From the IMG/VR virus record IMGVR_UViG_3300012920_009134, positions 1 through 64,000 of that record: a stretch of DNA of 64,000 nucleotides; one strand, written 5' to 3'. The number at the start of each line of letters is the position of its first letter. Within the stretch, counting starts at the first letter, position 1. The position numbers and the translations under genes are program-made. The notes under the pieces were generated by a model. That model ran no database searches, had not been told where the DNA came from, and saw nothing but the letters and a program-made list of their open reading frames with translations. The DNA comes from a virus. Positions 1-64,000 of this stretch are shown here, in pieces.

Positions 1-396
1 ATTGCTGTGTTTCTCCCTCGTCAAATTGGCGCTGATATTTTAGTAACTATCCTTGTATTTTTATCTGCAGTTCTTGCAATCATGTTTAAAACGGGCGGTG
101 GCAAGATACAAAATATTGTTGCAAAAAAATCTTCAACGTCTTATGTGCGTTCCGCCACTATTATTGACTTTGTTTATGCAATCATTCTTTTGGTATTCAA
201 AGAGTGGTCTAATATCCCTATGTCTACAACATGGGTGTTTGTTGGTCTTTTGTGTGGTCGTGAACTCGCTATAGCAACTTGGTACAACCGCAAAATTAAA
301 CGAGTCTTTCCTATGATTGCAAAAGATTTTCTTAAAGTAATGATGGGTTTATCTGTATCTGTTGTTATGATTCTTCTTGTTAATCTCTGCAAATAA
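1..396 (+). CDS. C-terminal part of a multi-pass membrane protein, putative phosphate/sulfate permease-like (5' partial)
   Basis: Several hydrophobic helices; IPMSTTWVFVGLLCGRE resembles the PiT-like P-x-S-T-T signature; frame is open to the window start. Confidence 0.5.
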   Translation: MAVFLPRQIGADILVTILVFLSAVLAIMFKTGGGKIQNIVAKKSSTSYVRSATIIDFVYAIILLVFKEWSNIPMSTTWVFVGLLCGRELAIATWYNRKIKRVFPMIAKDFLKVMMGLSVSVVMILLVNLCK

Positions 397-461
397 TAAA
401 AATCCCGAAAAAATCTACCCGCGACGGGCAATGCCCGATACCTACTATAGGAGGGTTTGTT

Positions 462-887
462 ATGAAAAACTTTGTTCTTATTTTGTTTTGTTTGTTAATG
501 TCCTGTGGTGGATCCCAACAAGTCGGTGTTGATAACACCGAACTAACTGTTGCTTATGATGGCGTTGTTGAGGCGCGTTCTGGTGGTGCTTATATTGATC
601 TACACACTCTTAAGAGACTTTTAAACGATAAGAGCAAAGATCAGTATTTTATTTTTTCTGACGATATGTGCGGCGGATGTACGTCTTTAAAGAAAAGTCT
701 TCGCGAAAGAAAGTGGATTGATGAAGTGAACCTTTTAAATCTTGATGATAAGTTCGTTCAAGAACTTGCCGGATTAATGAAAATCAGGGTCTTGCCTACG
801 ATGGTTGTTGAAAAAAAGAACGACAAGGGTGTCTTAATTTTTGAAGGACCATCTGAAATCATGATGTATCTTGCTAGGAACCTTTAA
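462..887 (+). CDS. Thioredoxin-fold lipoprotein
   Basis: Signal peptide with lipobox LLMS-C; CGGC (CxxC) motif; cis-Pro-like LPT motif; GGAGG RBS. Confidence 0.7.
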   Translation: MKNFVLILFCLLMSCGGSQQVGVDNTELTVAYDGVVEARSGGAYIDLHTLKRLLNDKSKDQYFIFSDDMCGGCTSLKKSLRERKWIDEVNLLNLDDKFVQELAGLMKIRVLPTMVVEKKNDKGVLIFEGPSEIMMYLARNL

Positions 888-1318
888 GCAGGTTCCACGC
901 TAGACATTGGAACACCATATTCTGACTGACTGTGTCCGCCTTCAGCATCCTTTACATATCTTTCAAGATCAACCTTGTCACCTTCAATGTCTTTGACTTG
1001 ATATACCTCACCTTCATATGTGACGTCATCGCCAACTTGAATGTCTTGATCTTCTCTAAGATCACCAGGTGCTCTTAGTTGATCCATATCAATATCATAA
1101 ATGGTAATTGTTCTTTCTTCATCTCCGCCATCGATAGCAACTTCGTATGTTTGTCCTGGGTCTATAACATCAATAATCTCTGCAACCTCTCCAGTTTGCA
1201 AGGTAACTTGTGCACCTGGTTTTAGTGTCATCATTGCTGCTATACGTGGATCCATCGTTTCGTTAAGAAAGTAACGGGGGTTAACTCTTTTTTCGTTTTG
1301 TCCTGTAAATCTTGGCAT
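884..1318 (-). CDS. Hypothetical protein with two small SH3/KOW-like beta domains and a leader ending FLNE; putative internal virion protein
   Basis: GGAGG RBS on the minus strand; two units of the type (L/I)xxGxxVT...G.V..I.D. Confidence 0.55.
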   Translation of the reverse strand: MPRFTGQNEKRVNPRYFLNETMDPRIAAMMTLKPGAQVTLQTGEVAEIIDVIDPGQTYEVAIDGGDEERTITIYDIDMDQLRAPGDLREDQDIQVGDDVTYEGEVYQVKDIEGDKVDLERYVKDAEGGHSQSEYGVPMSSVEPA

Positions 1319-1369
1319 TTGCTGCCCTCCTTCTGTTTTGGTAATTATACATTATTTGTTTCGAAAGTA

Positions 1370-1378
1370 TGCTATAAT
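1370..1378 (+). promoter_or_regulatory. Extended -10 sigma70-type promoter (TGcTATAAT), probably giving a leaderless cysteine synthase mRNA
   Basis: Perfect TGnTATAAT 7 nt before ATG 1386; no SD in between. Confidence 0.6.
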
Positions 1379-1385
1379 TACGTAA

Positions 1386-2249
1386 ATGAGGAAATTAAAC
1401 AATCTAATTGGCAACACACCAATTATAAGAATATCAGATAATTTATACGCTAAACTTGAAACCTACAATCCCACTGGTTCTGTAAAAGATCGTATGATAT
1501 CTTATGTTGTACAAAAGGCACAATTGTATGGTGAAATAAAAAAAGGTACAATTCTCTGTGATGCCACGAGCGGGAACACCGGCATTGCTTTAAGTATGGC
1601 TGCGGCACACCTTGGATTAACTTGTGTTATTTTTATGCCAAGAAATATGTCCGAAGAGAGAAGGCAAATGATGAAAATATATGGTGCAAAAATAATCGAT
1701 GCACCTGATGATGACTTCGCTGGTGCTATAACCATGAGAGATGCGTATCTTGCTGGTAATCCAAACGCATGGTCTCCAATGCAATTTAGTAACCGCAGAA
1801 ACATAGAGTGTCATTTTTTTAACACTGCACCAGAAATTCATAGGCAGGTTGTTTCCTTGAAGAGACCATGGGAAGCATTTATACACGGTTCTGGTACAGG
1901 TGGTACCATTGAGGGTGTTCGAAGATACATACAGCATCAAAGATTAAACACTAAAGTCTGCATGGTTAAACCATCAGAGTCTCCTCATGGCATTCAAGGA
2001 ATTGCAGATGGTAAAGAGTTCTTAGCAAAAGAGAAAGATATGCATGAAGTTATTGAAATTAAAACAGAAGATGCGATTAAAAGAGCAAAAAAACTTGCTG
2101 AAGAAAAAGGTCTTTTGGTTGGCATAAGTTCCGGGGCAAACATTCTTGCATCAGAACTGTGGATAGAACAAAACAAACCCATGGGAAACATAGTTACAGT
2201 ACTCTGCGATAGGGGTGAAAGATATATGTCAATATACGGAAGTGTGTAA
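1386..2249 (+). CDS. cysK: Cysteine synthase (O-acetylserine sulfhydrylase, CysK/CysM family)
   Basis: NPTGSVKDR (PLP lysine), TSGNTG, GSGTGGT, GISSGA, DRGERY. Confidence 0.9.
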   Translation: MRKLNNLIGNTPIIRISDNLYAKLETYNPTGSVKDRMISYVVQKAQLYGEIKKGTILCDATSGNTGIALSMAAAHLGLTCVIFMPRNMSEERRQMMKIYGAKIIDAPDDDFAGAITMRDAYLAGNPNAWSPMQFSNRRNIECHFFNTAPEIHRQVVSLKRPWEAFIHGSGTGGTIEGVRRYIQHQRLNTKVCMVKPSESPHGIQGIADGKEFLAKEKDMHEVIEIKTEDAIKRAKKLAEEKGLLVGISSGANILASELWIEQNKPMGNIVTVLCDRGERYMSIYGSV

Positions 2250-2258
2250 CTATTTATT
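2249..2258 (+). promoter_or_regulatory. Candidate phage late promoter ACTATTTA
   Basis: Same motif is intergenic upstream of 5490, 11595, 16004 and 59386. Confidence 0.55.
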
Positions 2259-2278
2259 ATATCATGGAGGGCAGTAAT

Positions 2279-2353
2279 ATGAAAAATCAGAAAAAATGTG
2301 AATGTTGTTGCTGTTGCGCTTGCTGCTGCAACTGTGCGTGTCATAAGGAGTAG
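2279..2353 (+). CDS. 24-aa cysteine-rich micropeptide MKNQKKCECCCCCACCCNCACHKE (metallothionein-like); not in ORF track
   Basis: Translated by hand; GGAGG at 2266-2270, 8 nt before ATG; 11 Cys; stop lies 4 nt before the next gene. Confidence 0.7.
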   Translation: MKNQKKCECCCCCACCCNCACHKE

Positions 2354-2357
2354 GTAA

Positions 2358-2873
2358 GTGAAACTTATAATGGAAAATTGGAGGCAGTATATTAACGAGT
2401 CTGATGATCTTGAAGAGTTAGACGAAGGTATCAAAGATATACTTAAAAAGGCAGGGATGATTGGTGCATTTGGTGCTGCTGCGCTTGGTGCAGGCGGCGC
2501 TGAAGCAAAACCTTTCAGTCAAGACACGACACTACCTCAAAATGCTAGAGAAGTTGGATTGACTAAATATGATAGTGAACACATTGTTCATATAAAGAAA
2601 AAGATAAGAGAACAAGTAAGTATTGCTATCGACAAACTCGCAGGACGCCAAGACCAATTAATGAAACTAGACAATGGCAAAAAGGCAGAGGATGGAAATC
2701 CAGCGGCGCTTCTTCTGGGTAAACTATTTAAACAAGTAGAAAAAGCACTACCTACTTTTGTTAGTAGCGATGAGGAGATCTACAAGATTGCTGAAGACAT
2801 TGTTGAGAGAAATCAAGACTTGGATCCTTTTAGCATAAAAAATCAACAAAAAAGACAAGGAACAAGAAAATGA
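2358..2873 (+). CDS. Putative internal head protein with leader MKLIMENWRQYINE and an Ala/Gly hydrophobic stretch
   Basis: AAGGAG RBS; leader similar to 2870 and 4558. Confidence 0.55.
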   Translation: MKLIMENWRQYINESDDLEELDEGIKDILKKAGMIGAFGAAALGAGGAEAKPFSQDTTLPQNAREVGLTKYDSEHIVHIKKKIREQVSIAIDKLAGRQDQLMKLDNGKKAEDGNPAALLLGKLFKQVEKALPTFVSSDEEIYKIAEDIVERNQDLDPFSIKNQQKRQGTRK

Positions 2874-3511
2874 AACTACTATTAGAAAATTTTAAAAAGA
2901 ATATGAAAGAATTTAGAGGACCAACAGACGATCCTAGTTTCTCAGATCCTGGTTATAACGAACCAGAAGGGTTTGATGAAATGCAAGACCAAGTGTCAGA
3001 CATGCTCGACCAGGTTATGGGTGGCGAACCCATTAAACTACCCACCGGTGATTTACTTGCTTATGAAGATTTCGGAGATGGCGACGGGCAGTTTATCCTT
3101 AACCAGAGCGATGTTTTCGCCAATAGTTACGATGAGGCACAAGAGAAAATTCTTGATATGCTTATGGAAGTTTCAGGATCATTAAATGAGCAAAAAATTA
3201 AAGATTTAGTGAAGCAAAAGATTTTAGAGAATCTGGGTGCTGGTGAAACTAATCTTGCACAAGCAAGACTTAAGGGTGCTGCCGGTGCTGCTCAAAAAAA
3301 AATGCAAAACCCCGCTGTAGATAGAGCGATTGGCATGGCAACTAAAAGACTTCAGAAAGCACCTGCGCAACAAAAGGTAGATTTTCTTTTATCTATGATG
3401 CAAAAAATGGGTATCGAACCAGAAGAACTTCAAGGATTAATGACAAGATTGAAGGCAACCAATAAAAAAGCAATGGACGCTGCAGAAGAAGAAGACGTGG
3501 CGGAAGAATAA
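2870..3511 (+). CDS. Putative internal head protein with leader MKLLLENFKKNMKE
   Basis: ATGA overlap with the previous gene; paralogous leader; internal LNE/ILE sites. Confidence 0.55.
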   Translation: MKLLLENFKKNMKEFRGPTDDPSFSDPGYNEPEGFDEMQDQVSDMLDQVMGGEPIKLPTGDLLAYEDFGDGDGQFILNQSDVFANSYDEAQEKILDMLMEVSGSLNEQKIKDLVKQKILENLGAGETNLAQARLKGAAGAAQKKMQNPAVDRAIGMATKRLQKAPAQQKVDFLLSMMQKMGIEPEELQGLMTRLKATNKKAMDAAEEEDVAEE

Positions 3512-3524
3512 ATATAAAATATAT

Positions 3525-3553
3525 TTGACTTACTTTTAAAAATATGATATGCT
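3525..3553 (+). promoter_or_regulatory. sigma70-type promoter TTGACT-17-TATGCT with extended TG
   Basis: -35 at 3525-3530, -10 at 3548-3553; ATG 6 nt later without SD. Confidence 0.6.
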
Positions 3554-3559
3554 TATATC

Positions 3560-3760
3560 ATGGATATAGCGCTAGGAATGATGATTGGTTGTTTCATTAC
3601 AATTATTTCTATTTTCTTTACTATGAATCATATCATATCTGAAGATAAAAAGAAAAACCTACCCAATCATTACGATATCGAAATAAAATCTAAAGGTAAC
3701 CACATTAAAGGTACCCTCTACTTAAGAAAGAGGAGGGATAGATTCCATGCTTCAAGATAA
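3560..3760 (+). CDS. Small membrane-anchored hypothetical protein
   Basis: N-terminal hydrophobic helix; directly behind a promoter. Confidence 0.55.
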   Translation: MDIALGMMIGCFITIISIFFTMNHIISEDKKKNLPNHYDIEIKSKGNHIKGTLYLRKRRDRFHASR

Positions 3761-4226
3761 AAATTGGCACACTGGATCTAACCGTCAGATCAAATTTGAT
3801 GAAATTAAAAAGATTATTTTAGATTATATCGACAGAGGAGCAAGAATCTATATTGGTTCTGATTCTTTTATTACTCAGGGTAAAGTATGTTTTGCTTCTA
3901 CCATCTGCCTGCACGGACCAAGTCTAGGTGGAAGATATTTTTTCTTTAGAGAGAATCTAAAAACTAGTCACTTTCTCCAGTTGGTAACAAGAATCACAGA
4001 AGAAACAAGAAGATCAGTTGAACTAGCAGAGATTTTGATGTCGGAATGTCATATTGACCCCACCAATATTGAGTTGCATTTAGATGTTTCACCATTTCAA
4101 GCGAACAATGGCACCTCAAGGTTCTCTGAAATGCTCAAAGGATACGTGATAGGGTTTGGACTAGACTGCAAACTAAAACCAAATGCATGGGCAGGGCAAA
4201 CAATAGCGGACAGACACTCAAAATGA
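3747..4226 (+). CDS. RNase H-like protein, YkuK (DUF458) family
   Basis: YIGSDS, E..RS.ELA, ELHLDV and C-terminal ADRHSK acidic catalytic pattern. Confidence 0.75.
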   Translation: MLQDKNWHTGSNRQIKFDEIKKIILDYIDRGARIYIGSDSFITQGKVCFASTICLHGPSLGGRYFFFRENLKTSHFLQLVTRITEETRRSVELAEILMSECHIDPTNIELHLDVSPFQANNGTSRFSEMLKGYVIGFGLDCKLKPNAWAGQTIADRHSK

Positions 4227-4546
4227 AAGACTTAAACCACATATGCTACGACGTATCCCTCGATAAGTTGATTGAAAACTATATTTTAACAAATTACGCA
4301 CTCGATACAGTGCTTGTAATACACAACCCATTTAAGTATCAGAAAAGATTAAAAGAAATAGGACTATATTTCGATGAATGTGAAACTTTTTTTGATAAAA
4401 TAATGGTAGTTTTGGTGGAAGACGTAATGAGTGGGTTAAAGATCATAAATCTTATCAACCCCCACAGCGGACCAGTGTGTACTTTATGGGTTGAGGGTAC
4501 ATATTTTACTGATAACATAGAGGATAAACTTAGGTTCGGCACCTAA
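4223..4546 (+). CDS. Hypothetical protein
   Basis: ATGA overlap start at 4223 is more likely than 4187. Confidence 0.6.
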   Translation: MKDLNHICYDVSLDKLIENYILTNYALDTVLVIHNPFKYQKRLKEIGLYFDECETFFDKIMVVLVEDVMSGLKIINLINPHSGPVCTLWVEGTYFTDNIEDKLRFGT

Positions 4547-4557
4547 TTAACAATGAT

Positions 4558-5331
4558 ATGACTAATTTTAATAGAAAATGGAGAACTTACCTTGACGAAA
4601 GTGAACTCAGCACTGCTGGATTAATGATTCAGAAGGGTTTGCACCCAAAATTTTGGTTTAGAAGGGAACTTGATCCAAAAGTACGTCGTAAATTATTGAA
4701 AATTGCGCAAGATGTTACTCAAAATCTTGAAATATATGACTTTATTGATGACATTATCATCACTGGATCGATTGCTGCATATAATTGGCACAATCTTTCC
4801 GATATTGACCTTCACATCTTGCTTGATTTTGGTAAAGTAGACAAAAATAGAGGACTCGTTAAGAAATATTTGGACTCTCAGAAGACTTTGTGGAACAAAA
4901 ATCACGATATCATGATTAATGACCACGAAGTTGAAATATATTTTCAAGAAACTGATGAACCACACGAAGCATCAGGCATATATTCTGTTATGATGGGTAG
5001 TTGGATCAAAAAACCAGTAAAAGAAAAGGTTGAGATGGACGTTGTTGCTGCTGAAAAGAAGGCAGATGCTATTAACAACGAAATAGAGACACTTCAAAAC
5101 CTCTTTTCAAAGAAAAAATATCGTTTGGTCTATGGATTATCAGAAAAACTGAAAGGAAAGATAAAAATGATGCGTCAAAGTGGTTTGGATAAGCAAGGAA
5201 TCTATTCTCCGGAGAACTTGGCGTTTAAAATCTTGAGAAATAATGGAATTTTAGAAATTTTATCAACACTTAAGTCTCTTTCATATGATAAACTAATGTC
5301 AAGCGGTGATGTAAAGATAAAAATCGGATAA
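4558..5331 (+). CDS. Pol-beta superfamily nucleotidyltransferase with leader MTNFNRKWRTYLDE
   Basis: ITGS...SDIDLH (hGS-x-DxD) motif plus downstream EVEIY acidic strand. Confidence 0.8.
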   Translation: MTNFNRKWRTYLDESELSTAGLMIQKGLHPKFWFRRELDPKVRRKLLKIAQDVTQNLEIYDFIDDIIITGSIAAYNWHNLSDIDLHILLDFGKVDKNRGLVKKYLDSQKTLWNKNHDIMINDHEVEIYFQETDEPHEASGIYSVMMGSWIKKPVKEKVEMDVVAAEKKADAINNEIETLQNLFSKKKYRLVYGLSEKLKGKIKMMRQSGLDKQGIYSPENLAFKILRNNGILEILSTLKSLSYDKLMSSGDVKIKIG

Positions 5332-5375
5332 TAATAGGCATTTTAAGACATTTTATATTTATTTTCAATAAAGTG

Positions 5376-5452
5376 TAGGTTGTATAAGTTAGAATCGCTC
5401 AAAACGCGATTCTCGACGTCTCAGATGTAAAAAATACTCTTACCAACACCTA
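5376..5452. other. Structured intergenic element: 8-bp hairpin plus a small hairpin enclosed by an outer imperfect stem
   Basis: AGAATCGC(5391-5398)/GCGATTCT(5406-5413); ACGTC/GATGT; TAGG..TAAG / CTTA..CCTA. Confidence 0.4.
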
Positions 5453-5461
5453 AAAATGTTT

Positions 5462-5469
5462 CTATTTAT
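5462..5469 (+). promoter_or_regulatory. Candidate late promoter CTATTTAT
   Basis: Upstream of AGGAG RBS and ATG 5490. Confidence 0.5.
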
Positions 5470-5489
5470 CCTTGTAGGAGAAAAATAAC

Positions 5490-7682
5490 ATGCCTTGGAA
5501 GCGATTCGGAAAATGCGTCTTTAAAACAACAAAATCAGGTGAGAAAAAAGAGAAAGAAGGTTGCTCTGATACCATCCCAATGGCAAAAAAGTACTTAAAG
5601 GCACTTTATGCCAATGCTGATGATGTTTCAGAAGAAGTAAATGAATATTTAAATGAAATTGCATTAACTGAAGCAAGATTTAAAGATGTTAAAGCAAAAT
5701 ATTCCCAATATATGGGAATTGTTGATTCAGCAAGAGATTATTTGGGTGGAAAGTTAGGTGACAAGGGTGTTTCTAAGTACATCCTTTATGTAATGAAAGA
5801 AACTCACCGAATGATGGATGAACCTGAAACCAAATCTGAGGTTTTAGAGGTAGGAAAGGACGCCATCATTGCTGTAATGTTTGATCTTATCGATTTAGTG
5901 GAAAAGTTTGAAAAAAATGTTTCAAGATTAAAAGAAAAGGACATTTACAGACTAAACGCAAATGAATTAGAAAAATTAGTAGATTCGCTACCCACACCAG
6001 AGTCAGAAGAAAAAAGAGAAAGAAGAAAGAAGGCACGAGAAGAGTCTGATGTTCTTTATAATGAAGATGACGTCTTAGCAGTTCGACCACTCACTGAATT
6101 TGCCGCAACTTATTATGGAATGGCAACAAGATGGTGTATTTCAGCAACAGACTGCAGAAATTACTTCGATCAGTACACGGCAGATGGAAAAGCGTTTGCC
6201 ATGGTTATTCTTAGAAACCTTACTCCAGATGATAGTGATTTTTACAAAGCAGCGCTAGTTTATGATAGTGATGGCGAATTTGAATCTTTATTTGATGGTC
6301 CAGATGATGAACACTACGACACTAATGGACTTAGAAATGCAATTGCTTTAAATCATAAAAGAACTGGACAAAATCCCTTTGATGATCTTGATGATGAAGA
6401 ACAAGAAGAGATTAATGATATTTTAAATCAAATTATGGACAATGCCTCTGCAAATATCATGGATAGTCCACCAGATGCTACAGCAGCGTATGAGGAAGCA
6501 GCAGATAGAATAGAAGAAGAGTTTAGAGACAGAATAGAGCACGCACACTATTACCATGAAGTAATGGATGAAGGACAGTTGTACTATAGCGGTGGTTTTA
6601 ATGTTAGCATTGAGACATCTAGATTCGACGAACCTGAACACATGAAGTATCTGAATTATCAAGAAGAGTCTGAAATAGCAGATGACATTAGAACTATGTT
6701 AGATAGAGAGTTGTCGGTATACGTTAATGAAGTTGAGATTCAATCAGATGACGATGAGACTGAGTTTCGCATGGACATATATGCAGATGGTGAAGCAACA
6801 CCAGATGGGTTTGAAAGATACTTGGAAGAATTAGAAGAGTTTGACGGCAAATATAAAGGAATTGTAAGAGTTGTTGAATTAGTTCTCCAAAAGTACGACA
6901 TCTTACCAAAAGGTCAGTTGGAAAGTTTTGATGACGCTGCTTTTGAAAGAGAAACTGAAAACTTCTCTGTTATTGACCGTAGAGAATACCCAGGTGATGA
7001 AGAGATTGTACTCAGATCAGATAGAGAACCTGTTGGTATGCTTTTAACTCCTGAACAATTAGAGTATCTTAACTTCTCAACACCGTATACAACTGGTAGC
7101 GGGCGTACATATGGATTCTTTAATCAAAGTCTAAGTGCTCGTATTGCTGGTAAATTAGGCGCTATAAATCAAAAGATTGCAGCGTCTTTGAGAAAGCAGT
7201 TACCTCTTCCAGGCATTCCACAAGAGAAAATCAGAGAACTTACCATACCTGAAATGCTTGAGGTAAGAATAGTAGGCGGCGGCGCAAAACCTGGTAATTC
7301 AGGTGAAATTTTCCTTATTTTTCAAATAACGGTAGATGATGTCAAGATTACTAAAGAAAACTTTACCATGGTTCTTGATATTATTAAGTTTATTGATCAA
7401 AACTACAGTGAGATGGTTGAAGTGGCGAAAAATACTATAAAGATTTTCATAACACAAGGACTCAAAGCAAAAGATGCTGTAGATAAAGAAAAAGCAGCAG
7501 CAGAGAAATTGACAAAGATTGATTCACAGGACGGCACTGATCCAGTAAATGAAGTCAATGACTACTTTAAAGAACTACTTAAAACAGAACTTGATCGCAG
7601 GATTGAGAGAATGACCATCAAGGAGTGGTTGGACCCGGATATACCTGCTCCATGGGACAGTGACTACGAGGATAAGAAATGA
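5490..7682 (+). CDS. Large acidic hypothetical protein with a short basic two-Cys N-terminal module, YLNE/LTE sites and a YG..T(R/K)WCI domain; putative internal virion protein
   Basis: AGGAG RBS; motifs seen in translation. Confidence 0.55.
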   Translation: MPWKRFGKCVFKTTKSGEKKEKEGCSDTIPMAKKYLKALYANADDVSEEVNEYLNEIALTEARFKDVKAKYSQYMGIVDSARDYLGGKLGDKGVSKYILYVMKETHRMMDEPETKSEVLEVGKDAIIAVMFDLIDLVEKFEKNVSRLKEKDIYRLNANELEKLVDSLPTPESEEKRERRKKAREESDVLYNEDDVLAVRPLTEFAATYYGMATRWCISATDCRNYFDQYTADGKAFAMVILRNLTPDDSDFYKAALVYDSDGEFESLFDGPDDEHYDTNGLRNAIALNHKRTGQNPFDDLDDEEQEEINDILNQIMDNASANIMDSPPDATAAYEEAADRIEEEFRDRIEHAHYYHEVMDEGQLYYSGGFNVSIETSRFDEPEHMKYLNYQEESEIADDIRTMLDRELSVYVNEVEIQSDDDETEFRMDIYADGEATPDGFERYLEELEEFDGKYKGIVRVVELVLQKYDILPKGQLESFDDAAFERETENFSVIDRREYPGDEEIVLRSDREPVGMLLTPEQLEYLNFSTPYTTGSGRTYGFFNQSLSARIAGKLGAINQKIAASLRKQLPLPGIPQEKIRELTIPEMLEVRIVGGGAKPGNSGEIFLIFQITVDDVKITKENFTMVLDIIKFIDQNYSEMVEVAKNTIKIFITQGLKAKDAVDKEKAAAEKLTKIDSQDGTDPVNEVNDYFKELLKTELDRRIERMTIKEWLDPDIPAPWDSDYEDKK

Positions 7683-8758
7683 ATTTAGAAAAGTTAAAAG
7701 AATTGGTACAAGAAGCATGTGATGCATGCGATGCACAACAGAAACCAGGTTTTGGTGGGGAAGAGAAAGCATCTGGTGGTAGAATGGCAAGAACTGACCT
7801 TGTTACGATTGCAAAAGATGCACAAGAACTGGTTAATATGTTCGGTGATGATGCAGAACTTCCCGATTGGGTTGAATCCAAACTCACTAAAGCATCAGAC
7901 TACGTGAACTCTGTTAAAAAATACATTGGTGGCGAGATTGTTCGTCAGCATGGTGGTTTGATGGAAAATACAAATACTGCTAAACTTGCTAGAAAAAAGC
8001 AAGATATTGAAGCGATTAATGAAATTATGCTAAACAAAATGCAAGCGTCTGAAGTTCAAGGATTACTCATGACTCTTGAGAGAGATTACGATCACGTTGG
8101 TGGTAGTGGTGAAGATGGTGGATTGGAAGAGGGTTTGTCGTCTTTAAAGATGAAGCAAGAAGAGCACATGCAGGCACTTGCATCAGCAGCAACAAGTGGA
8201 ATGGCGAGATTGAAAGATCCTGCTGGGGTTCATCCTACCGTTCTTGATTACTTTTTTGAAAACAAAGAAGACAAAATGGAGTTCCTAGACGGATTTGATA
8301 CCGAAATTCAAAGAGAACTTAAACACCATGTAGAATATGAAGAAAGGTTTGCAAGAGACAACCCTAAAGTGGCAGATAAACTAAAGAAAGGCGAAGAGCA
8401 ACCCAGTTTAGGATTACAAGAAGAAAAGGAGGTTTATCTCCACCTTGAAGACGCAACCTATGACGATGGCGAGATGGTTGAGGAAGACTTTGAATTTTGG
8501 TCTGACGTTGTTATGGAAGCAGAATATCAAGGAAGAAAGGTGCAATTAAATAAACCAATGCGTGGCGATGTTAAAAAGTTCAAAGTTTTTGTAAAAGACC
8601 CTAGTACTGGTAATGTCAAGAAAGTTAACTTTGGTGATCCAAATATGAGAATCAAAAAATCTAACCCAAAGCGCAGAAAGTCTTTTAGAGCGCGACACAA
8701 TTGTGACAACCCAGGACCTAAGACAAAAGCAAGGTACTGGTCTTGTAGGAAGTGGTAA
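7679..8758 (+). CDS. Modular putative internal head protein with C-terminal basic domain (…FGDPNMRIKK…SFRARHNC…YWSCRKW)
   Basis: Acidic linkers with xxE sites separating modules. Confidence 0.55.
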   Translation: MNLEKLKELVQEACDACDAQQKPGFGGEEKASGGRMARTDLVTIAKDAQELVNMFGDDAELPDWVESKLTKASDYVNSVKKYIGGEIVRQHGGLMENTNTAKLARKKQDIEAINEIMLNKMQASEVQGLLMTLERDYDHVGGSGEDGGLEEGLSSLKMKQEEHMQALASAATSGMARLKDPAGVHPTVLDYFFENKEDKMEFLDGFDTEIQRELKHHVEYEERFARDNPKVADKLKKGEEQPSLGLQEEKEVYLHLEDATYDDGEMVEEDFEFWSDVVMEAEYQGRKVQLNKPMRGDVKKFKVFVKDPSTGNVKKVNFGDPNMRIKKSNPKRRKSFRARHNCDNPGPKTKARYWSCRKW

Positions 8759-8759
8759 G

Positions 8760-8960
8760 ATGTGCATTATTTGTATCGATATTGAAAAAGATAAGTTAAC
8801 GTTAAAAGAAGCAAGAAGAAACTTTGGTGAAATGTCAAATTCTTTAGGCGACCATGCAGCAGAAGTTGAAGAGATGTTGTCTAAAATGGAAATTGAAGAG
8901 TCCTTAAGGGAGTATCTTGAATATCTTGAGGAAACAAAGCATAATGAATCAACTGATTGA
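8760..8960 (+). CDS. Small hypothetical protein with N-terminal CxxC (MCIIC)
   Basis: ATG 8760 follows the stop at 8758. Confidence 0.55.
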   Translation: MCIICIDIEKDKLTLKEARRNFGEMSNSLGDHAAEVEEMLSKMEIEESLREYLEYLEETKHNESTD

Positions 8961-9726
8961 CGAAATACAGCAAGATTATTTTCAAAACATGGAACTTGTT
9001 AACAGGGTTCTTGAAAAGATCAGCGAATATGAACTGATTACAAAACTCGTATCAAAGATGGGTAAAGAGCAGGTTACAGACGCCTTATCTCAGTACATTT
9101 CAGAAGAAGTTCAGCAGTATATTAATGAAAGATGCCAAAAGGGATACAAGACCCATGCAACAAGAAAAACTAAAAAGATGTTTGGTAGAACTTATAGAAA
9201 CTGTGTAAAAGCGGAAGAAAAAGATCCAGCAAAAGGAACAGGCAAAAAACCTAAAGGTTCTGGGCGTAGATTGTATACTGATGAAGATCCAAGCGATACA
9301 GTTGCAGTAAAGTTTAGTTCCGTATCCGACATTCAAGATACATTTTCTAAAGCAAGTTTTAAAAATAAATCCCATAAGAGACAGTCACAGATAATTAATC
9401 TAGTGCACCAAAGAGTTAGAGCAGCGTATAATAATGCAAAAGACCCAGAAACAAAAGCACGTTTAAACAAGGCATTCGATTATGCCAAGAAGCGAAAAGA
9501 GGCATCTAAAGAAAAAACAAAGAGGATGAAAAAAATGACTAACGAAGATATTGATCAAATTATTGAAGAAGAAATTAACAAGTTCTTAGAAGAAAAGAAA
9601 GATGCTTGCTATCACAAAGTTAAATCTAGATATAAAGTTTGGCCATCAGCATATGCTTCTGGTGCTTTAGTTAAATGTCGCAAGGTTGGTGCTAAAAATT
9701 GGGGTAACAAGAGTAAAAAGAAATAA
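8944..9726 (+). CDS. Modular basic protein: three Lys/Arg-rich modules separated by YINE, AEE and FLEE sites
   Basis: Translation; GAGGA RBS before ATG 8944. Confidence 0.6.
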   Translation: MNQLIDEIQQDYFQNMELVNRVLEKISEYELITKLVSKMGKEQVTDALSQYISEEVQQYINERCQKGYKTHATRKTKKMFGRTYRNCVKAEEKDPAKGTGKKPKGSGRRLYTDEDPSDTVAVKFSSVSDIQDTFSKASFKNKSHKRQSQIINLVHQRVRAAYNNAKDPETKARLNKAFDYAKKRKEASKEKTKRMKKMTNEDIDQIIEEEINKFLEEKKDACYHKVKSRYKVWPSAYASGALVKCRKVGAKNWGNKSKKK

Positions 9727-9748
9727 TTTTTCTAGGAGTGTTAACAAA

Positions 9749-10192
9749 ATGAAGATAAGGATGAGGATCTATAAAGACATACAGAAAGCAAAGTCTGATG
9801 TTGGTAAGACGAAATGCCCAAAAGCAACTCAGGACCTAAAGTTAAACACCAAAAATAGAGATAGCGCCATTCATGCAGAGCATATTCAATATGGACCTTT
9901 AAACGTTGGAGAACCTGGTGATTATTGGAAAGATATTGCAAAATATTGGAACACCACAGAAAAAGCAGCAAAAGCATCAAATTGCAGCAATTGTACTGCT
10001 TTTGATATATCCCCGAGAATGAAAGACTGCATGCCAGGTAAAACTTCTGATGAAGATGGTGAACTTGGTTATTGTTGGATGCATCATTTTAAATGTCATT
10101 CTGCAAGGGCATGCAGAACTTGGGCTAAAGGTGGCCCAATAAAAGAAGACAAAATATCGTACGACTGGCAAAAGAGGTATGAAGCAAAATGA
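9749..10192 (+). CDS. Cys-rich protein with HiPIP-like CxxC...C...CxxW pattern
   Basis: CSNCTAF…GYCWMHHFKCHSARACRTW; AGGAG RBS before ATG 9749. Confidence 0.5.
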   Translation: MKIRMRIYKDIQKAKSDVGKTKCPKATQDLKLNTKNRDSAIHAEHIQYGPLNVGEPGDYWKDIAKYWNTTEKAAKASNCSNCTAFDISPRMKDCMPGKTSDEDGELGYCWMHHFKCHSARACRTWAKGGPIKEDKISYDWQKRYEAK

Positions 10193-10524
10193 CAAACGAA
10201 GAATTAGATCAAATTATTGACGAAGAGATTGAATCCTATCTCAATGAAAAGAGGGACGGCAAAGGTGCAAGCAGTAAAGGGTACTCTCTTCGTGATTGGT
10301 TCAAAGGCGGAGGATGGAAACAAACTGGTGGCAAGTACGATGGAAAACCTTGCGCGAGACAACCAGGTCAAAAAACTAAACCATACTGCAGAGATCCTGA
10401 TGATCGTGCCAAACTAAGTAAAAAAGAAAGAGACAAGCGAGCAGCGAAGAAAAGAAGAGAAGATCCCAATCCAAATCGTCGCGGTAAAGCGAAAAACGTT
10501 AGACAAAAAAAGTCTAAGAAATGA
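10189..10524 (+). CDS. Acidic leader plus very basic two-Cys domain; putative internal head/DNA-binding protein
   Basis: MTNEELDQIIDEEIESYLNE followed by a Lys/Arg-rich region. Confidence 0.6.
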   Translation: MTNEELDQIIDEEIESYLNEKRDGKGASSKGYSLRDWFKGGGWKQTGGKYDGKPCARQPGQKTKPYCRDPDDRAKLSKKERDKRAAKKRREDPNPNRRGKAKNVRQKKSKK

Positions 10525-10530
10525 TATAAT
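10522..10530 (+). promoter_or_regulatory. Extended -10 promoter TGaTATAAT for purA
   Basis: Perfect extended -10 upstream of AAGGAG RBS. Confidence 0.55.
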
Positions 10531-10556
10531 AACACTGTTCTAGCAAAGGAGTAAAA

Positions 10557-11561
10557 ATGTTAGCAGATGTTATTGTAGACCTTCAGTATGGCGACTGTGG
10601 AAAAGGTAAAGTTGCCAGTCATCTCTGTAAGATTAATGATTATACACACGTTGTGAGATACAACGGTGGATGCAATGCAGGTCATACAATCTACCACAAC
10701 GGTCAAAAACTGATCACACACCATATTCCTTGTGGGGTTTTACACGGAATAAAATCTATCATTGGTCCCGGTTGTGTTCTTAATGTTGACCAGTTTTTTA
10801 AAGAAATAAAAGAATTAGAAGATGTCGGGATTGACACCCAAGACTTGATCAAGATTGCAAGCAACGTCCATATCATTACAGACTTTCATCTTGCGCAAGA
10901 TCGAAAAGATTCCGAAATAGGTACAACAAAACGAGGTAACGGACCTGCGTATCGCGATAAGTATGCAAGAAGGGGGATGATCGCTTTAGAGATGCCCGAT
11001 TTGGCACCTTTTATTATCGATATGTATGAAGAATTGCACAACAACAAGGAGCATGATGAAATTAAAGTACTTTTTGAAGGGGCCCAAGGATTTGGTCTCG
11101 ATATTGATTGGGGCGACTATCCTTATGTTACTTCTTCGCATTGTACTGTGGGTAGTGCAATCCTAAACGGCGTACCACCACAAGCAATCAGAGATGTTTG
11201 GGGGGTATGTAAGATTTATGAAACATATGTAGGAGCAAAGGAGTTTCAGGGTATTGATCCAGAATTAGAACTTATTAGAGAGGTTGGTCACGAATATGGT
11301 GCTACCACAGGGCGTCCACGACAGACCAACTGGTTGGATTTGGATATATTAAAAAAAGCATCGCGAATTAATGGTGTGACAAAAATGGTAATGAATAAGG
11401 TTGATATATTAGACGAGGTACAACACTGGAAGTTGTACGAGGGGATTAATGCATTGGAGTTCAAGAACGGCGAATCAATGCAATCTTACATTAAGACTTA
11501 TTTAAACGATTACGTACCAAGCATGGAAGTGCTGTTTTCAGGAAATAAGGAAGTTATATAA
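10557..11561 (+). CDS. purA: Adenylosuccinate synthetase (short form)
   Basis: QYGDCGKGK (catalytic Asp kept), GGxNAGHT, FEGAQG, YPYVTSS, TTGRPR, NKVD. Confidence 0.92.
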   Translation: MLADVIVDLQYGDCGKGKVASHLCKINDYTHVVRYNGGCNAGHTIYHNGQKLITHHIPCGVLHGIKSIIGPGCVLNVDQFFKEIKELEDVGIDTQDLIKIASNVHIITDFHLAQDRKDSEIGTTKRGNGPAYRDKYARRGMIALEMPDLAPFIIDMYEELHNNKEHDEIKVLFEGAQGFGLDIDWGDYPYVTSSHCTVGSAILNGVPPQAIRDVWGVCKIYETYVGAKEFQGIDPELELIREVGHEYGATTGRPRQTNWLDLDILKKASRINGVTKMVMNKVDILDEVQHWKLYEGINALEFKNGESMQSYIKTYLNDYVPSMEVLFSGNKEVI

Positions 11562-11570
11562 CTATTTAAT
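11561..11570 (+). promoter_or_regulatory. Candidate late promoter ACTATTTAAT
   Basis: Identical 10-mer at 59359-59368. Confidence 0.55.
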
Positions 11571-11594
11571 ATTACTTGCGCAGGTATTTTTTTT

Positions 11595-12914
11595 ATGTAT
11601 GGTGATAAATTTAAAGAAGCAACAAACTCTTTGATGTCTTACTGCCGTGAGCAGATGGGATATGACAAAGATCCAGACGTGCATTATGTTACAGATAGTA
11701 ACAATGCGAATAATATGCTTGGTTACACTGCACATTACCAACCAGAAAAGAGAATTGTTACTGTATATATTTCCAATCGCCATCCGAAAGACGTATTGAG
11801 GTCTCTTTCTCACGAGTTAGTTCATCACGCTCAAAACTGTAGAGGTGATTTGCAAAACACCCAAACAGAGGAAGGGTATGCACAAAAAGACCCACACATG
11901 AGAAAAATGGAAGAAGAAGCATATTTAAAAGGCAACATGATGTTTAGAGATTGGGAAGATTCCTGCAAAGAACAAAATATGATATTACCATCTACAATAG
12001 GAGAAAATAAAATGAGTGATCAACTGAATGAATTAATTGCTGAAAAGGTAAAAGCAAGACTAGAAGAACAAGGAATCCAAGTTGATGAAGGGTTTCTTGA
12101 TAGACTTAGAGCAAAAGCAGCGGGATTTGCCGGAGGAGCAAAACAGGCAGGAAAAAACATTGGCGCTCTTGGTCGGGCAGCGAAGGCAGGACTTACCGGT
12201 GACGCCGACGCCGCAAAGGGAGAGTTAGATTCTGTTGCCAGCGTTGGTGATGCCAATAAAGCGCAAAAAGTTGCTTCTAGAATGAAAACTGCTTTTAAGC
12301 AAATAGGTAAACTGAGTCAGGATATGGTTAAAGACCTCAAGGCACTTGAAATTGAGGATGCACCAGCACTCAGAAGCGTGTTATCAGATTTAAAAAAGGC
12401 GCAAACTGCTATTGCGCGAGTTGCAGATCCTGAATCTCTTGCCAAGTATATGGAAAAATATCAAGCTACTGGTACAGGCGGACTTGCTGAAGAGGAAGAA
12501 GCAATTGAAGAAGGTGGCGCTGCACAGCGACAAGGCAACGAGGATAGACTTCGGCGGCAAGAACCAGACCGCATTAAAGAAGAAGATGAGATCGAGGAAG
12601 AAAAGAAGAAAGGAAAGTTTGATGATGGCGATGGTAAAGATGAAAAGTGTGATTACGTAGACTGCGATGACGAAGGCGAAAAGGACAAAAAAGAGAAAGA
12701 TGGTGATGACGACAAAGAAGAGAAATCTGATGATAAAAAGTCTGATAAGGATATGAGTAAAGTACCTCCTCAACTTCGCAAGCATGTTGCGAAAAAGAAG
12801 GTAAATGAAAATGAACTTGCTGATATTAAGAAAGGTCAAGATTCTATTAGGAACTTAAATGAACAACGAAATCAGAAACTCAATGACGAACTTATGAGAA
12901 GGTTGTTGAAGTAA
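11595..12914 (+). CDS. N-terminal HExxH Zn-metallopeptidase-like domain fused to helical and charged low-complexity modules; putative head protein
   Basis: LSHELVHHAQ plus downstream MEEEAY; internal RBS and ATG at 12012. Confidence 0.6.
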   Translation: MYGDKFKEATNSLMSYCREQMGYDKDPDVHYVTDSNNANNMLGYTAHYQPEKRIVTVYISNRHPKDVLRSLSHELVHHAQNCRGDLQNTQTEEGYAQKDPHMRKMEEEAYLKGNMMFRDWEDSCKEQNMILPSTIGENKMSDQLNELIAEKVKARLEEQGIQVDEGFLDRLRAKAAGFAGGAKQAGKNIGALGRAAKAGLTGDADAAKGELDSVASVGDANKAQKVASRMKTAFKQIGKLSQDMVKDLKALEIEDAPALRSVLSDLKKAQTAIARVADPESLAKYMEKYQATGTGGLAEEEEAIEEGGAAQRQGNEDRLRRQEPDRIKEEDEIEEEKKKGKFDDGDGKDEKCDYVDCDDEGEKDKKEKDGDDDKEEKSDDKKSDKDMSKVPPQLRKHVAKKKVNENELADIKKGQDSIRNLNEQRNQKLNDELMRRLLK

Positions 12915-14023
12915 TGTCAAAGTTCCAGGACTCAGTTGCAAAACCTCGTACATCCAGAGGTCACAAAAACCTTTTAGATGGTGGTCGCAAAGATTTAATT
13001 AAACATGGTCAACCTTTCAACCAAGCAAGACCTGTTGATAAATCTAATGCTTTTGTTGCAAAAGAGGAACACTGTAACGATTCTGATGAAGACTTAGACG
13101 AAGCATCTTCAATGTCTGGCGGCAGTGTTGAGGGACACGCCTCTGGTGGGTTTGTTGGTTTAGATGTTGACAAAGAAAATAAAAAACATAAAAAAGATCT
13201 TAAAAAGAAAAATGAGGTAATCGAAATGCAATCCAGAGAAGAAATGGTTCATGAACTTAAACTTAGAAGTAGCATCGCAAAAATGCTTGATATTCAAAAG
13301 AAGAGAATGATCAAAGAAACCATCTCTAGAATCTCTGCGAACATAAGACTTCGAAGTGTCTTAAGACAGTTGATTAAAGAATCTGATGTTGAAAAGAATC
13401 CACACTCAAGTACTGGGATTAACAAATTATCAGTATTGTTAAAAAAGATTGTTCCTACCTTAGAGGACTCTTATAAGACATTGACCACAGATAAATCTCA
13501 GCGTGATTCATTTAGAGCACACATACTTAATGCTATTGAGAATGCTTTAAGGCCTGAAAAAGCAAAAGAACTCGCTGATGCTGATGATACTCCTCAAGAT
13601 CTTGAAGAGGTTGAAATAAATATTAAAGATTCTGACCCTCTCGGTGCCTCAGATGAGGAAAAGTTCATTGATATATCTGACTCTGAAGGAGGTGATACAG
13701 AAGAGGAAGAAGAAGATCCGTTAGACTCATTTGGTATCGAGGGGGAAGATTTGACAGGTCGTGATGAAGCATTCGAAGCATTCAATCAAATAGAAAATCA
13801 GATTATTGATTCTTTTGGTGTCTTGCAAAATCCAAAAGATAGAGAAGTTTTCTATGACTATCTTTTAACTAATATTAAGATGTATTTTGATAAATTTGAA
13901 GATGAATTAGCAGGTATCGTAGCAGAACCAGCGTCAGATTCATATGAAGAACCTGCGGGTGGTGGTGAAGAAGAAGCACCGCCGCCAGAGGATGAAGAGA
14001 TCCCACCAGAAGAGGAAATTTAA
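12914..14023 (+). CDS. Acidic helical protein with an internal duplication; putative head core/scaffold-like protein
   Basis: Two related TG…DS(Y/F)…R..F…(I/L)L units; many xxE sites; Pro/Glu tail. Confidence 0.5.
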   Translation: MSKFQDSVAKPRTSRGHKNLLDGGRKDLIKHGQPFNQARPVDKSNAFVAKEEHCNDSDEDLDEASSMSGGSVEGHASGGFVGLDVDKENKKHKKDLKKKNEVIEMQSREEMVHELKLRSSIAKMLDIQKKRMIKETISRISANIRLRSVLRQLIKESDVEKNPHSSTGINKLSVLLKKIVPTLEDSYKTLTTDKSQRDSFRAHILNAIENALRPEKAKELADADDTPQDLEEVEINIKDSDPLGASDEEKFIDISDSEGGDTEEEEEDPLDSFGIEGEDLTGRDEAFEAFNQIENQIIDSFGVLQNPKDREVFYDYLLTNIKMYFDKFEDELAGIVAEPASDSYEEPAGGGEEEAPPPEDEEIPPEEEI

Positions 14024-14041
14024 ATATTTTCTTCAAAACTG

Positions 14042-14070
14042 TTGTATTCTAATATTACATGTGCTATTTT
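14042..14070 (+). promoter_or_regulatory. sigma70-type promoter TTGTAT-17-TATTTT with extended TG
   Basis: -35 at 14042-14047, -10 at 14065-14070. Confidence 0.4.
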
Positions 14071-14096
14071 AGTCGAGGTGGTTGGGTTAGGAGGCA

Positions 14097-14432
14097 ATGA
14101 AGAAAACAAACAAATATCATTCATTACTAAAAGAAATAAATAATAGATTTAAAAATAAAGATTTTGAATATATTGTTTCTAATCTAACTTTGGAAGATTT
14201 GATAATCGCAAAGTTAGAACTAAGTGCTAAAGGGTTGAATGAGAAACTTTTCGGATATCCTCTCTATAACAATATCCAACATATAACAAAAGAATCCTTG
14301 GTAAGATTTGCTCTAAGGTTCTGCAACTCACAAGAAAAAGCAGCAAACATGTTAGGTCTAGATGTTAGGCAATTAAAGTCATATATTAGAAAACATGGAC
14401 TAAATATTAATAAAGGAGATGAAAATGAGTAA
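14097..14432 (+). CDS. Fis-like helix-turn-helix protein
   Basis: C-terminal SQEKAANMLGLDVRQLKSYIRKHGL matches the Fis-type HTH pattern; AGGAGG RBS. Confidence 0.7.
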   Translation: MKKTNKYHSLLKEINNRFKNKDFEYIVSNLTLEDLIIAKLELSAKGLNEKLFGYPLYNNIQHITKESLVRFALRFCNSQEKAANMLGLDVRQLKSYIRKHGLNINKGDENE

Positions 14433-14796
14433 CAGTGTAAGACCTAATGTAGTAAGGATTGTGCCAAAACCATGGGGACAAGAAGTTATATGGGCACAAA
14501 CAAAAGACTATGTTGGAAAATTAATCACTGTTAATCATGGTCACAAACTTTCTAGACAATATCACGAGCGGAAAGAAGAGACCATATATGTTGTATATGG
14601 TACGCTCTCTCTAGAGATTGGCGAAGGTGAAAACATACAAGAACTCCAGTTAAGAAAAAATGAATGCTTTCATATTATACCAGGACTAGTCCACAGATTT
14701 TGCGCTCCATATGGAGATGTTGAACTCATTGAGGTTAGCACCCCTTATTTAAATGACGTTGTTAGATTGGAAGATGACTATAAGAGGGTTAAATAA
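14425..14796 (+). CDS. Cupin, mannose-6-phosphate isomerase (type II C-terminal)-like
   Basis: KPWG, LSRQYH..KEE, HRF, EVST, DVVRLEDDY. Confidence 0.8.
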   Translation: MSNSVRPNVVRIVPKPWGQEVIWAQTKDYVGKLITVNHGHKLSRQYHERKEETIYVVYGTLSLEIGEGENIQELQLRKNECFHIIPGLVHRFCAPYGDVELIEVSTPYLNDVVRLEDDYKRVK

Positions 14797-15956
14797 TGCC
14801 AAGAAGACCAGGAAGTGTAGATGTAGATCAAGTAGATTTCAGTGAACCAGTAAGTCAGGACGTTACGTTTGCTAATTCTGCAAGTTTTGGGAACAATGTC
14901 GCTATATCAGGATCTTTGGCAATATCTGCAACAGAAAAGGTTAACAAAAAAGCAATAAGTTTAGATGGAACTAATGATCATATACTGGTATCAGATGAAG
15001 ATGATTTTAGTTTTACTAACGGTTCTTCAGATGTTGCTTTTTCTTTATCAGCGTGGGTTTATATTGGTGATGTTTCTGCTGATGACGGACCATTCATAGC
15101 AAAAGCAAACTTTTCAACTGGAAATACAGAGTTTATATTTAAACATGCAAATGGTACTCTACAGTTCTTTATATATGACCGCGACCAGTCAGCATCAGGT
15201 CACCAAATAAGAACATTAGCAAACTCCGCTACTTTATCTGATACTACATGGCACCATGTTGTTGCAACATATAGTGGCAACGGTTCACACACAGGATTAA
15301 AAGTATATACTGATGGATCTCAAACTACAGCAACACAAAGCACCCTAAATTCATACACTAGGGTAAGAAACACAGCAACCCCATTAACTCTTGGTGCAAC
15401 CGAAGACCTAGCAAACGCCAATAGAGTATTTGAAGATAGATTGGCAGACTGTGTTGTTTTTAATAAAGAATTGTCTTCATCGGAAGTTGCAGAACTATAC
15501 AATTCTGGTAAAGTTATGAATATTCGCAATCATTCTGCGTTTGCAAATGTTATTTCTTGGTGGAAGATGGGCGACGATGAAGATATAGAAGGTTCTGGTG
15601 GTATTCGGGATTATGTTTCTGGGCATCATGGAACTTTAACTAATGGCGCTGCAATTATTGATGAAACCGGACTTTCTAGTGACGCTATGGATTCTCTAGC
15701 AACCAACGCTTCAGGTAGTTTGGGTATAGGCATCGAAAGTCCCGATGAAACTTTGCATGTTTATGGTAAAACAAAACTAGTAGGACCATTGATACTAAAA
15801 GAAAGAACATATGACCCGGATAACCCATCAGAGGGAAGTTCAGTTATATGGATGTCCAATGGCCATGGTACCGGTGATGATGGCGATATTATGATCAAAA
15901 TCACTGCAGGAGGCGTTACCAAGACTGTTACTTTGGTTGATTTTAGCGCTTCATAG
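14796..15956 (+). CDS. LamG/concanavalin A-like domain virion (fibre) protein
   Basis: LDGTNDHI, FSLSAWV, WHHVVATY, NKELSSSEVAELYN; flanked by GSLGIG…LHV fibre motif. Confidence 0.75.
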   Translation: MPRRPGSVDVDQVDFSEPVSQDVTFANSASFGNNVAISGSLAISATEKVNKKAISLDGTNDHILVSDEDDFSFTNGSSDVAFSLSAWVYIGDVSADDGPFIAKANFSTGNTEFIFKHANGTLQFFIYDRDQSASGHQIRTLANSATLSDTTWHHVVATYSGNGSHTGLKVYTDGSQTTATQSTLNSYTRVRNTATPLTLGATEDLANANRVFEDRLADCVVFNKELSSSEVAELYNSGKVMNIRNHSAFANVISWWKMGDDEDIEGSGGIRDYVSGHHGTLTNGAAIIDETGLSSDAMDSLATNASGSLGIGIESPDETLHVYGKTKLVGPLILKERTYDPDNPSEGSSVIWMSNGHGTGDDGDIMIKITAGGVTKTVTLVDFSAS

Positions 15957-15969
15957 TTTGTTATTTATT

Positions 15970-15979
15970 ACTATTTATG
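15970..15979 (+). promoter_or_regulatory. Candidate late promoter ACTATTTATG
   Basis: Intergenic, upstream of the 1900-aa fibre gene. Confidence 0.55.
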
Positions 15980-16003
15980 TTTAAGAGGTTTAAGGTATAA
16001 GTT

Positions 16004-19000
16004 ATGGGTAAAAAAGGTAATACTAGAGGACTGCGCGGTATTGGGATCAGAAAAGTTGTACCTAATCAAATTAATTTCAATCAGGCAATATCAGGAAGTT
16101 TAGCGCTAACTCAAATCACAACTCCATCCTCTGTACCGGATGGACTTGGGCAAATATACTTTAAAAGTGATGGCAAACTTTATTTCAAATCAGATAAATT
16201 TGAAGAGACTGATTTATTAGCAGGCAGCAATGGACTTTCTTTTCTTTTTACAACTTCTGTTTTAACTATAGAATCTGATGCAAATTATGGCGATACAGAT
16301 GAGGATGGTGGCGATTGGCCAGCAAATTTTTCAAACGGTCCATCGGCAAAAGTGGACGCCTCTGTACCAGGTATACCTACATTTACAACAACTGGTCATG
16401 ATTTTACAAATACAAATAGTGGCGGTAACCCAGGAGAAAATACCTACAGAATAGATGCATCGAGGGCATCGGCAACAACTGATAATGGTACTGATTTAAC
16501 TGTTGCACTATCTGGACATAATGATGGTAGTCCAACTAACTTTTCTATCGATCTTTCAAATGGATCAAAATCAGTATTAAAACTAAATGTTACTTTAGAT
16601 TCTAGTAATAACACAAAAATAACTTTAAACAATCTTTCTCAATATGAAAATGCCGCTAATGACCAAACATTCTCTTCTGTAGTTGTTAATATTCCTTTTA
16701 AAGTAAATATTGCTGGTACTATTACTACAGTTACAAGGACAATAACAGTACAAAAGATCAGAACAGGACTTGAGGGTACAACATCTAGAACTGTTAATCT
16801 AACTGCAACAAAGATAGCATTTGAATATGACCAAAACGGTAATAAAATAGGAACTCCTAGTTCAACAATTACTGCAACCGCTTTAAACACAACAGGACAA
16901 GTTTATTTTCAGTTTTTGATTGACGGCGTTCAAGAAGGTAGTGTTATCGCCGGAAGTGTGGTCAATGGCAACTACACTGCTCAACTTGTATATGATGGTA
17001 CTGATGTACCTGCTCTTTTCACCAATATGCCACAAGTTATCGAGTGCAGAATAAGAGAAGTGACGGGCACTGCTGCTGGTACCATCTTGGCGAGAGACCA
17101 AATTGGAATGCTTGGAGTAAAAGAAGGTTCGGGCGCATATCAGGTATATATGGAAAATAGTGCACACGTAGTACCTGCTACTCGCGGTGGAGATGGTAGT
17201 GGTGATGCCACCACTTTAGACATGACAAACTCAAATCCTGGATTCATTGCTGTATTTAAGGGGGCAACAAGACTAACACTTGTGACTACCGGAACTCCAA
17301 CTACGGGACAGTTTAAGGTGACAAGTGTAACGCAATCTCCTGCCAGCAACGCTGGCGGCATATCAACTGTTGACCAGTCGGCTGCAGTTCAAAATGACGG
17401 CGGTCCAGGTAATGGCAAGGATGCGATATTTGGCGATCATGGTGATATGGGTACTGCCAACACAGGTATAGTAACTTATACTATTAACTGTGAGAATACT
17501 GAAACCCTATCAGTAATACAGACTGTCACAAAATCTATTCAAGGAACTCGCGGACAATCGGGACCAGGCGGCAGCAATGCTAGAGCAGTTGAGTTTACAG
17601 TAACAAGTAATACTCCAGTTATCGAATTCGACGATCTGGGAGCGGTTGAAGCAGGAGTTACTCATGCTTCTGTGGAGTTAACAGCAACAACAAGAAATAC
17701 GACAGGCACAATGACATTCGTATACGAGATAGATGATGTCGAGATAACCAATTCCAATAAAGGAAATCACAGTTTTAGCAACAATGTTTTTACCTACAGT
17801 ACTACAGGCAAAACATACAACGATTTTCCGGAAAGAATAGAAGTTATTGCCAAAGAAGATGGGTCTGAAGTTGCTAGAGATCAAATAACTTTAATAGCAA
17901 TAAAACCAGGTTCTGGTGCCTATAAAATATCTATGCCAAACGATAATACAACTGTTACGTCGACTGAAGCAAATGATGGTGCCGGGGATGCTAATATTGA
18001 TTATTCTAGCACTTCCGATACAATAAGATTGTTTAAAGGAAATGTTCAACTTGAACCAATAATTGGTGGCAGCGGAACTACAGTTATAGGTACAACAAAT
18101 ACTCCGACTGCTGGACAGTTTTCGGTTATTAGTCAAACAGTCACAAATGGAACAGTCACTAGACCAACTCTTACATTGGATGATTCCGATTCAAACGATA
18201 AGCATATAGATGCTAGTGTTATGAGTGGGTTAACTAGCGATATTGCTAATATAACTTATGTTTTTAACTGTGAAGGGTTGGCGCAAGAGTCAAGAACAGT
18301 TACAGTTGCTAAGTCAAAACAAGGAGTTAACGGAACACCAGGCGAAACAGGTTTGGGCGTAGATTTAGAGATAGAACCTCCTGTTGTTATATATAACGAC
18401 CTTGGAACAACTCCTGATGTATCCTCTGTTGATATTGTAGCAACAACAAGGAACTTAGGAACTGAAATAGCAAGATCTGCGTTTTTTAATCATTCTTCAG
18501 CAAACGCCTTCCGCACGAATGGCAATGGCGGATTGGGCATTTCAGCGATGTCGACTTTCGCAATAGGGTTTTGGATTAAGTTTCCATCAAATGAAACCTT
18601 TCCTGCGGGAAATCGATATATTTGTTATTCGACTGAATTAAGAATACATATTACTGGTACCACCCTCGCACTCAATTTTCATACGAGCGGTGTCAACCGA
18701 CAAGCTATTCAATCCAGTTTCTGGAATACTTCGGATGCTGGGAAGTGGGTTCACGTCTTATTCCAACGCACTGGAAACATTATATATATTTATAAGAATG
18801 GATCCCAATTTGCAACTAAGTCTCACGGCGGCGGGAACATCGCGATGGATGCGCTTAATAGTACATTTTATTTGGGGAATGATAATAACAGCGGCAATCC
18901 AATCGGAGCAGAGTTATCAAATTTTGTTATTTGGAATACTTTCGGCGGCAATACCCTAGCGCAGCAGCAATACAATAGTGGAAAAGTATTAACATCACCA

Positions 19001-21706
19001 ATTGCAAATGGCATCACATATCGATCTAACGTTCAGGTGTGGTACAAACTTGATGAAGATCAAGGAACAAGTTCTGCTACTACTGCAACAATTATTGATC
19101 ATAAAAACTCGAAGAACCTGACTGCTTTAACCCAATTAGAAAGCGTATCAAACCCAGGACTTTTTTCAAAATCCGGACCCTCTTATTTTACATTCAAGGT
19201 TGGCGGCACGGTGGTAGGGAGTGCAAACCAAACCCTTAACCATGCTACATACACTGTTCCCACCACCTTTGATTCATTTAAAGGTGATCCAAAAAGTGTT
19301 ATTGTTGAACTAAAAAGAGATAGCCCAGACGTCTCTGTAGAAGCAATAGACCAAGGTGTTATAACAGCAATAAAACCAGGACCTGGAGCACCTTCTGTAA
19401 TATTAAATAATCCTTTTCATTATTTTAATGGTGTAGACGGTACTGGAACAGTTAGTAGTTTTACAGGAACGGGTACTCAAATACAGGTCATTAAAAATGG
19501 TGAATATTTAACTGCAGTGGCACACGACGCCTCGCCTGGCGCGGGACAATTTAGAGTATCTGCTGTGAATACTCCAAGTGTTGGAGTGGTACCGCCAGAA
19601 GTTGATACTTATACTCTTTCTGATACTGAAACTTCTGGTCACAACGATACAGTAACTGTTGGAAATATGACTGCGCATGGTAGTAATGTATTTTCAAAGG
19701 CAAACGGACAGTTTACAGAAGTACTATACACTGTTAATATAGAAGGCACGGATAATGCCTCTACAGTGATTGCTAGACAAAGGTTTATAGTCCAAACTTC
19801 AGGTGCAGATGGTAATCCAGGTCTCAATGCAGGTTTGGTTGTGAATATAGACCCTCCGCTCGCCGTTGTTCAAACCGATAGATATGGTACGCCATTAACA
19901 AATGCGCTAGACGTAACGGAAACTGTGATAACAGTTGCAGATACAACAACTGCCAGCGACACTCTTTTGGATGCAACAGACGTAGCAATTGATCATCCAG
20001 ATCGTTCAAATAACACATACAATGTTATAGGTGCGAACGCTACTCTTACAACCACTGAAACAAATAACTACTCTTATCCTGGTGGTTCATTAACTATAAC
20101 ATCTGGGCAGAATAGATCCGGCGCTAACGTAGATTCAACAAAGATAGAAAAACTCGCAACAATGACAACCAACGCGGTTGTTCGAGTGTTTGACATTCAA
20201 GTAAAGAATAGTAACGGCGATGATTTTAGACTTCAAGCAGTGCAACAAATAGTAAAAGCGGTCGCAAATGTAGAAACATTAACACCACAAATAGGAAAAC
20301 CAATCGTACAGTTTGTCAGAACGAACTACCAAACATACACCCCGGAGATATCTGATTATAGTGATGGGGCAACGTTTATAAAATTGTGGAAGCAGACTGG
20401 GGTAAACGACCCAGTACTTGTTCAACCGGCAGTTTCAAGTGATAATACAACCACCGCTCTCGCCGACAACTTGATGCCAAATGACACCTACAAAATTTTG
20501 GAAGAAGAAACCGGGAACACCTTGTTTCCTATAATCAATGTATCTAGAGGGCAATTAACATATAGAACGGGCGCACAAGCACGGGTTGAGGTCGGTGCAC
20601 CGTCCAATTATCTCAATTCATCATTTCCTGCCCCTCTGGTAATATCTTATAAAATAAAATACAAAGACACCGCTGGCAATTTTCATTTTATCCCGTTAAC
20701 ACAAACCGCGCTGGTGTCAGATAGCACACCGCCAGAGTTTACGTTTCAGATTAGAAGTCACTCACGTTTAAATGATGAAGACAGTCGTAGTTTGTTAGAT
20801 GATGTCCAAACTCCCGGTTCGACCTCCTTCAATGACACCCATGTCATCTTACAGAGATCCCCCGGAAATTTCTCAGCTGCTGTAGCAGGGTTCCACCAGC
20901 CGATCGGAGACTTTAAACAACCTATTGGGACAGTTTCTACACATGAGATAGATGACATCGTACAAAACAATCTAGGTGACATCTTTCGCAATGGTTCGAC
21001 CCGCGACCTCGGGGAGTTGTATCAATCGAACAAGAAGAGATTTCAAGATTTCGATAGTTTAACGAATACGGTCTCACAGAGATTCCAAAGAGCGGACGGT
21101 ACGAAATACTCTAGTGCGTCAGACATAAATGAGGCGTTTGTTAGAGCCTCATTTTGGTATCCGGGACGCCTTGTCCGACTCACAGGTGCAGCCGCCGGAC
21201 AAGTTAGGTTTAGGTCTATGTCTTGGACTGGGACTCAACATAATAATCAAAAGCAGTTTAAATTTGGATTAGATTTGTATAAATTTAATATGTCGGGGTA
21301 TCTTTCAAACAATAATGGTGATATAAACCCCACATATCTTGGATCGTTCAAATTTGGTACCAACTCTACTGTCGACGGCGATCTGGGCGATCCAAGTGGC
21401 ACGAATTCTAACCACGGATCTTACTTTCACGTTGATTGTTCAAGCGGTGGATCCAATCGGACGAGATCAATTGTTGGTATGGAGAGATATTCAGGTGATA
21501 CCGATCCATCAATAGATACTTCAAACGCGATGATTGTAACCGCGCTTGAATCCTTGATGTTTGTGATGTATTTTGACCGTAAAGGGACTTTCCCTAGTGA
21601 TTACAATTTTGGCGTCAAATCCGATGGAACCGATCTCGATAGAGGTGCTGTGCCGCAATCAGGAGAAATAAGAGTTATAGTTGATTTTAACTATTATCTT
21701 TTATAA
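16004..21706 (+). CDS. Large tail fibre/adhesin-like protein (1900 aa) with repeated beta modules and an inserted LamG domain
   Basis: Thr/Gly/Asn-rich; repeats G(S/P)GA(Y/P), P..GQF.V, (A)RDQI; short G-x-y linkers; LamG motifs FWIK, WVHV. Confidence 0.75.
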   Translation: MGKKGNTRGLRGIGIRKVVPNQINFNQAISGSLALTQITTPSSVPDGLGQIYFKSDGKLYFKSDKFEETDLLAGSNGLSFLFTTSVLTIESDANYGDTDEDGGDWPANFSNGPSAKVDASVPGIPTFTTTGHDFTNTNSGGNPGENTYRIDASRASATTDNGTDLTVALSGHNDGSPTNFSIDLSNGSKSVLKLNVTLDSSNNTKITLNNLSQYENAANDQTFSSVVVNIPFKVNIAGTITTVTRTITVQKIRTGLEGTTSRTVNLTATKIAFEYDQNGNKIGTPSSTITATALNTTGQVYFQFLIDGVQEGSVIAGSVVNGNYTAQLVYDGTDVPALFTNMPQVIECRIREVTGTAAGTILARDQIGMLGVKEGSGAYQVYMENSAHVVPATRGGDGSGDATTLDMTNSNPGFIAVFKGATRLTLVTTGTPTTGQFKVTSVTQSPASNAGGISTVDQSAAVQNDGGPGNGKDAIFGDHGDMGTANTGIVTYTINCENTETLSVIQTVTKSIQGTRGQSGPGGSNARAVEFTVTSNTPVIEFDDLGAVEAGVTHASVELTATTRNTTGTMTFVYEIDDVEITNSNKGNHSFSNNVFTYSTTGKTYNDFPERIEVIAKEDGSEVARDQITLIAIKPGSGAYKISMPNDNTTVTSTEANDGAGDANIDYSSTSDTIRLFKGNVQLEPIIGGSGTTVIGTTNTPTAGQFSVISQTVTNGTVTRPTLTLDDSDSNDKHIDASVMSGLTSDIANITYVFNCEGLAQESRTVTVAKSKQGVNGTPGETGLGVDLEIEPPVVIYNDLGTTPDVSSVDIVATTRNLGTEIARSAFFNHSSANAFRTNGNGGLGISAMSTFAIGFWIKFPSNETFPAGNRYICYSTELRIHITGTTLALNFHTSGVNRQAIQSSFWNTSDAGKWVHVLFQRTGNIIYIYKNGSQFATKSHGGGNIAMDALNSTFYLGNDNNSGNPIGAELSNFVIWNTFGGNTLAQQQYNSGKVLTSPIANGITYRSNVQVWYKLDEDQGTSSATTATIIDHKNSKNLTALTQLESVSNPGLFSKSGPSYFTFKVGGTVVGSANQTLNHATYTVPTTFDSFKGDPKSVIVELKRDSPDVSVEAIDQGVITAIKPGPGAPSVILNNPFHYFNGVDGTGTVSSFTGTGTQIQVIKNGEYLTAVAHDASPGAGQFRVSAVNTPSVGVVPPEVDTYTLSDTETSGHNDTVTVGNMTAHGSNVFSKANGQFTEVLYTVNIEGTDNASTVIARQRFIVQTSGADGNPGLNAGLVVNIDPPLAVVQTDRYGTPLTNALDVTETVITVADTTTASDTLLDATDVAIDHPDRSNNTYNVIGANATLTTTETNNYSYPGGSLTITSGQNRSGANVDSTKIEKLATMTTNAVVRVFDIQVKNSNGDDFRLQAVQQIVKAVANVETLTPQIGKPIVQFVRTNYQTYTPEISDYSDGATFIKLWKQTGVNDPVLVQPAVSSDNTTTALADNLMPNDTYKILEEETGNTLFPIINVSRGQLTYRTGAQARVEVGAPSNYLNSSFPAPLVISYKIKYKDTAGNFHFIPLTQTALVSDSTPPEFTFQIRSHSRLNDEDSRSLLDDVQTPGSTSFNDTHVILQRSPGNFSAAVAGFHQPIGDFKQPIGTVSTHEIDDIVQNNLGDIFRNGSTRDLGELYQSNKKRFQDFDSLTNTVSQRFQRADGTKYSSASDINEAFVRASFWYPGRLVRLTGAAAGQVRFRSMSWTGTQHNNQKQFKFGLDLYKFNMSGYLSNNNGDINPTYLGSFKFGTNSTVDGDLGDPSGTNSNHGSYFHVDCSSGGSNRTRSIVGMERYSGDTDPSIDTSNAMIVTALESLMFVMYFDRKGTFPSDYNFGVKSDGTDLDRGAVPQSGEIRVIVDFNYYLL

Positions 21707-21727
21707 TCAAACAATAGACGCATTTTG

Positions 21728-21736
21728 TGTTATACT
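21728..21736 (+). promoter_or_regulatory. Extended -10 promoter TGtTATACT
   Basis: Upstream of AAGGAG RBS and GTG 21760. Confidence 0.5.
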
Positions 21737-21759
21737 AATGCCATAAGGAGATTCAGGCA

Positions 21760-22152
21760 GTGACAGAAGAAAAATCAACAAGAAAAAGGGGTCGTCCAAG
21801 AAAAAACCCTAACGCCCCCGCTCCTGCAAGACGTCGCGGCCGCCCCAGAAAAAAACCTGTAGAGGTAGAGGAAGCACCAAAACAAGAACTTAGTGAAGAA
21901 CAGGTAACATTACTTTTAACAAATTATCTAAAAGGCGTTGAAGGCATAAAAATAGATTGGAGTTCTGTAAGAAAGATTCATCCAAACAAATACATCTATC
22001 AAGTTATAGTAGATAAGTTAAGTATGAAGTTTTTGAATCAACTTCAAGATATACCACTTGTTAAAGATGTTTTCTTTTTCTCAAAAGTTGGTACTGGAAG
22101 TCACGGTATAAATCTTTTGTTTAAGGTGCATATTGTATTTGATGTATTGTAG
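21760..22152 (+). CDS. Protein with two AT-hook motifs
   Basis: RKRGRPRK and RRRGRPRKK. Confidence 0.7.
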   Translation: MTEEKSTRKRGRPRKNPNAPAPARRRGRPRKKPVEVEEAPKQELSEEQVTLLLTNYLKGVEGIKIDWSSVRKIHPNKYIYQVIVDKLSMKFLNQLQDIPLVKDVFFFSKVGTGSHGINLLFKVHIVFDVL

Positions 22153-22163
22153 GATTTGATAAT

Positions 22164-22328
22164 ATGGCAAGATATAAAAATAGAATTGACAAGTTGAAGA
22201 TTGATATTGAAGAGTTGGAGATCAAGATTGCAAAAGCGGTACACAACAATAGACCCGCGATGGCAAAAAGATTAAATATGATTTTAGAAAAAGAAAAGAT
22301 TAAACTAGAGAGGTGGTTAAGGGTATAG
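22164..22328 (+). CDS. Small basic coiled-coil protein (54 aa, MARYKNRIDKLKIDIEELEIKIAK…); not in ORF track
   Basis: Hand translation; AGGA upstream; fills the gap exactly and overlaps the convergent gene end by 12 nt. Confidence 0.55.
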   Translation: MARYKNRIDKLKIDIEELEIKIAKAVHNNRPAMAKRLNMILEKEKIKLERWLRV

Positions 22329-23054
22329 GTTTTCTTGTATATATTTTTTTAAAGAATCATACCTAATCGCAATCGTTAGATGCTTAAACTCCATATTTGC
22401 TGCAAATATTAACCCAACCAACTCTCCCTTTGAATTCAGAACGGGAGACCCTGAACTACCCCCTATCGCTGGAACTGTAAGCAAAGAGTGGTGCTTTCCT
22501 AGTGGTCCACTATAATAACCCTCAAACAGTGGAACAGTGGGCGGATGGAAGAACCCAGTCGGAGCAGCAACATTGTATACCTTATCTCCTATCATTGGAC
22601 CTTTAAGTGCTAAATGTAGTTTTGGCATGCTTATAATGCCGTCACTTTCAAGAATGCATAAATCCAACTCATTGCCGTTTAGATACTCCTTAGATATATT
22701 TTTAACCGTTACATCATGGTATATGTTTTTAATATTTTGAACTTTGAATTCCATTTTTGTAGAAGTAACAATATTCTTAAGAGCACCTTCCACCTCTGAG
22801 TGACAAACGTGCGCAGCAGTTAAAATATAGGTTTTTGATTTCTTATGACCGATTACCGAACCCGATCCTACAGAATAAAAACTCTCACTACTACAACTCG
22901 AAGTTTTATTATCTCCCTCAGAACAAACTTGTACTGTCATCTTGGTATGAATCTTAACAAAAGAGTCAACTGGAAACCTTGTGTGCGCTGTTGATATGCA
23001 TGAATTAAGGAAAAAACAGCAATAAGATAAAAATAAAATTTTAATAGTATTCAT
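22317..23054 (-). CDS. Trypsin-like (S1) serine protease, probable lipoprotein
   Basis: LTAAHV, DLC, GGSSGSP triad motifs; signal peptide with FLNS-C. Confidence 0.85.
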   Translation of the reverse strand: MNTIKILFLSYCCFFLNSCISTAHTRFPVDSFVKIHTKMTVQVCSEGDNKTSSCSSESFYSVGSGSVIGHKKSKTYILTAAHVCHSEVEGALKNIVTSTKMEFKVQNIKNIYHDVTVKNISKEYLNGNELDLCILESDGIISMPKLHLALKGPMIGDKVYNVAAPTGFFHPPTVPLFEGYYSGPLGKHHSLLTVPAIGGSSGSPVLNSKGELVGLIFAANMEFKHLTIAIRYDSLKKYIQENLYP

Positions 23055-23115
23055 ATTATCCTCTATACTAACTATAACTAATAAATAAATATTTTTTTAA
23101 AAGGGGAATATAACA

Positions 23116-23334
23116 ATGGTTAAGACTATAGTCTTTGTGGGTGCCCTGCTTTGTGTAGAAGCAGAACAAAAAATGGTGTGCCAAAACAAAGATACGCAAA
23201 ATACAACAATAACTTTTCAAAGAACAGTTACAGATTGGCAAAAAATAACCTCACAAACTAATTATAATGGTAATCAAGAGGTGAAAATTGAAAGAAAAAA
23301 TACTTGTCCTGGACACAAATGTCCTTTTAACTGA
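23116..23334 (+). CDS. Small hypothetical protein, possibly secreted
   Basis: AGGGG RBS; hydrophobic N-terminus. Confidence 0.4.
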   Translation: MVKTIVFVGALLCVEAEQKMVCQNKDTQNTTITFQRTVTDWQKITSQTNYNGNQEVKIERKNTCPGHKCPFN

Positions 23335-24604
23335 TAGCAACTCTATATTAAATTTTGAAGAAGCAGACATCGCAATACCTTTAAAGGTTTTAGATGAGAT
23401 AGATAAACATAAAAAACGCCAAGACTCAGTCGGTATGCATGCAAGAAGCATTATTAGAAAACTTGACCAACTAAGAGAGGATGGTAATCTTTTTGAAGGT
23501 GTCGACATCGGACCTGGTAAAGTTTTTGTAAAGGGGTATGACCCTTTCAAACTACCAGACGACCTAGATATTGAGAATCCAGATAATCAAATCATCGCTA
23601 CAGCATTAAGTTTAAAAGCGGAAAACGAGGAAAGTAACGTTGTTCTTGTTTCTCGCGATATTAACATGAGAGTTAAATGTGATGCTCTAAACATTGCTTG
23701 TGAAGACTATTCAAACGACCAGGTTGTGGAAGATATTGAAGGTCTATACACCGGACTTGCCGAGTGTTTAGTTGACGATCAAATGGTTGATTCTGTTTAT
23801 AAAGATGAGGGAGTCTACATAGATCCCGATGAGGCAGACTTGCAACCAAACCAATTTGTTATGCTAATCAGTAACTCAAACGAAAAGAAGAGTGCTCTTG
23901 TGAGGTTTACAAGTTATGATAAACCTGTAGAAAAAGTCGATTCATTTAAAAAAGGTATTTGGGGTGTTCGCCCTAAAAACAAAGAACAAAACTTTGCACT
24001 AGATTTGTTAACAGATCCTGATATTCCTTTAGTTACAATAATCGGTAAAGCAGGTTCTGGTAAAACTTTACTAGCACTAGCATGTGGACTGCAACAATGT
24101 TTTGGTGAAACTGCAAACGATAGAAAATATTCGAGAGTTATAGTTACAAAACCTGTAGAACCGGTTGGAAAAGATATTGGTTTCCTGCCTGGCACTATGG
24201 AAGAAAAGATGATGCCATGGGTTGCTCCAATACAAGATAATCTAAAAAATCTTATGGGTAATGATAAAGTTACTCTCGACATGTACATGGACGAGGGAAA
24301 GATAGAAGTTGAAGCAATGACTTTTATTCGTGGTCGATCTATCGCTAATGCTTTTATTATTATTGATGAAGCACAAAACATGACAAAACACGAAATCAAA
24401 ACTGTGTTAACTCGTGTAGGAGAAGGAACCAAGATTGTTTTAACAGGTGATATTGAACAAATCGACAACGTATACCTTGACGAAACAACAAATGGACTTA
24501 CATATGTAATAGATAGATTCAAAGATCAGTGCAGCGCTGGTCACATTACTTTGGTTAAGGGAGAGCGATCAAAGGTTGCAACCCTTGCTGCTAGATTGTT
24601 ATAG
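23288..24604 (+). CDS. phoH: PIN-PhoH (PhoH2/YlaK-like) protein
   Basis: VLDTNVLL PIN domain; GKAGSGKT; GFLPG; RGRS; IIDEAQN; GDIEQID. Confidence 0.92.
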   Translation: MKEKILVLDTNVLLTDSNSILNFEEADIAIPLKVLDEIDKHKKRQDSVGMHARSIIRKLDQLREDGNLFEGVDIGPGKVFVKGYDPFKLPDDLDIENPDNQIIATALSLKAENEESNVVLVSRDINMRVKCDALNIACEDYSNDQVVEDIEGLYTGLAECLVDDQMVDSVYKDEGVYIDPDEADLQPNQFVMLISNSNEKKSALVRFTSYDKPVEKVDSFKKGIWGVRPKNKEQNFALDLLTDPDIPLVTIIGKAGSGKTLLALACGLQQCFGETANDRKYSRVIVTKPVEPVGKDIGFLPGTMEEKMMPWVAPIQDNLKNLMGNDKVTLDMYMDEGKIEVEAMTFIRGRSIANAFIIIDEAQNMTKHEIKTVLTRVGEGTKIVLTGDIEQIDNVYLDETTNGLTYVIDRFKDQCSAGHITLVKGERSKVATLAARLL

Positions 24605-24612
24605 GAGAAAAA

Positions 24613-24888
24613 ATGAAGGAAGAAGATTTGACAACACTTAATAATGTTGCTCAACCAGACAACAAATTAAAAGAATATATTATAAACTACACAGGGGAAA
24701 AGAAAAACCCAACGGACGATCAGGTTACTTTGGAGATGATTATAGACATTATGGCAGAAGAATTTCCAGAGTTGATTCTTTGTATGTCAGAAGAAAACTG
24801 GGTCAGAGGATACCAGCAAGCATTGACAGATGTAGACCAGGGAGAAAGATATCTCAGAGAAAGTAATGCAGAACTACATCAAGAATAG
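24613..24888 (+). CDS. Hypothetical protein
   Basis: AGGAG RBS; operonic. Confidence 0.65.
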   Translation: MKEEDLTTLNNVAQPDNKLKEYIINYTGEKKNPTDDQVTLEMIIDIMAEEFPELILCMSEENWVRGYQQALTDVDQGERYLRESNAELHQE

Positions 24889-25537
24889 GAGAAATTTAGA
24901 TAAAGGAAGTTTCTTGACGCATTCTGCTGTCAATATTGTAGTAAAAGATAACTTAACATTTGATCTGGAAGTTGAAGATATAGAATCTGTCATAGATATT
25001 TTTCCACGAGCGATAACAAGAAATCTAGATTACATTATATTTGGCAACTTTGATTTCTTAAGAAAGAAAAACTATAATGCAGCATATAAGGATGGCGCAA
25101 TTTATGTACTTAACACCCAAGAAGATAACTCTGATGTATTAGATGATATCGTACATGAGATAGGGCACAGTGTTGAGGATAACTATGGCGATGTTGTGTA
25201 TGGCGACGGTTTGCTTGAGCAAGAATTTCTCAAAAAGAGAGAAATACTAAGAGTAGAACTTTCAAAAGAAGGAATAGACATACCAGAAAATGTTATGTCA
25301 AATCCGGAATATCAAGAACGTTTGGATATATTTTTTTCAGAAGATATCGGTTATCCAAGGATGACTTCTATTGTGCAGGGAATATTTTATTCTCCATATG
25401 GCGCAACCTCTTTGCAAGAATATTTTGCAAACGGATTTGAAGCACATTATTACCACAAAGATATTTACCTTCAGAAAGTAAGTCCAGTTTTGTACAGTAA
25501 AATAAAAAAGTTAGAGGAGATTTATGATGAATCATGA
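24866..25537 (+). CDS. Zn-metallopeptidase-like protein
   Basis: HEIGH with distal EYFA third ligand. Confidence 0.65.
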   Translation: MQNYIKNRRNLDKGSFLTHSAVNIVVKDNLTFDLEVEDIESVIDIFPRAITRNLDYIIFGNFDFLRKKNYNAAYKDGAIYVLNTQEDNSDVLDDIVHEIGHSVEDNYGDVVYGDGLLEQEFLKKREILRVELSKEGIDIPENVMSNPEYQERLDIFFSEDIGYPRMTSIVQGIFYSPYGATSLQEYFANGFEAHYYHKDIYLQKVSPVLYSKIKKLEEIYDES

Positions 25538-25889
25538 AATAAAAGAAGAGGGAAATAGAATCACCATCAGGGCATCAGTCAGGACAAGGCGCTTTGCTAG
25601 AGAACCGATAGAAGCAGTAAATACGAAAGATATACTTGCAATTTTAGAATCAAACGGGTATAATCTAGATAAATATAAGGTTATAAAGGAAGGTAGTTGT
25701 ACAAACTACAAACCAGGAACTCGAACAAGTTCAGAGTGGGTACTGGAACTAAAACAAGAAGAGAAAGAGGAAGAAGTTGTTAAAAGTTCTAAACAATCAA
25801 GATCTAGGCGCTCAAGGCGAGCAACAAAGAGTCAAGAAGATAAGTTACTCCGAAATGAAAATTTGGGCGGAGTGCGGACACAGACATAA
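25524..25889 (+). CDS. Hypothetical protein
   Basis: GAGGAG RBS; operonic. Confidence 0.6.
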   Translation: MMNHEIKEEGNRITIRASVRTRRFAREPIEAVNTKDILAILESNGYNLDKYKVIKEGSCTNYKPGTRTSSEWVLELKQEEKEEEVVKSSKQSRSRRSRRATKSQEDKLLRNENLGGVRTQT

Positions 25890-26607
25890 ACTAATCTACA
25901 TTGATAAAATCAAGAAGTTTCAAGGTAATGAATATACTGCTTTTGGAACTGCCTTGCATTATGTTTGTGAAAATATTGTTGTTGATCACTCAAAGGTAAC
26001 CGAAGGCAAGAACATATTTCAACAAAAGTTTTTGGATGAACTAAGACAACTTAAATCTACAGGTTTTGAGTTAAATGGCAAGATGATCCAAGACATGAGA
26101 GAGCAAGGTAACAATATCGTAGAATTTGTTCTTCCTGAACTTTCTAAATATTTTGGAGAATATGAGGTAGTTTCAGTTGAAGAACCTATTTACGAACCAA
26201 TTACAAACTTTGATACTGATTATAAATTCAAAGGTTTTATCGATCTGATCCTAAAGACGTCAGATGGTAAATATCACGTTATAGATTGGAAAACTTGTTC
26301 CTGGGGATGGAACATGAAAAAAAGATCGGACAGTTTAGTAACTTATCAATTAACTTTATATAAAAACTTTTATTCTTTAAAGTATAATATTGATGTAAAG
26401 GATATTGAAACTCATTTTGCTCTTCTTAAAAGAACGGCGAAGAAAGACAGAGTAGAGATATTCAGGGTCACCAGCGGTGTTAAGAAGATGTCTAACGCCC
26501 TGGAACTTTTAGAAAAGGCGATAAGCAATATTGATAGCGGTAAATCTTTTAAAAATAGAATGTCTTGCAAGTATTGTGAGTTTTACAAGACAGAACATTG
26601 TAGGTGA
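25777..26607 (+). CDS. PD-(D/E)XK exonuclease, Cas4/AddB-like with probable Fe-S cysteines
   Basis: SYS…C, GTALH, GFIDL, IDWKT, QLTLY, CKYC…C. Confidence 0.85.
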   Translation: MLKVLNNQDLGAQGEQQRVKKISYSEMKIWAECGHRHKLIYIDKIKKFQGNEYTAFGTALHYVCENIVVDHSKVTEGKNIFQQKFLDELRQLKSTGFELNGKMIQDMREQGNNIVEFVLPELSKYFGEYEVVSVEEPIYEPITNFDTDYKFKGFIDLILKTSDGKYHVIDWKTCSWGWNMKKRSDSLVTYQLTLYKNFYSLKYNIDVKDIETHFALLKRTAKKDRVEIFRVTSGVKKMSNALELLEKAISNIDSGKSFKNRMSCKYCEFYKTEHCR

Positions 26608-26610
26608 TAG

Positions 26611-27879
26611 ATGAAAAAAATAAAAGTGTTTTGTTTGGCGGATAGTCCTCTTGCTCCATCTGGAGTCGGAACGCAAACAAGATATATGATAGAAGGACTA
26701 CTACAAACTGGAAAGTTTCAGTTTGTTTGCTTTGGGGGTGCTATTAGGCATCCCGACTACAAACCAATCAGAACAGAAGAGTACGGTGATGATTGGTTGA
26801 TTTATCCAGTAGATGGATATGGAAGTCAAGAGCAGGTCCGTGCTTTGCTTAAAGCACAGAAACCTGACATTGTTTGGATTATGACAGACCCTAGATTTTG
26901 GGGATGGTTATGGGAGATTGATAATGAGGTTAGATCTGTTGCTCCTTTGGTGTATTATCATGTTTGGGATAACCTTCCTTACCCTACATTCAATAGAAAG
27001 TGGTACTTATCCAACGACGTCATTGCATCAATTAGTAAGGTGACTCACAATATTGTAGAAAACGTAGCGCCGGAAGTTGACTTATTGAGAATACCACATG
27101 CAGTTAACGATAACGTTTTTATAAAAATTGAAGATTCGGCACTAATCAAAAACTTTAAAAAAGAAAACTCCATTGGCATTGATAAAGATGGAAACAAAAG
27201 ATTTACTTTTTTTTGGAATAATAGAAATGCAAGAAGAAAGCAGTCTGGTTCTTTGATTTTTTGGTTTAATGATTTTTTAGATAGAGTTGGTAGAGACAAG
27301 GCGTGCTTAATAATGCATACAGAACCAAAAGATCCCAATGGACAAGATTTGGTTGCCATTAAGGAAAGACTAGGGTTAGATGATGATCAGTTCAAACTAT
27401 CAACAAATAAATTATCAATGCAACAGTTGTCAGTCCTTTATAACGCAGCAGACTGCACTATAAACATTTCTGATGCAGAAGGTTTTGGATTATCAACACT
27501 TGAGTCTCTTGCAACCGAAACACCCATCATCGTTAATATGACTGGAGGACTTCAGGAACAGGTCACAAACGGTGAAGAGTGGTTTGGGTTCGGCATAGAA
27601 CCGTCCTCAAAAGCGATCATTGGTTCTCAAGAAGTTCCTTGGATTTATGAAGACAGAATTGATGGTAAAGACTTGGTTGATGCTATGGTTAAAATGTACG
27701 AAATGCCAAAAGAGGATAGGGAAAACATGGGTAAGCGCGGCCGCCAACATGTTCTTGATAACTATAGCATGAAGAGATACATTGAACTTTGGAGAAAAAC
27801 TTTAACTGAAGTTCATGAAAAGCATGGTTCTTGGAAAACCAAGCAAGGCAAACTTTGGAGTTTAAATAAAGTAATATGA
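26611..27879 (+). CDS. Glycosyltransferase, GT4-like (GT-B)
   Basis: NRNARRKQ, LYNAAD, EGFGLSTLE. Confidence 0.88.
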   Translation: MKKIKVFCLADSPLAPSGVGTQTRYMIEGLLQTGKFQFVCFGGAIRHPDYKPIRTEEYGDDWLIYPVDGYGSQEQVRALLKAQKPDIVWIMTDPRFWGWLWEIDNEVRSVAPLVYYHVWDNLPYPTFNRKWYLSNDVIASISKVTHNIVENVAPEVDLLRIPHAVNDNVFIKIEDSALIKNFKKENSIGIDKDGNKRFTFFWNNRNARRKQSGSLIFWFNDFLDRVGRDKACLIMHTEPKDPNGQDLVAIKERLGLDDDQFKLSTNKLSMQQLSVLYNAADCTINISDAEGFGLSTLESLATETPIIVNMTGGLQEQVTNGEEWFGFGIEPSSKAIIGSQEVPWIYEDRIDGKDLVDAMVKMYEMPKEDRENMGKRGRQHVLDNYSMKRYIELWRKTLTEVHEKHGSWKTKQGKLWSLNKVI

Positions 27880-29963
27880 GTAGAATAAAGATATTAGTTA
27901 CAGGACCTGCTCTTACGCGTTCTGGTTACGGTGTGCACACTCGACTTGTTCTTGAGTCGCTTAAACAAAGAGAGGAAATGTTTGATATCTACGTTAATCC
28001 TCTTCGGTGGGGCGCTACTGGTTGGTTGTTGGATGAAGATCCTTTTCTTGGATGGATTCACAAAAGAGTTGCAAAGTTTCAGCAGTTAAGTGAAGAGAAT
28101 CAAAAGTTTGACATCCATATTCATGTTGGTATTCCTAACGAATTTGAAAGAAAAGCACCCTATGCAGTTTGTGTTACTGCAGGCATTGAGGCAACCAAGG
28201 TATCTCCTTCATGGATAGAGAAATCATATAGTATCGATAAACTAATTGTTCCTAGTAACTTTGCAAAATGGGCATTTGAAAATACTTTCTATGAAGGTCA
28301 AAAATCTGACACAAAAGAACCTATGAGAGTTGGGTGTGGGGCACCTGTTGAAGTTGTTAGTTACCCTGTTCGTGAATATCACGGCAATAGTATCGATCTA
28401 GAACTTAAAGATGATTTTAATTTTCTTTGCGTCGCGCAATGGGGAATAAGAAAGAATCTAGAAAATACTATAAAGTGGTTCTTGCAAGAGTTTAAAGATG
28501 ATGAAGTTGGTTTGGTGATCAAGTCAAACATTGCTAAAAACTCAACACCCGACAGAGAAGAGTGTTTAGAAAGATTGAATGCAGTGTTTGATGAATTTAA
28601 ATCTTCTAAGTGTTCTTTATACTTGTTGCATGGCGAAATGTCAGATGAAGAGGTTGATGCAATTTATAAGCATCCAAAGATTAAGGCAATGGTATCTACA
28701 ACTCATGGTGAGGGTTTTGGATTGCCTCTTTTTGAGGCGGCATACAATGGACTTCCGGTTGTCGCACCTGGGTGGTCTGGACATATGGATTTTTTATATG
28801 CACCGGTAAAAGACAAGAAAACAAAAAAAGTTAAAAACAAACCTTTGTTTGCTAAGGTCGACTATTCTCTTAAGCACGTACAGAAAGACGCAGTTTGGAA
28901 AGACATACTTGTTAAAGATGCAATGTGGTGTTATCCATCTGAAAGAGATTTTAAGCAGAAGATTAGAAAAGTTTATTCTGATAATGGAATGTATAAGTCT
29001 TGGGCAAAAACACTGTCAGATCATCTAAGGTCTGAGTTGTCGCTATCGAATATTCTAGAAAAGATGCTACAAACTCTAATCCCAGAAAAGTGGTTGGTTA
29101 AACCAGAGTGCTTTTTTGTTAGCGATTTGTTTGTAGAAGATTATGTAGGCGGCGCTGAACTTAGTCTGGAAACGATTATTGACTCTGGCCCATACAAGAA
29201 AGTTGCTAAAGTTAGGTCTGCTGAACTTACAACTCAACTTATTGAAAACAACAAGGATGCCAAGTGGGTATTTGGGAATATTGCAAACCTGTCAAATGAA
29301 ATGTTGAAAAACCTTGCAGATATGGATTTTAAATACTCGTTCGTTGAATTTGATTACAAGTTTTGTAAGCATAGGAATCCAGAACTGTACAAGATGGTTG
29401 AGGGAACTACATGTGATTACAAAAATACTGAAAGAGGTCAAACTATGACAAACTTTGTAAATCGCGCAAGTTCTGTATTTTTTATGTCTGAAAAGCAAAA
29501 AACTATTCATTTAGAAAGTTTGCCAAATATTAGTAACGAAAACCTTTTTGTACTTTCATCGTTATTTAATGACGACTTTTTTAAGTTTATTGAAAATGTT
29601 AAAAACAAAACACCAAAAAAGAATGATAAGTGGGTTGTGTTAGGTTCGAGAAGTTGGGTCAAGGGACTCAATGAAACGGAATCCCACTGTAAAGAAAAGG
29701 GGTACGATTACGATGTTTTGTGGAACTTGCCATATGGACAGTTCTTGGAGAAGTTGGCAGAATCAAAAGGTCTGTGCTTCAAACCCTCTGGATTAGATAC
29801 TTGCCCAAGAATGGTAATAGAGGCAAAACTTCTAGGGTGTGAGTTAGATACAAATGACCTTGTACAGCATAGTGATGAATCGTGGTTTAAGGGATCTTAT
29901 GATGATATTGTAAAATATCTTAAAAGCAGACCTGCATTTTTTTGGGATAAGAGTTTTGCATGA
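27876..29963 (+). CDS. Two-domain glycosyltransferase (GT4-like fused to a second GT-B)
   Basis: SGYG, RKN, GEGFGLPLFE; then GGAELS…DTCPRMVIEAKLLG. Confidence 0.82.
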   Translation: MSRIKILVTGPALTRSGYGVHTRLVLESLKQREEMFDIYVNPLRWGATGWLLDEDPFLGWIHKRVAKFQQLSEENQKFDIHIHVGIPNEFERKAPYAVCVTAGIEATKVSPSWIEKSYSIDKLIVPSNFAKWAFENTFYEGQKSDTKEPMRVGCGAPVEVVSYPVREYHGNSIDLELKDDFNFLCVAQWGIRKNLENTIKWFLQEFKDDEVGLVIKSNIAKNSTPDREECLERLNAVFDEFKSSKCSLYLLHGEMSDEEVDAIYKHPKIKAMVSTTHGEGFGLPLFEAAYNGLPVVAPGWSGHMDFLYAPVKDKKTKKVKNKPLFAKVDYSLKHVQKDAVWKDILVKDAMWCYPSERDFKQKIRKVYSDNGMYKSWAKTLSDHLRSELSLSNILEKMLQTLIPEKWLVKPECFFVSDLFVEDYVGGAELSLETIIDSGPYKKVAKVRSAELTTQLIENNKDAKWVFGNIANLSNEMLKNLADMDFKYSFVEFDYKFCKHRNPELYKMVEGTTCDYKNTERGQTMTNFVNRASSVFFMSEKQKTIHLESLPNISNENLFVLSSLFNDDFFKFIENVKNKTPKKNDKWVVLGSRSWVKGLNETESHCKEKGYDYDVLWNLPYGQFLEKLAESKGLCFKPSGLDTCPRMVIEAKLLGCELDTNDLVQHSDESWFKGSYDDIVKYLKSRPAFFWDKSFA

Positions 29964-30703
29964 AAACACACTTTACTATAATCATTCCTGCTTATAACTG
30001 TGAGCGGTGGGTAGAGTGGAACCTAAATTCTGCTTTAAGGCAAGACTATGAGGATTCAAGATTCGATATTGTTTATGTTGATGACTGCTCTTCTGATAGC
30101 ACACGATCAGTAGTAGATAAAATACTAGAAACTTCTAGCAAGAAAATAAAAGTTATTTCAAATGTTAAAAACGAGAAAGCATTGTACAATCTGTATACCC
30201 ACATCCATTCGGCAAAAGATGGATCAGTTATTATAACTCTCGACGGTGATGATGCGCTCGCGGGAACTAACGTTTTAGAAAAATTAGATAAGTTATATCA
30301 AGATCCTGACTGCTGGATGACAGTAGGGTCTTACATGCAGAATGATAATTACAGTGTAGTCTCACCCGTAGTATCAGAAGGTTATTGGAAACAAAACATA
30401 AGAAAAATACCTTGGTCTTTTTCACACCTTAGAACGTTTCGCAAAGAACTGTTTTGTAAAATCAAAAAAGAAGATTTGCTAGACTTGGATGGCGGGTTTT
30501 ATAAATGCACTTTTGACCGCGCTATGATGTACCCGATGGTTGAGATGTCCGGTAAAGATAAGGTTCGCTTGATTGGAGAGGTGCTTTACATTTACAATAG
30601 GTTGAATCCAATATCTGTGGATAGAGTGCATAGACAAGATCAACTTAGAATAGAGCAGCAAATTTCAAATAAGCAACCCTATCAAAAAATAGAGAGTTTA
30701 TGA
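29960..30703 (+). CDS. Glycosyltransferase, GT2 family
   Basis: IIIPAYN, VDDCSSD, LDGDD. Confidence 0.88.
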   Translation: MKTHFTIIIPAYNCERWVEWNLNSALRQDYEDSRFDIVYVDDCSSDSTRSVVDKILETSSKKIKVISNVKNEKALYNLYTHIHSAKDGSVIITLDGDDALAGTNVLEKLDKLYQDPDCWMTVGSYMQNDNYSVVSPVVSEGYWKQNIRKIPWSFSHLRTFRKELFCKIKKEDLLDLDGGFYKCTFDRAMMYPMVEMSGKDKVRLIGEVLYIYNRLNPISVDRVHRQDQLRIEQQISNKQPYQKIESL

Positions 30704-31584
30704 ATATATTCTTAGATAATGTTAATTTAAACTCAACCAGTGGTCCTAACCATTTTGCCAAGAAACTAAAAAAATATATGGAACGTCAAGGTGATTCATT
30801 TATTCATGAACACCCCTTTGATGCACAACTTACTTTTATCCAAAGGGTCAATCTAATGGCACCAGTGTTTCAGAGATTGGATGGTATTTATTTTAATAGT
30901 GAGCAGGATTATAAGTCAATGAATGCTTCTATACTAAGAACTTACACAGAAGCAAAGGGAGTGATATTTCAGTCCGAGTTCAACAAGAGGTTGACGTTCA
31001 AATATTTTGGCGAGCACGATAACAGCGCAGTTATTCATAATGGTGCAGATCTGGAACTAATAAATCAAGTTAGACCCCTCAAAAACGACGTTCTAGAGCA
31101 GTTTGATAGTGTTTGGTGCTGTGCTTCATCTTGGCGTCCACACAAGCGTTTAAGGGGCAATATACGCTATTTTTTAGAGCACTCAAGCAGTCGGGATTGT
31201 TTGGTGGTGGCGGGACAAGTGCAAAAAGAAGATGTAATCAAGCATGAAAGAATATTTTACGTCGGCAATGTCGATATTAGCACTCTTTTTGCCATATATA
31301 AAAAAAGCAAATATTTAATTCATCTTGCATATCTAGATCACTGCCCGAATGTTGTAGTTGATGCAGTTGCTTGTGGTTGTCACGTAATATGTTCTTCGTC
31401 AGGTGGCACAAAAGAAGTTGCAGTTGGTGGCACCGTTATTGAAGAAGATGAGTGGGATCTTGAACCATTGCGACTTTACAATCCCCCTGAGATAGATTTT
31501 ACAAGAAAAAAACAAAACGATTTTAATACTAATATTGATATGACTTACGTTGCATCTCAATATCATAAGTTTATGGGAGAATAA
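30700..31584 (+). CDS. Glycosyltransferase, GT4-like
   Basis: IHNG, WRPHKR, DHCPNVVVDAVACG, SGGTKE. Confidence 0.82.
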   Translation: MNIFLDNVNLNSTSGPNHFAKKLKKYMERQGDSFIHEHPFDAQLTFIQRVNLMAPVFQRLDGIYFNSEQDYKSMNASILRTYTEAKGVIFQSEFNKRLTFKYFGEHDNSAVIHNGADLELINQVRPLKNDVLEQFDSVWCCASSWRPHKRLRGNIRYFLEHSSSRDCLVVAGQVQKEDVIKHERIFYVGNVDISTLFAIYKKSKYLIHLAYLDHCPNVVVDAVACGCHVICSSSGGTKEVAVGGTVIEEDEWDLEPLRLYNPPEIDFTRKKQNDFNTNIDMTYVASQYHKFMGE

Positions 31585-31585
31585 A

Positions 31586-32293
31586 ATGAAAACAGTTAGC
31601 GTAGTAAAGTATTTTGAAGAAATGGGGTATGACTGGAAAAGTGATAGAGACAGTATTGAACATATTTTAGAACTTACAAAAACCAGACCAAAAAACAATC
31701 CACCTGAGAAGTATGTGCCATCCGCTGGTGTTGAGCAAACTTATTTGGTAAAGGCAATAGCAGAAAATATTGGTGTCAAAAACTATTTTGAGATAGGTAC
31801 CGGACGAGGCACATCGTGCTATGCAGTCTCTCTTTTGCCTCACGTTGAAAACATTGTTACGGTAGATATAGTTTCGCACTTTACAAAAAAGAATGAGGCA
31901 ATCAATTCAAAACCAGTAGTTGTATCAAATGCAGACTTGTATGAAATGATTAAGTTTGAACAGAAAGATAAGATAAAATTTAAGCATGTATCTGAGTTGC
32001 CGTATATTGTAGAGGATTACGAACAGGAGATGGATCTGGCATTTGTAGATGGCAATCACACAGACTATAATGTTGTTATGCAAGATTATCTTAATTGTAA
32101 AAAAGTATTGAAACCTGGAGGAACCATTATATTTGATGACTACCATCCAGAAAAGTTTATTGTAAAACAGGTTGTTCATGATATTTTGGAGCAAGACAAG
32201 AATATTGAAGCAACGCTAGTTTGTGTGACTGGACACATATTTGAAACAGATAAGAAAAAGACTGATAGTGGAATGGTAGTTTTTAAAATATAG
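31586..32293 (+). CDS. Class I SAM-dependent (O-)methyltransferase
   Basis: FEIGTGRG, DLAFVDGNH, LKPGGTIIFDDY; start moved to ATG 31586 behind GGAG. Confidence 0.85.
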   Translation: MKTVSVVKYFEEMGYDWKSDRDSIEHILELTKTRPKNNPPEKYVPSAGVEQTYLVKAIAENIGVKNYFEIGTGRGTSCYAVSLLPHVENIVTVDIVSHFTKKNEAINSKPVVVSNADLYEMIKFEQKDKIKFKHVSELPYIVEDYEQEMDLAFVDGNHTDYNVVMQDYLNCKKVLKPGGTIIFDDYHPEKFIVKQVVHDILEQDKNIEATLVCVTGHIFETDKKKTDSGMVVFKI

Positions 32294-32306
32294 GAGAATG
32301 TGACTT

Positions 32307-33158
32307 ATGGGTTTAGGTGGATATTTGACATGGACAGCAGCAGTTAGAGAGATCTCTGAAAATAAGTTGGATGATGATACCAAGATTGTTCCTTGTGAGA
32401 TGCATGGAGGTCGAGTCACAAAGATCGTAAAAAGTCCAATATTTGAAAACAACCCTTATGTTTACAACGAAAATACGGATAGTGAAAAGAAGAAATTTCT
32501 TTTACCAATGAATCTCCATGAAACAAACTATTGCAAAAAAGACACTCCCACACGAGCACACCAGAGATATGATAAACACATAATAGGACAAATCTGTGAG
32601 TATTATGGTATAGACAATCCAGATTTAAGATGCGAATTATATTTTACCGACCAAGAAAAATCAAAAGTCAGCAAAATACTCAAGCGTTTACCAAAAAGAT
32701 TTATTGTTATAGAACCACACTCAAAGCAAAACTACACACCAAATCGAAGGTACCCATTTGAAAAGTGGCAAAAAGTAGTAAATTCCTTAAAGGATGACAT
32801 AGACTTTGTACAGATAGGTCGCCCTGGGCAAAGGGTTTTGGACAATGTGCACTCTTTACTCGGAGAAGTTACTTTTAGAGAGGCAGCAATAGTTATACAG
32901 AACTCTGATTTATTTGTTAGCACCGAAGGCGGATTGGGTCATGCCGCAAATGCAGTAAGAAAAAAATCTATTATTGTATTGACAGGATACCAAGGATATG
33001 ATATGGTTGCTTATCCTGACAATGTTAATGTAGATATCTCTACCCATGGTCCTTGTGGATTGAAAGTAGAGTGTACTGAGTGCAAGGAAGATGCTGATAA
33101 CCATGATGAGTCTGAAATTATCTACAACATTAGAAAGTGTTTGGAGTTGTATAAATGA
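32307..33158 (+). CDS. GT9 (heptosyltransferase-like) glycosyltransferase
   Basis: GLGG N-terminus, RRYPFEKW, FVQIG, EGGLGHAANA. Confidence 0.8.
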   Translation: MGLGGYLTWTAAVREISENKLDDDTKIVPCEMHGGRVTKIVKSPIFENNPYVYNENTDSEKKKFLLPMNLHETNYCKKDTPTRAHQRYDKHIIGQICEYYGIDNPDLRCELYFTDQEKSKVSKILKRLPKRFIVIEPHSKQNYTPNRRYPFEKWQKVVNSLKDDIDFVQIGRPGQRVLDNVHSLLGEVTFREAAIVIQNSDLFVSTEGGLGHAANAVRKKSIIVLTGYQGYDMVAYPDNVNVDISTHGPCGLKVECTECKEDADNHDESEIIYNIRKCLELYK

Positions 33159-34027
33159 GTAATAAAAAGATAATCGTGTTGGCGGCAGATCATAACGGCG
33201 TCGAAAGAAAGGCAGAGTTAAAAAAGTTTCTTTCAAGTGAGGGGTATTTTTGCATTGATCTAGGTCCTTATGTATCAAGCGAAAGCGTTGATTATGTTGA
33301 TTATGCAGATCAACTTTCAACTATTGTGTCTTCAGGCGAAGCGCCAAGAGGTATACTTATTTGTGGCACTGGAGTTGGCATGAGTATTGTAGCAAACCGA
33401 CATAAAGATGTCAGAGCAGTTCTTGCGCACAACTTTATGACAGCGAAGAAGTCACGAGAACATAACGATTCGAATGTTTTGTGTTTGGGTGCTTGGATAT
33501 CTTCTCAGGAAGACACAAATCAAATGACTCTTGATTGGGTAAATGAGTCATGGGGTGAAGGTAGACACGTTAAGAGAGTTGGAAAGATAGATAGACACAG
33601 TGGTATAGTTCTTACTAACGGCGTTTTCGATGTCTTGCATAAAGGTCACATAGAGTTGTTGAAGTTTGCAAAATCACAGGGGCAAAAGTTGGTGGTTGCA
33701 ATAGATTCTGATATCAGGGTAAGATCTATCAAAGGAGAGTCTAGACCTATCAATTCCGAAGAAGATAGAAAGAGGTTACTTGAGGCGATTGAGTTTGTCG
33801 ACGAGGTTTTGATTTTTAACAGCGAGTCGGACCTAAAACAACTATATGAAGAAATTGTCCCATCCTGTTTGGTTAAAGGCGGCGAGTGGACGGCAGATGA
33901 AGTTAGGGAGAGGGATGGTGTTAGTGATCAAATAGATATTAAAATATATCCCATATATGGAAATTACTCTACAACCAACACTTTGAGAAAAATTAAGAAC
34001 ATTGAGACAACTGAAAAAATACAATAG
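33155..34027 (+). CDS. Fusion: RpiB/LacAB sugar-phosphate isomerase + HldC/RfaE-II-like nucleotidyltransferase
   Basis: ADHNG, DYVDY, ICGTGVGM, HNDSNVL, GRH..R; then TNGVFDVLHKGH, KGESRPIN, KGG, YSTT. Confidence 0.88.
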   Translation: MSNKKIIVLAADHNGVERKAELKKFLSSEGYFCIDLGPYVSSESVDYVDYADQLSTIVSSGEAPRGILICGTGVGMSIVANRHKDVRAVLAHNFMTAKKSREHNDSNVLCLGAWISSQEDTNQMTLDWVNESWGEGRHVKRVGKIDRHSGIVLTNGVFDVLHKGHIELLKFAKSQGQKLVVAIDSDIRVRSIKGESRPINSEEDRKRLLEAIEFVDEVLIFNSESDLKQLYEEIVPSCLVKGGEWTADEVRERDGVSDQIDIKIYPIYGNYSTTNTLRKIKNIETTEKIQ

Positions 34028-34877
34028 AAAAGTTTTATTGATAGGGGATACCATAGTAGATAAGCACGTATATTCTACTGTCTCCGGTTTATCTTTAGAG
34101 TCTCCAACCGTTAAGTGCAATTTCAACAAAGAAGTCATACAACTTGGAGGGGCAGCAAACGTTGCCAAGCACATGAGTCACCTCTGTAGTGAAGTTACCT
34201 TTGTAACTTCGATGAATCCTTCCTATAATGTGCCTGGAGTAAACACAATAAATATAGAAAGTGACACATACAATACGAAAACAAGACATTGGATATCTCG
34301 TGGAGATCACACTTACAAGTACCTACAGATAAACAACACCAATCAGAATGATTTGAAATATAGTTTACAGGATCTTGTAATCGAAGAATACGATGTCCTT
34401 GCTATATCTGACTATAGGTGTGGGTTGGTGACGGATAATATTGTTGAAGAAATACTAAAAAATAAGTTTAGCAAAAAGAAATATGCTGCGTCACAAGTAT
34501 CTTCCAAAGAAAACAATTATGATAGATACCAAACATTCGACTGTTTTGTTATGAACAAATCTGAAGCAATGAGTTACACCAAGTCAGAGTTTCCTAATTT
34601 TAAGTCTTTTGCAGATCTTAAAGCGAAAACAGTGTATGTAACAATGGGTGCAGAAGGTTGTACACTGTATAACGCATCTGGATTTCACCACTTTCAGGGT
34701 AAGATTGCATCTGTGAGCAATACCATAGGGGCAGGAGATGCTTTCTACGCAGCGTTGTTATCTTCTGGTGGAGATGTTAACTTTGCAAACAGATGGGCAT
34801 CCTACTATGTATCTAGAAATATAGATGATGAGGTGACCTTAAGAGGGATGTTTGAATATGAAGAAGCAGTGCGTTGA
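34002..34877 (+). CDS. PfkB/ribokinase-family kinase, HldA/RfaE-I-like
   Basis: IGDTIVD, LSLESP, GGAANVA, ISDY, NTIGAGD. Confidence 0.85.
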   Translation: MRQLKKYNRKVLLIGDTIVDKHVYSTVSGLSLESPTVKCNFNKEVIQLGGAANVAKHMSHLCSEVTFVTSMNPSYNVPGVNTINIESDTYNTKTRHWISRGDHTYKYLQINNTNQNDLKYSLQDLVIEEYDVLAISDYRCGLVTDNIVEEILKNKFSKKKYAASQVSSKENNYDRYQTFDCFVMNKSEAMSYTKSEFPNFKSFADLKAKTVYVTMGAEGCTLYNASGFHHFQGKIASVSNTIGAGDAFYAALLSSGGDVNFANRWASYYVSRNIDDEVTLRGMFEYEEAVR

Positions 34878-35547
34878 TGCGAACAAGAAAATAAAAGAAC
34901 TAGGATTAGTAAAACTTACTTGGGGAAATGTCTCATTGTTGTCCGAATGCGGCACTTTAGTTTACATCAAACCATCCGGAGTGGCATTTGAAACAATGGT
35001 TGAGGATGATATATCCGTTGTTAATCTAAAGACCGGCGAACTTTTGGAAGGAAAGAAGCAGTCTGTAGACACAAACATACACCTTGAAATATACAGAGAA
35101 TTTGATGACGTCAAGTCGATAATACATACTCACTCAAAGTATGCAACGTCACACGCTCAAGCTCAAACACCGATAAGGTGCTTGGGAACAACACATGCAG
35201 ATTATTTTGATGGCGACATTCCTGTAACTAGAAATTTGACAAAGAATGAAATTGCAACAAACTATGAAATGAATATAGGAAAGTGCGTTGTAGAGTGGTT
35301 TCAGGAGAACAAGAGTCTTCCGACACGAAAAGGCGCAGTTTTGTTGCCTAGTCATGGAGTCTTGACGTTTGGCAAGTCTGCAGATCAAGCACTAGAAAAT
35401 GCTATAGTATTAGAAGAAGTGGCCGAAATGAATATATTATCCAACATGTTGAATAGTTCTATTGCCATCGGTCGCCATAAGCAACAACTTTTTAAAAAAC
35501 ACTATGATAGAAAAAATGGAGTTAACAAATATTATGGTCAAGGATAA
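34858..35547 (+). CDS. araD: L-ribulose-5-phosphate 4-epimerase (class II aldolase fold)
   Basis: TWGNVS, IKPSGV, HTHS, GTTHADYF, HG, C-terminal HY.RK.G…YYGQ. Confidence 0.88.
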   Translation: MKKQCVDANKKIKELGLVKLTWGNVSLLSECGTLVYIKPSGVAFETMVEDDISVVNLKTGELLEGKKQSVDTNIHLEIYREFDDVKSIIHTHSKYATSHAQAQTPIRCLGTTHADYFDGDIPVTRNLTKNEIATNYEMNIGKCVVEWFQENKSLPTRKGAVLLPSHGVLTFGKSADQALENAIVLEEVAEMNILSNMLNSSIAIGRHKQQLFKKHYDRKNGVNKYYGQG

Positions 35548-35953
35548 TGAGTTTGGAATAAAGAAACTACCAGAAGTACAAAAACCTATTTTACACAAAG
35601 ATAAATATTGGGGATATATAACCTCTGTTTATGCAGATGATGATTTTACATTAAAAAAGATATTCATGAAAAAGGGAAGTCAAAGTAGTATGGAGTATCA
35701 CTGTAAAAAAGACGAATATTACTACATCTTTTCTGGTAAACTTAAGGTAGGTTTTAGGATAGGTCGTGCAAAAAATACTTCTCTGATCATGGAAGAGGGG
35801 GATGTTATACATCTAAAACCTGGTCTTATGCATATGAGAATGGCATTAGAAGACACAATTATTATAGAATGGTCTAATAAGGATGATGATTCTGACTCGC
35901 ACATCGTAGAAGATGGGAAAACATACATACACATAGATGATGAGGAAATATGA
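35534..35953 (+). CDS. Cupin (sugar isomerase-like)
   Basis: KYWG, SMEYHCKKDE, PGLMH. Confidence 0.75.
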   Translation: MVKDNEFGIKKLPEVQKPILHKDKYWGYITSVYADDDFTLKKIFMKKGSQSSMEYHCKKDEYYYIFSGKLKVGFRIGRAKNTSLIMEEGDVIHLKPGLMHMRMALEDTIIIEWSNKDDDSDSHIVEDGKTYIHIDDEEI

Positions 35954-36627
35954 GAAAACTATACATTGATACAGCAAATCTAAAAGATATAAAAAAGATA
36001 AACTCTTTGGGAGTAATTCAAGGAGTGACCACAAACCCCAGTCTTATCTCTAAAGAACCAAAGCAAAATTTTGATGCTCTTATTGAGGATTTGGCAAGGT
36101 TTTGCGACAAGGCAAAACTGTCTTTAAGCGTCGAGGTATTTGCCTCAGAACCGGATGAAATGCTAAACCAAGCGCGTGATATCCATGCTTCTTTGACTAA
36201 GATAATCGATCCATCTTTGTTGAGGATAAAGATTCCTGTTGGGTTTGAAGAGTTGAGGGTAATAAAAGAACTGTCTGGTGATGGTATAAGCGTAAACTGC
36301 ACCTGCTGTTTTACCGAACAGCAGATGCAACTTGCAGCAATGAGTGGAGCAAAGTATGTATCTCTATTTTACAGTAGATTAAGAGATACATCGGGTAACC
36401 CGTCAGAAGTGTTAAGAAGAACTAGACAGTTTATCGATGATAATAATCTCGACTGTGAAATCATCGCCGGTAGCATAAGGTCTCAGGGAGATGTATCGGG
36501 TGCCTGGGCGAATGGGTGCGATATAGTAACTTGTAGTACAGCGATTATTAAGAGTATGACTAGTCACCCCAAGACAGACTCTTCTGTAGAAGGGTTTTTA
36601 AAAGATTTTAACAACTGGATTAAGTGA
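35950..36627 (+). CDS. talC: Transaldolase, short TalC/FSA family
   Basis: IDTA, GVTTNPSL, Schiff-base IKIP, NCT, GSIR; Glu (VEV) and Phe (SLF) suggest transaldolase rather than FSA. Confidence 0.88.
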   Translation: MRKLYIDTANLKDIKKINSLGVIQGVTTNPSLISKEPKQNFDALIEDLARFCDKAKLSLSVEVFASEPDEMLNQARDIHASLTKIIDPSLLRIKIPVGFEELRVIKELSGDGISVNCTCCFTEQQMQLAAMSGAKYVSLFYSRLRDTSGNPSEVLRRTRQFIDDNNLDCEIIAGSIRSQGDVSGAWANGCDIVTCSTAIIKSMTSHPKTDSSVEGFLKDFNNWIK

Positions 36628-36628
36628 T

Positions 36629-36955
36629 ATGATTTATTGCTTTGATATTGATGGTACCGTGTGCACACCCTACAGCGGTGACTATGAAAAATCTCAACCA
36701 ATAAAAGATAGAATTGAAAAGGTCAATCAACTCTATGATGAGGGCAATACCATATTCATGCTAACTGCTAGAGGTATGGGTAGGACTGACAACGATCAGA
36801 TTGGTGCTTATAAATGTATGTATACGTTCACCGAAAACCAGCTAGACAAGTGGGGTGTTAAGTATCATAAGTTGTTTTTGGGCAAACCTAACGCAGATCT
36901 CTACATAGATGATAAGGGAATGAAAGATTTAGATTTCTTTGGTGGCGGTGAATGA
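36629..36955 (+). CDS. Small cap-less HAD phosphatase
   Basis: FDIDGT, TARG, GKP, YIDDK. Confidence 0.85.
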   Translation: MIYCFDIDGTVCTPYSGDYEKSQPIKDRIEKVNQLYDEGNTIFMLTARGMGRTDNDQIGAYKCMYTFTENQLDKWGVKYHKLFLGKPNADLYIDDKGMKDLDFFGGGE

Positions 36956-37857
36956 AGGTATACATCAATAGACAACCAAAACACGGACCTTGGGGCGGAG
37001 GTGCTAAGACAGTTAATAAACTTGTAGAACTACTACTACACAAGGGTCATACTGTTGTCTACGAACTTCAAGAAGGTATTGATGTTATCTTTTGTATGGA
37101 TCCTCGACCAAATCATAGAGGCGAATGGTATCAACATTTTTTAGATTATAGGTTTGAAAATAAAAACACTAAAATAGTGCAGCGAGTAGGGGACGTTGGT
37201 ACTCACTCAAAACCACATCTAACTGATATGGTAAGGCAGACTCTACCACATTCAGATCATTTTATATTTCCTAGTAAATGGGCCAAAGAGTGGATAGGTT
37301 TCGAATCAGAAAACTTCGATATAATCAATAATGCCCCAATGCAAATATTTTATGAAAACAGAAAACTAGACCTAAAACTATCAGAACAAGTTAGTGTTGT
37401 TACGCACCATTGGTCTACCAACCCTAAAAAGGGATTCGATATATATCAAAAATTTGAAGAATGGTGCAAGGATCAAAATATTAGTTTTCACTATATTGGA
37501 CAAGTCCCACCAGGAGTTGTTTTTGAAAACTACACAAAACCAATATCAGCAGAACAACTTTCTGTAGTTTTACCAAAACATGACATATATTTAACCGCTT
37601 CACAAGAAGAAGCGGGTGCCAACCATGTCCTGGAAGCACTTGCAGTAGGACTTCCGGTAGTTTACAGAGATACCGGAGGCAGCATAAATAACTATTGCCA
37701 TCCTTATGGAGAAGAATATTCTACTTTTGATGGTATGGTTGATAAAGTGCAGAAGGTTATAGGGCATTATGATACTTACAAAAGTGAAGTATTAAAGTAT
37801 GTCGACAACAATGATAACGTTATTGAGAGATATTGTGACATTATAGAGAAAATCTAA
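36952..37857 (+). CDS. Glycosyltransferase, GT4-like
   Basis: GPWGGG, KKG, EAGANHVLEALAVGLP. Confidence 0.8.
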   Translation: MKVYINRQPKHGPWGGGAKTVNKLVELLLHKGHTVVYELQEGIDVIFCMDPRPNHRGEWYQHFLDYRFENKNTKIVQRVGDVGTHSKPHLTDMVRQTLPHSDHFIFPSKWAKEWIGFESENFDIINNAPMQIFYENRKLDLKLSEQVSVVTHHWSTNPKKGFDIYQKFEEWCKDQNISFHYIGQVPPGVVFENYTKPISAEQLSVVLPKHDIYLTASQEEAGANHVLEALAVGLPVVYRDTGGSINNYCHPYGEEYSTFDGMVDKVQKVIGHYDTYKSEVLKYVDNNDNVIERYCDIIEKI

Positions 37858-37858
37858 T

Positions 37859-38557
37859 ATGAAAGTTAATATAAGCATAGACGATGTAAGTCCGCACCCT
37901 TTTTCATCCACAAGAGTATTGGAGAGGTGTGGAGAATTAATAGAAGTATTTCCAGATATTAAGTTTTCTTTGTTTATTCCCCTTGCTTATTGGAGAACAA
38001 TGAAATCGGGAACAACCACAGCAAAACCAATGTACATTTCTGAGTTTCCAGAGTTCTGCGAAACTATACTTGAACTTCCAGAACAAAACTACGAGATAGG
38101 TTTTCATGGGTATTATCATGGAATCCCCGGTAAAAGTGATAATGATGAGTTTCAGTACTTGAATTATGATGACGCACTTGTTAAAATAGATCTGATGTTC
38201 GATGAGGTGGATAAGGCAGGTTTGCAGAATAAGTTTAGAAAAATATTTAGACCACCAGCGTGGCGGTTAAGTCCAGACTCATTTAAAGCACTGTCTGACA
38301 GGGGGTTTGAAGTGTTTGCATTAACTGATCTGCCTTATACAAGAGAAGTGTATGCCGGAGAAGAGGACAATCATCCATGTACTTATTCCAATCAATTTCC
38401 TCCATTTAAAGATCTACACGTAGAAGATAAAGCAGGTATTGTGTATCATGCTTGTGAGTGGGATAAGAACTTTCTTACTATAGAAAAGTCTCACGATTTA
38501 ACAAACTTTCTTGAAGACAAAGAGAAAACGTTCGTATTTCTAAAGGGATTGTTGTAA
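37859..38557 (+). CDS. Polysaccharide deacetylase (CE4/NodB-like)
   Basis: SIDDV, HGYYH, FRPPAW, late H. Confidence 0.8.
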   Translation: MKVNISIDDVSPHPFSSTRVLERCGELIEVFPDIKFSLFIPLAYWRTMKSGTTTAKPMYISEFPEFCETILELPEQNYEIGFHGYYHGIPGKSDNDEFQYLNYDDALVKIDLMFDEVDKAGLQNKFRKIFRPPAWRLSPDSFKALSDRGFEVFALTDLPYTREVYAGEEDNHPCTYSNQFPPFKDLHVEDKAGIVYHACEWDKNFLTIEKSHDLTNFLEDKEKTFVFLKGLL

Positions 38558-39261
38558 TGGGAATGACAGATGGGTATTTGATTCCAAAAATGCCTCAATA
38601 TATAGCAAAAAAGATTAACAGTCTAGATAGTGGTTCAAGAATCGCATGGTTAGGTCAAATTCATCCTGATATGAATGACACATGTGATATGTACAAGGCA
38701 ATAATGAATCTTGTTGAGGTTGAAGATTTAAGGTGTGACTTTTACGATCTGAATAATGATGACAGCATTGCTGAAAACTCTTATGTTTGGGATGTGAATA
38801 CTGAATGGGATTTTACAGGTTACGATATTATTGTTGCAGTGAGGATATTTTATGCCTGTAACTCTGCTAGTCAGTTAATAAGGAACATTAAAAAAATGGT
38901 ATCTACGGAACAAAACATAGTAGGTGATTTGATGTCCGGTAACACCGGTGCTCACATAACAAATCCAGAATCTGGTATTTATCGCCAGTATTACTCTACG
39001 ATGGTAGAGGATTGTGAAGTTTTTATGAAACCAGCAAACAGCAAGGCAATCATTCCAATGCTTCCAAAGATGTGGATTGATCATGATATCAAAAATCCTG
39101 TCGGCAAATTCGGTTTCGGTGTAAAGCAAAACCACAAAGATCAAGTTTTGACAGAAGAGATGCTTGCAGAAAGCGGAATTAAAGTTACACCAATATCAGT
39201 TTTTAGAGAACCGACAAAATATAGAATATATTCAATATGTGAGTTTACAAATGACGTTTAA
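38557..39261 (+). CDS. Hypothetical protein, possibly a degenerate methyltransferase fold
   Basis: IAWLG, FYDL, WDVN, YDIIV pattern only. Confidence 0.35.
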   Translation: MGMTDGYLIPKMPQYIAKKINSLDSGSRIAWLGQIHPDMNDTCDMYKAIMNLVEVEDLRCDFYDLNNDDSIAENSYVWDVNTEWDFTGYDIIVAVRIFYACNSASQLIRNIKKMVSTEQNIVGDLMSGNTGAHITNPESGIYRQYYSTMVEDCEVFMKPANSKAIIPMLPKMWIDHDIKNPVGKFGFGVKQNHKDQVLTEEMLAESGIKVTPISVFREPTKYRIYSICEFTNDV

Positions 39262-40279
39262 CTTTTTGCTTAGAGAAATGACACACCTTAGATATTTTAT
39301 CCCGATTGTTGAAGAGGGTAATGCAAGAGGTGTTAAATCTAACTTCTATATCACGCATTCTGGAAAGTATAACTGCCCAACAATCCACCGTGATTTTCTT
39401 AACAAAATCAAAAAAAAATATAACATCGGAACTCTTGAAGAGTATGATCTAGAGTCTATCGAGGGATTTTGGTTTGCAAACGAATCATCTGGTTTAGATA
39501 TAACAAAAAAAGTTGCAACGCAAAAAAGCGCGAAAGTAATCATCACAACATATCAAACAGATTTTACACAGTGCTATCCCAAATATTCAGCAATAGCAGA
39601 TTACATTATGATGCCAAGTGAGAAAGTTGCTCAGTACTATAACCTTGAAGGTGAAAAAAATATTTATGTTGGTATACCAAAGTATGATATAGAAATTGAC
39701 TCAAGTAAGGTGTTGGAAAAGTATGGACTTGATCTCAACAGAAAGAAAGTTCTACTTATGTGGCCAAAGTCAAGAGATCTGGCAAAGTTTCCTATTGATA
39801 TAATAAGTAACTTCCAACAGTTAGGGTGGCAAGTTTTAGTAAAGGCAAGAGGAAAGGATCCAATATCTAAAAATACGGCAAACTACTTATTGTCTGGTGG
39901 ACATAAGTTTTTTTACGATGGTTGGTTTCCACACACTTCGCAAGAACTTTTGGAAGTGAGTGATTTAGTCGTAAACTGTGGATCTACAACGATTGAAGAA
40001 TGTGTTATGCACGAAGTTCCTTTAATCAATTTCGATATAAAACCGGAAGTACGTCATGGCAAAAAACAAAAACACAGAGTGACTCATGATTATTTGTACA
40101 ACTATAAATTCTGTATAAACATTCCATCGCTTAATAAAAACTTTAACACCGCAATGTTAAACGCCATGATTCAATCGCTACTACAGAAAGATCTAAAATC
40201 AGAGTTTAAAAAGTGTAAGCAAGAATGGTTGTATGATCATAAAAATACTTGTAAAAACTTATTAGATATGATACTATAG
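39251..40279 (+). CDS. GT-B transferase, TagB/TagF- or KpsS-like; candidate CMP-ulosonate transferase
   Basis: GIPKYD, SDLVV..GSTTIEE…P; adjacent to neuA/neuB. Confidence 0.55.
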   Translation: MTFNFLLREMTHLRYFIPIVEEGNARGVKSNFYITHSGKYNCPTIHRDFLNKIKKKYNIGTLEEYDLESIEGFWFANESSGLDITKKVATQKSAKVIITTYQTDFTQCYPKYSAIADYIMMPSEKVAQYYNLEGEKNIYVGIPKYDIEIDSSKVLEKYGLDLNRKKVLLMWPKSRDLAKFPIDIISNFQQLGWQVLVKARGKDPISKNTANYLLSGGHKFFYDGWFPHTSQELLEVSDLVVNCGSTTIEECVMHEVPLINFDIKPEVRHGKKQKHRVTHDYLYNYKFCINIPSLNKNFNTAMLNAMIQSLLQKDLKSEFKKCKQEWLYDHKNTCKNLLDMIL

Positions 40280-40283
40280 TGGC

Positions 40284-40835
40284 ATGAAAGTTGTTGCTAT
40301 TATACCTGCTCGTGGTGGTTCTAAAAGACTTCCAAGAAAAAATATATATCCTATCTGGGGAAAACCAATGCTCTATTGGTCTGTCTTGGCAGCAAAGCAA
40401 AGTAGATACATTGATGAAGTGTGGGTAACCACAGAAGATAAAGAAATAAAGAAAGTTGCTCTAGAATGCGGTGCCCGAGTTCACGATAGGGATCCGATAC
40501 TGTCTGGTGACAAGGTATATAAGATGGAAGCAATAAGAAGTTGTTTCGGTGATATTGATAACGGAGAGGATATAGTTATTTCATTACAGGCAAACTCTCC
40601 CGAAATGACCGGCGAAATACTTGACAGTGCCATTGATTCTTTTATACAAAACGATAGACACGAGTTATTGAGCGTTTCGCCAAACCTTATGCAGAATGCT
40701 GCTTTCAGAATTATGAAATCTTGGTATGTCTTTCAGAAAGATCTAAGTACCAAGTGCGGTGTGTTTGTTTGTGATATACACGACGTTCATACAAAGGAGG
40801 ATATTGAGATGATAGAAGAGAGGACCAACCGATGA
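40284..40835 (+). CDS. neuA: Acylneuraminate (ulosonate) cytidylyltransferase
   Basis: IIPARGGSKRLPRKN, QANSP, DVHT..D. Confidence 0.85.
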   Translation: MKVVAIIPARGGSKRLPRKNIYPIWGKPMLYWSVLAAKQSRYIDEVWVTTEDKEIKKVALECGARVHDRDPILSGDKVYKMEAIRSCFGDIDNGEDIVISLQANSPEMTGEILDSAIDSFIQNDRHELLSVSPNLMQNAAFRIMKSWYVFQKDLSTKCGVFVCDIHDVHTKEDIEMIEERTNR

Positions 40836-41545
40836 AGATTATTGTAGATCTTTGTAACCAACATTTTGGAAGTCTAGAAGAGTTAAAAAGAATGTCTTTG
40901 AATGCTTTTCTTTCTGGCGCTGATGCTGTAAAAATTCAACTTTTAGATTCTGAAAAACTATTAGGCACAACAGAAAAAAAGTATAGAGATATTTGCTTTC
41001 AAGATGCTTACGAGTTGTCAAAATATTGTGATGACATTGGCATTGAGTTTATGGCATCTGTATTCGATGCAGAGAGATTTGAGTGGTTGGAAGATCTTGG
41101 AGTTCAAATGCACAAGATAGCTAGCAGAACATCAAGGCGCGATAAGGCACTGTCCGAACTTATACTTTCAGATGGAAAACCCACAATCATATCAACAGGT
41201 ATGCATGATTTTGCAGAGTTTCCATTTGGACACTCTGATCAGATTGAATATTTGTTCTGTGTATCCAAATATCCTACATATCTAGATGATGAAAAACTAG
41301 CAAAAATGCCGCATTTTAAGCGCCCTGGTTACTCTGGGTACAGTGACCATACGATTGGCATCGCGGCAGCGTTACGCGCCCATTCTCGCGGCGCTACGAT
41401 ACTAGAAAAGCATTTTTCTAATAACCTTGGTGCCCAAACAAGACTGGAAGGCGGGCACATAGGGTCTTTTGATCAGGACTCATTAAGAAACTTTGTTAAT
41501 ATCGTAAAACAATTTGAGATTATGGAGAAGAAAAGTGAGTATTAG
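40832..41545 (+). CDS. neuB: NeuB-family PEP-dependent ulosonate synthase lacking the C-terminal SAF domain
   Basis: NQH.G, GADAVK.Q, KIAS, ISTGM, CVSKYP, GYSDHT, LEKHF. Confidence 0.85.
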   Translation: MKIIVDLCNQHFGSLEELKRMSLNAFLSGADAVKIQLLDSEKLLGTTEKKYRDICFQDAYELSKYCDDIGIEFMASVFDAERFEWLEDLGVQMHKIASRTSRRDKALSELILSDGKPTIISTGMHDFAEFPFGHSDQIEYLFCVSKYPTYLDDEKLAKMPHFKRPGYSGYSDHTIGIAAALRAHSRGATILEKHFSNNLGAQTRLEGGHIGSFDQDSLRNFVNIVKQFEIMEKKSEY

Positions 41546-42161
41546 GAATCCTGATGTATCGGTCATCATCACAAACTATAACTACGAAAAGTATATTGCT
41601 CGCGCTGTCAGGAGTTGTTTGAACCAATCTCATGTTAATCATGAAGTTATAGTTGTTGATGATTGTAGCACCGACGATTCTGTAAAGACCTTAAATCCAT
41701 TCAAGGAACAGGTTAAAATTATTTCTACTGGGACTAATGGTGGCGTTGCTGTTGCTGCAAATATGGGAGTTAGAGAAGCGAGAGGTCAGTTTTTTATTCG
41801 TGTTGATGCAGACGATTACGTTAACTCTGATATGTGTTATATGATGAAAACATACCTTGAGGCAAATCACGATGCCTTTTGTGTGTCATGTGATTATCTT
41901 ATGGTAGATAACTTTGAAAACACACTAGAAAGGAAGTATGCAGAAGTAGAAAATATATCATGCGGCATCATGTACCGAAGAGATCCTTTCCTCGCAGTTG
42001 GCGGGTACAACAACAAAATGAGACACAGAGAGGAAGAGGAACTTCGAAAAAGATTGGGACAAGACTATAAAATACATCATTTGAAGATTCCGTTTTATAG
42101 ATATAGGATGCATAACACAAACAAAACAAAAGAACCAGAATACAAAACGTGGGAGATATGA
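41535..42161 (+). CDS. Glycosyltransferase, GT2 family
   Basis: SVIITNYN, VDDCSTD, VDADD. Confidence 0.88.
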   Translation: MSIRNPDVSVIITNYNYEKYIARAVRSCLNQSHVNHEVIVVDDCSTDDSVKTLNPFKEQVKIISTGTNGGVAVAANMGVREARGQFFIRVDADDYVNSDMCYMMKTYLEANHDAFCVSCDYLMVDNFENTLERKYAEVENISCGIMYRRDPFLAVGGYNNKMRHREEEELRKRLGQDYKIHHLKIPFYRYRMHNTNKTKEPEYKTWEI

Positions 42162-42164
42162 AAG

Positions 42165-42851
42165 ATGAGTAAAAAGATTTTTATTACAGGGTGTGCAAAA
42201 TCAGGCACCACATTGTTACTGAGAATGTGTTATGCATTCAAGGACACGGAAGTTTTATACAGAGAGGGGTTTGACGGACACGAACTACCATTCAATGATT
42301 TCGTTGATCATAAAAGTGAAAACAAGTTTATTATTGGAAAGAGACACCCACCAGCACTTTTGAGTAACGTGTTGATTCCTGAATTCGCTGAACAGGCAGC
42401 AACCGTTATTTCACAAGACATTGCGATTATAAATGTTGTTAGGGATGGACGAGATGTAGTGCTCTCTGATGGCAACTATGTAAAACCAAGAAGATGGATC
42501 GATACTGTGAAACAGAGAGATAAAGAAGTGTTCGGTGCTTTGATCGATTTAGAAGTCAGGTATGAAGATTTAGTTAGAAATCCAGAGAAGATTCAAAAAC
42601 AAATGGAAGAGTTGTTTGGATTGGAGTCGGAACATAGTTTTGCAAAATATCCAGAGTACGTAGAAGATTGGGTCTACGAGTGGAATGTTTCTGTATTGGG
42701 TCGTGCAGGCAAGGGAAATGATTCTGATTATGGTAAACGAAAGTTGAGTGACAAAGGTGTTGGCAAAGACCCAGAAGCATATAAGGACATATGTTCAGAA
42801 CTGGAACTTCCTGAGTTTGAAAAATGTTTGAAGGAGTTGAGATACATATGA
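42165..42851 (+). CDS. PAPS-dependent sulfotransferase
   Basis: 5'-PSB GCAKSGTT, 3'-PB VRDGRDVVLS, RYEDLV..P. Confidence 0.82.
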   Translation: MSKKIFITGCAKSGTTLLLRMCYAFKDTEVLYREGFDGHELPFNDFVDHKSENKFIIGKRHPPALLSNVLIPEFAEQAATVISQDIAIINVVRDGRDVVLSDGNYVKPRRWIDTVKQRDKEVFGALIDLEVRYEDLVRNPEKIQKQMEELFGLESEHSFAKYPEYVEDWVYEWNVSVLGRAGKGNDSDYGKRKLSDKGVGKDPEAYKDICSELELPEFEKCLKELRYI

Positions 42852-43717
42852 GAGCATTGGTTACAGGTCATGAAGGATACATTGGCGGTAATTTTGTAAA
42901 AGAATGGGTGAAGAGAGGTCATGAGTATCTTGGATATGATATGAAGAATAATCATGAGTTTGATCTCTCAAAAAGAATAAAAGAACTTTACATTAATCAC
43001 AAAAACAAACCTATTGATGTTGTGATACATTTTGCTGCTATACCGAGAGTTGCTTTTAGTGTAGAACAACCAGTTTATGTTATGAATAACAATATAAACT
43101 CGACAACTAGAGTGTTGAATTGGGCAAAAAAAGAAAATATCCCAGTTGTTTATAGTTCGTCTTCTTCTGTTGTCGGTAACGGAACTGGTCCCGCTAGTCC
43201 ATACGCGCTGTCTAAGTATGTTGGAGAAATGGAGACCATACTGTATAATCAGTTATATGGTCTTAAGACTGTAGCGTTGAGATATTTTAATGTCTATTCT
43301 TACGACCAACAGGCAGACAGTGAGTATGCCACTGTTGTATGCAATTGGAAAAAGTTCATTACAGAGGGTCGGACTCCTTTTATTACCGGTGATGGAGAGC
43401 AGAGGAGAGACATGACTCATGTTGACGATATCGTTTCAGCAAATATTTTCTGCGCAGAGAACATTGATAATGATGAACTTTGGGGGCACTGGTATGATAT
43501 TGGATCTGGTGAAAACATTTCTTTAAATGAATTGAAAGAAATTGTGTTACAATATTTCCCAGAGCAAAGATTTGACTATATAGACCCCAGACCAGGAGAT
43601 GTAATGTATACTGAGGCAGATTTGTCTAAGTTCAAAGCACATGGGTGGGAAAGCAAGGTACGACTTCAAGAAGGTCTAAATCTTGTTTATAAGACATTAA
43701 AAGAGGAGTTGGGATAA
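42848..43717 (+). CDS. NAD-dependent nucleotide-sugar epimerase/dehydratase
   Basis: TGHEGYIG, SSSSV, YALSK, LRYFNVY, GDGEQRRD. Confidence 0.9.
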   Translation: MRALVTGHEGYIGGNFVKEWVKRGHEYLGYDMKNNHEFDLSKRIKELYINHKNKPIDVVIHFAAIPRVAFSVEQPVYVMNNNINSTTRVLNWAKKENIPVVYSSSSSVVGNGTGPASPYALSKYVGEMETILYNQLYGLKTVALRYFNVYSYDQQADSEYATVVCNWKKFITEGRTPFITGDGEQRRDMTHVDDIVSANIFCAENIDNDELWGHWYDIGSGENISLNELKEIVLQYFPEQRFDYIDPRPGDVMYTEADLSKFKAHGWESKVRLQEGLNLVYKTLKEELG

Positions 43718-44583
43718 TGAAGTTAGGTATTATTGGAAATGGTTTTGTTGGTAACGCAATTGCACATGCTTTTATTCCATGCATGGAGGTAAAGATATAT
43801 GACAAAAATCCAGATAAGTGCTTTAACGAACTTGCTGATGTTGTTAATGATTCAGATGTGGTGTTCATATCGGTTCCAACCCCAATGACTCAAGAGGGGT
43901 TGATAGACTTGTCGATTGTACATGGCGTCTTTGAGGAAATCGAGTCTGTCAAGACTAATGAATCTAGACCTATTTTTGTTTTAAAATCAACAGTTGTACC
44001 AGGTACTACGAGAAAAATAAAACAAAAACATCCCAATTTGCAGATCGTTTTTAATCCTGAGTTTTTGACAGAGCGACATGCTCGATTCGACTTTTTGAAT
44101 CAAAGCAGGATTGTTCTTGGTTTTGAGGAGGATCTTCAACCTGGACAAAGAAATCTTACAGTTGATAAGGTTAAGAAACTGTATGATCTTAGGTTTTCTG
44201 GAAACAACTTTATTACAACAAATTACGAGACGGCAGAAATGATTAAGTATTTTAATAACCTCTTTTTTGCGGTAAAGGTATCTTTTATGAACGAAATGAA
44301 GTTAGTTGCAGACAAACTTGAAACAGTAAACTGGGACAAGGCGGTAAGGGGTTTTGTTTCGGATGGGCGCGTGGGAGATTCGCATTTGCAAGTCCCTGGT
44401 CCAGATGGTAAGTGTGGTTTTGGTGGTTCGTGTTTCCCTAAAGATATAAACGCATTCATGACATTTGCTGATTCTATTGGATTAGATTTGGCAGTGTTGA
44501 AGGGTGCGTGGAAAACAAATCTAAATGTAAGACCAGAGAAAGACTGGGAAAATCTAAAAGGAAGGGCAATATCGGATGACTAA
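43717..44583 (+). CDS. UDP-glucose/GDP-mannose dehydrogenase family, lacking the C-terminal domain
   Basis: GNGFVG, VPTP, KSTVVPGT, NPEFL, GFGGSCFPKD; only 288 aa. Confidence 0.88.
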   Translation: MKLGIIGNGFVGNAIAHAFIPCMEVKIYDKNPDKCFNELADVVNDSDVVFISVPTPMTQEGLIDLSIVHGVFEEIESVKTNESRPIFVLKSTVVPGTTRKIKQKHPNLQIVFNPEFLTERHARFDFLNQSRIVLGFEEDLQPGQRNLTVDKVKKLYDLRFSGNNFITTNYETAEMIKYFNNLFFAVKVSFMNEMKLVADKLETVNWDKAVRGFVSDGRVGDSHLQVPGPDGKCGFGGSCFPKDINAFMTFADSIGLDLAVLKGAWKTNLNVRPEKDWENLKGRAISDD

Positions 44584-44974
44584 AAGAGCAATGTTTATTG
44601 GTAGATGGCAACCATTTCATAATGGCCATAAGTGGTTGATTAACCAAAAACTAGGAGAAGGCAAACCAATCTTGATCGCGGTTAGGGATATCCCACCAGA
44701 TGAAAAGAATCCGTTTACGACGGAGCAAACTGTAGAAATGATACAAAAGGTATACAGTGAACAAGATGTGGAGGTAGTTTGTATCCCAGACATTGAAAGT
44801 GTTAACTGGGGTCGTGGCGTTGGGTATGGACTTAACGAGCACGTACCACCACAGAACATTGGATTCATTTCGGCAACAGGAATCAGAAACAACATCAAGG
44901 ATGGTGTGGATTCTTGGCGAGAAAACGTAGATCCGTCCATCCAAGAGATGGTCGTAAGGTATTTAGGAGAATAA
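44576..44974 (+). CDS. Minimal HxGH nucleotidyltransferase (NMNAT/cytidylyltransferase-like); candidate sulfate adenylyltransferase
   Basis: GRWQPFHNGH, NPF, ISATGIR; directly upstream of APS kinase. Confidence 0.75.
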   Translation: MTKRAMFIGRWQPFHNGHKWLINQKLGEGKPILIAVRDIPPDEKNPFTTEQTVEMIQKVYSEQDVEVVCIPDIESVNWGRGVGYGLNEHVPPQNIGFISATGIRNNIKDGVDSWRENVDPSIQEMVVRYLGE

Positions 44975-44975
44975 A

Positions 44976-45518
44976 GTGAGCGGTATTTTTATACAAATGA
45001 CAGGAATGAGCGGTGCTGGTAAGTCTACTATGACTTTTCTTGCACAAACCAGACTCAGAGAAATGGGTCACAATGTAGAGGTGATTGATGGTGATGAGTA
45101 TAGGGAAGGATTATGTAAGGATTTGGGATTTTCAAAAGAAGACAGGAATACGAATATTAGGAGATTGTCTTTCGTTGGGAAGGTGTTGTCTAGAAATGAT
45201 GTGGTGTGTATAATGTCCGCTATAAATCCATACGACAGCGTCAGGAGAGAAGTTCAAGCAAACAATCCCTTGTCCAAAATAGTGTATGTTAAGTGTGAAA
45301 TAGACACACTGATAGATAGAGATCCAAAAGGACTATATCGAAGAGCACTTTTGCCAAAGGGTGATCCTGACCACATTCCAAATTTTACAGGTATTTCGGA
45401 TCCTTTCGAGGTTCCAAAGAATGCAGACTTGGTTATTGATACAGAAAAGCAAACTGTAGATAAATCAGTTGATGTGTTGGTGGATTTTATATTAAAAAAC
45501 TTAGGAGAAAAAAAATGA
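44976..45518 (+). CDS. cysC: Adenylylsulfate (APS) kinase
   Basis: TGMSGAGKST, DGD, LGFSKEDRNTNIRR, RDPKGLY, FTGISDPFE. Confidence 0.92.
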   Translation: MSGIFIQMTGMSGAGKSTMTFLAQTRLREMGHNVEVIDGDEYREGLCKDLGFSKEDRNTNIRRLSFVGKVLSRNDVVCIMSAINPYDSVRREVQANNPLSKIVYVKCEIDTLIDRDPKGLYRRALLPKGDPDHIPNFTGISDPFEVPKNADLVIDTEKQTVDKSVDVLVDFILKNLGEKK

Positions 45519-45715
45519 AATTATCAAATCAAGCATTGGGTGCTATTATGTTGGCGTTGCAAAACTCTTTAATGAAACAGACAGATATTGTTCCAGTGTT
45601 GAGAGATTTTGATTTAATGTTGGGGGAAAATGAGGAGATTATTGTTCTTAATCCGCCAACCTTAGATGCTAGTGATATGCCCGTTGAAAATAAAAACACA
45701 GTTGGGAGCGACTAG
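45515..45715 (+). CDS. Hypothetical protein
   Basis: AGGAG RBS; ATGA overlap. Confidence 0.6.
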   Translation: MKLSNQALGAIMLALQNSLMKQTDIVPVLRDFDLMLGENEEIIVLNPPTLDASDMPVENKNTVGSD

Positions 45716-45969
45716 TGCCAATTTATCAATATCTTTGTTTAGATTGCAAAAAATCTTTTAACGCATTTCACTCTATGAACAAAGAATATGAGGGTACTTG
45801 CGGGTTTTGTGAATCTGGCAATGTTGAAAAGGTCATATCAGACATTTCAGGTATTGTAAGTGAAGATAGGTTTGAGACAAAAGCGGGTGATCTAGTAAAA
45901 TCTCACATTGAAGAGGCAAAACAGGACATTAGAAAACAAAAGAAAGAAATGAAAAGAGGGTTCGAATGA
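45715..45969 (+). CDS. FmdB-like zinc-ribbon protein
   Basis: MPIYQYLCLDC…CGFC. Confidence 0.75.
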   Translation: MPIYQYLCLDCKKSFNAFHSMNKEYEGTCGFCESGNVEKVISDISGIVSEDRFETKAGDLVKSHIEEAKQDIRKQKKEMKRGFE

Positions 45970-46271
45970 TATTGGAAATACTTTTAGTTGTATTTGCTAT
46001 TTTAATTTTATTTTTAGGATTTTATTCTGTCAGACTTGCTAGAAGGTTGTTTGTTGTTGGCACCAATCTTGAAGCAGTATACAATATTATATACGCTTTT
46101 CGTGCACATGTTGAACAGATCCACGAATCAGAAATGTTTTATGGGGACATGACGCTTAAATCGTTGATAGATCATTCTAAAGAAGTGTTAGATGAACTCG
46201 ATAAATATGAAGATTTAATGCAAATCGTAGAATCAGAACAGGTTGGAGAGGATGCCGAAGAAGAAGAATAA
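45966..46271 (+). CDS. Membrane-anchored hypothetical protein
   Basis: N-terminal transmembrane helix. Confidence 0.6.
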   Translation: MILEILLVVFAILILFLGFYSVRLARRLFVVGTNLEAVYNIIYAFRAHVEQIHESEMFYGDMTLKSLIDHSKEVLDELDKYEDLMQIVESEQVGEDAEEEE

Positions 46272-46947
46272 AAATTATTATTTCACTAGTGTGCACGAAG
46301 AAGCAATAGTGGAATACTGCTCTACTGAATCTAGAGATGAAAGAGAGAAGTTATATATAAATTACATACAACCCGCCTTTAGTGAGATGGTTGATAAGAT
46401 TATCTACACTTACAAGTTCACTAACATACCCAATATCGATGTTCTCAAGGATGATTGCAAGGTTTGGTTGACAACTATCCTTAGCAAATACGACCCCAAT
46501 AGAGGATCGAAAGCATTTTCATATTTTTCGGTTATTACAAAACACTGGTTTATACATCAACTTAAAAAGAACTCTACCAAAATTAAAAGAGAAGTTGCAT
46601 ATGAAGAGATTGTAAAAGAAAACCAGCACGAAAGATTGATATACAATGATGATACGTATTTGAGAGAAAGACAGAAAGCAGAGTTTTGGTATCACTTAAA
46701 AGGTGAGGTTGATAGGTGGGCAGATTCTAATCTCTTTACAAAAGACAACGAAAAGAAAGTCATCCAAGCAGTAAAGATTTTGCTTGAGAGTGTGCAAGAT
46801 ATAGAAATCTTAAACAAAAAGGCGGTATATTTGTACCTCCGCGAAATGACTGGATTGAAAACTAAACAGATTGTAAATACACTAAACAAGATGAGGACTA
46901 GATATAAGTTCTTTATTTTAAAATATGATCGCGGAGATAAATTTTAG
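46252..46947 (+). CDS. Phage sigma factor, T4 gp55-like late sigma
   Basis: N-terminal K..YF, region-2 motif KYDPNRGSKAFSYFSVI, C-terminal HTH-like helices. Confidence 0.72.
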   Translation: MPKKKNKNYYFTSVHEEAIVEYCSTESRDEREKLYINYIQPAFSEMVDKIIYTYKFTNIPNIDVLKDDCKVWLTTILSKYDPNRGSKAFSYFSVITKHWFIHQLKKNSTKIKREVAYEEIVKENQHERLIYNDDTYLRERQKAEFWYHLKGEVDRWADSNLFTKDNEKKVIQAVKILLESVQDIEILNKKAVYLYLREMTGLKTKQIVNTLNKMRTRYKFFILKYDRGDKF

Positions 46948-46964
46948 AAATTGATATTTAGATT

Positions 46965-47267
46965 ATGGAAAAAGATTTAGACAAATACCTAGAAGATGCA
47001 ACAAGAAATGTGACAGAAGATCGCGCCGCGACAAAAGTCTTGTTAACCAACATAATGAAATACATGCAGTCGACTGATGATAGACACAGGGAAGTCGGAT
47101 TGATAGCGGCAAAATATTTAGAAACACTTCAGAGATCTAACGAACAGTTGGTTAAGATTGCATCATTAGTTCAGAAAGCAACTAAATCTAGTCTTGATAA
47201 CTCTATCAGTGATGATGAGAAGGATGAGTTATTTGATTTAATCAATAACAACACTGAGGAAGACTGA
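46965..47267 (+). CDS. Hypothetical helical protein
   Basis: Preceded by GATATTTA late-motif variant. Confidence 0.6.
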   Translation: MEKDLDKYLEDATRNVTEDRAATKVLLTNIMKYMQSTDDRHREVGLIAAKYLETLQRSNEQLVKIASLVQKATKSSLDNSISDDEKDELFDLINNNTEED

Positions 47268-48997
47268 TGGCGAAACTATCACTTGAAGAAACAGTAAGAA
47301 GGTTTATTGATTCTGATGTAACGGGTACTGAACTGGATGATTCTGTAAAACCGACCCCAATGACCGGCAAGAGTATTTCTAATTTAGAAGATCGAACATC
47401 TTCCGCTACGAGTCCATCTAAGAAGGATGGCGGTCTTGGCAAAAGAACAGCGATTATTATTCGCTCCATAACGTTGAAGGGTATTCACGAGATTCAAGAT
47501 CCAAATATAATAGATGTAGGAAAACAAGTTTCAACTAATACCAATTTTATGGAATGTGTTTTGCATTTCGGGATTCCTGCTGGTTCTACATCTATTACTG
47601 TCGATGAACTTGAAAACATCACTAAATTATATAGATTTTACCAACTAGGGTCTCACCTTGCAACGGTCACTCCACAGGCGTCTGCAGGAGAGGGATTTGT
47701 TGCAGAAGTTGAAATGAGGGGCGTCAACTATGGTGTTATAACGGGCATTTTGAATGAAAGTCTTCAGTATGAAGAATCTAAGAGGACCCCCGCAAAGAAA
47801 CTACACTCTGGTGGTCCCTCATCTAAGCGAAAGACCGGTCAAAAAACTGGATCTGTCGAGGCACATAAAACTGGTAAAAAGGAAGTAATAGGTGGAGAAA
47901 AACCACTTCCAGGAAATACTCAGGATTTCAACGATCCCAAATCTTGGGAAGGTCCAGGTCCACCACATACAGAGAAAAGAAAGAAAGCACTTATTGAATT
48001 AAGAAAACTCGACAGATCGAACATATTTCCAATCGTCAACAATAAGTATGGCATAGTTTATCCCAGTGCAGGAAGCAAGTATAAAACAAAAATGTATAAA
48101 GATAAGAGCGATATTCCTTTTCTTGAAGCACGTAGAGATAATATAGAATCACATTTTCAGTTAGTTTCAATACCGTTGAAAAATTATAAAGATGAGCAGT
48201 TTTATAAATTTAAAGCGAAAATAGGTGCTTACGTTGGAGATCTAGTAGAACTGAGAGGGTCAGGCACTTCAACCTGGGGTGCACCTCAAGCAGTGATTGG
48301 AACAGAGCGTACTATGAAATCCCTGCGCAATATAGAAAAGATATGGACTGATTTGAGAATCGAAGCACTTAAAGCAGGAAAACCCGATCCAGGGTCTGCT
48401 CTTGAGGTTATATCAAACGGTTATAGAAGTCGTCAAGTTAACTTTTGGAGGTCGATGTCATCAGCCGAACGCAAAACGTTCGAGGATGGGTTGTATTGGA
48501 TAAGACATGGCAATAAATATACACCTAAGCAACTTAATAACTGGGATCATTCCCACACACTCGGACAAGCAGTAGATATACATGCAAATTATGGATTTTT
48601 TCAAAGTCAACCAAGAGCATTACGAAAACTTCACAACATTAACTGGAAAAGAATGATGGTCATACTCTCAAGACTAGTGTGGGCAGGTGATTTTTCTCAA
48701 GATGATAAAAAAACAGCCATGGTTGGTTTTGGGTACGGACTCTATCATTTCCATGTAGGTTTAAGAAGACCAGGATTAATAAATGGAAGACCAGGAACTC
48801 ACTGGGCATATAGTTCGCCAATAATCCCACCGGAGTGGAAACAAACAAAACCAGACGCCAAAAAACCAGTTGTTTATCCTTATTTTTCATATGTTGTAAA
48901 ATATGGAGTGTCTAAGTTTACTGAAGAGATGAATAAGACTTACCCCAATTGGACGAAAGTTTTAAAAAAACACGGAGTCTATCCGAAGGAATTTTAA
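47267..48997 (+). CDS. Baseplate-region protein with M15-like (Hedgehog/DD-peptidase fold) Zn peptidoglycan peptidase domain
   Basis: NGYRS, SHTLGQAVDI (H-x6-D), HFHV. Confidence 0.68.
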   Translation: MAKLSLEETVRRFIDSDVTGTELDDSVKPTPMTGKSISNLEDRTSSATSPSKKDGGLGKRTAIIIRSITLKGIHEIQDPNIIDVGKQVSTNTNFMECVLHFGIPAGSTSITVDELENITKLYRFYQLGSHLATVTPQASAGEGFVAEVEMRGVNYGVITGILNESLQYEESKRTPAKKLHSGGPSSKRKTGQKTGSVEAHKTGKKEVIGGEKPLPGNTQDFNDPKSWEGPGPPHTEKRKKALIELRKLDRSNIFPIVNNKYGIVYPSAGSKYKTKMYKDKSDIPFLEARRDNIESHFQLVSIPLKNYKDEQFYKFKAKIGAYVGDLVELRGSGTSTWGAPQAVIGTERTMKSLRNIEKIWTDLRIEALKAGKPDPGSALEVISNGYRSRQVNFWRSMSSAERKTFEDGLYWIRHGNKYTPKQLNNWDHSHTLGQAVDIHANYGFFQSQPRALRKLHNINWKRMMVILSRLVWAGDFSQDDKKTAMVGFGYGLYHFHVGLRRPGLINGRPGTHWAYSSPIIPPEWKQTKPDAKKPVVYPYFSYVVKYGVSKFTEEMNKTYPNWTKVLKKHGVYPKEF

Positions 48998-49000
48998 TAA

Positions 49001-50425
49001 ATGATAGCACACGTAAACGTTAAAGGAGATCAGTATGAAGTAAAGTTGACTGAGGATACCACCGGCGAGGTGATTGAAAAACTTAACCTACAGGGGCAAA
49101 CATACGAAGACTGGAAGCAGTCTGCTGAGTCTTCAGGCACGACTGTTATAGAATACAATAACGCACCACTTGTGAAAGAATCCATTCCGGACGAAGGCGG
49201 AGTACAGTCTACACAGTCTTCACCACTTCCAAGTATCCCAGAAAACAAAGAGGACCCTACGCAAGTAGAGGAATATAAGAATTCCTTAAGTGAAGCAAGA
49301 AGACTCTATGCTGGTATTTCTGTTGTTCCACCAACACCAGGGGAGCAAGACCTTGATGTTGGTCCCAATATAATAATGGAAGACAACAAGGACGGCGAAG
49401 GCGGAATAGATGAGACTGATGAAGAAAAATCTAGTAGAACCGACACTGCAAAGAGGGAGCAAGAAACAACAGAAACGGGGAAGTCTTCACAAGACAAGAC
49501 CAGTTTATCTGACGAAGAGAAAGAACTCTCTCAAAACGCAGAAAACTCGGGACTACTGAATAGTGCTCTAGTTGAACCAGTACCAGAGTTTAAGCGCTGC
49601 GAAGGGGACTATGTGTATAATGGAAAGAATAACCAGTGGATAGTTCTCGGTAGGGACCGCCCTGGTGGGTATAAGACCGGTTATGGTCCTGGAGAGGGCG
49701 ATACTCAAGCAGGCGCTATTGACATAGTTGTTGGCAGAATGTCCCCACACCCCAGAATTAAAAACAGGGGCGGATCAAAGGTTAGGGTTAGTCCAATCTT
49801 TAACTATGCTTTACATGAAGGTAATCAGGTTTGCGATGCATCAAGAATATACATTTCACAAAAAACAGATATCGATCAGAACTTCAAACTTGCTAACGGA
49901 CGTATTGGTAGCAGCATAGCACGAGCAGGAATAGCATTAAAATCAGACGCAGTTAGAATCATCGCCAGAGACTCGGGCATCAAATTGGTAACTCAATCTC
50001 GCCAGTTAATGAACTCGCAGGGTGGCAAAAGTTCCAGAGCACCATCAGGCATTGATATTATTGCTGGTAATGATGACGCCAATCTGCAACCAATGGTTTT
50101 GGGAAATAATCTTGTTGAAGTGCTTAGAGAATACGGAGAGACAATAAATCAGGTAGTTGGTACGGTTACGTCAATAATAGAGAATATAGCAAAACTTGAC
50201 GTAGCGCTTGCAACTCACTTTCATCCACAAGCATTTCCCGCAGGTGTGCCAAACATACCATCGCCAAGTCTTGCTCCAGTTGCAGTTGAATCTATTACAA
50301 AGTTGATATCTCTCGATACTTTCTCAGCGTATGCTGAAAAGTTTAAGTTAGAAAAGATAGAAAAACAGTATTTATCTGCAGGTGCTTTGCAGTCAATAAG
50401 AAGTTCGTTTAATAACGTGAATTAG
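49001..50425 (+). CDS. Baseplate central spike-like protein (gp5/gpV-type)
   Basis: EGD…G….WIVLGRDR beta-repeats, PMVLG, late HFH metal-binding tip motif; position. Confidence 0.6.
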   Translation: MIAHVNVKGDQYEVKLTEDTTGEVIEKLNLQGQTYEDWKQSAESSGTTVIEYNNAPLVKESIPDEGGVQSTQSSPLPSIPENKEDPTQVEEYKNSLSEARRLYAGISVVPPTPGEQDLDVGPNIIMEDNKDGEGGIDETDEEKSSRTDTAKREQETTETGKSSQDKTSLSDEEKELSQNAENSGLLNSALVEPVPEFKRCEGDYVYNGKNNQWIVLGRDRPGGYKTGYGPGEGDTQAGAIDIVVGRMSPHPRIKNRGGSKVRVSPIFNYALHEGNQVCDASRIYISQKTDIDQNFKLANGRIGSSIARAGIALKSDAVRIIARDSGIKLVTQSRQLMNSQGGKSSRAPSGIDIIAGNDDANLQPMVLGNNLVEVLREYGETINQVVGTVTSIIENIAKLDVALATHFHPQAFPAGVPNIPSPSLAPVAVESITKLISLDTFSAYAEKFKLEKIEKQYLSAGALQSIRSSFNNVN

Positions 50426-50432
50426 GTTTAGT

Positions 50433-53400
50433 ATGGCAAATAAAGAATATATATACACTTACACAAATACTTTTTATGAAGTCAACGGGGAACCGATAAA
50501 AGATCAGTATTCTTTTAATATTCCAAAGAGACAGGGAGATGAAGGTGCAGAAGTAGAAATACTCAAGATGTATTTAGGTATTGATTCTCAACCAGGTCAA
50601 AGCAGTGCTCTGTTCGACGCTGAACTTATTAATCGAATTCGTATTTGGCAAAATGACCACTTAGAGGATATCGCTGCTGAGTCTGGTGCAAACGTAAGAG
50701 TTGACCCAAGTTTTGGTCTTTTTGATATAGACTTGGGTGTTGCATTTGTCCTTGAGGAGCAAGGATATTTAGGCGAGTTTACTTACAAGGCAATGATTAG
50801 AAAGGGTTTTGCTGTCGCTGCAAAAGAATATCTTGAATCTGAATATTGGGCGCGTACGTACCTAGAAGAAACTGTTGGTGGTCTAATGTCGTCTGACTAT
50901 GGATTTCCAACACAAAATGACGCGGTTCAACAAGAACCCAGATATGCCAATAAGAGTTGGATCGAGTATAGATACGTTACAAACTATGCTGCGAATAATG
51001 TCGAAGGCGAAATATCAGAAAGATTAGATATATTGTCAGAAGCAGCAAGAGACGCAGTTAACCAAGTGTTTGACTTTTATGGTAAACCTAAAACTTGGGT
51101 AGTTACGGGCGTCACACAAAAAGAAATGGAAGGAGAGTTTAATTACATAGCAAACTATCAATCTCTTTTGAAAGATCAGGGTCGTATTGTTGATAAATTC
51201 CGCGAAGGTCAGAGATTCACATTTACGGTAGAAGATCCTGGAAGTGTGTATGAGCAATTAAACGGCACTAAGGTTGACATGCTTTTTGGTATGGACCTTT
51301 CAGTTAACTCTGGAGGAGTATCAGACGGATTTTGTATTATTAAAGAGATATCTCCACCTTCCTTGAGACCAACTTCAACCTATAATATAACTTTTTGGAT
51401 TAGTAGAACTTTCTTCGAACAAATAGAGGGAGGATCATTAACATCAGGTGGAACTTTTGATGTCACTGACCCAGACGTCTACCGAGAAGCGGCGCAGATA
51501 TACAGCGAAAAAAAACGACAAGCAAAAGAATTATATAAAAAGGCAGGCAGGGTTGTAGGTGATCTGAACGATCCTGGAAAAATGGCAAAGCAGGTTGACA
51601 AGTTTGCAAAAGGGCAATCCCGAAAAGCAACCGCTGCAGCACGAAATCTCGGAAATAATCTTTGGGATCAAGCAAGATCAGGTACCGGTGGACCTAGTGA
51701 TTTTGAACGTCAAGAAGCAACAAAAGAAGCACTAGAAGAGGCAGCATTTTTTGGTAGAGACATACCATCCTCGGTTAGGATTGAATTAAGAGACTTCAAG
51801 CAAATGATCGACGATGTTTCTGCAAAGTTAGAGGAATATCATGCCAACATACAGAAGTTTAAGGATGAAAACGACACTAGTAAATCACAGAGTAGGTTTG
51901 AGAAATCAAATAGACCCATAGTTCCAGATCTTGCGCCGAGGGAAGAGGCGCGAAAATTAAGAGAAGTATACGTCGCTCTTGAAGACTTTATGAGGGTCAA
52001 TGGTTATAGGTTAGCAGCATCTGCACCAGACAAGCAAGATAACTTAGTTATAAGTTTCGAACCAGTTCGAGGAGTTGTATATAAACCAGGAATACAAGAT
52101 CCATCTCTATCTCCAAACTTAGATGAGGTTACTGTAAATCCAACTGAAACAGGTGTTGAGGAAATAATCGGTTTTCAAATTTCTGACATCCAGTATACAG
52201 TTGATGTCGCTGAAGATTCTAATAGACCACTGCCTTCTGGCCGAACCCGTTTTAACAGAGATAACGGTAAGCGACCATTTGTATATCCTTCTACAATGGG
52301 ATATTTGGCACAACTAAATGACATTGCAGAATGGATTCAGCAAAATCCATGTGATGATTTAGAGCAGGGTAATCCAGCAGTTGTATTTTTTGCTCGCTGG
52401 CATTGGCCTGAAATATCATTTAATTTCACAACTAAGAAATCTGAGAGTATCATAAACTTAACAGAACCCTCAGTAACCTTGACAACAAGAAATGAAAGAA
52501 AGGGTGAAACTAAGGTAAGGACTGTCAAAAATCTTGTTGATCTAAAAGAAGCAGCAATACTAACTGCTAGAGACGAGATTAAAGAACAGAAAGCGCTGTT
52601 AGACGAAAATATCAAAGCAATAAAAGAAAGCACTTTGTTTGAGAAAAAGGGCAAGATAATAAACACTGCTGATGTATATCCGGACTTCGGTAAGATACCA
52701 TGCGACATTGAAAAGATGTGGGAAGAATTCTTAAATCAGTGGGACATGAGACTTGTTATGTGTGATTTGCAAAAATGTATTCCACAACTACCAAGATTCA
52801 ATCTCAAATTTGACTGGAAACTTCCAACACTGCCAAATATACCGACATTTGATCCTATGCACTTTGTACTACCTCAGTTGAGGATCGCAATAAATGATAT
52901 TATAATGTCTTTTATATGTAAGTTGATTCAGAGCATTTTAGACACAGTAAGAAGACCTGATTGTACAGAGTTGCTTGCTTTTGGTGCCCTTGTGTTGGAT
53001 GATGTTCTCGCTAAGGTGAATGCTTTTAGGAATGAAAGAAGGGCAAGAAGAAAGAATCCAGAAGAAGAACAGGCAGTTATTGATTCGGTCGGACAAGCAA
53101 ATGAAGCATTAAACGCTATGGGCGTCGTCGGTCCTGAGTTAAATTCGGATACGGGCGATCTATTGAATGCAATAAGTGCCGTGCTAACTCCAACAGAACT
53201 CTGTTCTCTCTTTGAGGGGCAAGCAAGTGATAATGTTTTGGGTATCGTACTAAAAGTTGTGCAGACTTCGACTTCTACACTTAAGGAATATTTAACAACC
53301 ATAGACGAAGTAGAAAAGTTTTTCTTCACTATCGGCACTGTTATATCACCAGAGATTTGTGATGCAATCAAAGAGTTAAGTGATATTGTCATATCTCAAG

Positions 53401-56400
53401 AACTTTGCACTACAGATAGGGATCTAAGAGCATTGCTTGAGGATGTTGGTGCAACCCCCGAACAAATAAGAGATGAGATGTCTGCCCTGGACCAAAAGAG
53501 GAAGATATTAAACGAACTTTCAAAGAAGGGGGACTTTTCAGGACTTTTGCCAGGGATGACACCCGCCCAGTTAGCAGAAGCAGGGTTGCCTGGACCCTAC
53601 AATAATGCATTTGCCAACAAAATGGTAAAGTATGGTGCAGCATCTATTTTTACAAACCTCAAAACCTATTATTCAATTGAGGCAGCGGCATTCCCGTCTA
53701 AATTTATTGATGAGATTTTTGAGATGGTAGAGCCTGGAACCGCAGGGTTCAATCCAATACATTACGCTAAGTATATATATTATAAAAAACTTTCAGACGA
53801 ATTAGCGGACAAACTCGAAGAAAACGAAAATTATCGTCCTAGAAGAATGGGGCGTCTCATTTCTGCAAAAGAGTCTTTTATCGTTCCATTTGTTGATTTT
53901 GAATCTGGTGTTACATCGTCCAGACCTGCAAGCGAAGTATACACACAGGAGTATGGAGTCGAGAGAATGTATCTTCCGTTCATGAGGGTTATGCCAGTTG
54001 CCAGCAGTACTGACGAAGGAAAGGTTGAATTATCTGAGTTTGCTGACTTGGTTGAAGAGAATGTCGTAGGTTATATGGAACGGTACGCAACAACCAAATT
54101 GGTTGTAACTCAAACCTTAAAGAACATTTTGGATTCTGATGTCTCTACTATGGTTAGAAAGTTTCCAAGTTTCGATGGTGCTTTAAGAGAGTTTCATGTT
54201 AGGTTAGCAACAGAAAGAACGGAAATAGAGCCATTTGACTTATCAGGATTGTCAAAAGCTTCGGTGGGTACTTCTGTGGGAATCACAGATTTGTCATTTT
54301 TCGACTCAGAAGTTAAGGATTGCTACAGATTTTCTTATGACATTCCGGGAACTAGAGAAATTATAACAAGAATATATAATGAAAAGATACCAGAGGAGTA
54401 TGTGAACTTTAGGTCCTCTGGTGTAGACGTTTTATCTTCAAGGCATAGGGATAAACTTTTGCGTCCTGGTGGATTTGCAACGTTGTTGATTCAAAAGTAC
54501 ACTGAGTTAGCAGAAGGTAATCCGGGACCAAATACTTTTACAGATTATTCAGACGGCAATGAAACAAATATGTTGCCTAAAATATTAGGATATATTGAAA
54601 ACCCCGACATGGACGCTGCCCGCGCTGCGTTTAATGCTGTCTTGGATGAGGAGGAGGGTAATTCTCTTGGAGAGTTGCTCCTTGCTTTGATCGTCGGCGC
54701 TATAGCGGCCGCCGGAGAGATACTTGAAACCTCTAATGGACAACCTCTTTATTCTTCCGTTGTGGATTCTTTTAACTTTCAGTTATCAGATATCACAAAA
54801 AATTCTAGATTCTTCAACGTTGATGCGATGTTGGAACTGGAAGATTCTCTGTCTTCAGAGTATAACGTAGACATAGATAGGGAATGTTATGTTAAGAATA
54901 GTAGTATTTTGGACTTTCAAGCAATGGTTGAAAGATTTGCGGAGAAGTTCAATGAAAAGATATCTGAAGCAAAACACGATCCAAGCGAGAGAGATTTTAA
55001 CAAGATGGGTCCTTATGAAGAGGCCGCAATAGAATCACTGTTCAAGAGTTACGTAGATTTTTATTGTTTAGAGATAATGTTTAAAAATATCTTTTTGTTG
55101 TCAGAAGTTGGAGCAAAAAGAATATTCAAATCAGAGTTTGTTATTGACTATATTGTCGATTCTATTGCAACTGAGATGCAAGGAAGTTTATTCAGTAGAA
55201 CAAATATAACCAAGTTTAACGAAATATTAAAATCAATAACCAAGTTAGACGACCCGAAAGAATCTATCAAAACCCTTGTTGTTAAAAACCTGGATGTAGA
55301 AGAAATGGCGTCTTTTATAGATGATATATATCAACCCAAATATTCATCATTCAAAGAGAGAGTGTATAATGAACTGGTAGATAACATGAAAGATGTACCA
55401 AGTACAGAAGATTATCCAAAAGTAACTGTCCTAACTGACATCAGCGCCCTTTCGGGTCCTCGCGATGCCTCTCGACAGGCAGCATTTTTAGAAAATTATG
55501 GAGGATTCCAGGATGTTCCAGTCTCGGCAAGATTGCCAAACTTGTACGACAAATTTAAATTCAAGGGATATTCTGAAGAATTGATAGAAAAAAAGATAAA
55601 CTCAGGACACTTTTGGGTAGAGAAATTCTATAGAATAGACAACTTTGCATCTTTTAGGGCGAAATATAACAAAATTCAGGAGTATGTTGCATTAAATCCT
55701 GCGTACAACAGACTTCAACCCTTGTCATCGCTCCATAAGGAGTACATATCACCTGAAGATCTAGAAAAGATGTTGTTTGGTTATCAGTCTTTCGATAAAC
55801 TTGAAGAATATAATCAAACTATAGAAAACAATCTAGAAAGGATTGAGACTGAGTACAAGTATATAAAGACTATATTTTTAGCGTTGCTCTCCAATTTTTA
55901 CACAGGTTCTTCATATAAGAAAGAATCTTTGGCGTCAAAGATTATGATTGATCTTGGCATGGCAGAAATGTCTGCAGAGACTGCAACAAGAAAAATCAGA
56001 ACCTGGAGACAAATCGAATCAGGAGTTCTTCATACGGTTGAAACTGTGCCGTATAATGATAATCAAATTGAAACAGATCTGGCATACAGAAATGGCAACG
56101 TAGATATCGAAGAACTATATAAGAGAATGAAATCTAGATTCGAGATCGGTAAAGCAGTTGCAAACGGACAAATAAATGGAGACAATCTTATATCTAAGTC
56201 GTGGGACACTATTCCGGATGATAACAAGCATGATACAGAATTTGGAACCCTTGCAAAACATTATGACTGGGTTAACTATTTTGATTTTCTTGTTCGTGGA
56301 GCAACAGATTTGTCAGTAGAAAGAAAATCTCAAATGATTGTAGATTGTTTGACTAGGTTTGTAGAACTCTCACACAACTGGGTACCCAGAAGGCAGTCAT

Positions 56401-58973
56401 CTGGAAATGCGACAGACTTTTCACCAGTATGGAGAGATTACAGCGAAGTACTGAACTCAGGATATTCAGAAAATAAGTTTGAAACATTAAACATTATATC
56501 TAAAGTGAAGTCTGCTTTTCGAAGTTCGAAATACGGCATGTCGACCCAAGGCACGGCCGCTCAATACAATTTCGCCAAAGCAGCGTACCAATCTTCCTCG
56601 GAAGTTTTACTGCATGATCAGTGGACAGATACATTTTACCACTTTACTCAACCCAGAACTAATAATAGGGATGTTGCAGGCAGTGTTGTTTATGAGGAGG
56701 GTGACAAATACCAAGAGATGGTGTTGTCCCTGTATGTGAGTGAAGTGTTTTCTCCAACGACCGATATTTCTTATGAAGAGAGTCGCGTTGGAATATTAAA
56801 CCTTGCAAGTAGCGGAATTGCTGCTGCTGATGTATCGTTTCCAAACATAAATATTCCTGGTTTTGGTAACATTGACCTTGATCGCTCCGCAAACAATGAA
56901 AGTGATATTTTTTCAAAACAGGCAGAACTTTATGACCATTTAAAAAATAACCTTAAAGTTGGGTGTCGTTTGATGTTTGGGCATAAGGTAAGAAGACAAG
57001 AGATTAATTTTCAAGGAGAGGGCGTCAATAGGATAGATCCAGAACATATATTCAAAAACTTCAAACTTAGGGATGGCACAACAGGCATGGGTTTGCCTGG
57101 AAAATCTGGATTGTTTTCAACTAAAAAAGCATTCTTGGGACACGCGGACTCAGAACCGCTAATCCTCGGTGTTCAAGGTGAAGGGACTAGTTTAAATTCT
57201 AGATCTGCCTTTTATTCAAATGCAATGCAGGTGGTCGGATCGAGAAATGCGGGACTCTTTTCTACACATCTAAGTCCGGAAGTTGATGAAAAGAATAAGC
57301 GTATTGATGAACTCCTTGGTCAGATATCCAATCTAGAGGAGACTATTGCTTCTTTGAGGGAGAGTTCTGCAAGACCTGCACCCAACACACCCAATATTCC
57401 TGGATTTGGGTTTCCAGGAAACAACTCCGGACAAGGTGTTGATCTTGCTGCTGTTTATGAAAACGACCTTCAATCAAAAAAATCTGAAGTTCAAAGACTG
57501 GAAGATGAAATAAAAGAAATTGTATCTGTAAGAATCGCAACAGATGATGAAATAGATCTAATAACACCAACGATAGATGACGTCTTGGTTTATTCAATAC
57601 CAATGGATGAATACGTTATAGACGTTGATTGTTTTGAAGAACTGTTTGCAGAGTTTGAAGAAAAAGAAAAAACCAAAGTAAGCAAAAGGATCGAACAAAC
57701 AGAGCAGAGGTTGGAAGAACTTCAAGAGCAAAATGAGGAAGCATCAGAAGAGGCGCTAGAACAAGTTGTACTTGATTCTGAAGAAAGGTTGTCAACATTA
57801 AATGAAGAACTATCACACCTCCTATCTCTCCCACAATCCCAGCGAGATAGTTTTAGATCCTTGATATCTCTGAAACGAAAACAAATAGCAGATACTGAAG
57901 CAAGTTTGGCAGCAGTAAGAGTTAACCCACAAGCATTTTATGATCAGCAAACAACCGAAAGAATACAAGAGTTAACCGAGCAAAACAAAACATGGCAAGA
58001 AAGTGTGGAGTTTGAAGGATTTTTTCAGAGAGGGGAAAACCAAACTAGTACGACTGGGAAGGTTATTAGAAGAAATTTTCTAAGAAAGCATCTTTTTGAA
58101 AAGTACAATGACAAAATAGTTAGTGAGTTGTTGTCAATGAACAAGCAAGCAAGTGGAAAATGGGTTATTGACCCAGATGCTGATCCAATGAAACCACACA
58201 AGATGTTGTTTGACTTTTTGTTTCCTCTAGACAGGTATGCCCCATTGCACTTTTTGCAGAATTTGGAAATATTTCAGAATGAAAAGGGCGATGTAAACAT
58301 CTTAAAGGCAACAAAACTGTTTGTAATGCAGCATATGTTACAAATGCACGGCATAGGAAACACAGACCCCAAACCAGAAGATAGCGCCGTTGACGACTCT
58401 CACGCACTACTATCCCAAAACGTGGGAGCGATGGAGTTAACGGCCTCTGAAATCATGAATATGATATGGGAAGCGATCTTAAACGCTGCAAAAGATGCAG
58501 CCTCTGCTGCTGTGAGAGAGATAGTCAGACTAGTAGATCCGGGATATAGAGATATGCGTAGAGGATATCTTAAGGATCCTTGCGCCATGAAAGAGGGTCT
58601 GAAAGATGGACTCGTTGGAAAACAGAGTATTAGGAGATATTCTGGCGGCAAACTTGACGAAGGTTTTGGCAAACGTCAGGGATGCAAGTATTTTATACCA
58701 GTTAATAACTTTCCTGTTGATCTTTTGGAGGGGTCATTCGAGTTGGACTTTAGAAGAGTTAGAGACGCATCTTTGAATTTTGCAGGGTTGTTGCAGAATA
58801 AAAAGAGAAGGTATGGGTTGCCACTTACCCCCATGAGCGGATTAGCGTTTGGAGTTCGGGAAGTCAAGGGTGAAAAACACAGCAAACTAAAGAGAGACAA
58901 CAATTGTGAGGATGATTGTCAGACAAAGCCTATAGTTAAACCAAAGGGCAAGTGTGAGGATACAGATACGTAA
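50433..58973 (+). CDS. Giant 2846-aa virion protein between spike and gp25
   Basis: Uninterrupted ORF; possible degenerate peptidoglycan-binding domain at the N-terminus; C-terminal coiled coils. Confidence 0.6.
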   Translation: MANKEYIYTYTNTFYEVNGEPIKDQYSFNIPKRQGDEGAEVEILKMYLGIDSQPGQSSALFDAELINRIRIWQNDHLEDIAAESGANVRVDPSFGLFDIDLGVAFVLEEQGYLGEFTYKAMIRKGFAVAAKEYLESEYWARTYLEETVGGLMSSDYGFPTQNDAVQQEPRYANKSWIEYRYVTNYAANNVEGEISERLDILSEAARDAVNQVFDFYGKPKTWVVTGVTQKEMEGEFNYIANYQSLLKDQGRIVDKFREGQRFTFTVEDPGSVYEQLNGTKVDMLFGMDLSVNSGGVSDGFCIIKEISPPSLRPTSTYNITFWISRTFFEQIEGGSLTSGGTFDVTDPDVYREAAQIYSEKKRQAKELYKKAGRVVGDLNDPGKMAKQVDKFAKGQSRKATAAARNLGNNLWDQARSGTGGPSDFERQEATKEALEEAAFFGRDIPSSVRIELRDFKQMIDDVSAKLEEYHANIQKFKDENDTSKSQSRFEKSNRPIVPDLAPREEARKLREVYVALEDFMRVNGYRLAASAPDKQDNLVISFEPVRGVVYKPGIQDPSLSPNLDEVTVNPTETGVEEIIGFQISDIQYTVDVAEDSNRPLPSGRTRFNRDNGKRPFVYPSTMGYLAQLNDIAEWIQQNPCDDLEQGNPAVVFFARWHWPEISFNFTTKKSESIINLTEPSVTLTTRNERKGETKVRTVKNLVDLKEAAILTARDEIKEQKALLDENIKAIKESTLFEKKGKIINTADVYPDFGKIPCDIEKMWEEFLNQWDMRLVMCDLQKCIPQLPRFNLKFDWKLPTLPNIPTFDPMHFVLPQLRIAINDIIMSFICKLIQSILDTVRRPDCTELLAFGALVLDDVLAKVNAFRNERRARRKNPEEEQAVIDSVGQANEALNAMGVVGPELNSDTGDLLNAISAVLTPTELCSLFEGQASDNVLGIVLKVVQTSTSTLKEYLTTIDEVEKFFFTIGTVISPEICDAIKELSDIVISQELCTTDRDLRALLEDVGATPEQIRDEMSALDQKRKILNELSKKGDFSGLLPGMTPAQLAEAGLPGPYNNAFANKMVKYGAASIFTNLKTYYSIEAAAFPSKFIDEIFEMVEPGTAGFNPIHYAKYIYYKKLSDELADKLEENENYRPRRMGRLISAKESFIVPFVDFESGVTSSRPASEVYTQEYGVERMYLPFMRVMPVASSTDEGKVELSEFADLVEENVVGYMERYATTKLVVTQTLKNILDSDVSTMVRKFPSFDGALREFHVRLATERTEIEPFDLSGLSKASVGTSVGITDLSFFDSEVKDCYRFSYDIPGTREIITRIYNEKIPEEYVNFRSSGVDVLSSRHRDKLLRPGGFATLLIQKYTELAEGNPGPNTFTDYSDGNETNMLPKILGYIENPDMDAARAAFNAVLDEEEGNSLGELLLALIVGAIAAAGEILETSNGQPLYSSVVDSFNFQLSDITKNSRFFNVDAMLELEDSLSSEYNVDIDRECYVKNSSILDFQAMVERFAEKFNEKISEAKHDPSERDFNKMGPYEEAAIESLFKSYVDFYCLEIMFKNIFLLSEVGAKRIFKSEFVIDYIVDSIATEMQGSLFSRTNITKFNEILKSITKLDDPKESIKTLVVKNLDVEEMASFIDDIYQPKYSSFKERVYNELVDNMKDVPSTEDYPKVTVLTDISALSGPRDASRQAAFLENYGGFQDVPVSARLPNLYDKFKFKGYSEELIEKKINSGHFWVEKFYRIDNFASFRAKYNKIQEYVALNPAYNRLQPLSSLHKEYISPEDLEKMLFGYQSFDKLEEYNQTIENNLERIETEYKYIKTIFLALLSNFYTGSSYKKESLASKIMIDLGMAEMSAETATRKIRTWRQIESGVLHTVETVPYNDNQIETDLAYRNGNVDIEELYKRMKSRFEIGKAVANGQINGDNLISKSWDTIPDDNKHDTEFGTLAKHYDWVNYFDFLVRGATDLSVERKSQMIVDCLTRFVELSHNWVPRRQSSGNATDFSPVWRDYSEVLNSGYSENKFETLNIISKVKSAFRSSKYGMSTQGTAAQYNFAKAAYQSSSEVLLHDQWTDTFYHFTQPRTNNRDVAGSVVYEEGDKYQEMVLSLYVSEVFSPTTDISYEESRVGILNLASSGIAAADVSFPNINIPGFGNIDLDRSANNESDIFSKQAELYDHLKNNLKVGCRLMFGHKVRRQEINFQGEGVNRIDPEHIFKNFKLRDGTTGMGLPGKSGLFSTKKAFLGHADSEPLILGVQGEGTSLNSRSAFYSNAMQVVGSRNAGLFSTHLSPEVDEKNKRIDELLGQISNLEETIASLRESSARPAPNTPNIPGFGFPGNNSGQGVDLAAVYENDLQSKKSEVQRLEDEIKEIVSVRIATDDEIDLITPTIDDVLVYSIPMDEYVIDVDCFEELFAEFEEKEKTKVSKRIEQTEQRLEELQEQNEEASEEALEQVVLDSEERLSTLNEELSHLLSLPQSQRDSFRSLISLKRKQIADTEASLAAVRVNPQAFYDQQTTERIQELTEQNKTWQESVEFEGFFQRGENQTSTTGKVIRRNFLRKHLFEKYNDKIVSELLSMNKQASGKWVIDPDADPMKPHKMLFDFLFPLDRYAPLHFLQNLEIFQNEKGDVNILKATKLFVMQHMLQMHGIGNTDPKPEDSAVDDSHALLSQNVGAMELTASEIMNMIWEAILNAAKDAASAAVREIVRLVDPGYRDMRRGYLKDPCAMKEGLKDGLVGKQSIRRYSGGKLDEGFGKRQGCKYFIPVNNFPVDLLEGSFELDFRRVRDASLNFAGLLQNKKRRYGLPLTPMSGLAFGVREVKGEKHSKLKRDNNCEDDCQTKPIVKPKGKCEDTDT

Positions 58974-59359
58974 TGTATGGGATAGGACCAAAACTACCAA
59001 TCAGATTTACTAAGCAGGGTACACCACTCAATACGCTTACTATCAGAGAGAATACGCAACAAAATTTGAAAAACTTAATCTTAACTTCTCCTGGTGAAAG
59101 AATAATGGATATTGATTTTGGCGTTGGACTTAGAAGATATTTATTTGAAAACAACACCCCTGTTGTACGACAAAAACTAGAAAACAGAATAATCGAACAA
59201 GTTGAGAGGTATATGCCGTTTGTTAACATAAAAGGAATTGATGTTGTATATTCTGATAACAACCCGAATGTAATGGACATAAAATTAAGATATGGAATAA
59301 GTGGTATTGCTTCTGAGGAATTATTGTCTCTATCACTAGATCCAAAAATAACTTCATAA
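58973..59359 (+). CDS. Baseplate wedge/sheath initiator, gp25/GPW family
   Basis: QNLKNLILTSPGERIMDIDFGVGLRRYLFE. Confidence 0.9.
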   Translation: MYGIGPKLPIRFTKQGTPLNTLTIRENTQQNLKNLILTSPGERIMDIDFGVGLRRYLFENNTPVVRQKLENRIIEQVERYMPFVNIKGIDVVYSDNNPNVMDIKLRYGISGIASEELLSLSLDPKITS

Positions 59360-59368
59360 CTATTTAAT
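59359..59368 (+). promoter_or_regulatory. Candidate late promoter ACTATTTAAT
   Basis: Intergenic, upstream of GAGGA RBS of the gp6-like gene. Confidence 0.55.
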
Positions 59369-59385
59369 ATTGAGGAAAATCGCAA

Positions 59386-61173
59386 ATGGCCAAAAAGAAA
59401 ATACCAATATCATATACAGACAGAGATTTTAATTCGATAAAGAATTCACTAGTTGAGCATGCTAGGAGATATTATCCAGACACATATAAAGATTTTAACG
59501 AAGCATCTTTTGGTTCATTGATGTTGGATACGGTCGCTTATGTTGGTGATGTGTTGTCTTTCTATTTAGATTATCAAGCAAACGAAAGTTTTTTAGAAAC
59601 TGCAATCGAAAAAGAAAATATTATTAACCTCTCTAGGAACATGGGTTATCGGTATACTGATGCAGTTACTTCTTTTGGCGAATGTGACTTCTATATTACG
59701 ATACCTGCTCTAAATGGAGCACCAGATCTTCAGTATGCACCAGTGCTTAAGTCTGGTGCAGAAATAACTAGCGAAACCGGCGGGAGATACACCTTAATAG
59801 AAGACATCAATTTTGCAGACCCTAATAATTTGGTTGTTGTTTCTAGTGTTAATGATTCAAACGGAGCGCCCTCTAACTATGCTGTGAAAGCAACAGGGAT
59901 GATCAAGTCAGGATTTGTAGAGGAAAAATTTATAGAAGTTGACGATTACGAAAGATTTAAGAAGATTAGAATAGAAGAAAGCAACATTTCAGAAGTTGAA
60001 AGTGTGGAAGATGCAGAAGGTCATGTCTACTATGAGGTAGATCATTTATCACAAGATGTTATATATGTCAATGTTACAAATAGAAATCCAGATAAATTTA
60101 GAGTAAAGAATATACTAAAACCAATGTCAGTACCGAGAAGGTATGTGGCGAATTACTTTCCGGGTGCAGTTGAGATTCAATTTGGCCAAGGCAGCGATTT
60201 AGAAATACTGTCGAGTTCTTATGTAGATCCTTCCAGTGTGGTTATGAAGCAGTTTGGAAAGCAGTACGTTTCAGATACATATTTGGATCCAACGAATTTC
60301 ACCCAAACCGAGAAGATGGGGATATCCCCCTCTAATACAACTTTGTCTGTTAAACTTAGAAGAAATGAAATAGAGAATGTAAATGCTCCTGCCGGTGCGA
60401 TAACAACTGTTATTCAGGCCGAGTTTGAATTTGAAGACGAAAACAGTTTATCTGCTGCCAGCGTAGAGGGGGTTAGAAACTCGATCGAGTGTGAAAATGA
60501 AAACCCAGTTGTGGGGGATCTATCCTTACCCGAAGAGGAGGAGATAAAGATAAGGGCAATGAACTCGTTCTCCTCGCAAAACAGGGCAGTTACGATGCAG
60601 GATTACGTCGCTATGGCATATGCGATGCCTTCAAGGTTTGGAGCAATAAAAAGAACGAGAGTAGAAGTTGATAAAGATTCATTTAAGAGAAACCTGAATA
60701 TGTACATTATGGCAGAAGATGAGAATGGAAAATTGATACCTGCTAGTATCACACTTAAAAACAACCTCAAAACTTGGGTGACAAACTATAAGATGATGGC
60801 CGACACCTTCGACATACTCGATGCTCGAATATTAAACTTGGGAATTGATTATACAGTGGTAGTTGCTGACAACGTCTCTAGTGTTGAGACTATTGCTTTG
60901 TGCAATGCAGAGTTGGAGGAACTCTACAAGATTCATCCTGAAATAGGGGAGTCTTTAATGATTAACGATATCTACAAAACATTAAACCAGTTAGATCAAG
61001 TGGTTGATGTGACGGATGTTACAATAAGAACAATAACGGGAGGGCAGTATTCTACAGTGCCATACAACATAGATGAAAACTTGAGTTTGGATGGTCGTGT
61101 ATTGATGATGCCTTCTGATTTTGTTTATGAGATTAAATTTCCTATATCGGATATTAGAGGTTCTGCGACATGA
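59386..61173 (+). CDS. Baseplate wedge protein, T4 gp6/baseplate J-like
   Basis: DRDFNSIK…YKDFNEASFG…LSFYLDYQANESFL, IQFG, QNRAVTMQDY. Confidence 0.9.
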   Translation: MAKKKIPISYTDRDFNSIKNSLVEHARRYYPDTYKDFNEASFGSLMLDTVAYVGDVLSFYLDYQANESFLETAIEKENIINLSRNMGYRYTDAVTSFGECDFYITIPALNGAPDLQYAPVLKSGAEITSETGGRYTLIEDINFADPNNLVVVSSVNDSNGAPSNYAVKATGMIKSGFVEEKFIEVDDYERFKKIRIEESNISEVESVEDAEGHVYYEVDHLSQDVIYVNVTNRNPDKFRVKNILKPMSVPRRYVANYFPGAVEIQFGQGSDLEILSSSYVDPSSVVMKQFGKQYVSDTYLDPTNFTQTEKMGISPSNTTLSVKLRRNEIENVNAPAGAITTVIQAEFEFEDENSLSAASVEGVRNSIECENENPVVGDLSLPEEEEIKIRAMNSFSSQNRAVTMQDYVAMAYAMPSRFGAIKRTRVEVDKDSFKRNLNMYIMAEDENGKLIPASITLKNNLKTWVTNYKMMADTFDILDARILNLGIDYTVVVADNVSSVETIALCNAELEELYKIHPEIGESLMINDIYKTLNQLDQVVDVTDVTIRTITGGQYSTVPYNIDENLSLDGRVLMMPSDFVYEIKFPISDIRGSAT

Positions 61174-63452
61174 GTATAAAAAGATTTTTTGCAAATGCAG
61201 ACAATACAATTACGAATGCTTTCGCTTCAAACCTCACAACGAGAGGTACAGGTTCTAATATGGGTGCTTCTGATATTTTAGAAGTATTTTCAATATATGG
61301 ACAAGGGTCTAGTACATCTCTTGAAAAAGCAAGATCATTAGTTCAGTTTGATGTGTCAAAAATCAAAGCAGCGCGAGATGCTGGTACCATCGCACAATCT
61401 GGCAGTGTTAAATTCTTTTTGAGACTTTATAATGCAGAGCACGGACAAACCTTGCCAAAAAACTATTCTTTATCTGTGCTACCAATATCCCAGTCATGGA
61501 GCGAGGGTTCTGGATTAGATATGGAAGAATATTCAGATTTGGACATATCTAACTGGATTTTTGCAAGTGATACAAAGGTGGCAGACGTTACCGATGTCAA
61601 GTTTGTATCAACCACTCCGTCTGACTATGATGGTAAATATTTCATTTTGCAGGTTGTTAATGATGACAAAACAAAAACAAGATTGAACTTTTGGTTTGAT
61701 GACGACGGTGCAGGTTCGGCACCAAATGTAGATGGTACTGAAGTTGAAGTTCAGATAAATCAGGCAAATGCAAACACTGTAAAGAGATTTGCAAGAGAAG
61801 TTAAAGTGGCAGTAGATGCTTTGGCAAGTACAAACCTTTCTGCGTCTATATCAGAAGATGACACAGGGGATGCTACCGGCGCTACAGTTAGATTAACCAA
61901 TACCGTAGTAGGCGGAACCTCTGGATCCTTTATTCCAACTGTTCATAATGATGGAAATGTTTTTACTTTAACAATAGACCAAAGGGGTGGACCAAAGAGA
62001 TGGTCTGCTTCTGGTGGTGACTATCATGAAGTAACTTACGTTCCAACAAAAACACTTCCAAATTATACCTATGCTATTAATGATGGAACTGAAGATATTG
62101 AATTGAATGTAACGGCACTCGTGGAAGAGTGGATACTAGCGGAGTCCACTGTAGACCCAGACAGAGAAAACTACGGCGTCATGATAAAGATGGCGGATCA
62201 GTTTGAGGATGGAAGTCAAAAAAGATCATATTACACAAAAAAGTTTTTTGCAAGAGGTACTGAGTTCTTCTACAAGCGACCTTGCATTGAAGCAAGATTT
62301 GATAATCACATTGGCGATGATAGAGCAAACTTTTACAAGAGTTCTTCTTTAGCGACTGGACCTGAGAACCTAAACAAACTCTATATGTACAACTACACGA
62401 GACGTGGTTTGACTAACATGCCGACCTTAAAGACAAACTCTGATGGCACAGACCAGACAACTGGAGAATCTTTAATCAAAGTCAGATTATACCCAGATCA
62501 GAAGAGTTCGACAAAAGCACTTGTCTTGCCTATTGGCGGCGGCGTAACAGATGGTCGAGCAAAAACAAAGATAACAGTATCAGGCAATCCGGGCAATGGT
62601 GAAACTTTTGTGGTTACTGATTATGAAGGTACCGCTGTGACTTTTACAATCAACACAGCATCTGATAGTGTTGCCGATGGTGTTGTTGGGATACAATCCA
62701 ATACAGGTAACAACACTCAGATAGCAGGAAAAATAAAGTTGTCCATCGAAGCAACGGCGTTGAAAGTGACAGTTACAGATAATAACGACGGAACAGTAGA
62801 CATTGTACAGAACGCTATTGGAACTGATGGTAACAAGGCACTAAGTATGGCGGGTGTCACTAATGTGGCAGCAGAAAACAACGCTTTTACAACGGGACAC
62901 GCTCAGGATTTCGCCGTAGGGTATCTGCACGAAACTGGAATCTACAGTGCATCTCTAGCATTTACAGGTTCTCAAACAAAAGTTTTTGATGTTTGGTCGG
63001 ACTTAAGTGACAATCAACTGTTCACAGGTTCTGCAATATATACCAAGGAACATAAACCATTGCCGTTTAGCAATGCTGATGAAGAGTACGTTGTCTCCAT
63101 TGCAAATTTGAAACCGTACTACAGAACAAAAGATAAACCATGTTTAAGAGTTAATATAAGAAAAAAAGATTATCAACCGAATATTTATACAGTAGCTAGT
63201 AACAAAATACAAAACGAAGTATTGTATAATGTATACTACAGGGCGTATAGAATAGTTGATGAAGAGGAAGTAATATCATATGGATCAGGAAGCATTCCAC
63301 ATACAAAGATGTCATATGACTCTAGTGGAAGTTACTTCAAGGTAGATATGTCACTTTTTGAACCAGGTTATATGTACGCTTTAGAAATATCAACTGACTC
63401 TTACGAACAGAATATTGTTAACAAGAGTGAGTTCAAATTCAGAGTTGAGTAG
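61170..63452 (+). CDS. Baseplate/tail structural protein
   Basis: Follows gp6; beta-rich; RSLVQFD…LRLYN…W.EG…W…GGD…NYG pattern. Confidence 0.6.
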   Translation: MSIKRFFANADNTITNAFASNLTTRGTGSNMGASDILEVFSIYGQGSSTSLEKARSLVQFDVSKIKAARDAGTIAQSGSVKFFLRLYNAEHGQTLPKNYSLSVLPISQSWSEGSGLDMEEYSDLDISNWIFASDTKVADVTDVKFVSTTPSDYDGKYFILQVVNDDKTKTRLNFWFDDDGAGSAPNVDGTEVEVQINQANANTVKRFAREVKVAVDALASTNLSASISEDDTGDATGATVRLTNTVVGGTSGSFIPTVHNDGNVFTLTIDQRGGPKRWSASGGDYHEVTYVPTKTLPNYTYAINDGTEDIELNVTALVEEWILAESTVDPDRENYGVMIKMADQFEDGSQKRSYYTKKFFARGTEFFYKRPCIEARFDNHIGDDRANFYKSSSLATGPENLNKLYMYNYTRRGLTNMPTLKTNSDGTDQTTGESLIKVRLYPDQKSSTKALVLPIGGGVTDGRAKTKITVSGNPGNGETFVVTDYEGTAVTFTINTASDSVADGVVGIQSNTGNNTQIAGKIKLSIEATALKVTVTDNNDGTVDIVQNAIGTDGNKALSMAGVTNVAAENNAFTTGHAQDFAVGYLHETGIYSASLAFTGSQTKVFDVWSDLSDNQLFTGSAIYTKEHKPLPFSNADEEYVVSIANLKPYYRTKDKPCLRVNIRKKDYQPNIYTVASNKIQNEVLYNVYYRAYRIVDEEEVISYGSGSIPHTKMSYDSSGSYFKVDMSLFEPGYMYALEISTDSYEQNIVNKSEFKFRVE

Positions 63453-63454
63453 GT

Positions 63455-64000
63455 ATGAGTCTTAAAAGTTTATTTGGTAAAGATAAAAAAACAACTAATA
63501 TATCGTCTTTAGTTTCTTTTGAAGGCGCACTAGATGATGTCGAGTCCGTTGGGTATATCGAACAGTTCATAAGGGACAGGAAAAGATATAAGACTCACAC
63601 TGATTATTTAACAGCGTCAAACTTTTGTGCATACGGATCACTTGAGGAGTACTACAGGTCGGGTGTAGATCGTATAATCAATACTTATCCATATGACGGA
63701 TCCCTAAAAGAAAAACTTCAGTGGTTTAATGATTCGAGTGGTTTTGATTTGCATTTGTTCGAAAATGAATACCCAAGAACGAACGGATATATTCAATTGG
63801 GGTCAGGAAACTGGGGAGATGTATCTTCAACCTCTGGTTCGTACGGAAATCCACTGACTAAGGAATACATCTTCATAAAGGGTGGCCCGAATGTTGGTAA
63901 TGTATATGCCACTGCATCTCATCAAACTTCAAATCTTGAGATCAATGGTCGCACTGGAAACACTGTAGAGTTCTGGTTAAAGAAAGGTTCTTACGAAACA
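63455..64000 (+). CDS. Large tail/baseplate protein, N-terminus (3' partial; not in ORF track)
   Basis: ATG 63455 (MSLKSLFGKD…YPYDGS…EYPRTNGY), appears open to the window end. Confidence 0.7.
   Translation, partial: MSLKSLFGKDKKTTNISSLVSFEGALDDVESVGYIEQFIRDRKRYKTHTDYLTASNFCAYGSLEEYYRSGVDRIINTYPYDGSLKEKLQWFNDSSGFDLHLFENEYPRTNGYIQLGSGNWGDVSSTSGSYGNPLTKEYIFIKGGPNVGNVYATASHQTSNLEINGRTGNTVEFWLKKGSYET

Follow-up and report, generated by a model that had tools for sequence, protein, structure and literature searches.

Directly behind a gene of the cysteine synthase family, the window analysed here (64 kb of viral DNA, the first part of a 99.7-kb IMG/VR record with a CheckV completeness of ~ 12% and a GC content of ~ 37%) carries a micro-ORF on the plus strand (2279..2353, from the ATG at 2279 to the TAG at 2351-2353). 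It has 24 codons plus the stop, and 11 of these codons specify cysteine. Judged from its relatives in other phages, the micro-ORF is a genuine gene, with purifying selection acting on the cysteines, on their spacing and on the tail of the peptide. We give roughly even odds (a probability of about 0.5) to the view that its product is a minimal metallothionein-like thiolate peptide; metal binding, the identity of the metal and a benefit to the phage are what we infer here from sequence. Among the other genes of the window are those for PhoH, for glycosyltransferases, for a subunit of the baseplate wedge and for a structural protein of the virion, a set consistent with a large myovirus-like phage of marine origin.

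The cysteine micro-ORF and its conservation

The micro-ORF occupies the gap that follows the cysteine synthase-family gene (1386..2249, +). As the preliminary description had proposed, the encoded peptide has 24 residues with 11 cysteines, and a Shine-Dalgarno sequence GGAGG (2266..2270, +) lies 8 nt before the ATG. Four relatives lack the in-frame ATG further upstream, at 2264, or have it in another frame, and position 2279 is therefore taken as the true start. The cysteine codons (6 TGT and 5 TGC) form consecutive runs of five and three. From the first to the last cysteine, the core (2297..2341, +) spans 15 codons and follows the pattern C-x-CCCC[C/A]-[A/S/P]-CCC-x-C-x-C; it is succeeded by a His-Lys-Glu tail (2342..2350, +). 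The Lys and Glu codons of this tail, AAGGAG (2345-2350), double as the Shine-Dalgarno sequence of the next gene, whose GTG start at 2358 lies 7 nt further on, so the ribosome binding site expected within the last codons is indeed there. No other dense cysteine frame turned up in any of the six frames of the 99.7-kb record.

Are the frame and its cysteines kept by selection? The case for a gene had been made to depend on this point. Relatives were collected by a scan of metagenome contigs with the CysK of the window as the query, which gave 54 loci. With the window counted, 19 loci keep the same small frame directly after cysK. In these carriers, the identity of CysK ranges from 99% down to 77%, and there are 16 distinct core DNAs and 14 distinct peptides. 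Ten cysteine columns are invariant among the 16 core DNAs; eight of the ten occur with TGT as well as TGC, whereas the 20 first and second positions of these ten codons are free of change (Fisher p = 7.7e-6). The two other reading frames are not conserved in the same relatives, being either scrambled or stopped. At the N-terminus, 6 to 11 variable residues rich in Lys precede the core, and every change of length among them is in frame.

Another question is whether selection sees the peptide or only a supply of cysteine codons. The span from the first to the last cysteine is always 15 residues in the carriers. Three variable core positions switch together as linked allelic forms (CA..N, CS..D/S and AP..P). 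[quoted passage not shown] The preference for AAG as the tail Lys codon (14:2) suggests that a ribosome binding site constraint is added to that on the protein. Taken together, the fixed span, the synonymous-only tail and the linked substitutions argue that the peptide itself is functional.

Raw scans for cysteine runs in viral and cellular contigs yield mostly microsatellite artefacts, and one could thus imagine that the micro-ORF is no gene and merely a degenerate TGY repeat that is open by chance. We give this explanation next to no chance, since purifying selection in the relatives is specific to one frame, the Shine-Dalgarno sequence and the start are conserved, indels occur in frame only, and Tandem Repeats Finder detects no tandem array at the micro-ORF, even at a score of 30. 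The earlier statement that the stretch is not a simple microsatellite is upheld by this last result and by the synonymous turnover of cysteine codons within a maintained frame.

The layout is constant among the carriers: the cysK stop overlaps an 8-mer, ACTATTTA, and is followed by a spacer of 28-38 nt that contains (T)ATGGAGG, then by the micro-ORF and, after 2-8 nt, by a gene with a characteristic N-terminal tag. Both the 8-mer (2249..2256, +, in the window) and (T)ATGGAGG are kept, the former in nearly all relatives. A candidate late promoter had been placed upstream of the micro-ORF; what stands of it is the conservation of this 8-mer after the cysK stop, whereas its number of copies in the window does not exceed chance, and neither a sigma-70-type promoter nor a terminator was found on the plus strand. 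In the 99.7-kb record, ACTATTTA occurs 8 times, always on the plus strand and in most cases directly at a gene junction (in the window at 2249-2256, 11561-11568, 15970-15977 and 59359-59366; in the record at 89089 and elsewhere). Its placement makes it possibly a promoter-like or junction motif.

Neighbouring genes and the history of the cassette

The constant upstream neighbour of the micro-ORF encodes a PLP enzyme of 287 aa that resembles CysK and CysM (Pfam PALP, E = 2e-53); against the NCBIfam cysKM model, it scores 254 bits, which is below the cut-off of 344. Viral cysK has been described as an auxiliary metabolic gene, and all the functional motifs listed for it (KDR, TSGN, NTG, QF, GTGGT, GI and SSG) are visible in the translation of the window gene (Kieft et al., bioRxiv 10.1101/2021.01.05.425418). 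The difference is that here a cysteine-rich peptide adjoins cysK, while that study mentions neither a cysteine-rich peptide nor a metallothionein. On the far side of cysK, a thioredoxin-like lipoprotein with a lipobox and a CGGC motif is encoded at 462..887 (+; Pfam Thioredoxin, E = 3e-4, below the cut-off), and homologues lie upstream of cysK at the matching place in four relatives (L384, L391, L397 and L406). The micro-ORF is thus set in a thiol context, with a CysK-family enzyme that retains all catalytic motifs and an adjacent thioredoxin-like lipoprotein. A gene on the minus strand between these two (884-1318), whose product starts with MPRF..NPRYFLNE, is also conserved beside cysK in relatives. 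Positions 1-396, where the record is truncated at its beginning, hold a fragment of a PHO4-like phosphate transporter (a weak Pfam match), and a full PhoH gene lies at 23288-24604; the two suggest a phosphate-related auxiliary gene set. The record of the window contains no tmRNA or tRNA gene.

Downstream, the next gene (2358..2873, +) starts with GTG 4 nt after the stop of the micro-ORF and encodes 171 aa that include no cysteine and open with the tag MKLIMENWR. No family match was obtained for the genes that follow the micro-ORF. In the relatives, they are of at least five kinds, from 85 to 306 residues long, with the shared start MK[LT]xM[EQ][NS]WR; in the relative with 99% identity (L379), the peptide is identical and the downstream gene is a different one. 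The same tag (also as MKLLLENF) opens many otherwise unrelated genes, including those at 2358 and 2870 and others in the window and those in loci L379-L427. Behind cysK, one gene is exchanged for another between close relatives while the N-terminal tag stays, and the shared 5' tag sequence may therefore be a vehicle of gene shuffling or the mark of a fate that these genes have in common.

In the CysK tree, all carriers of the micro-ORF fall into one clade. One subclade consists entirely of carriers (11/11, support 98/98), and in its sister subclade carriers occur side by side with non-carriers whose CysK is nearly identical. Alignment of the DNA of carriers with that of non-carriers reveals a clean indel of ~ 85 nt, and without this cassette the same Shine-Dalgarno sequence directly serves the downstream gene. 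The restriction to one clade and the clean indels point to a single origin and several recent losses of the cassette. It therefore appears dispensable although selected where present, which weighs against the explanation we favour. In many close relatives, cysK occurs without the micropeptide, and the proposal in the preliminary description that demand for the peptide accounts for the adjacent cysK gains no support. Carrier loci were found through CysK, and the adjacency to cysK is confounded by that route; the constant linkage may be plain synteny within one lineage. The single RNA sequencing run that was found contains short contigs from a relative at 90-95%, which cover cysK and the downstream gene in part and leave out the micro-ORF; as the library is an oligo-dT one that may contain DNA, the run speaks neither for nor against expression.

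Searches beyond the CysK relatives were dominated by negative results. Neither Pfam nor PHROGs nor NCBIfam gave a match for these cysteine micropeptides. An exhaustive comparison of the subfamily profile with 1.84 billion representative proteins returned one singleton (P0130), an 88-residue call in which the N-terminus of a RuvX/YqgF-like nuclease (~ 63 residues) passes without a frame change into an exact peptide of the subfamily, the join being at the peptide's own Met, on an ENA contig of 5.5 kb. Either recombination or a chimeric assembly gave rise to this protein, which is the sole instance found independently of cysK. The ORF versions looked up in a collection of 15 billion predicted proteins were absent from it, and the best score in the ESM Atlas was 0.76, below the lead threshold. 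Raw DNA scans for C5-x-CC and C5-A-CCC yielded no genuine subfamily member and were dominated by TGY microsatellites and antisense repeat frames; a scan of viral and cellular genome contigs for the full scaffold with N spacers likewise gave no genuine member among the matches listed. The pattern CCC-x-C-x-C-H-K-E had four matches in viral contigs, all with internal stops, and these were discarded as chance. No cysteine micro-ORF was found at the matching place in cupin homologues (28 loci) or in IMG/VR relatives of CysK at 70% identity. A metallothionein-like peptide of phages is not known to have been described, and the subfamily reported here, which we refer to as 'CHKE' after its C-terminus, had not been noted before.

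A metallothionein-like role and its alternatives

A metallothionein-like role is, from the sequence, the reading that would best fit the composition and the rigid spacing of the cysteines. The 14 distinct peptides are 23-29 residues long, consist of cysteine to 34-48% and contain no aromatic and no aliphatic residue. A hydrophobic core is therefore not possible, and in the reducing cytoplasm such a peptide could consequently be expected to fold only around metal. Without metal, AlphaFold predicts no fold with confidence (pLDDT 57). We propose that the fully hydrophilic peptide of 24 residues, whose 10-11 cysteines and single histidine are set in a scaffold fixed at 15 residues, would act as the peptide itself and would wrap a small metal-thiolate cluster of Zn, Cd or Cu(I), possibly an iron-sulfur one; loaded with metal, it would buffer or sequester metal and thiol equivalents in the infected cell. 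The gene would form a compact cassette between the cysteine synthase gene and the next operon, with a strong Shine-Dalgarno sequence of its own and a second one in its last two codons for the downstream gene.

Known metallothioneins provide the standard of comparison. Among the shortest is the copper metallothionein of Neurospora, with 25 residues; cyanobacterial SmtA holds a Zn4Cys9His2 cluster, and the alpha domain of mammalian metallothionein contains 11 cysteines and a CC-x-CC-P motif. Classical metallothioneins are built mostly on C-x-C and C-x-x-C, and runs of four or five adjacent cysteines are unusual in them. At 23-29 residues, the phage peptides are well within the low-molecular-weight range of metallothioneins (under about 10 kDa) and are close in size to the shortest known. 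They also share the high cysteine content arranged in C-x-C, CC and CCC motifs, the absence of aromatics, lysine beside cysteine and a single histidine, and the CCCC-A-P stretch of the AP..P allele is reminiscent of the alpha domain motif. The differences are that four or five cysteines stand next to each other in the phage peptide, that it is encoded by a phage, and that a sequence relation is not detectable: there was no Pfam match at E <= 10 and no PDB match for the subfamily profile at E <= 10.

The nearest variant of this reading is a role in an Fe-S or sulfur relay, in which the peptide would carry an Fe-S cluster or persulfide within a phage thiol/Fe-S module rather than buffer free metal. 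The thioredoxin-like lipoprotein and CysK flank the micro-ORF, and in two related loci (L027 and L020) another cysteine-cluster peptide belongs to one module with IscU, IscA and CysK. However, IscU and IscA are both missing from the window and from the 3.5-kb flanks examined around the carrier loci, 10-11 cysteines far exceed the needs of one cluster, and the neighbourhoods of the 85 loci that encode this other peptide are diverse; we consider a carrier role unlikely. A precursor of a modified peptide of the RiPP type, or a disulfide-rich virion or secreted peptide (the virion peptide being also an idea of the preliminary description), would agree with the small size, the richness in cysteine, the adjacent PLP enzyme and the position among genes with a shared N-terminal tag. 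Yet the peptide shows no division into leader and core, no signal peptide and no hydrophobic segment, it does not bear the N-terminal tag of the neighbouring genes, and no radical-SAM, YcaO, lanthipeptide or DUF692-type maturase is encoded nearby, so that neither the adjacent maturase nor the leader/core architecture of a RiPP precursor is found. The CysK-family enzyme keeps all canonical cysteine synthase motifs and is present without the peptide in many relatives, and this possibility is very unlikely in our judgement.

The alternative that addresses the codons instead of the peptide is a cysteine-sensing leader ORF, as the preliminary description had also suggested: a ribosome pausing for scarce charged tRNA-Cys would gate the overlapping downstream gene. 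There is precedent in the polycysteine sORFs of mycobacteria (the 'Cys ribulon'), which are leaderless and precede cysteine-pathway genes and in which an RNA duplex hides the downstream ribosome binding site (Canestrari et al., bioRxiv 10.1101/834739). The likeness is considerable, as here too a short ORF with consecutive cysteine codons (up to five, where at least two are typical of an attenuator) stands directly before a gene in a neighbourhood of cysteine metabolism. The micro-ORF adjoins cysK, it stands as the first cistron where the downstream operon begins, as a leader ORF is expected to do, and its stop precedes the next start by 4 nt. Its last codons contain the Shine-Dalgarno sequence of the next gene, at 2-8 nt ahead of the start of that gene, and a ribosome paused on the last cysteine codons would cover it, so that some coupling is possible. 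Of four testable features of such attenuators, however, the leader proposal lacks three. The ORF is led by a Shine-Dalgarno sequence (GGAGG, conserved in relatives), and its initiation thus appears not to be leaderless at the 5' end of a transcript. No RNA duplex that would sequester the downstream ribosome binding site emerges, given that the mRNA folds no better than its shuffles (z = +0.67) and that the consensus fold of 16 sequences reaches -4.2 kcal/mol with no covarying pair. The cysteine-pathway gene lies upstream instead of downstream, and the variable downstream genes of the relatives include no recognised gene of sulfur metabolism, that of the window encoding a protein without cysteine. 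Moreover, the exact cysteine spacing, the His-Lys-Glu tail and the linked substitutions are conserved, none of which a codon counter needs, and relatives without the cassette keep the same Shine-Dalgarno sequence ahead of the same downstream gene. A leader function is thus unlikely.

Further cysteine-cluster micropeptides in related phages

The 'CHKE' subfamily has counterparts. A family with the core H-CCCCC-G-CC (hereafter H-C5-G-CC; 31-49 aa) was found at 85 viral loci with good Shine-Dalgarno sites. Its members begin with a conserved amphipathic segment, MKxxLH.L.NLFN, before the histidine and the cysteine core. Two diverged members differ by 13 synonymous and 5 non-synonymous codons, with all ten cysteines kept. 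In L027 and L020, the gene is part of a module shared with cupin, IscU, IscA and CysK, and in L027, L406, L409 and L426 a distance of 2-2.7 kb separates it from the same cysK. A tblastn search of GenBank phages with one member gave no match.

Several observations concern the surroundings and the branches of this family. A phage tmRNA follows the gene in 13 of the 85 loci; such tmRNAs, with a tag ending in ..ALAA, were seen at L027:2180-2484, at L020:1277-1587 and among L176-L263, often directly downstream of the micropeptide gene. In L020, the micropeptide gene is directly followed by a homologue of the window gene at 884-1318. Four members (L223, L227, L234 and L246) possess an AT-hook-like C-terminal extension, RRRGRPRKK, which hints at nucleic acid binding in that sub-branch.

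Like the window peptide, the H-C5-G-CC family is unannotated, Shine-Dalgarno-led and encoded by large marine phages, with about ten cysteines that include a run of five and one adjacent histidine. Its histidine precedes the cysteine run, whereas that of the window peptide follows it, and the latter has a short Lys-rich N-terminus and a different spacing, lacking both the N-terminal segment and the H..G core. A profile comparison (hhalign) of the two gave a probability of 77% over 11 cysteine-dominated columns only, and homology between the 'CHKE' subfamily and the H-C5-G-CC family is not demonstrable on present sequences. A third type was found in more distant relatives, 2-3 kb upstream of cysK (L413:1181-1276, L415:2266-2346 and L429:1420-1503); it has 21-26 residues with 7-8 cysteines in CC-x-CC-type spacing and a polar N-terminus. 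In addition, an ORF of 90 residues that ends in C-x-x-C-D-C-x-x-C-D-C-H lies ~ 3 kb downstream of cysK in loci of higher GC content whose CysK has 70% identity (L023-L026:7725-7994; also L410 and L411).

The presence of at least two further types of cysteine-cluster micropeptides in related phages looks like convergence, and we count it in favour of the metallothionein-like reading. More tentatively, and as a possibility that we hold to be short of probable, these unrelated families ('CHKE', H-C5-G-CC and the third type) could together make up a class of phage auxiliary genes that has gone unrecognised and whose products, mini-metallothioneins or thiol effectors, would re-set the host economy of metal, sulfur or redox equivalents during infection. 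Such a class, if real, would have been missed so far because gene finders skip genes of this kind, and the micro-ORF illustrates the extent of selected coding sequence below their cut-offs. If the peptide binds metal, a phage would for the first time be assigned a function of the metallothionein type, and the peptide would be among the smallest metallothioneins known; metal and thiol buffering would then join the host processes that ocean viruses reprogram, beside the known cysteine synthase and Fe-S genes.

Follow-up and report, generated by a model that had tools for sequence, protein, structure and literature searches.

Gene content of the locus

The window, i.e. the whole stretch of DNA analysed, comprises 64,000 nt (positions 1 to 64,000) of IMG/VR record IMGVR_UViG_3300012920_009134, a 99,731-base record of an uncultured marine phage. 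Seven genes, mostly overlapping, are located on the + strand between 32307 and 36955. Overlaps of 4 nt occur at 33155/33158, 35950/35953 and 36952/36955 and a 1 nt gap at 36627/36629; the overlaps at the remaining junctions are longer, their extent being set by the choice of a TTG start. All seven ORFs of the initial annotation were found at these coordinates and on this strand, and the family matches agree with it. These genes, together with one further gene of the surrounding region, are as follows.

32307..33158, + strand: GT9-like glycosyltransferase, 283 aa (Glyco_transf_9 PF01075, 38 bits; cut-off 22)
33155..34027, + strand: fusion of an RpiB-type isomerase (residues ~1–148) and an HldC-like nucleotidyltransferase (~150–285) (LacAB_rpiB 151.7 bits, CTP_transf_like 58.8 bits)
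34002..34877, + strand: HldA-like PfkB-family sugar kinase (PF00294, 54 bits)
34852..35547, + strand: AraD-type L-ribulose-5-phosphate 4-epimerase (NF006047, 258.4 bits; cut-off 257)
35462..35953, + strand: small PMI-like cupin (weak Pfam/NCBIfam PMI (PMI-C) matches)
35950..36627, + strand: small (TalC/Bacillus-type) transaldolase (TAL_FSA PF00923, 141.6 bits)
36629..36955, + strand: cap-less HAD phosphatase, 108 aa, AfhF/1XPJ family (FDIDGT motif; TIGR01689, E = 1.6e-11, below cut-off)
42824..43717, + strand: SDR nucleotide-sugar epimerase or dehydratase (TIGR02197, 98.8 bits; cut-off 274.6)

Conservation of the gene set

A search for conserved synteny, which had been proposed as a check, recovered the six-gene block that starts with the fusion and ends with the HAD in strictly colinear order in 15 other distinct IMG/VR contigs, at 30–68 % identity. 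Two looser copies lie on MAG contigs of tiny cells. In one of these the order is kept and the cupin is only a divergent candidate; in the other the genes are rearranged, and a HAD match was not found. RpiB, AraD and transaldolase do not occur singly in any of the loci seen. Given the same order in 15 distinct contigs at such identities, the arrangement at 33155–36955 can be regarded as far beyond chance, and these six genes are one copy of a conserved, undescribed cassette.

The GT9-like gene had been placed at the end of the proposed chain, a membership that was not borne out, as the gene is not conserved beside the cassette. ORFs upstream of the cassette in relatives are about 196–289 aa long and lack Pfam matches; the single ORF that was compared has no similarity to the GT9-like protein of the window. 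The PF01075 match itself covers residues 103–224 only (the C-terminal half), and NCBIfam heptosyltransferase models reach only ~19 bits, such that the link of this gene to the cassette is weak. The best named match of the SDR at 42824..43717 is HldD-like. Roughly half of the related loci have SDR genes close to the cassette, just 22–33 % identical to that of the window; it shares a glycan island with the cassette, and its tie to the cassette is only loose. The abundance of GT2 and GT4 genes in this island, which spans 19 kb, indicates a glycan and not DNA modification. A 5-hydroxy- or hydroxymethyl-cytosine synthase was looked for in the phage record and not found.

Candidate core enzymes

The absence of a GmhA/SIS gene, initially noted for the window, holds for the whole record: a profile search across 99,731 bases gave no SIS_2 or SIS match. 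Such a gene is likewise absent from three near-complete relatives (CheckV 94–100 % complete), and the genomes of the two tiny cells and 14 additional viral records gave no SIS_2 match, many viral records being fragments; GmhA was searched by tblastn with the E. coli protein, which very divergent GmhAs may escape. An HldC-like nucleotidyltransferase occurs in 67 viral loci; a cupin lies within 6 kb in 53 of these, and GmhA in none. In 24 of the 67, a kinase, nucleotidyltransferase, cupin and GmhB are arranged together without GmhA. The GmhB-like proteins of these loci match E. coli GmhB over their full length at 32–39 % identity, and nine of their cupins are 31–35 % identical to that of the window.

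The product of 35462..35953, translation of which probably begins at the ATG at 35516, has a cupin fold and carries the conserved motifs KYWG, SSMEYH..K.E, G.MHMR and DSHIVEDG, which we take to be type II phosphomannose-isomerase-like. This cupin may take the place of GmhA by isomerizing a ketose phosphate to a manno-aldose phosphate. It had been suggested as an alternative that either RpiB or the cupin replaces GmhA, and the cupin part of this suggestion is supported by the 24 GmhA-less loci, in which homologous cupins accompany HldA-, HldC- and GmhB-like genes. Two singleton fusions also involve the cupin: one NCBI protein joins PfkB, CTP_transf_like and a cassette-type cupin, and one Logan protein joins a cupin to TAL_FSA.

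The kinase has TIGR02198 rfaE domain I as its best named match (93 bits, E = 1.8e-26, below the cut-off of 345) and B. cenocepacia HldA 4E84 as its best PDB match (E = 1e-10); it would phosphorylate the anomeric O1. Similarly, the second half of the fusion is best matched by rfaE domain II (126.8 bits, below the cut-off of 181.5). The best PDB matches of the fusion are 3HE8 (RpiB) and, as best solved relative of the nucleotidyltransferase, 5X9Q, presumably an HldC.

For the HAD, the best PDB matches are 1XPJ and 9IQW (E = 4e-12), the latter a phosphatase of an RB69-like arabinosyl-DNA phage. Identity is 37–42 % to the proteins of RB69-like phages and 51 % to an S-SSM7 protein annotated ‘phosphoheptose isomerase’. 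The HAD is accordingly of the AfhF type, and neither GmhB- nor LmbK-like. In viral loci, GmhB and the AfhF-like HAD are mutually exclusive (24 versus 7, both together in 0). The HAD probably strips the terminal phosphate from a sugar bisphosphate. AfhF is a phage arabinose-1,5-bisphosphate phosphatase that dephosphorylates Araf-1,5-bisphosphate (PMC13326640); that a pentofuranose 1,5-bisphosphate is the substrate of the only characterized relative counts against a C7 or C8 substrate.

RpiB, AraD and transaldolase

The RpiB domain scores 154.9 bits as RpiB versus 70–76 bits as LacA/LacB and keeps the catalytic DH, CGTG, EHN and GRHxxR motifs. Trp, however, replaces the phosphate-binding Arg of RpiBs (E. 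coli R110, M. tuberculosis R113), in 14 of 14 divergent cassette copies and in 120 of 120 database fusions. Position 40 is often Lys in cassette copies and is Ser in the window. LacAB and pentose RpiBs differ at the two positions 40 and 110 (PMC3755991). Known RpiBs favour right-handed C2/C3 hydroxyls, which L-ribulose-5-P does not have (PMC4783025). With an RpiB-type score and retained catalytic residues, a step on L-ribulose-5-P would thus need a change of specificity, at which R110W alone hints.

The AraD matches E. coli AraD 1JDI over its full length (E = 7e-54) and retains all catalytic and zinc residues and most phosphate-pocket residues, with Ser75 changed to Val. Its key residues do not vary among 14 cassette copies; relative to four bona fide AraDs, the sole group-specific change is S75 to V/I/T. 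As the active site is canonical, L-ribulose-5-P is probably an intermediate of the pathway.

The transaldolase (best PDB match B. subtilis transaldolase 3R8R, E = 6e-38) has a Tal-type active site with Schiff-base Lys, Glu and Phe, where FSA has Tyr, and shows the group-specific changes SPF(V/L)GR to SLFY(S/N)R and NVTL to NCTC. That it is no stray pentose-phosphate gene, as the initial annotation had argued, is upheld by its place in the conserved order and by the lack of any other TAL_FSA gene in both tiny-cell genomes holding the cassette. As the sole transaldolase there, it could be just the housekeeping enzyme of these cells. Their housekeeping Tkt, Rpe and RpiB set is located on a separate contig, which makes the cassette RpiB an extra, dedicated copy. 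Octulose-8-P formation from ribose-5-P by a transaldolase has precedents, namely LmbR and T. brucei (PMC5854111).

Proposed pathway and alternatives

Comparison of the loci separates a putative core, consisting of the PMI-like cupin (for GmhA), the HldA-like kinase, the AfhF-type HAD (for GmhB) and the HldC-like nucleotidyltransferase, from an extended form, seen in the window, to which a dedicated isomerase of the RpiB type, remodelled at its phosphate site, the AraD-type 4-epimerase and the transaldolase are added. The cassette is predicted, with a probability of about 0.6, to make an ADP-activated C7 or C8 sugar by a GmhA-free route of the ADP-heptose type, with other enzymes at three of its steps; RpiB, AraD and transaldolase would build a non-standard ketose phosphate that feeds the core. 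All substrate assignments are predictions from sequence.

Just one chain employs every enzyme a single time with the cupin in its core role. It leads to an octose, and this specific chain is tentative, at somewhat less than even odds. AraD would convert D-xylulose-5-P to L-ribulose-5-P, from which the RpiB domain would form L-arabinose-5-P with stereochemistry as in LacAB. The transaldolase would transfer a C3 unit, donated by fructose-6-P or sedoheptulose-7-P (S7P), onto L-arabinose-5-P, and the cupin would isomerize the resulting octulose-8-P to a manno-configured aldo-octose-8-P. Phosphorylation at O1 by the kinase, removal of the 8-phosphate from the octose bisphosphate by the HAD and nucleotidyl transfer would then give ADP-octose, which soluble glycosyltransferases of the 19 kb island may use. 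The product, if the chain is true, would be the eight-carbon homologue of L-glycero-D-manno-heptose. Of the octose route as initially drawn, from AraD to GT9, the enzymatic steps fit stereochemically one by one and fit the remodelled RpiB phosphate site, whereas the GT9 is unconserved and the HAD is AfhF-type.

Ordinary ADP-D-glycero-D-manno-heptose, or a simple epimer, would result if the cupin isomerized host S7P and the kinase, HAD and nucleotidyltransferase completed the route, with transaldolase, RpiB and AraD tuning the pentose-phosphate pool that supplies S7P. Only S7P is required by the kinase/nucleotidyltransferase/cupin/GmhB loci and by cyanophage loci with nucleotidyltransferase, kinase, HAD and cupin, and by established stereochemistry a PMI-type isomerase would yield the manno product of GmhA from S7P. 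The HldD-like match of the nearby SDR and the possible housekeeping role of the tiny-cell transaldolase point the same way. However, AraD would be left without a role, and there would be no explanation for a second, dedicated RpiB, altered at its phosphate site, in cells where Tkt, Rpe and RpiB are present. In addition, Tkt alone makes S7P, transaldolase would equally drain it, and the three extra genes never occur singly; an ordinary heptose is thus unlikely.

Less probable still is an NDP-pentofuranose made by the logic of the Afh pathway, in which L-ribulose-5-P from AraD would be converted by the cupin or RpiB to L-ribose-5-P or L-arabinose-5-P, the kinase would form a 1,5-bisphosphate, the HAD would remove the 5-phosphate and the nucleotidyltransferase would activate the sugar, the transaldolase being only a feeder. 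PMI-type enzymes do convert L-ribulose to L-ribose, and the AraD is canonical. The closest solved relative of the HAD is, moreover, the AfhF-type phosphatase of RB69-like phages, with Araf-1,5-bisphosphate as its substrate (PMC13326640). Yet neither the fixed cassette transaldolase, the sole one of the tiny cells, nor the need for a second RpiB would be explained. The kinase and nucleotidyltransferase are of the HldA/HldC type, with pyranose heptose substrates, rather than AfhE-like; cupins of this family are paired with true GmhB in 24 loci, and the singleton cupin–transaldolase fusion is on record.

A D-series octose as in lincosamides (D-ribose-5-P from RpiB, D-glycero-D-altro-octulose-8-P from the transaldolase and D-erythro-D-manno-octose-8-P from the cupin, then activated, AraD having a side role or none) has the LmbR precedent (PMC5854111), canonical RpiB catalytic residues, the adjoining cupin and transaldolase genes and their one known fusion in its favour, but is very improbable, as it leaves a strictly conserved AraD with an intact active site unexplained, the phosphate-binding Arg is lost in every copy, which speaks against simple binding of ribose-5-P, and the tiny cells already own a housekeeping RpiB.

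Comparison with known systems

The predicted ADP-activated C7 or C8 route shares with the ADP-heptose pathway its four steps (ketose-phosphate isomerase, anomeric kinase, terminal phosphatase and adenylyl-type nucleotidyltransferase), a kinase and nucleotidyltransferase homologous to HldA and HldC, and the presence of a GT9-like gene and an HldD-like SDR in the island. It differs in the PMI-like cupin for GmhA, the AfhF-type HAD for GmhB, the fusion of the nucleotidyltransferase to an RpiB-type isomerase and the added AraD and transaldolase. The cassette kinase and nucleotidyltransferase also score far under the curated HldE cut-offs.

In the lincosamide GDP-octose pathway, LmbR is followed by LmbN isomerase, LmbP kinase, LmbK phosphatase and LmbO nucleotidyltransferase, the same order logic as in the cassette. 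The families are other than those of the cassette, namely a GHMP kinase, a GDP-type NTP_transferase, a SIS-type isomerase and a GmhB-type phosphatase. AraD, RpiB and cupin are not known from it, and the pathway belongs to Streptomyces secondary metabolism, in contrast to a phage glycan island. The ketose phosphate is built by a transaldolase, LmbR (PMC5854111), as is predicted for the cassette.

The phage Afh pathway to UDP-D-arabinofuranose in RB69-like phages consists of an arabinose-5-P isomerase, AfhE kinase/nucleotidyltransferase and AfhF phosphatase. Its phosphatase is homologous to that of the cassette (best PDB match 9IQW), and its logic of phage-encoded isomerase, kinase, phosphatase and nucleotidyltransferase is shared (PMC13326640). 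Unlike in the Afh pathway, the isomerase of the cassette is a cupin and not SIS, the kinase PfkB and not APH-like, and the nucleotidyltransferase HldC-like and not MurU-like.

Homologous nucleotidyltransferase, kinase, HAD (51 % identity) and cupin (35 % identity) are also found in the cyanomyovirus ‘LPS’ module (T4-GC 304–308; S-SSM7, P-TIM68, P-SSM2 and others), which, unlike the cassette, is without RpiB, AraD or transaldolase inside the cluster. No functional study of this module was found in the literature. In its annotations the HAD is named ‘phosphoheptose isomerase’ and the cupin ‘cysteine dioxygenase’.

Composition and distribution of the cassette

Seven genes had been proposed in the initial annotation to encode a GmhA-less route to an NDP-octose or a heptose. 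All seven are present where they had been placed, and their domain calls hold:

32307–33158, GT9-like transferase gene
33155–36955, + strand, six-gene cassette: fusion of an RpiB domain to an HldC-like nucleotidyltransferase (NT), HldA-like PfkB kinase, AraD, cupin, transaldolase (Tal) and AfhF-type HAD phosphatase (HAD)

We read the cassette as encoding a putative GmhA-free, ADP-heptose-type route to a C7 or C8 sugar; on sequence comparison, this reading is given a probability of about 0.6. The order RpiB::NT, kinase, AraD, cupin, Tal, HAD recurs at 30–68 % identity in 15 distinct viral contigs, detected when viral sequences were screened with the fusion and an AraD alignment as queries (2 of the 15 end before HAD or before Tal). 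The proposed gene set is thus conserved as a unit of six genes, not seven. The GT9-like gene exceeds the cut-off for PF01075 (38 bits), matching only profile positions 79–208, and scores about 19 bits against the WaaC/WaaF/WaaQ equivalog models, whose cut-offs are 135–467. In eight relatives the ORF upstream of the fusion is 196–289 aa long and has no Pfam match, and in the one relative compared it has no similarity to the window's GT9. GT9-like domains occur among the relatives only C-terminally, in 581–590-aa transferases downstream of the cassette in two of them. GT9 was accordingly rejected as a fixed partner of the cassette.

Marine metagenomes are very rich in members of the fusion family: 1,766 proteins reach E ≤ 0.001, and the abundant forms are 286 aa long. 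A DNA search of 50,697 phage records returned no cassette relative, so that no cultured phage in that collection holds the cassette; such AraD matches as it gives all stem from contaminating bacterial sequence.

The cassette is also found in two MAGs of tiny cells. The Woesearchaeota contig keeps the cassette order, the cupin position being filled by no more than a divergent cupin candidate, while the Taylorbacteria contig carries the fusion, AraD, Tal, cupin and kinase in rearranged order and gave no HAD match. In both MAGs (loci L171–L180) the housekeeping Tkt, Rpe and RpiB genes are located on one other contig, with Rpe and RpiB adjacent and no transaldolase there; thus, the cassette RpiB is a second copy. 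That cells which already have an RpiB (with Arg at position 110) keep an altered second one, fused to an NT, speaks for a function specific to the pathway. Neither genome has a TAL_FSA gene other than the cassette Tal, a finding that cuts both ways: this Tal may be pathway-specific or simply the cell's only transaldolase. The initial view of Tal as biosynthetic gains from its fixed membership of a colinear cassette and loses from the possibility that the sole Tal of the tiny cells is an ordinary transaldolase. A reading in which AraD and the cupin suffice, with RpiB and Tal as feeders, was down-weighted because these cells have a further RpiB and no Tal but that of the cassette.

Absence of GmhA and its possible replacement by a cupin

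Nucleotide-heptoses are building blocks of surface glycans, and ADP-heptose is an innate-immune signal. To our knowledge, all described nucleotide-heptose routes start with GmhA. The SIS-type sedoheptulose-7-P (S7P) isomerase (GmhA) of the canonical ADP-heptose pathway was found in neither the record, its relatives nor the MAGs, and the description of the route as GmhA-less therefore extends beyond the window. No SIS_2 or SIS match is present in the 99.7-kb record, nor is SIS_2 found in three cassette-bearing relatives of 200.8, 170.9 and 284.4 kb (CheckV completeness 100, 94 and 100 %, respectively) or in either tiny-cell MAG.

Sixty-seven viral loci were collected via the HldC-like domain and searched with E. 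coli GmhA, E. coli GmhB and the cassette proteins. GmhA was found in 0 of the 67; many viral records are fragments and a single GmhA query in tblastn may overlook remote homologues, although Pfam SIS_2 searches agree with tblastn. Fourteen records from these loci, all of them fragments, lack SIS_2 throughout, and in cellular loci GmhA and the cupin likewise never occur together. A cupin homologue lies within 6 kb of the NT in 53 of the 67. At 24 loci the order is kinase, NT, cupin, GmhB, followed after the NT by an SDR in those that were checked; where the contig spans the entire gene, GmhB has 32–39 % identity to E. coli GmhB over 138–198 residues. Lacking GmhA, these 24 loci represent, by gene content, a predicted simpler GmhA-free ADP-heptose operon. 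Ten of the records concerned are rated only 8–28 % complete by CheckV at 28–99 kb, so the viruses with GmhB-type loci may be very large. An AfhF-like HAD stands in place of GmhB at 7 of the 67 loci, and none has both phosphatases. This is what replacement of GmhA by the cupin, and of GmhB by the AfhF-like HAD, would be expected to leave in a pathway otherwise of the HldA/HldC type.

The window cupin has 31–35 % identity to nine cupins of the 24 GmhB loci, 35 % to a 'cysteine dioxygenase' of phage S-SSM7 and 33 % to the cupin of Synechococcus phage Bellamy. It reaches 20.9 bits against PF01050, the type II phosphomannose isomerase (PMI) family (cut-off 23.6), and its TIGR01479 match is also weak; on our own reading of the alignment, its conserved motifs resemble the type II PMI domain. 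The structural model (pLDDT 72.8) matched only generic cupins when searched with Foldseek against the PDB (oxalate decarboxylase, the CapF cupin domain, KdgF and D-lyxose isomerase), and hence carries no information on the substrate. Searches of the word-indexed database returned no longer fused forms of the cupin, and an exhaustive profile search gave a few cupin fusions, all singletons; PfkB kinase, NT and cupin are fused in one single NCBI protein.

Acting on S7P, a PMI-type isomerase would, on established stereochemical grounds, form the manno product that GmhA forms. A plain heptose as the end product would account for the core of the cassette, and would leave AraD and the second RpiB unaccounted for; we consider it unlikely. 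In cyanophages, such cupins ('MPI' genes) have been treated as F6P/M6P enzymes of carbon metabolism (PMC9602691). Our literature search returned nothing relevant on a cupin S7P isomerase and no paper linking such cupins to heptose.

Kinase, nucleotidyltransferase and phosphatase

The best named match of the kinase is HldE domain I (93 bits, cut-off 345), and that of the NT is HldE domain II (126.8 bits, cut-off 181.5). Their best PDB relatives are HldA 4E84 for the kinase and, for the NT domain, 5X9Q, which we take to be an HldC. The phosphatase belongs to the TIGR01689 / 1XPJ / 9IQW family and not to the GmhB-type (HAD-IIIA) heptose-1,7-bisphosphate 7-phosphatases; E. coli GmhB had no match in the cassette loci, though the same query finds the 24 other viral loci. 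At 108 aa, small and cap-less, with a DxDxT motif (FDIDGT at residues 5–10) and homology to 9IQW and 1XPJ, it is of the AfhF type, a predicted sugar-bisphosphate phosphatase. The 9IQW sequence matches a 128-aa protein of the RB69-like phage LF82-1 (E = 9e-87), the gene for which adjoins an arabinose-5-P isomerase gene and a 561-aa gene taken to encode an AfhE-type NT-kinase. In RB69-like phages, AfhF removes the 5-phosphate from arabinofuranose-1,5-bisphosphate en route to UDP-arabinose (PMC13326640). An NDP-pentose made in the Afh manner would explain AraD and the HAD, yet neither the fixed Tal, the second RpiB, the HldA/HldC-type kinase and NT, nor the pairing of the cupin with GmhB in other loci, and is judged improbable.

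Homologues of the HAD are present in 392 phage records and are often annotated 'phosphoheptose isomerase'; among these records are:

S-SSM7, L149:11082-11417, HAD homologue
P-TIM68, L150:8751-9089, HAD homologue
LF82-1, L192:2471-2857, the 128-aa HAD homologue

The name is wrong for a DxDxT HAD, and 'cysteine dioxygenase' for the cyanophage cupin adjoining the HAD also looks wrong. A third version of the module is found in phage Bellamy (L170:5411-11341), with genes for a class II aldolase-family protein, an AfhF-like HAD, a GHMP kinase, a cupin, an NTP_transferase and two SDRs. It follows the same logic as the cassette, but with a kinase and NT of the GDP-heptose type.

AraD, transaldolase and the RpiB domain

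AraD aligns over its full length with E. coli AraD (1JDI; E = 7e-54) and scores 258.4 bits against NF006047 (cut-off 257), while falling below the cut-off of the equivalog TIGR00760. Of the zinc ligands (D76/H95/H97/H171), the catalytic pair (D120/Y229) and the phosphate-pocket residues (N28/K42/S44/G45/S74/S75), only S75 is replaced, by Val. No variation occurs across 14 cassette copies in the zinc ligands, in Asp120 and Tyr229 or in the phosphate pocket; a single position, Ser75, sets the cassette AraDs apart from four bona fide AraDs, with Val, Ile or Thr in the cassette copies. Because the active-site residues are invariant, the substrate pair is taken to be L-ribulose-5-P / D-xylulose-5-P, as predicted from sequence.

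Tal is of the small type and has the Schiff-base Lys, catalytic Glu and Phe of a transaldolase (motifs KIP, SvEV and S-L-F in alignment to 3R8R, 1VPX and 1WX0); Glu and Phe separate transaldolases from fructose-6-P aldolase (FSA), with Gln and Tyr, respectively. A few group-specific changes are seen beside the active-site Phe and Arg.

The RpiB domain retains the catalytic Asp-His, Cys-Gly-Thr and His-Asn residues and the phosphate-binding Arg133/Arg137 (E. coli numbering), and scores 154.9 bits against NF004051 (cut-off 135) and 130.5 bits against the equivalog TIGR01120, just under 138.65. Arg110, a further phosphate-binding residue of E. coli RpiB, is Trp in every cassette copy: all 14 divergent copies and all 120 database fusions have Trp at this position (Arg113 in M. 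tuberculosis). Lys or Ser occupies position 40. In pentose-specific RpiBs, Arg113 contacts the phosphate and forms a partial lid over the pocket, whereas LacAB, without Arg113 and with Arg39 instead, has a longer pocket and another substrate orientation for tagatose-6-P (PMC3755991). In agreement with this, LacA and LacB have Glu and Met at position 110 in our own alignment, and position 40 of LacB is Arg.

On a Rhizobium lusitanum plasmid (L194:3101-5499) a class II aldolase-family gene, a divergent RpiB-like gene (Gln at position 110, no GRHxxR motif) and a sugar kinase gene lie together, with genes for a nucleoside hydrolase and an ABC transporter as neighbours. The group may be related to AraD, RpiB and kinase of the cassette, with a function in catabolism.

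Proposed pathway

The 3S,4R configuration is common to all transaldolase products. RpiBs favour right-handed C2/C3 hydroxyls (PMC4783025), and an RpiB thus cannot act after the transaldolase, while a PMI-type cupin can. Of the two replacements for GmhA suggested initially, RpiB or the cupin, the locus counts favour the latter. If the cupin keeps its role from the simpler loci as the last isomerase before the kinase, Tal must build the ketose phosphate of the cupin; RpiB must in turn supply the aldose acceptor of Tal, and AraD the ketose substrate of RpiB.

On this condition, AraD would convert D-xylulose-5-P to L-ribulose-5-P, and RpiB, re-tooled to LacAB-like stereochemistry, would convert L-ribulose-5-P to L-arabinose-5-P. 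Tal would extend the latter to an octulose-8-P, and the cupin, as a GmhA analogue, would isomerize this PMI-style to a D-manno-configured octose whose C6 configuration is that of L-glycero-D-manno-heptose. L-Ribulose-5-P (3S,4S) is the lower homologue of tagatose-6-P; L-arabinose-5-P, the product of a LacAB-like isomerization, is a homologue of galactose-6-P, and its 2R hydroxyl is that of the usual transaldolase acceptors. The chain would accordingly be coherent by established stereochemistry. Within the general reading of a C7 or C8 route, we propose this L-series octose chain tentatively, and a shade more tentatively still its product, which would be ADP-L-erythro-beta-D-manno-octose, the C8 homologue of L-glycero-D-manno-heptose, a new nucleotide sugar with a new biosynthetic route. 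The octose chain of the initial annotation thus survives as a coherent but conjectural scheme. An octose of the D series, as in lincomycin, would leave AraD idle and is at odds with the lost Arg of RpiB, which makes it very improbable. Our literature search returned nothing relevant on AraD together with a transaldolase in glycan synthesis.

The octose pathway would be common to marine phages and to CPR and DPANN cells, and its sugar would decorate phage or host surfaces. If the general reading holds, a widespread, unannotated, cupin-started route leads to heptose-type sugars in many phages and ultra-small cells where annotation sees none, and the names 'phosphoheptose isomerase' and 'cysteine dioxygenase' would be wrong for hundreds of phage genes. 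Were an octose made, the sugar would be new, as would enzyme specificities for RpiB on an L-pentulose and for a PMI-type cupin on C7/C8 ketoses.

The record and neighbouring genes

The IMG/VR virus record is 99,731 bases long, the window covering its first 64 kb, and genes of the window are almost all on the + strand. A T4-type baseplate wedge protein is encoded in the window; the closest cultured relatives are Flavobacterium and Microcystis myophages at ~30 % identity. On the baseplate relatives, the host may be a marine Bacteroidota. CheckV rates the 99.7-kb record as only 12 % complete; because cassette-bearing relatives of 171–284 kb are rated 94–100 %, either this estimate is unreliable, as it looks, or the phage is unusually large. 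The seven genes lie in a glycan island, listed here with three gene blocks within or overlapping it:

26611–45518, glycan island (~19 kb): several GT4 and GT2 transferases, one methyltransferase, the seven genes, a DUF2334 protein, a NeuB homologue, a CMP-sugar synthetase, a sulfotransferase, an SDR, a nucleotide-sugar dehydrogenase, a small HIGH-motif nucleotidyltransferase and an APS kinase
24866–29963, 223-aa protein, PD-(D/E)XK nuclease, 422-aa GT4 and 695-aa GT4
40284–41545, CMP-sugar synthetase (183 aa, truncated-looking, best named match PseF/KdsB) and NeuB-family synthase (237 aa)
42165–45518, sulfotransferase, SDR, 288-aa nucleotide-sugar dehydrogenase without the usual C-terminal domain, 132-aa HIGH-motif nucleotidyltransferase (NMNAT-like) and APS kinase

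No export genes were found in the island, and it may therefore serve cytoplasmic glycosylation of virion proteins; if so, it would offer a tractable model for phage-encoded ocean glycans. A role in DNA-sugar synthesis was set aside, as the whole record has no thymidylate-synthase-like gene and the island holds GT2, GT4, methyltransferase, sulfotransferase and NeuB genes. The CMP-sugar synthetase and NeuB-family synthase suggest a second, nonulosonic-acid arm of the island. The genes at 42165–45518 are a possible phage sulfation module, with no recognizable ATP sulfurylase accompanying the sulfotransferase and APS kinase genes. The block at 24866–29963 is kept upstream of the cassette in eight relatives at 34–61 % identity; its 223-aa protein has a sub-threshold match (21.9 bits) to an anthrax lethal-factor-type metalloprotease domain.

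Elsewhere in the window, 10557–11561 encodes a short (334 aa) adenylosuccinate-synthetase-like protein (PHROGs phrog_1211), which scores 288 bits against PurA and 129 bits against PurZ, both below the cut-offs. Two giant + strand ORFs, of 1,900 aa (16004–21706) and 2,846 aa (50433–58973), probably encode virion or tail-fibre proteins.

Follow-up and report, generated by a model that had tools for sequence, protein, structure and literature searches.

The window analysed here is the whole 64,000-nt stretch that makes up positions 1 to 64,000 of the IMG/VR virus record IMGVR_UViG_3300012920_009134, which comes from an uncultured marine phage. A 3.35-kb module of five consecutive genes lies within it (Table 1). 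These genes had been described in the earlier note as a sulfation module, and all five were recovered in a row on the plus strand, each with profile support. The HxGH nucleotidyltransferase is referred to below as NT (label P0001) and the CysC encoded downstream of it carries the label P0002.

Table 1. Genes of the five-gene module and the profile matches on which their naming is based
Feature	Position in window	Strand	Profile evidence
PAPS-dependent sulfotransferase, 228 aa	42165..42851	+	PF13469 37.7 bits (cut-off 27), PF00685 27.5 (cut-off 22)
NAD-dependent SDR sugar-nucleotide epimerase/dehydratase, 297 aa	42824..43717	+	PF01370 E 3.8e-43
Short UDP-glucose/GDP-mannose dehydrogenase family protein, 288 aa	43717..44583	+	PF03721 E 1.1e-22, PF00984 E 1e-21
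HxGH nucleotidyltransferase NT, 132 aa, candidate minimal sulfate adenylyltransferase	44576..44974	+	PF01467 30.1 bits
APS kinase CysC, 180 aa, GTG start	44976..45518	+	PF01583 E 9.2e-43; TIGR00455 165.4 bits (cut-off 138.7)

The ATG of NT is located within the 3' end of the dehydrogenase gene, with an overlap of 8 nt. A single nucleotide separates its TAA stop codon, which ends at 44974, from the GTG of cysC, which begins at 44976. The reported position of a small NMNAT-like protein 1 nt upstream of cysC is thereby confirmed, and archaeal NMNAT is its closest relative. NT carries the motifs GRWQPFHNGH and ISATGIR. In CysC the P-loop GMSGAGKST, DGD, NIRR and KGLY were identified; the P-loop, NIRR and KGLY are invariant in an alignment of 13 viral CysC sequences. 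Inspection of the sulfotransferase by eye against the textbook motifs revealed CAKSGTT, which resembles the 5'-PSB (phosphosulfate loop), and RDGRDVVLS, which resembles the 3'-PB (3'-phosphate); its gene is syntenic in 8 viral loci. The best NCBIfam matches of the epimerase are ADP-heptose 6-epimerase and the UDP-GlcNAcA 4-epimerase TviC, both far under the cut-offs. The dehydrogenase scores 175.3 bits on TIGR03026 (cut-off 189.8); only its N-terminal and central domains were matched in the profile search, with no match to the C-terminal domain, and its relatives are of the same length. NT is situated inside a glycan gene island of about 19 kb, whose genes encode the dehydrogenase, the epimerase, NeuB, a CMP-sugar synthetase and glycosyltransferases.

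The absence of sat and cysDN also claimed for this DNA holds for the whole 99.7-kb virus record, in which profile searches with PF01747 (Sat) and PF01507 (CysD/PAPS_reduct) gave no match. The same string of genes is found in about ten independent IMG/VR contigs at 55-90% protein identity, so the arrangement is not due to chance. When the 3.35-kb module was compared by blastn with 50,697 phage records, no match was returned, and tblastn detected no NT homologue of more than 60% identity in cultured phages.

The best PDB sequence match of NT in HMMER is the NMNAT 1f9a (E 2.7e-17). The scores on the archaeal NMNAT models stay under the cut-offs (PRK01153, 52.5 bits vs 127; TIGR01527, 42.3 vs 181.2), and the match to these models is confined to residues 3-74. 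In HMMER, NT aligns to 1f9a in two separate blocks; roughly NMNAT residues 92-107 are left unmatched, and the GRG of NT is placed opposite NS.W of NMNAT. We take this central segment, a strand and helix that follow the fourth strand and are absent from NT, to be the site of the NMN contacts, with Asn and Trp touching the nicotinamide; in the M. thermautotrophicus NMNAT the NMN-binding residues are presumably Trp87 and Asn84. An N(W/Y)GRGVGY loop, nearly invariant in the NT family, stands where the central segment is missing. The family motifs (HxGH, ISxTxxR etc.) are kept in 97-98% of 314 domains. The AF2 model of NT (pLDDT 95.7) is predicted to form one compact domain of the HxGH nucleotidyltransferase fold with only three strands. 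Its nearest fold is again NMNAT 1f9a (Z 14.1, rmsd 2.6 over 128 residues), and its structural neighbours include PPAT (Z 13.7), the Sat catalytic domain 1v47 (Z 10.5, 22% identity over 125 residues), other Sat structures (Z 7-9) and the small cytidylyltransferases TagD, HldC and Fom1 (Z 6-8). Because the model is matched at Z 7-14 by NMNAT, PPAT, NaMNAT and Sat alike, the fold search cannot tell which substrate NT would use. Descent of NT from the archaeal/NadM-type NMNAT is supported by sequence and by the modelled fold.

The relation to Sat is more distant. PF01747 gave no match to the NT of the window at E<=0.01; among NT relatives, a member at locus L015 scored 12.1 bits and P0304 scored 23.8 against a cut-off of 24.3. 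When the NT alignment was compared with five Sat catalytic domains by hhalign, a weak match was obtained (probability 35%, E 4e-4) which pairs HNGH with HRAH, NWG-R-GVG-Y with NYG..GRDHAGVG..Y, R80 included, and ISAT with LSGT. NT lacks the QxRN element found in the signature of Sat. Because this profile-profile match is weak, the parallel between GRGVGY and GRDHAG may be a coincidence. NT as a truncated Sat is ruled out by the lack of a PF01747 match and by the clearly closer relation to NMNAT.

Co-occurrence or fusion with cysC, which had been put forward as a check, gave a strongly positive result. A CysC homologue adjoins NT in 37 of 42 related IMG/VR loci, in the order NT->CysC as well as CysC->NT, and the pairing persists where the identity of CysC to that of the window drops to 31-39%. 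No CysC was found near NT in four of the 42 loci, and the fifth remaining locus ends at a contig edge. Several viral loci contain NT and CysC in one open frame. The search for longer homologues yielded 105 fusions among the matches listed, namely 100 CysC-NT and 5 NT-CysC; the NT domains of the listed CysC fusions are 49-72% identical to the NT of the window. Among the best 150 cluster representatives at 50% identity, 50 are fused to CysC (37 CysC-NT, 13 NT-CysC). With 165-267 bits on TIGR00455, the kinases paired with NT qualify by score as genuine CysC. Sulfotransferases are partners as well: one Sulfotransfer_2-NT fusion, the protein P0191, was among the matches listed in the search for longer homologues, and two Sulfotransfer_2 genes directly follow NT at locus L022.

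Fusions of NT to HAD, DUF6717, DUF2061 and DHHA1 domains were also observed. The HAD domain fused to CysC/NT gave weak matches of the generic HAD-IIIA/capsule-phosphatase type, and a pyrophosphatase or PAP-phosphatase role that was considered for it gained no support. Complex prediction from the CysC and NT alignments returned a score of 0.00 and gave no answer either way.

The distribution of NT was surveyed in 98 genomes of the phylum to which G001 belongs (Dadabacteria and their relatives). NT is encoded in 69 genomes, Sat in 15, CysD in nine and none of the three in five, with zero overlap; the exclusivity follows clades, and very few evolutionary events may lie behind the pattern. CysC accompanies NT in 68 of the 69 genomes and Sat in 13 of 15. 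Four Dadabacteria chromosomes that were checked (1.5-3.1 Mb) encode CysC, a CysH-like PAPS_reduct protein, the NIR_SIR sulfite reductase and NadD over the cut-off, and neither Sat nor CysD; their sulfate pathway therefore lacks only the first enzyme. The presence of NadD in these chromosomes argues that NAD synthesis does not depend on NT, and NadD (TIGR00482) was over the cut-off in all five NT-bearing genomes tested. The NT of Dadabacteria is a lone gene in a housekeeping context, in genomes that have no sulfurylase of any known type.

In the Saccharimonadia, nine of 151 genomes encode CysC. It is abutted by Sat in five of the nine and by NT, as a neighbour or as a fusion (locus L123), in two; none of the nine contains both Sat and NT, and none contains CysD. 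In a set of 40 NT-bearing genomes drawn from several phyla, CysC is present in all, neither Sat nor CysD was detected in 36, and one or the other co-occurs with NT in four. Three phage relatives with NT, G107 (192.6 kb) and G109, both 100% complete, and G108, 95% complete, have neither Sat nor CysD.

Because the large family of NT is fused to CysC and, across entire bacterial lineages, replaces both known sulfurylases, NT is probably a new, very small enzyme of the first step of sulfate activation. Comparative genomics predicts, with a high degree of confidence, that it is a minimal, NMNAT-derived ATP sulfurylase; the occurrence of CysC in 68 of 69 NT genomes of the surveyed phylum, with Sat in 0/69 and CysD in 0/69, fits this role. 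The earlier note had suggested a stripped-down sulfate adenylyltransferase. The sulfurylase role in that suggestion is supported by the genome comparisons; the shrinkage is not, as NT would descend from NMNAT and not from Sat. It also appears likely, with somewhat less assurance, that NT represents a third class of ATP sulfurylase of about 130 residues that arose from NMN adenylyltransferase, serves as the sole sulfate activator in most Dadabacteria and some CPR bacteria and Acidobacteria, and is widespread in marine phages, where it would constitute, together with CysC and in some cases a HAD phosphatase, a self-contained PAPS factory for the sulfation of phage-directed glycans.

In the proposed scheme NT would act as a sulfate adenylyltransferase (EC 2.7.7.4), converting ATP and sulfate to APS and PPi, and the translationally coupled CysC would convert the APS made by NT to PAPS. 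The sulfotransferase three genes upstream would then spend PAPS on the sulfation of a glycan that is made by the surrounding island. HxGH, GR and ISATxIR of NT are expected to bind ATP and to stabilise the attack on the alpha-phosphate, as across the superfamily including Sat. The acceptor site of NMNAT would have been remodelled by the loss of about 25 residues and the presence of the N(W/Y)GRGVGY loop instead, in which Arg80 and the glycine backbone may hold sulfate. The data show the linkage of the genes, the fusions, the complementary phyletic distribution, the fold and the conservation of the motifs; which substrate NT uses, what Arg80 does and which product is sulfated are what we infer here, and the neighbouring genes suggest a sulfated uronic-acid glycan as the product. 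Several points speak against the scheme, among them the four of 42 loci with no CysC near NT, the four NT-bearing genomes with Sat or CysD, the exclusivity that follows clades, the fusions to other domains and the weakness of the match to Sat. The closest relatives of NT in sequence and structure belong to the NMN and phosphopantetheine adenylyltransferases and not to Sat, and APS made by the host could feed the phage CysC without a phage sulfurylase.

The latter consideration is part of an alternative in which NT activates another phospho-acceptor of the glycan island, for example a sugar 1-phosphate, glycerol 3-phosphate or heptose phosphate as in TagD/HldC, while CysC uses APS from a host sulfurylase. 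Such a role would suit the location of NT within the island, the inclusion of TagD/HldE-type enzymes in PF01467, the structural neighbourhood of TagD, HldC and Fom1 (Z 6-8) and the sub-threshold ADP-heptose 6-epimerase match of the adjacent epimerase. It is nevertheless considered unlikely, since the link to CysC holds in both orders and also at loci with other glycan genes or none at all, the fusions are to CysC and not to sugar enzymes, the lone housekeeping NT of Dadabacteria occurs in genomes without a sulfurylase, and GRWQPFHxGH is of the NMNAT and not of the TagD/HldE type. Very improbable is a genuine, shortened NMN adenylyltransferase that rebuilds the NAD+ of the phage, like NadM/Nudix in other phages, with an incidental neighbour in cysC. 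Here the scores far under the equivalog cut-offs, the missing or replaced central segment and the lack of a Nampt or Nudix partner near NT stand against the archaeal NMNAT and NadM entries that match best by sequence in NCBIfam and the PDB, the nearest fold (1f9a), and the NadM-type NMNAT/Nudix proteins that tblastn with P0001 found to be encoded by many cultured phages. Fusion to CysC in either order across dozens of clusters would not be expected of an NMNAT, nor would mutual exclusion with Sat and CysD, and five of five NT-bearing bacteria tested already have NadD over the cut-off.

NT and CysC might also act together on a related substrate or in another direction, such as on selenate, molybdate or phosphite-type oxyanions, in the recycling of PAP/APS, or on a different 3'-phosphorylated adenylate in the style of PPAT and dephospho-CoA kinase. 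CoA synthesis and PAPS synthesis share the logic of a nucleotidyltransferase followed by a 3'-kinase, and in structure PPAT is as near to NT as NMNAT is. Fusion or adjacency to HAD, histidine phosphatase and DHHA1 domains hints at extra phosphoester steps, and a divergent kinase-NT fusion of Xylella/Stenotrophomonas phages adjoins a NADAR gene and not sulfation genes. The partner kinases are, however, true CysC by score, the partners of NT include sulfotransferases, and genomes with NT in place of Sat/CysD keep CysH and sulfite reductase, the users of APS/PAPS derived from sulfate; this explanation is judged to have little probability.

To our knowledge, two enzyme types, Sat and CysDN, account for sulfate activation. 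If NT is an ATP sulfurylase, it would be a third type, three- to four-fold smaller than the known ones, and would clearly exemplify how the scaffold of an NMN adenylyltransferase can be adapted to an inorganic oxyanion. Genomes in which the first step of sulfate assimilation seems to be missing, among them those of most Dadabacteria and of some Saccharimonadia and Acidobacteria, would then be complete, an annotation gap would be filled, and inferences on the sulfur cycle drawn from metagenomes would change. Thousands of marine viral 'cytidylyltransferase-like' genes would become auxiliary genes of sulfur metabolism, and PAPS production and glycan sulfation during infection would be carried out by many large marine phages themselves. 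A compact enzyme would also be available for enzymatic PAPS regeneration in biotechnology.

A literature search found no description of the NT family as a sulfurylase. Papers on cyanophages mention only 'cytidylyltransferase-like' genes, which may be different proteins. Kinase-NT fusions are known from cultured Xylella/Xanthomonas/Stenotrophomonas phages (Bacata CAA2367809.1, 'adenylylsulfate kinase'; DLP_6 AAY80_227), with a P-loop kinase domain over the cut-off (PF01583, 32-38 bits) and an NT part 31-38% identical to that of the window. They are much more divergent and may differ in function; the Bacata gene adjoins a gene for a NADAR-domain protein, with no sulfotransferase annotated nearby.

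The archaeal/NadM-type NMNATs (M. jannaschii MJ0541, 1f9a; M. thermautotrophicus, 1ej2; TIGR01527, PRK01153) have GRxQPxHxGH, NPFT and (I/Y)S(A/G)TxIR in common with NT, whereas NT is about 35 residues shorter, carries N(W/Y)GRGVGY in place of ..NS.W.. and has CysC and sulfotransferases as partners, not NAD genes. Sat (PF01747; T. thermophilus 1v47, yeast 1j70) belongs with NT to one HxGH/HUP nucleotidyltransferase superfamily of related fold; both have CysC as a genomic partner, fusions included, and their distributions are complementary. The HxxH, GRDHAGVG and LSGTxxR of Sat are possibly parallel to motifs of NT. Sat, at 350-600 aa, combines a PUA-like domain at its N-terminus with a catalytic domain of about 220 aa, in contrast to about 130 aa in NT, and in sequence comparisons NT is a separate branch nearer to NMNAT than to Sat. 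CysDN catalyzes the reaction that NT is proposed to carry out, and the two are mutually exclusive in the phylum survey; CysDN has an unrelated fold (a PAPS-reductase-like ATP pyrophosphatase plus a GTPase) and is driven by GTP, whereas NT has no GTPase partner. PAPS synthases (PAPSS1, 1x6v; Aquifex Sat-CysC, 2gks; CysN-CysC/NodQ) combine an APS kinase and a sulfate-activating domain in one chain, as the NT fusions would. The activating domain of the latter would be the NT of about 130 aa and not Sat or CysN/CysD, and the window has two separate genes; the commonest order of the NT fusions, with the kinase N-terminal and NT C-terminal, is that of the animal PAPSS.

The row of five genes that the earlier note had read at 42165-45518 was confirmed in every particular (see table). 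The genes are tightly packed on the plus strand. The HxGH nucleotidyltransferase gene (here NT, also used for the product and its homologue family) shares its first 8 nt with the end of the dehydrogenase gene, and a spacer of 1 nt separates its stop codon from the GTG of cysC, the gene of the APS kinase (CysC). The dehydrogenase, a UDP-glucose/GDP-mannose dehydrogenase homologue, gave no match for the usual C-terminal domain; its counterparts in syntenic phage relatives are equally short (281-294 aa).

Features of the sulfation module and its surroundings in the window
Feature	Positions	Strand	Evidence
Giant ORF, 1900 aa	16004-21706		no PHROG match
PhoH-like protein	23288-24604		phrog_2765, E 1.9e-112
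Glycan island, ~19 kb	26611-45518		glycosyltransferase and sugar-nucleotide genes
Sulfotransferase, 228 aa	42165-42851	+	PF13469 and PF00685 over cut-off; PAPS-type CAKSGTT and RDGRDVVLS
SDR epimerase	42824-43717	+	PF01370, E 3.8e-43
Nucleotide-sugar dehydrogenase, 288 aa	43717-44583	+	N-terminal and central domains only
NT (P0001), HxGH nucleotidyltransferase, 132 aa	44576-44974	+	HxGH family motifs
APS kinase, 180 aa	44976-45518	+	TIGR00455, 165.4 vs 138.7 bits; NCBIfam equivalog cut-off passed
Giant ORF, 2846 aa	50433-58973		no PHROG match
Baseplate-wedge gene	58973-59359
Baseplate-wedge gene	59386-61173

Upstream of the module are genes for a GT2 glycosyltransferase, NeuB, a CMP-sugar synthetase and more glycosyltransferases. 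Baseplate-wedge genes follow downstream, and the element is therefore considered to be an uncultured myovirus-like phage. The module forms the 3' end of the glycan island, which stops just short of conserved small genes and the baseplate module; one may speculate from this position that the glycan decorates virion proteins. The PhoH-like gene, a common auxiliary gene of marine phages, is located upstream of the island. The larger giant ORF lies directly upstream of the baseplate-wedge genes and may encode a giant tail or baseplate protein. CheckV rates the record (99,731 bases) as 12% complete, although its syntenic relatives count as complete with some 192 kb. Sat (PF01747) and CysD, the marks of two known ATP sulfurylase types, were not found in the 99.7-kb record, a fragment that was searched as a whole, in agreement with the earlier note, nor in the complete relatives (192.6 kb, 100%; 190 kb, 100%; 175 kb, 95%; CheckV).

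More than 3000 NT homologues were identified, mostly in marine metagenomes and on contigs of up to 196 kb. Co-occurrence or fusion with cysC had been proposed as a check, and both were found. A CysC homologue adjoins NT in 37 of 42 IMG/VR loci, in both gene orders; four loci are without CysC and one further locus is cut at the contig end. The pairing is kept where CysC identity falls to 31-39%, and also where the flanking glycan genes are swapped. An exception is the viral locus L022, where NT is flanked by a HAD gene on one side and by two Sulfotransfer_2 genes on the other. A search for longer proteins returned at least 100 CysC-NT and at least five NT-CysC fusions, whose NT domains share 49-72% identity with that of the window, and one Sulfotransfer_2-NT fusion among the matches listed. 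The best 150 representatives of 50%-identity clusters, drawn from 1.8 billion proteins, include 37 CysC-NT and 13 NT-CysC proteins, numbers which imply that the fusion arose repeatedly and independently.

Cellular homologues (52-67% identity) are present in Candidatus Dadabacteria, Pyrinomonadaceae, Blastocatellia, Saprospiraceae, Lewinellaceae, Saccharibacteria and Omnitrophota; a Dadabacteria orthologue is encoded at L047:7944-8402. Forty NT-bearing genomes were examined; all encode CysC, two Sat and two CysD. Four Dadabacteria chromosomes contain NT as a lone gene among housekeeping genes. They also encode CysC, at about 230 bits, a sulfite reductase (NIR_SIR), a CysH-like protein and a NadD that scores over cut-off; neither Sat nor CysD was found in these four. 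Of 98 genomes of Dadabacteria and kin, 69 encode NT, 15 Sat and nine CysD, five have none of the three, and no genome of the 98 has two of them; some of the genomes in these phyletic counts are incomplete MAGs. CysC is also encoded in 68 of the 69 genomes with NT and in 13 of the 15 with Sat. In the same phylum, CysD was found in 9 of the 13 genomes of a clade (G093-G105, each about 1 Mb in size) in which CysC is lacking at E<=1e-15, which suggests an APS-reductase route without PAPS; the clade supplies the CysD side of the mutual exclusion of NT, Sat and CysD. Only 9 of 151 sampled Saccharimonadia genomes encode CysC; Sat abuts it in five, NT abuts or is fused to it in two, and none of the nine has CysD or Sat together with NT. 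Judged by CysC adjacency and fusion and by phyletic exclusivity, NT thus takes the place of the sulfate-activating enzyme, in gene position as well as in distribution among genomes. The phyletic pattern may reflect few evolutionary events, because it follows clades.

Public annotation labels the homologues 'cytidyltransferase-like'. NT carries the motifs GRWQPFHNGH, NPFT and ISATGIR, and of 314 near-full-length domains, 97-98% have each of the four family motifs. The best NCBIfam matches are archaeal and NadM NMN adenylyltransferases, far under cut-off and limited to the first 74 residues. A family profile of 32 sequences matches the M. jannaschii NMNAT (1f9a, E 2.7e-17) and gave no match to Sat at E<=1. 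The AF2 model (pLDDT 95.7) is unusually small, with three strands; its fold neighbours are NMNAT (Z 14.1), PPAT (Z 13.7), NadM (Z 12.6), NaMNAT (about Z 11), T. thermophilus ATP sulfurylase (Z 10.5, 22% identity) and other Sat domains (Z 7-9). The ranking and the profile matches place NMNAT nearer and therefore rule out a cut-down Sat. By sequence and model, NT derives, in shortened form, from the NMNAT branch of the superfamily to which Sat also belongs. It differs from NMNAT in the loss of part of the central segment and in a nearly invariant N(W/Y)GRGVGY in place of ..NS.W... Of the 'stripped-down sulfate adenylyltransferase' proposed in the earlier note, the role is supported by linkage, fusions and phyletic pattern, and the derivation from Sat is not.

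Other partners of NT were also observed. A small HAD-type hydrolase recurs with NT and CysC (L015:5048-5992, L022:5630-5998, P0123), as a CysC-HAD fusion followed by NT, as a separate gene ahead of NT and two sulfotransferase genes, and as a HAD-NT fusion. Family scans gave only generic HAD-IIIA and capsule-phosphatase matches; a pyrophosphatase or PAP-phosphatase is possible. P0383 (432 aa), an NT homologue, ends in a DHHA1-like domain that scores under cut-off (23.6 bits), and in a Saccharibacteria genome (L123:8413-9108) a histidine-phosphatase gene follows a CysC-NT fusion; both are candidate PAP phosphatases. NT-DUF6717 fusions (E 1e-32 to 8e-34) occur in several clusters (L034:5989-6750, P0190, P0252); the L034 gene adjoins a C5 DNA methylase, with no CysC nearby. 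The cultured siphophages Xylella phage Bacata (L001:4599-5339) and Stenotrophomonas phage DLP_6 (L002:3593-4324) encode fusions of ~245 aa, in which an HxGH NT is joined to a degenerate P-loop domain resembling APS kinase (PF01583, 32-38 bits). The Bacata gene, annotated 'adenylylsulfate kinase' or 'kinase', adjoins a NADAR-domain gene. These proteins may be distant cousins with another function.

A true NMNAT is very improbable: the scores stay below threshold, the central segment is lost, NT-bearing genomes already encode NadD, and the partners are CysC and sulfotransferases. NT could instead be a sugar- or glycerol-phosphate nucleotidyltransferase, with CysC using host-derived APS; this is unlikely, as it leaves the fusions and the Dadabacteria pattern unexplained. 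A related but different joint function of NT and CysC is considered quite unlikely; it would fit the association with HAD, histidine-phosphatase and DHHA1 partners, the four viral loci that have NT but no CysC, and the divergent fusions of kinase and NT next to NADAR in phages of the Xylella type.

NT is probably a minimal, NMNAT-derived ATP sulfurylase. To our knowledge, every HxGH nucleotidyltransferase, including Sat, catalyses an attack on the ATP alpha-phosphate by an oxygen of phosphate or sulfate. The ATP-side residues R10, H15, H18, S99 and R104 are kept in NT, and the acceptor side appears remodelled: it is a loop rich in glycine that contains one invariant arginine (R80) and would suit a small dianion. 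A weak hhalign alignment of the family with Sat catalytic domains (probability 35%) pairs HNGH/HRAH, NWG-R-GVG-Y/NYG..GRDHAGVG..Y and ISAT/LSGT, and the PF01747 score of one family member falls just short of the cut-off. A coupled or fused CysC would pull the unfavourable equilibrium of the candidate sulfurylase reaction, and in the phage the PAPS produced would supply the sulfotransferase; a uronic-acid acceptor might be guessed from the dehydrogenase and epimerase. Full-text literature searches found no description of the family as a sulfurylase. If it is one, this bears on sulfur metabolism and on viral auxiliary metabolism. In animal PAPS synthase the kinase precedes the activating domain, which is also the commonest order among the NT fusions.
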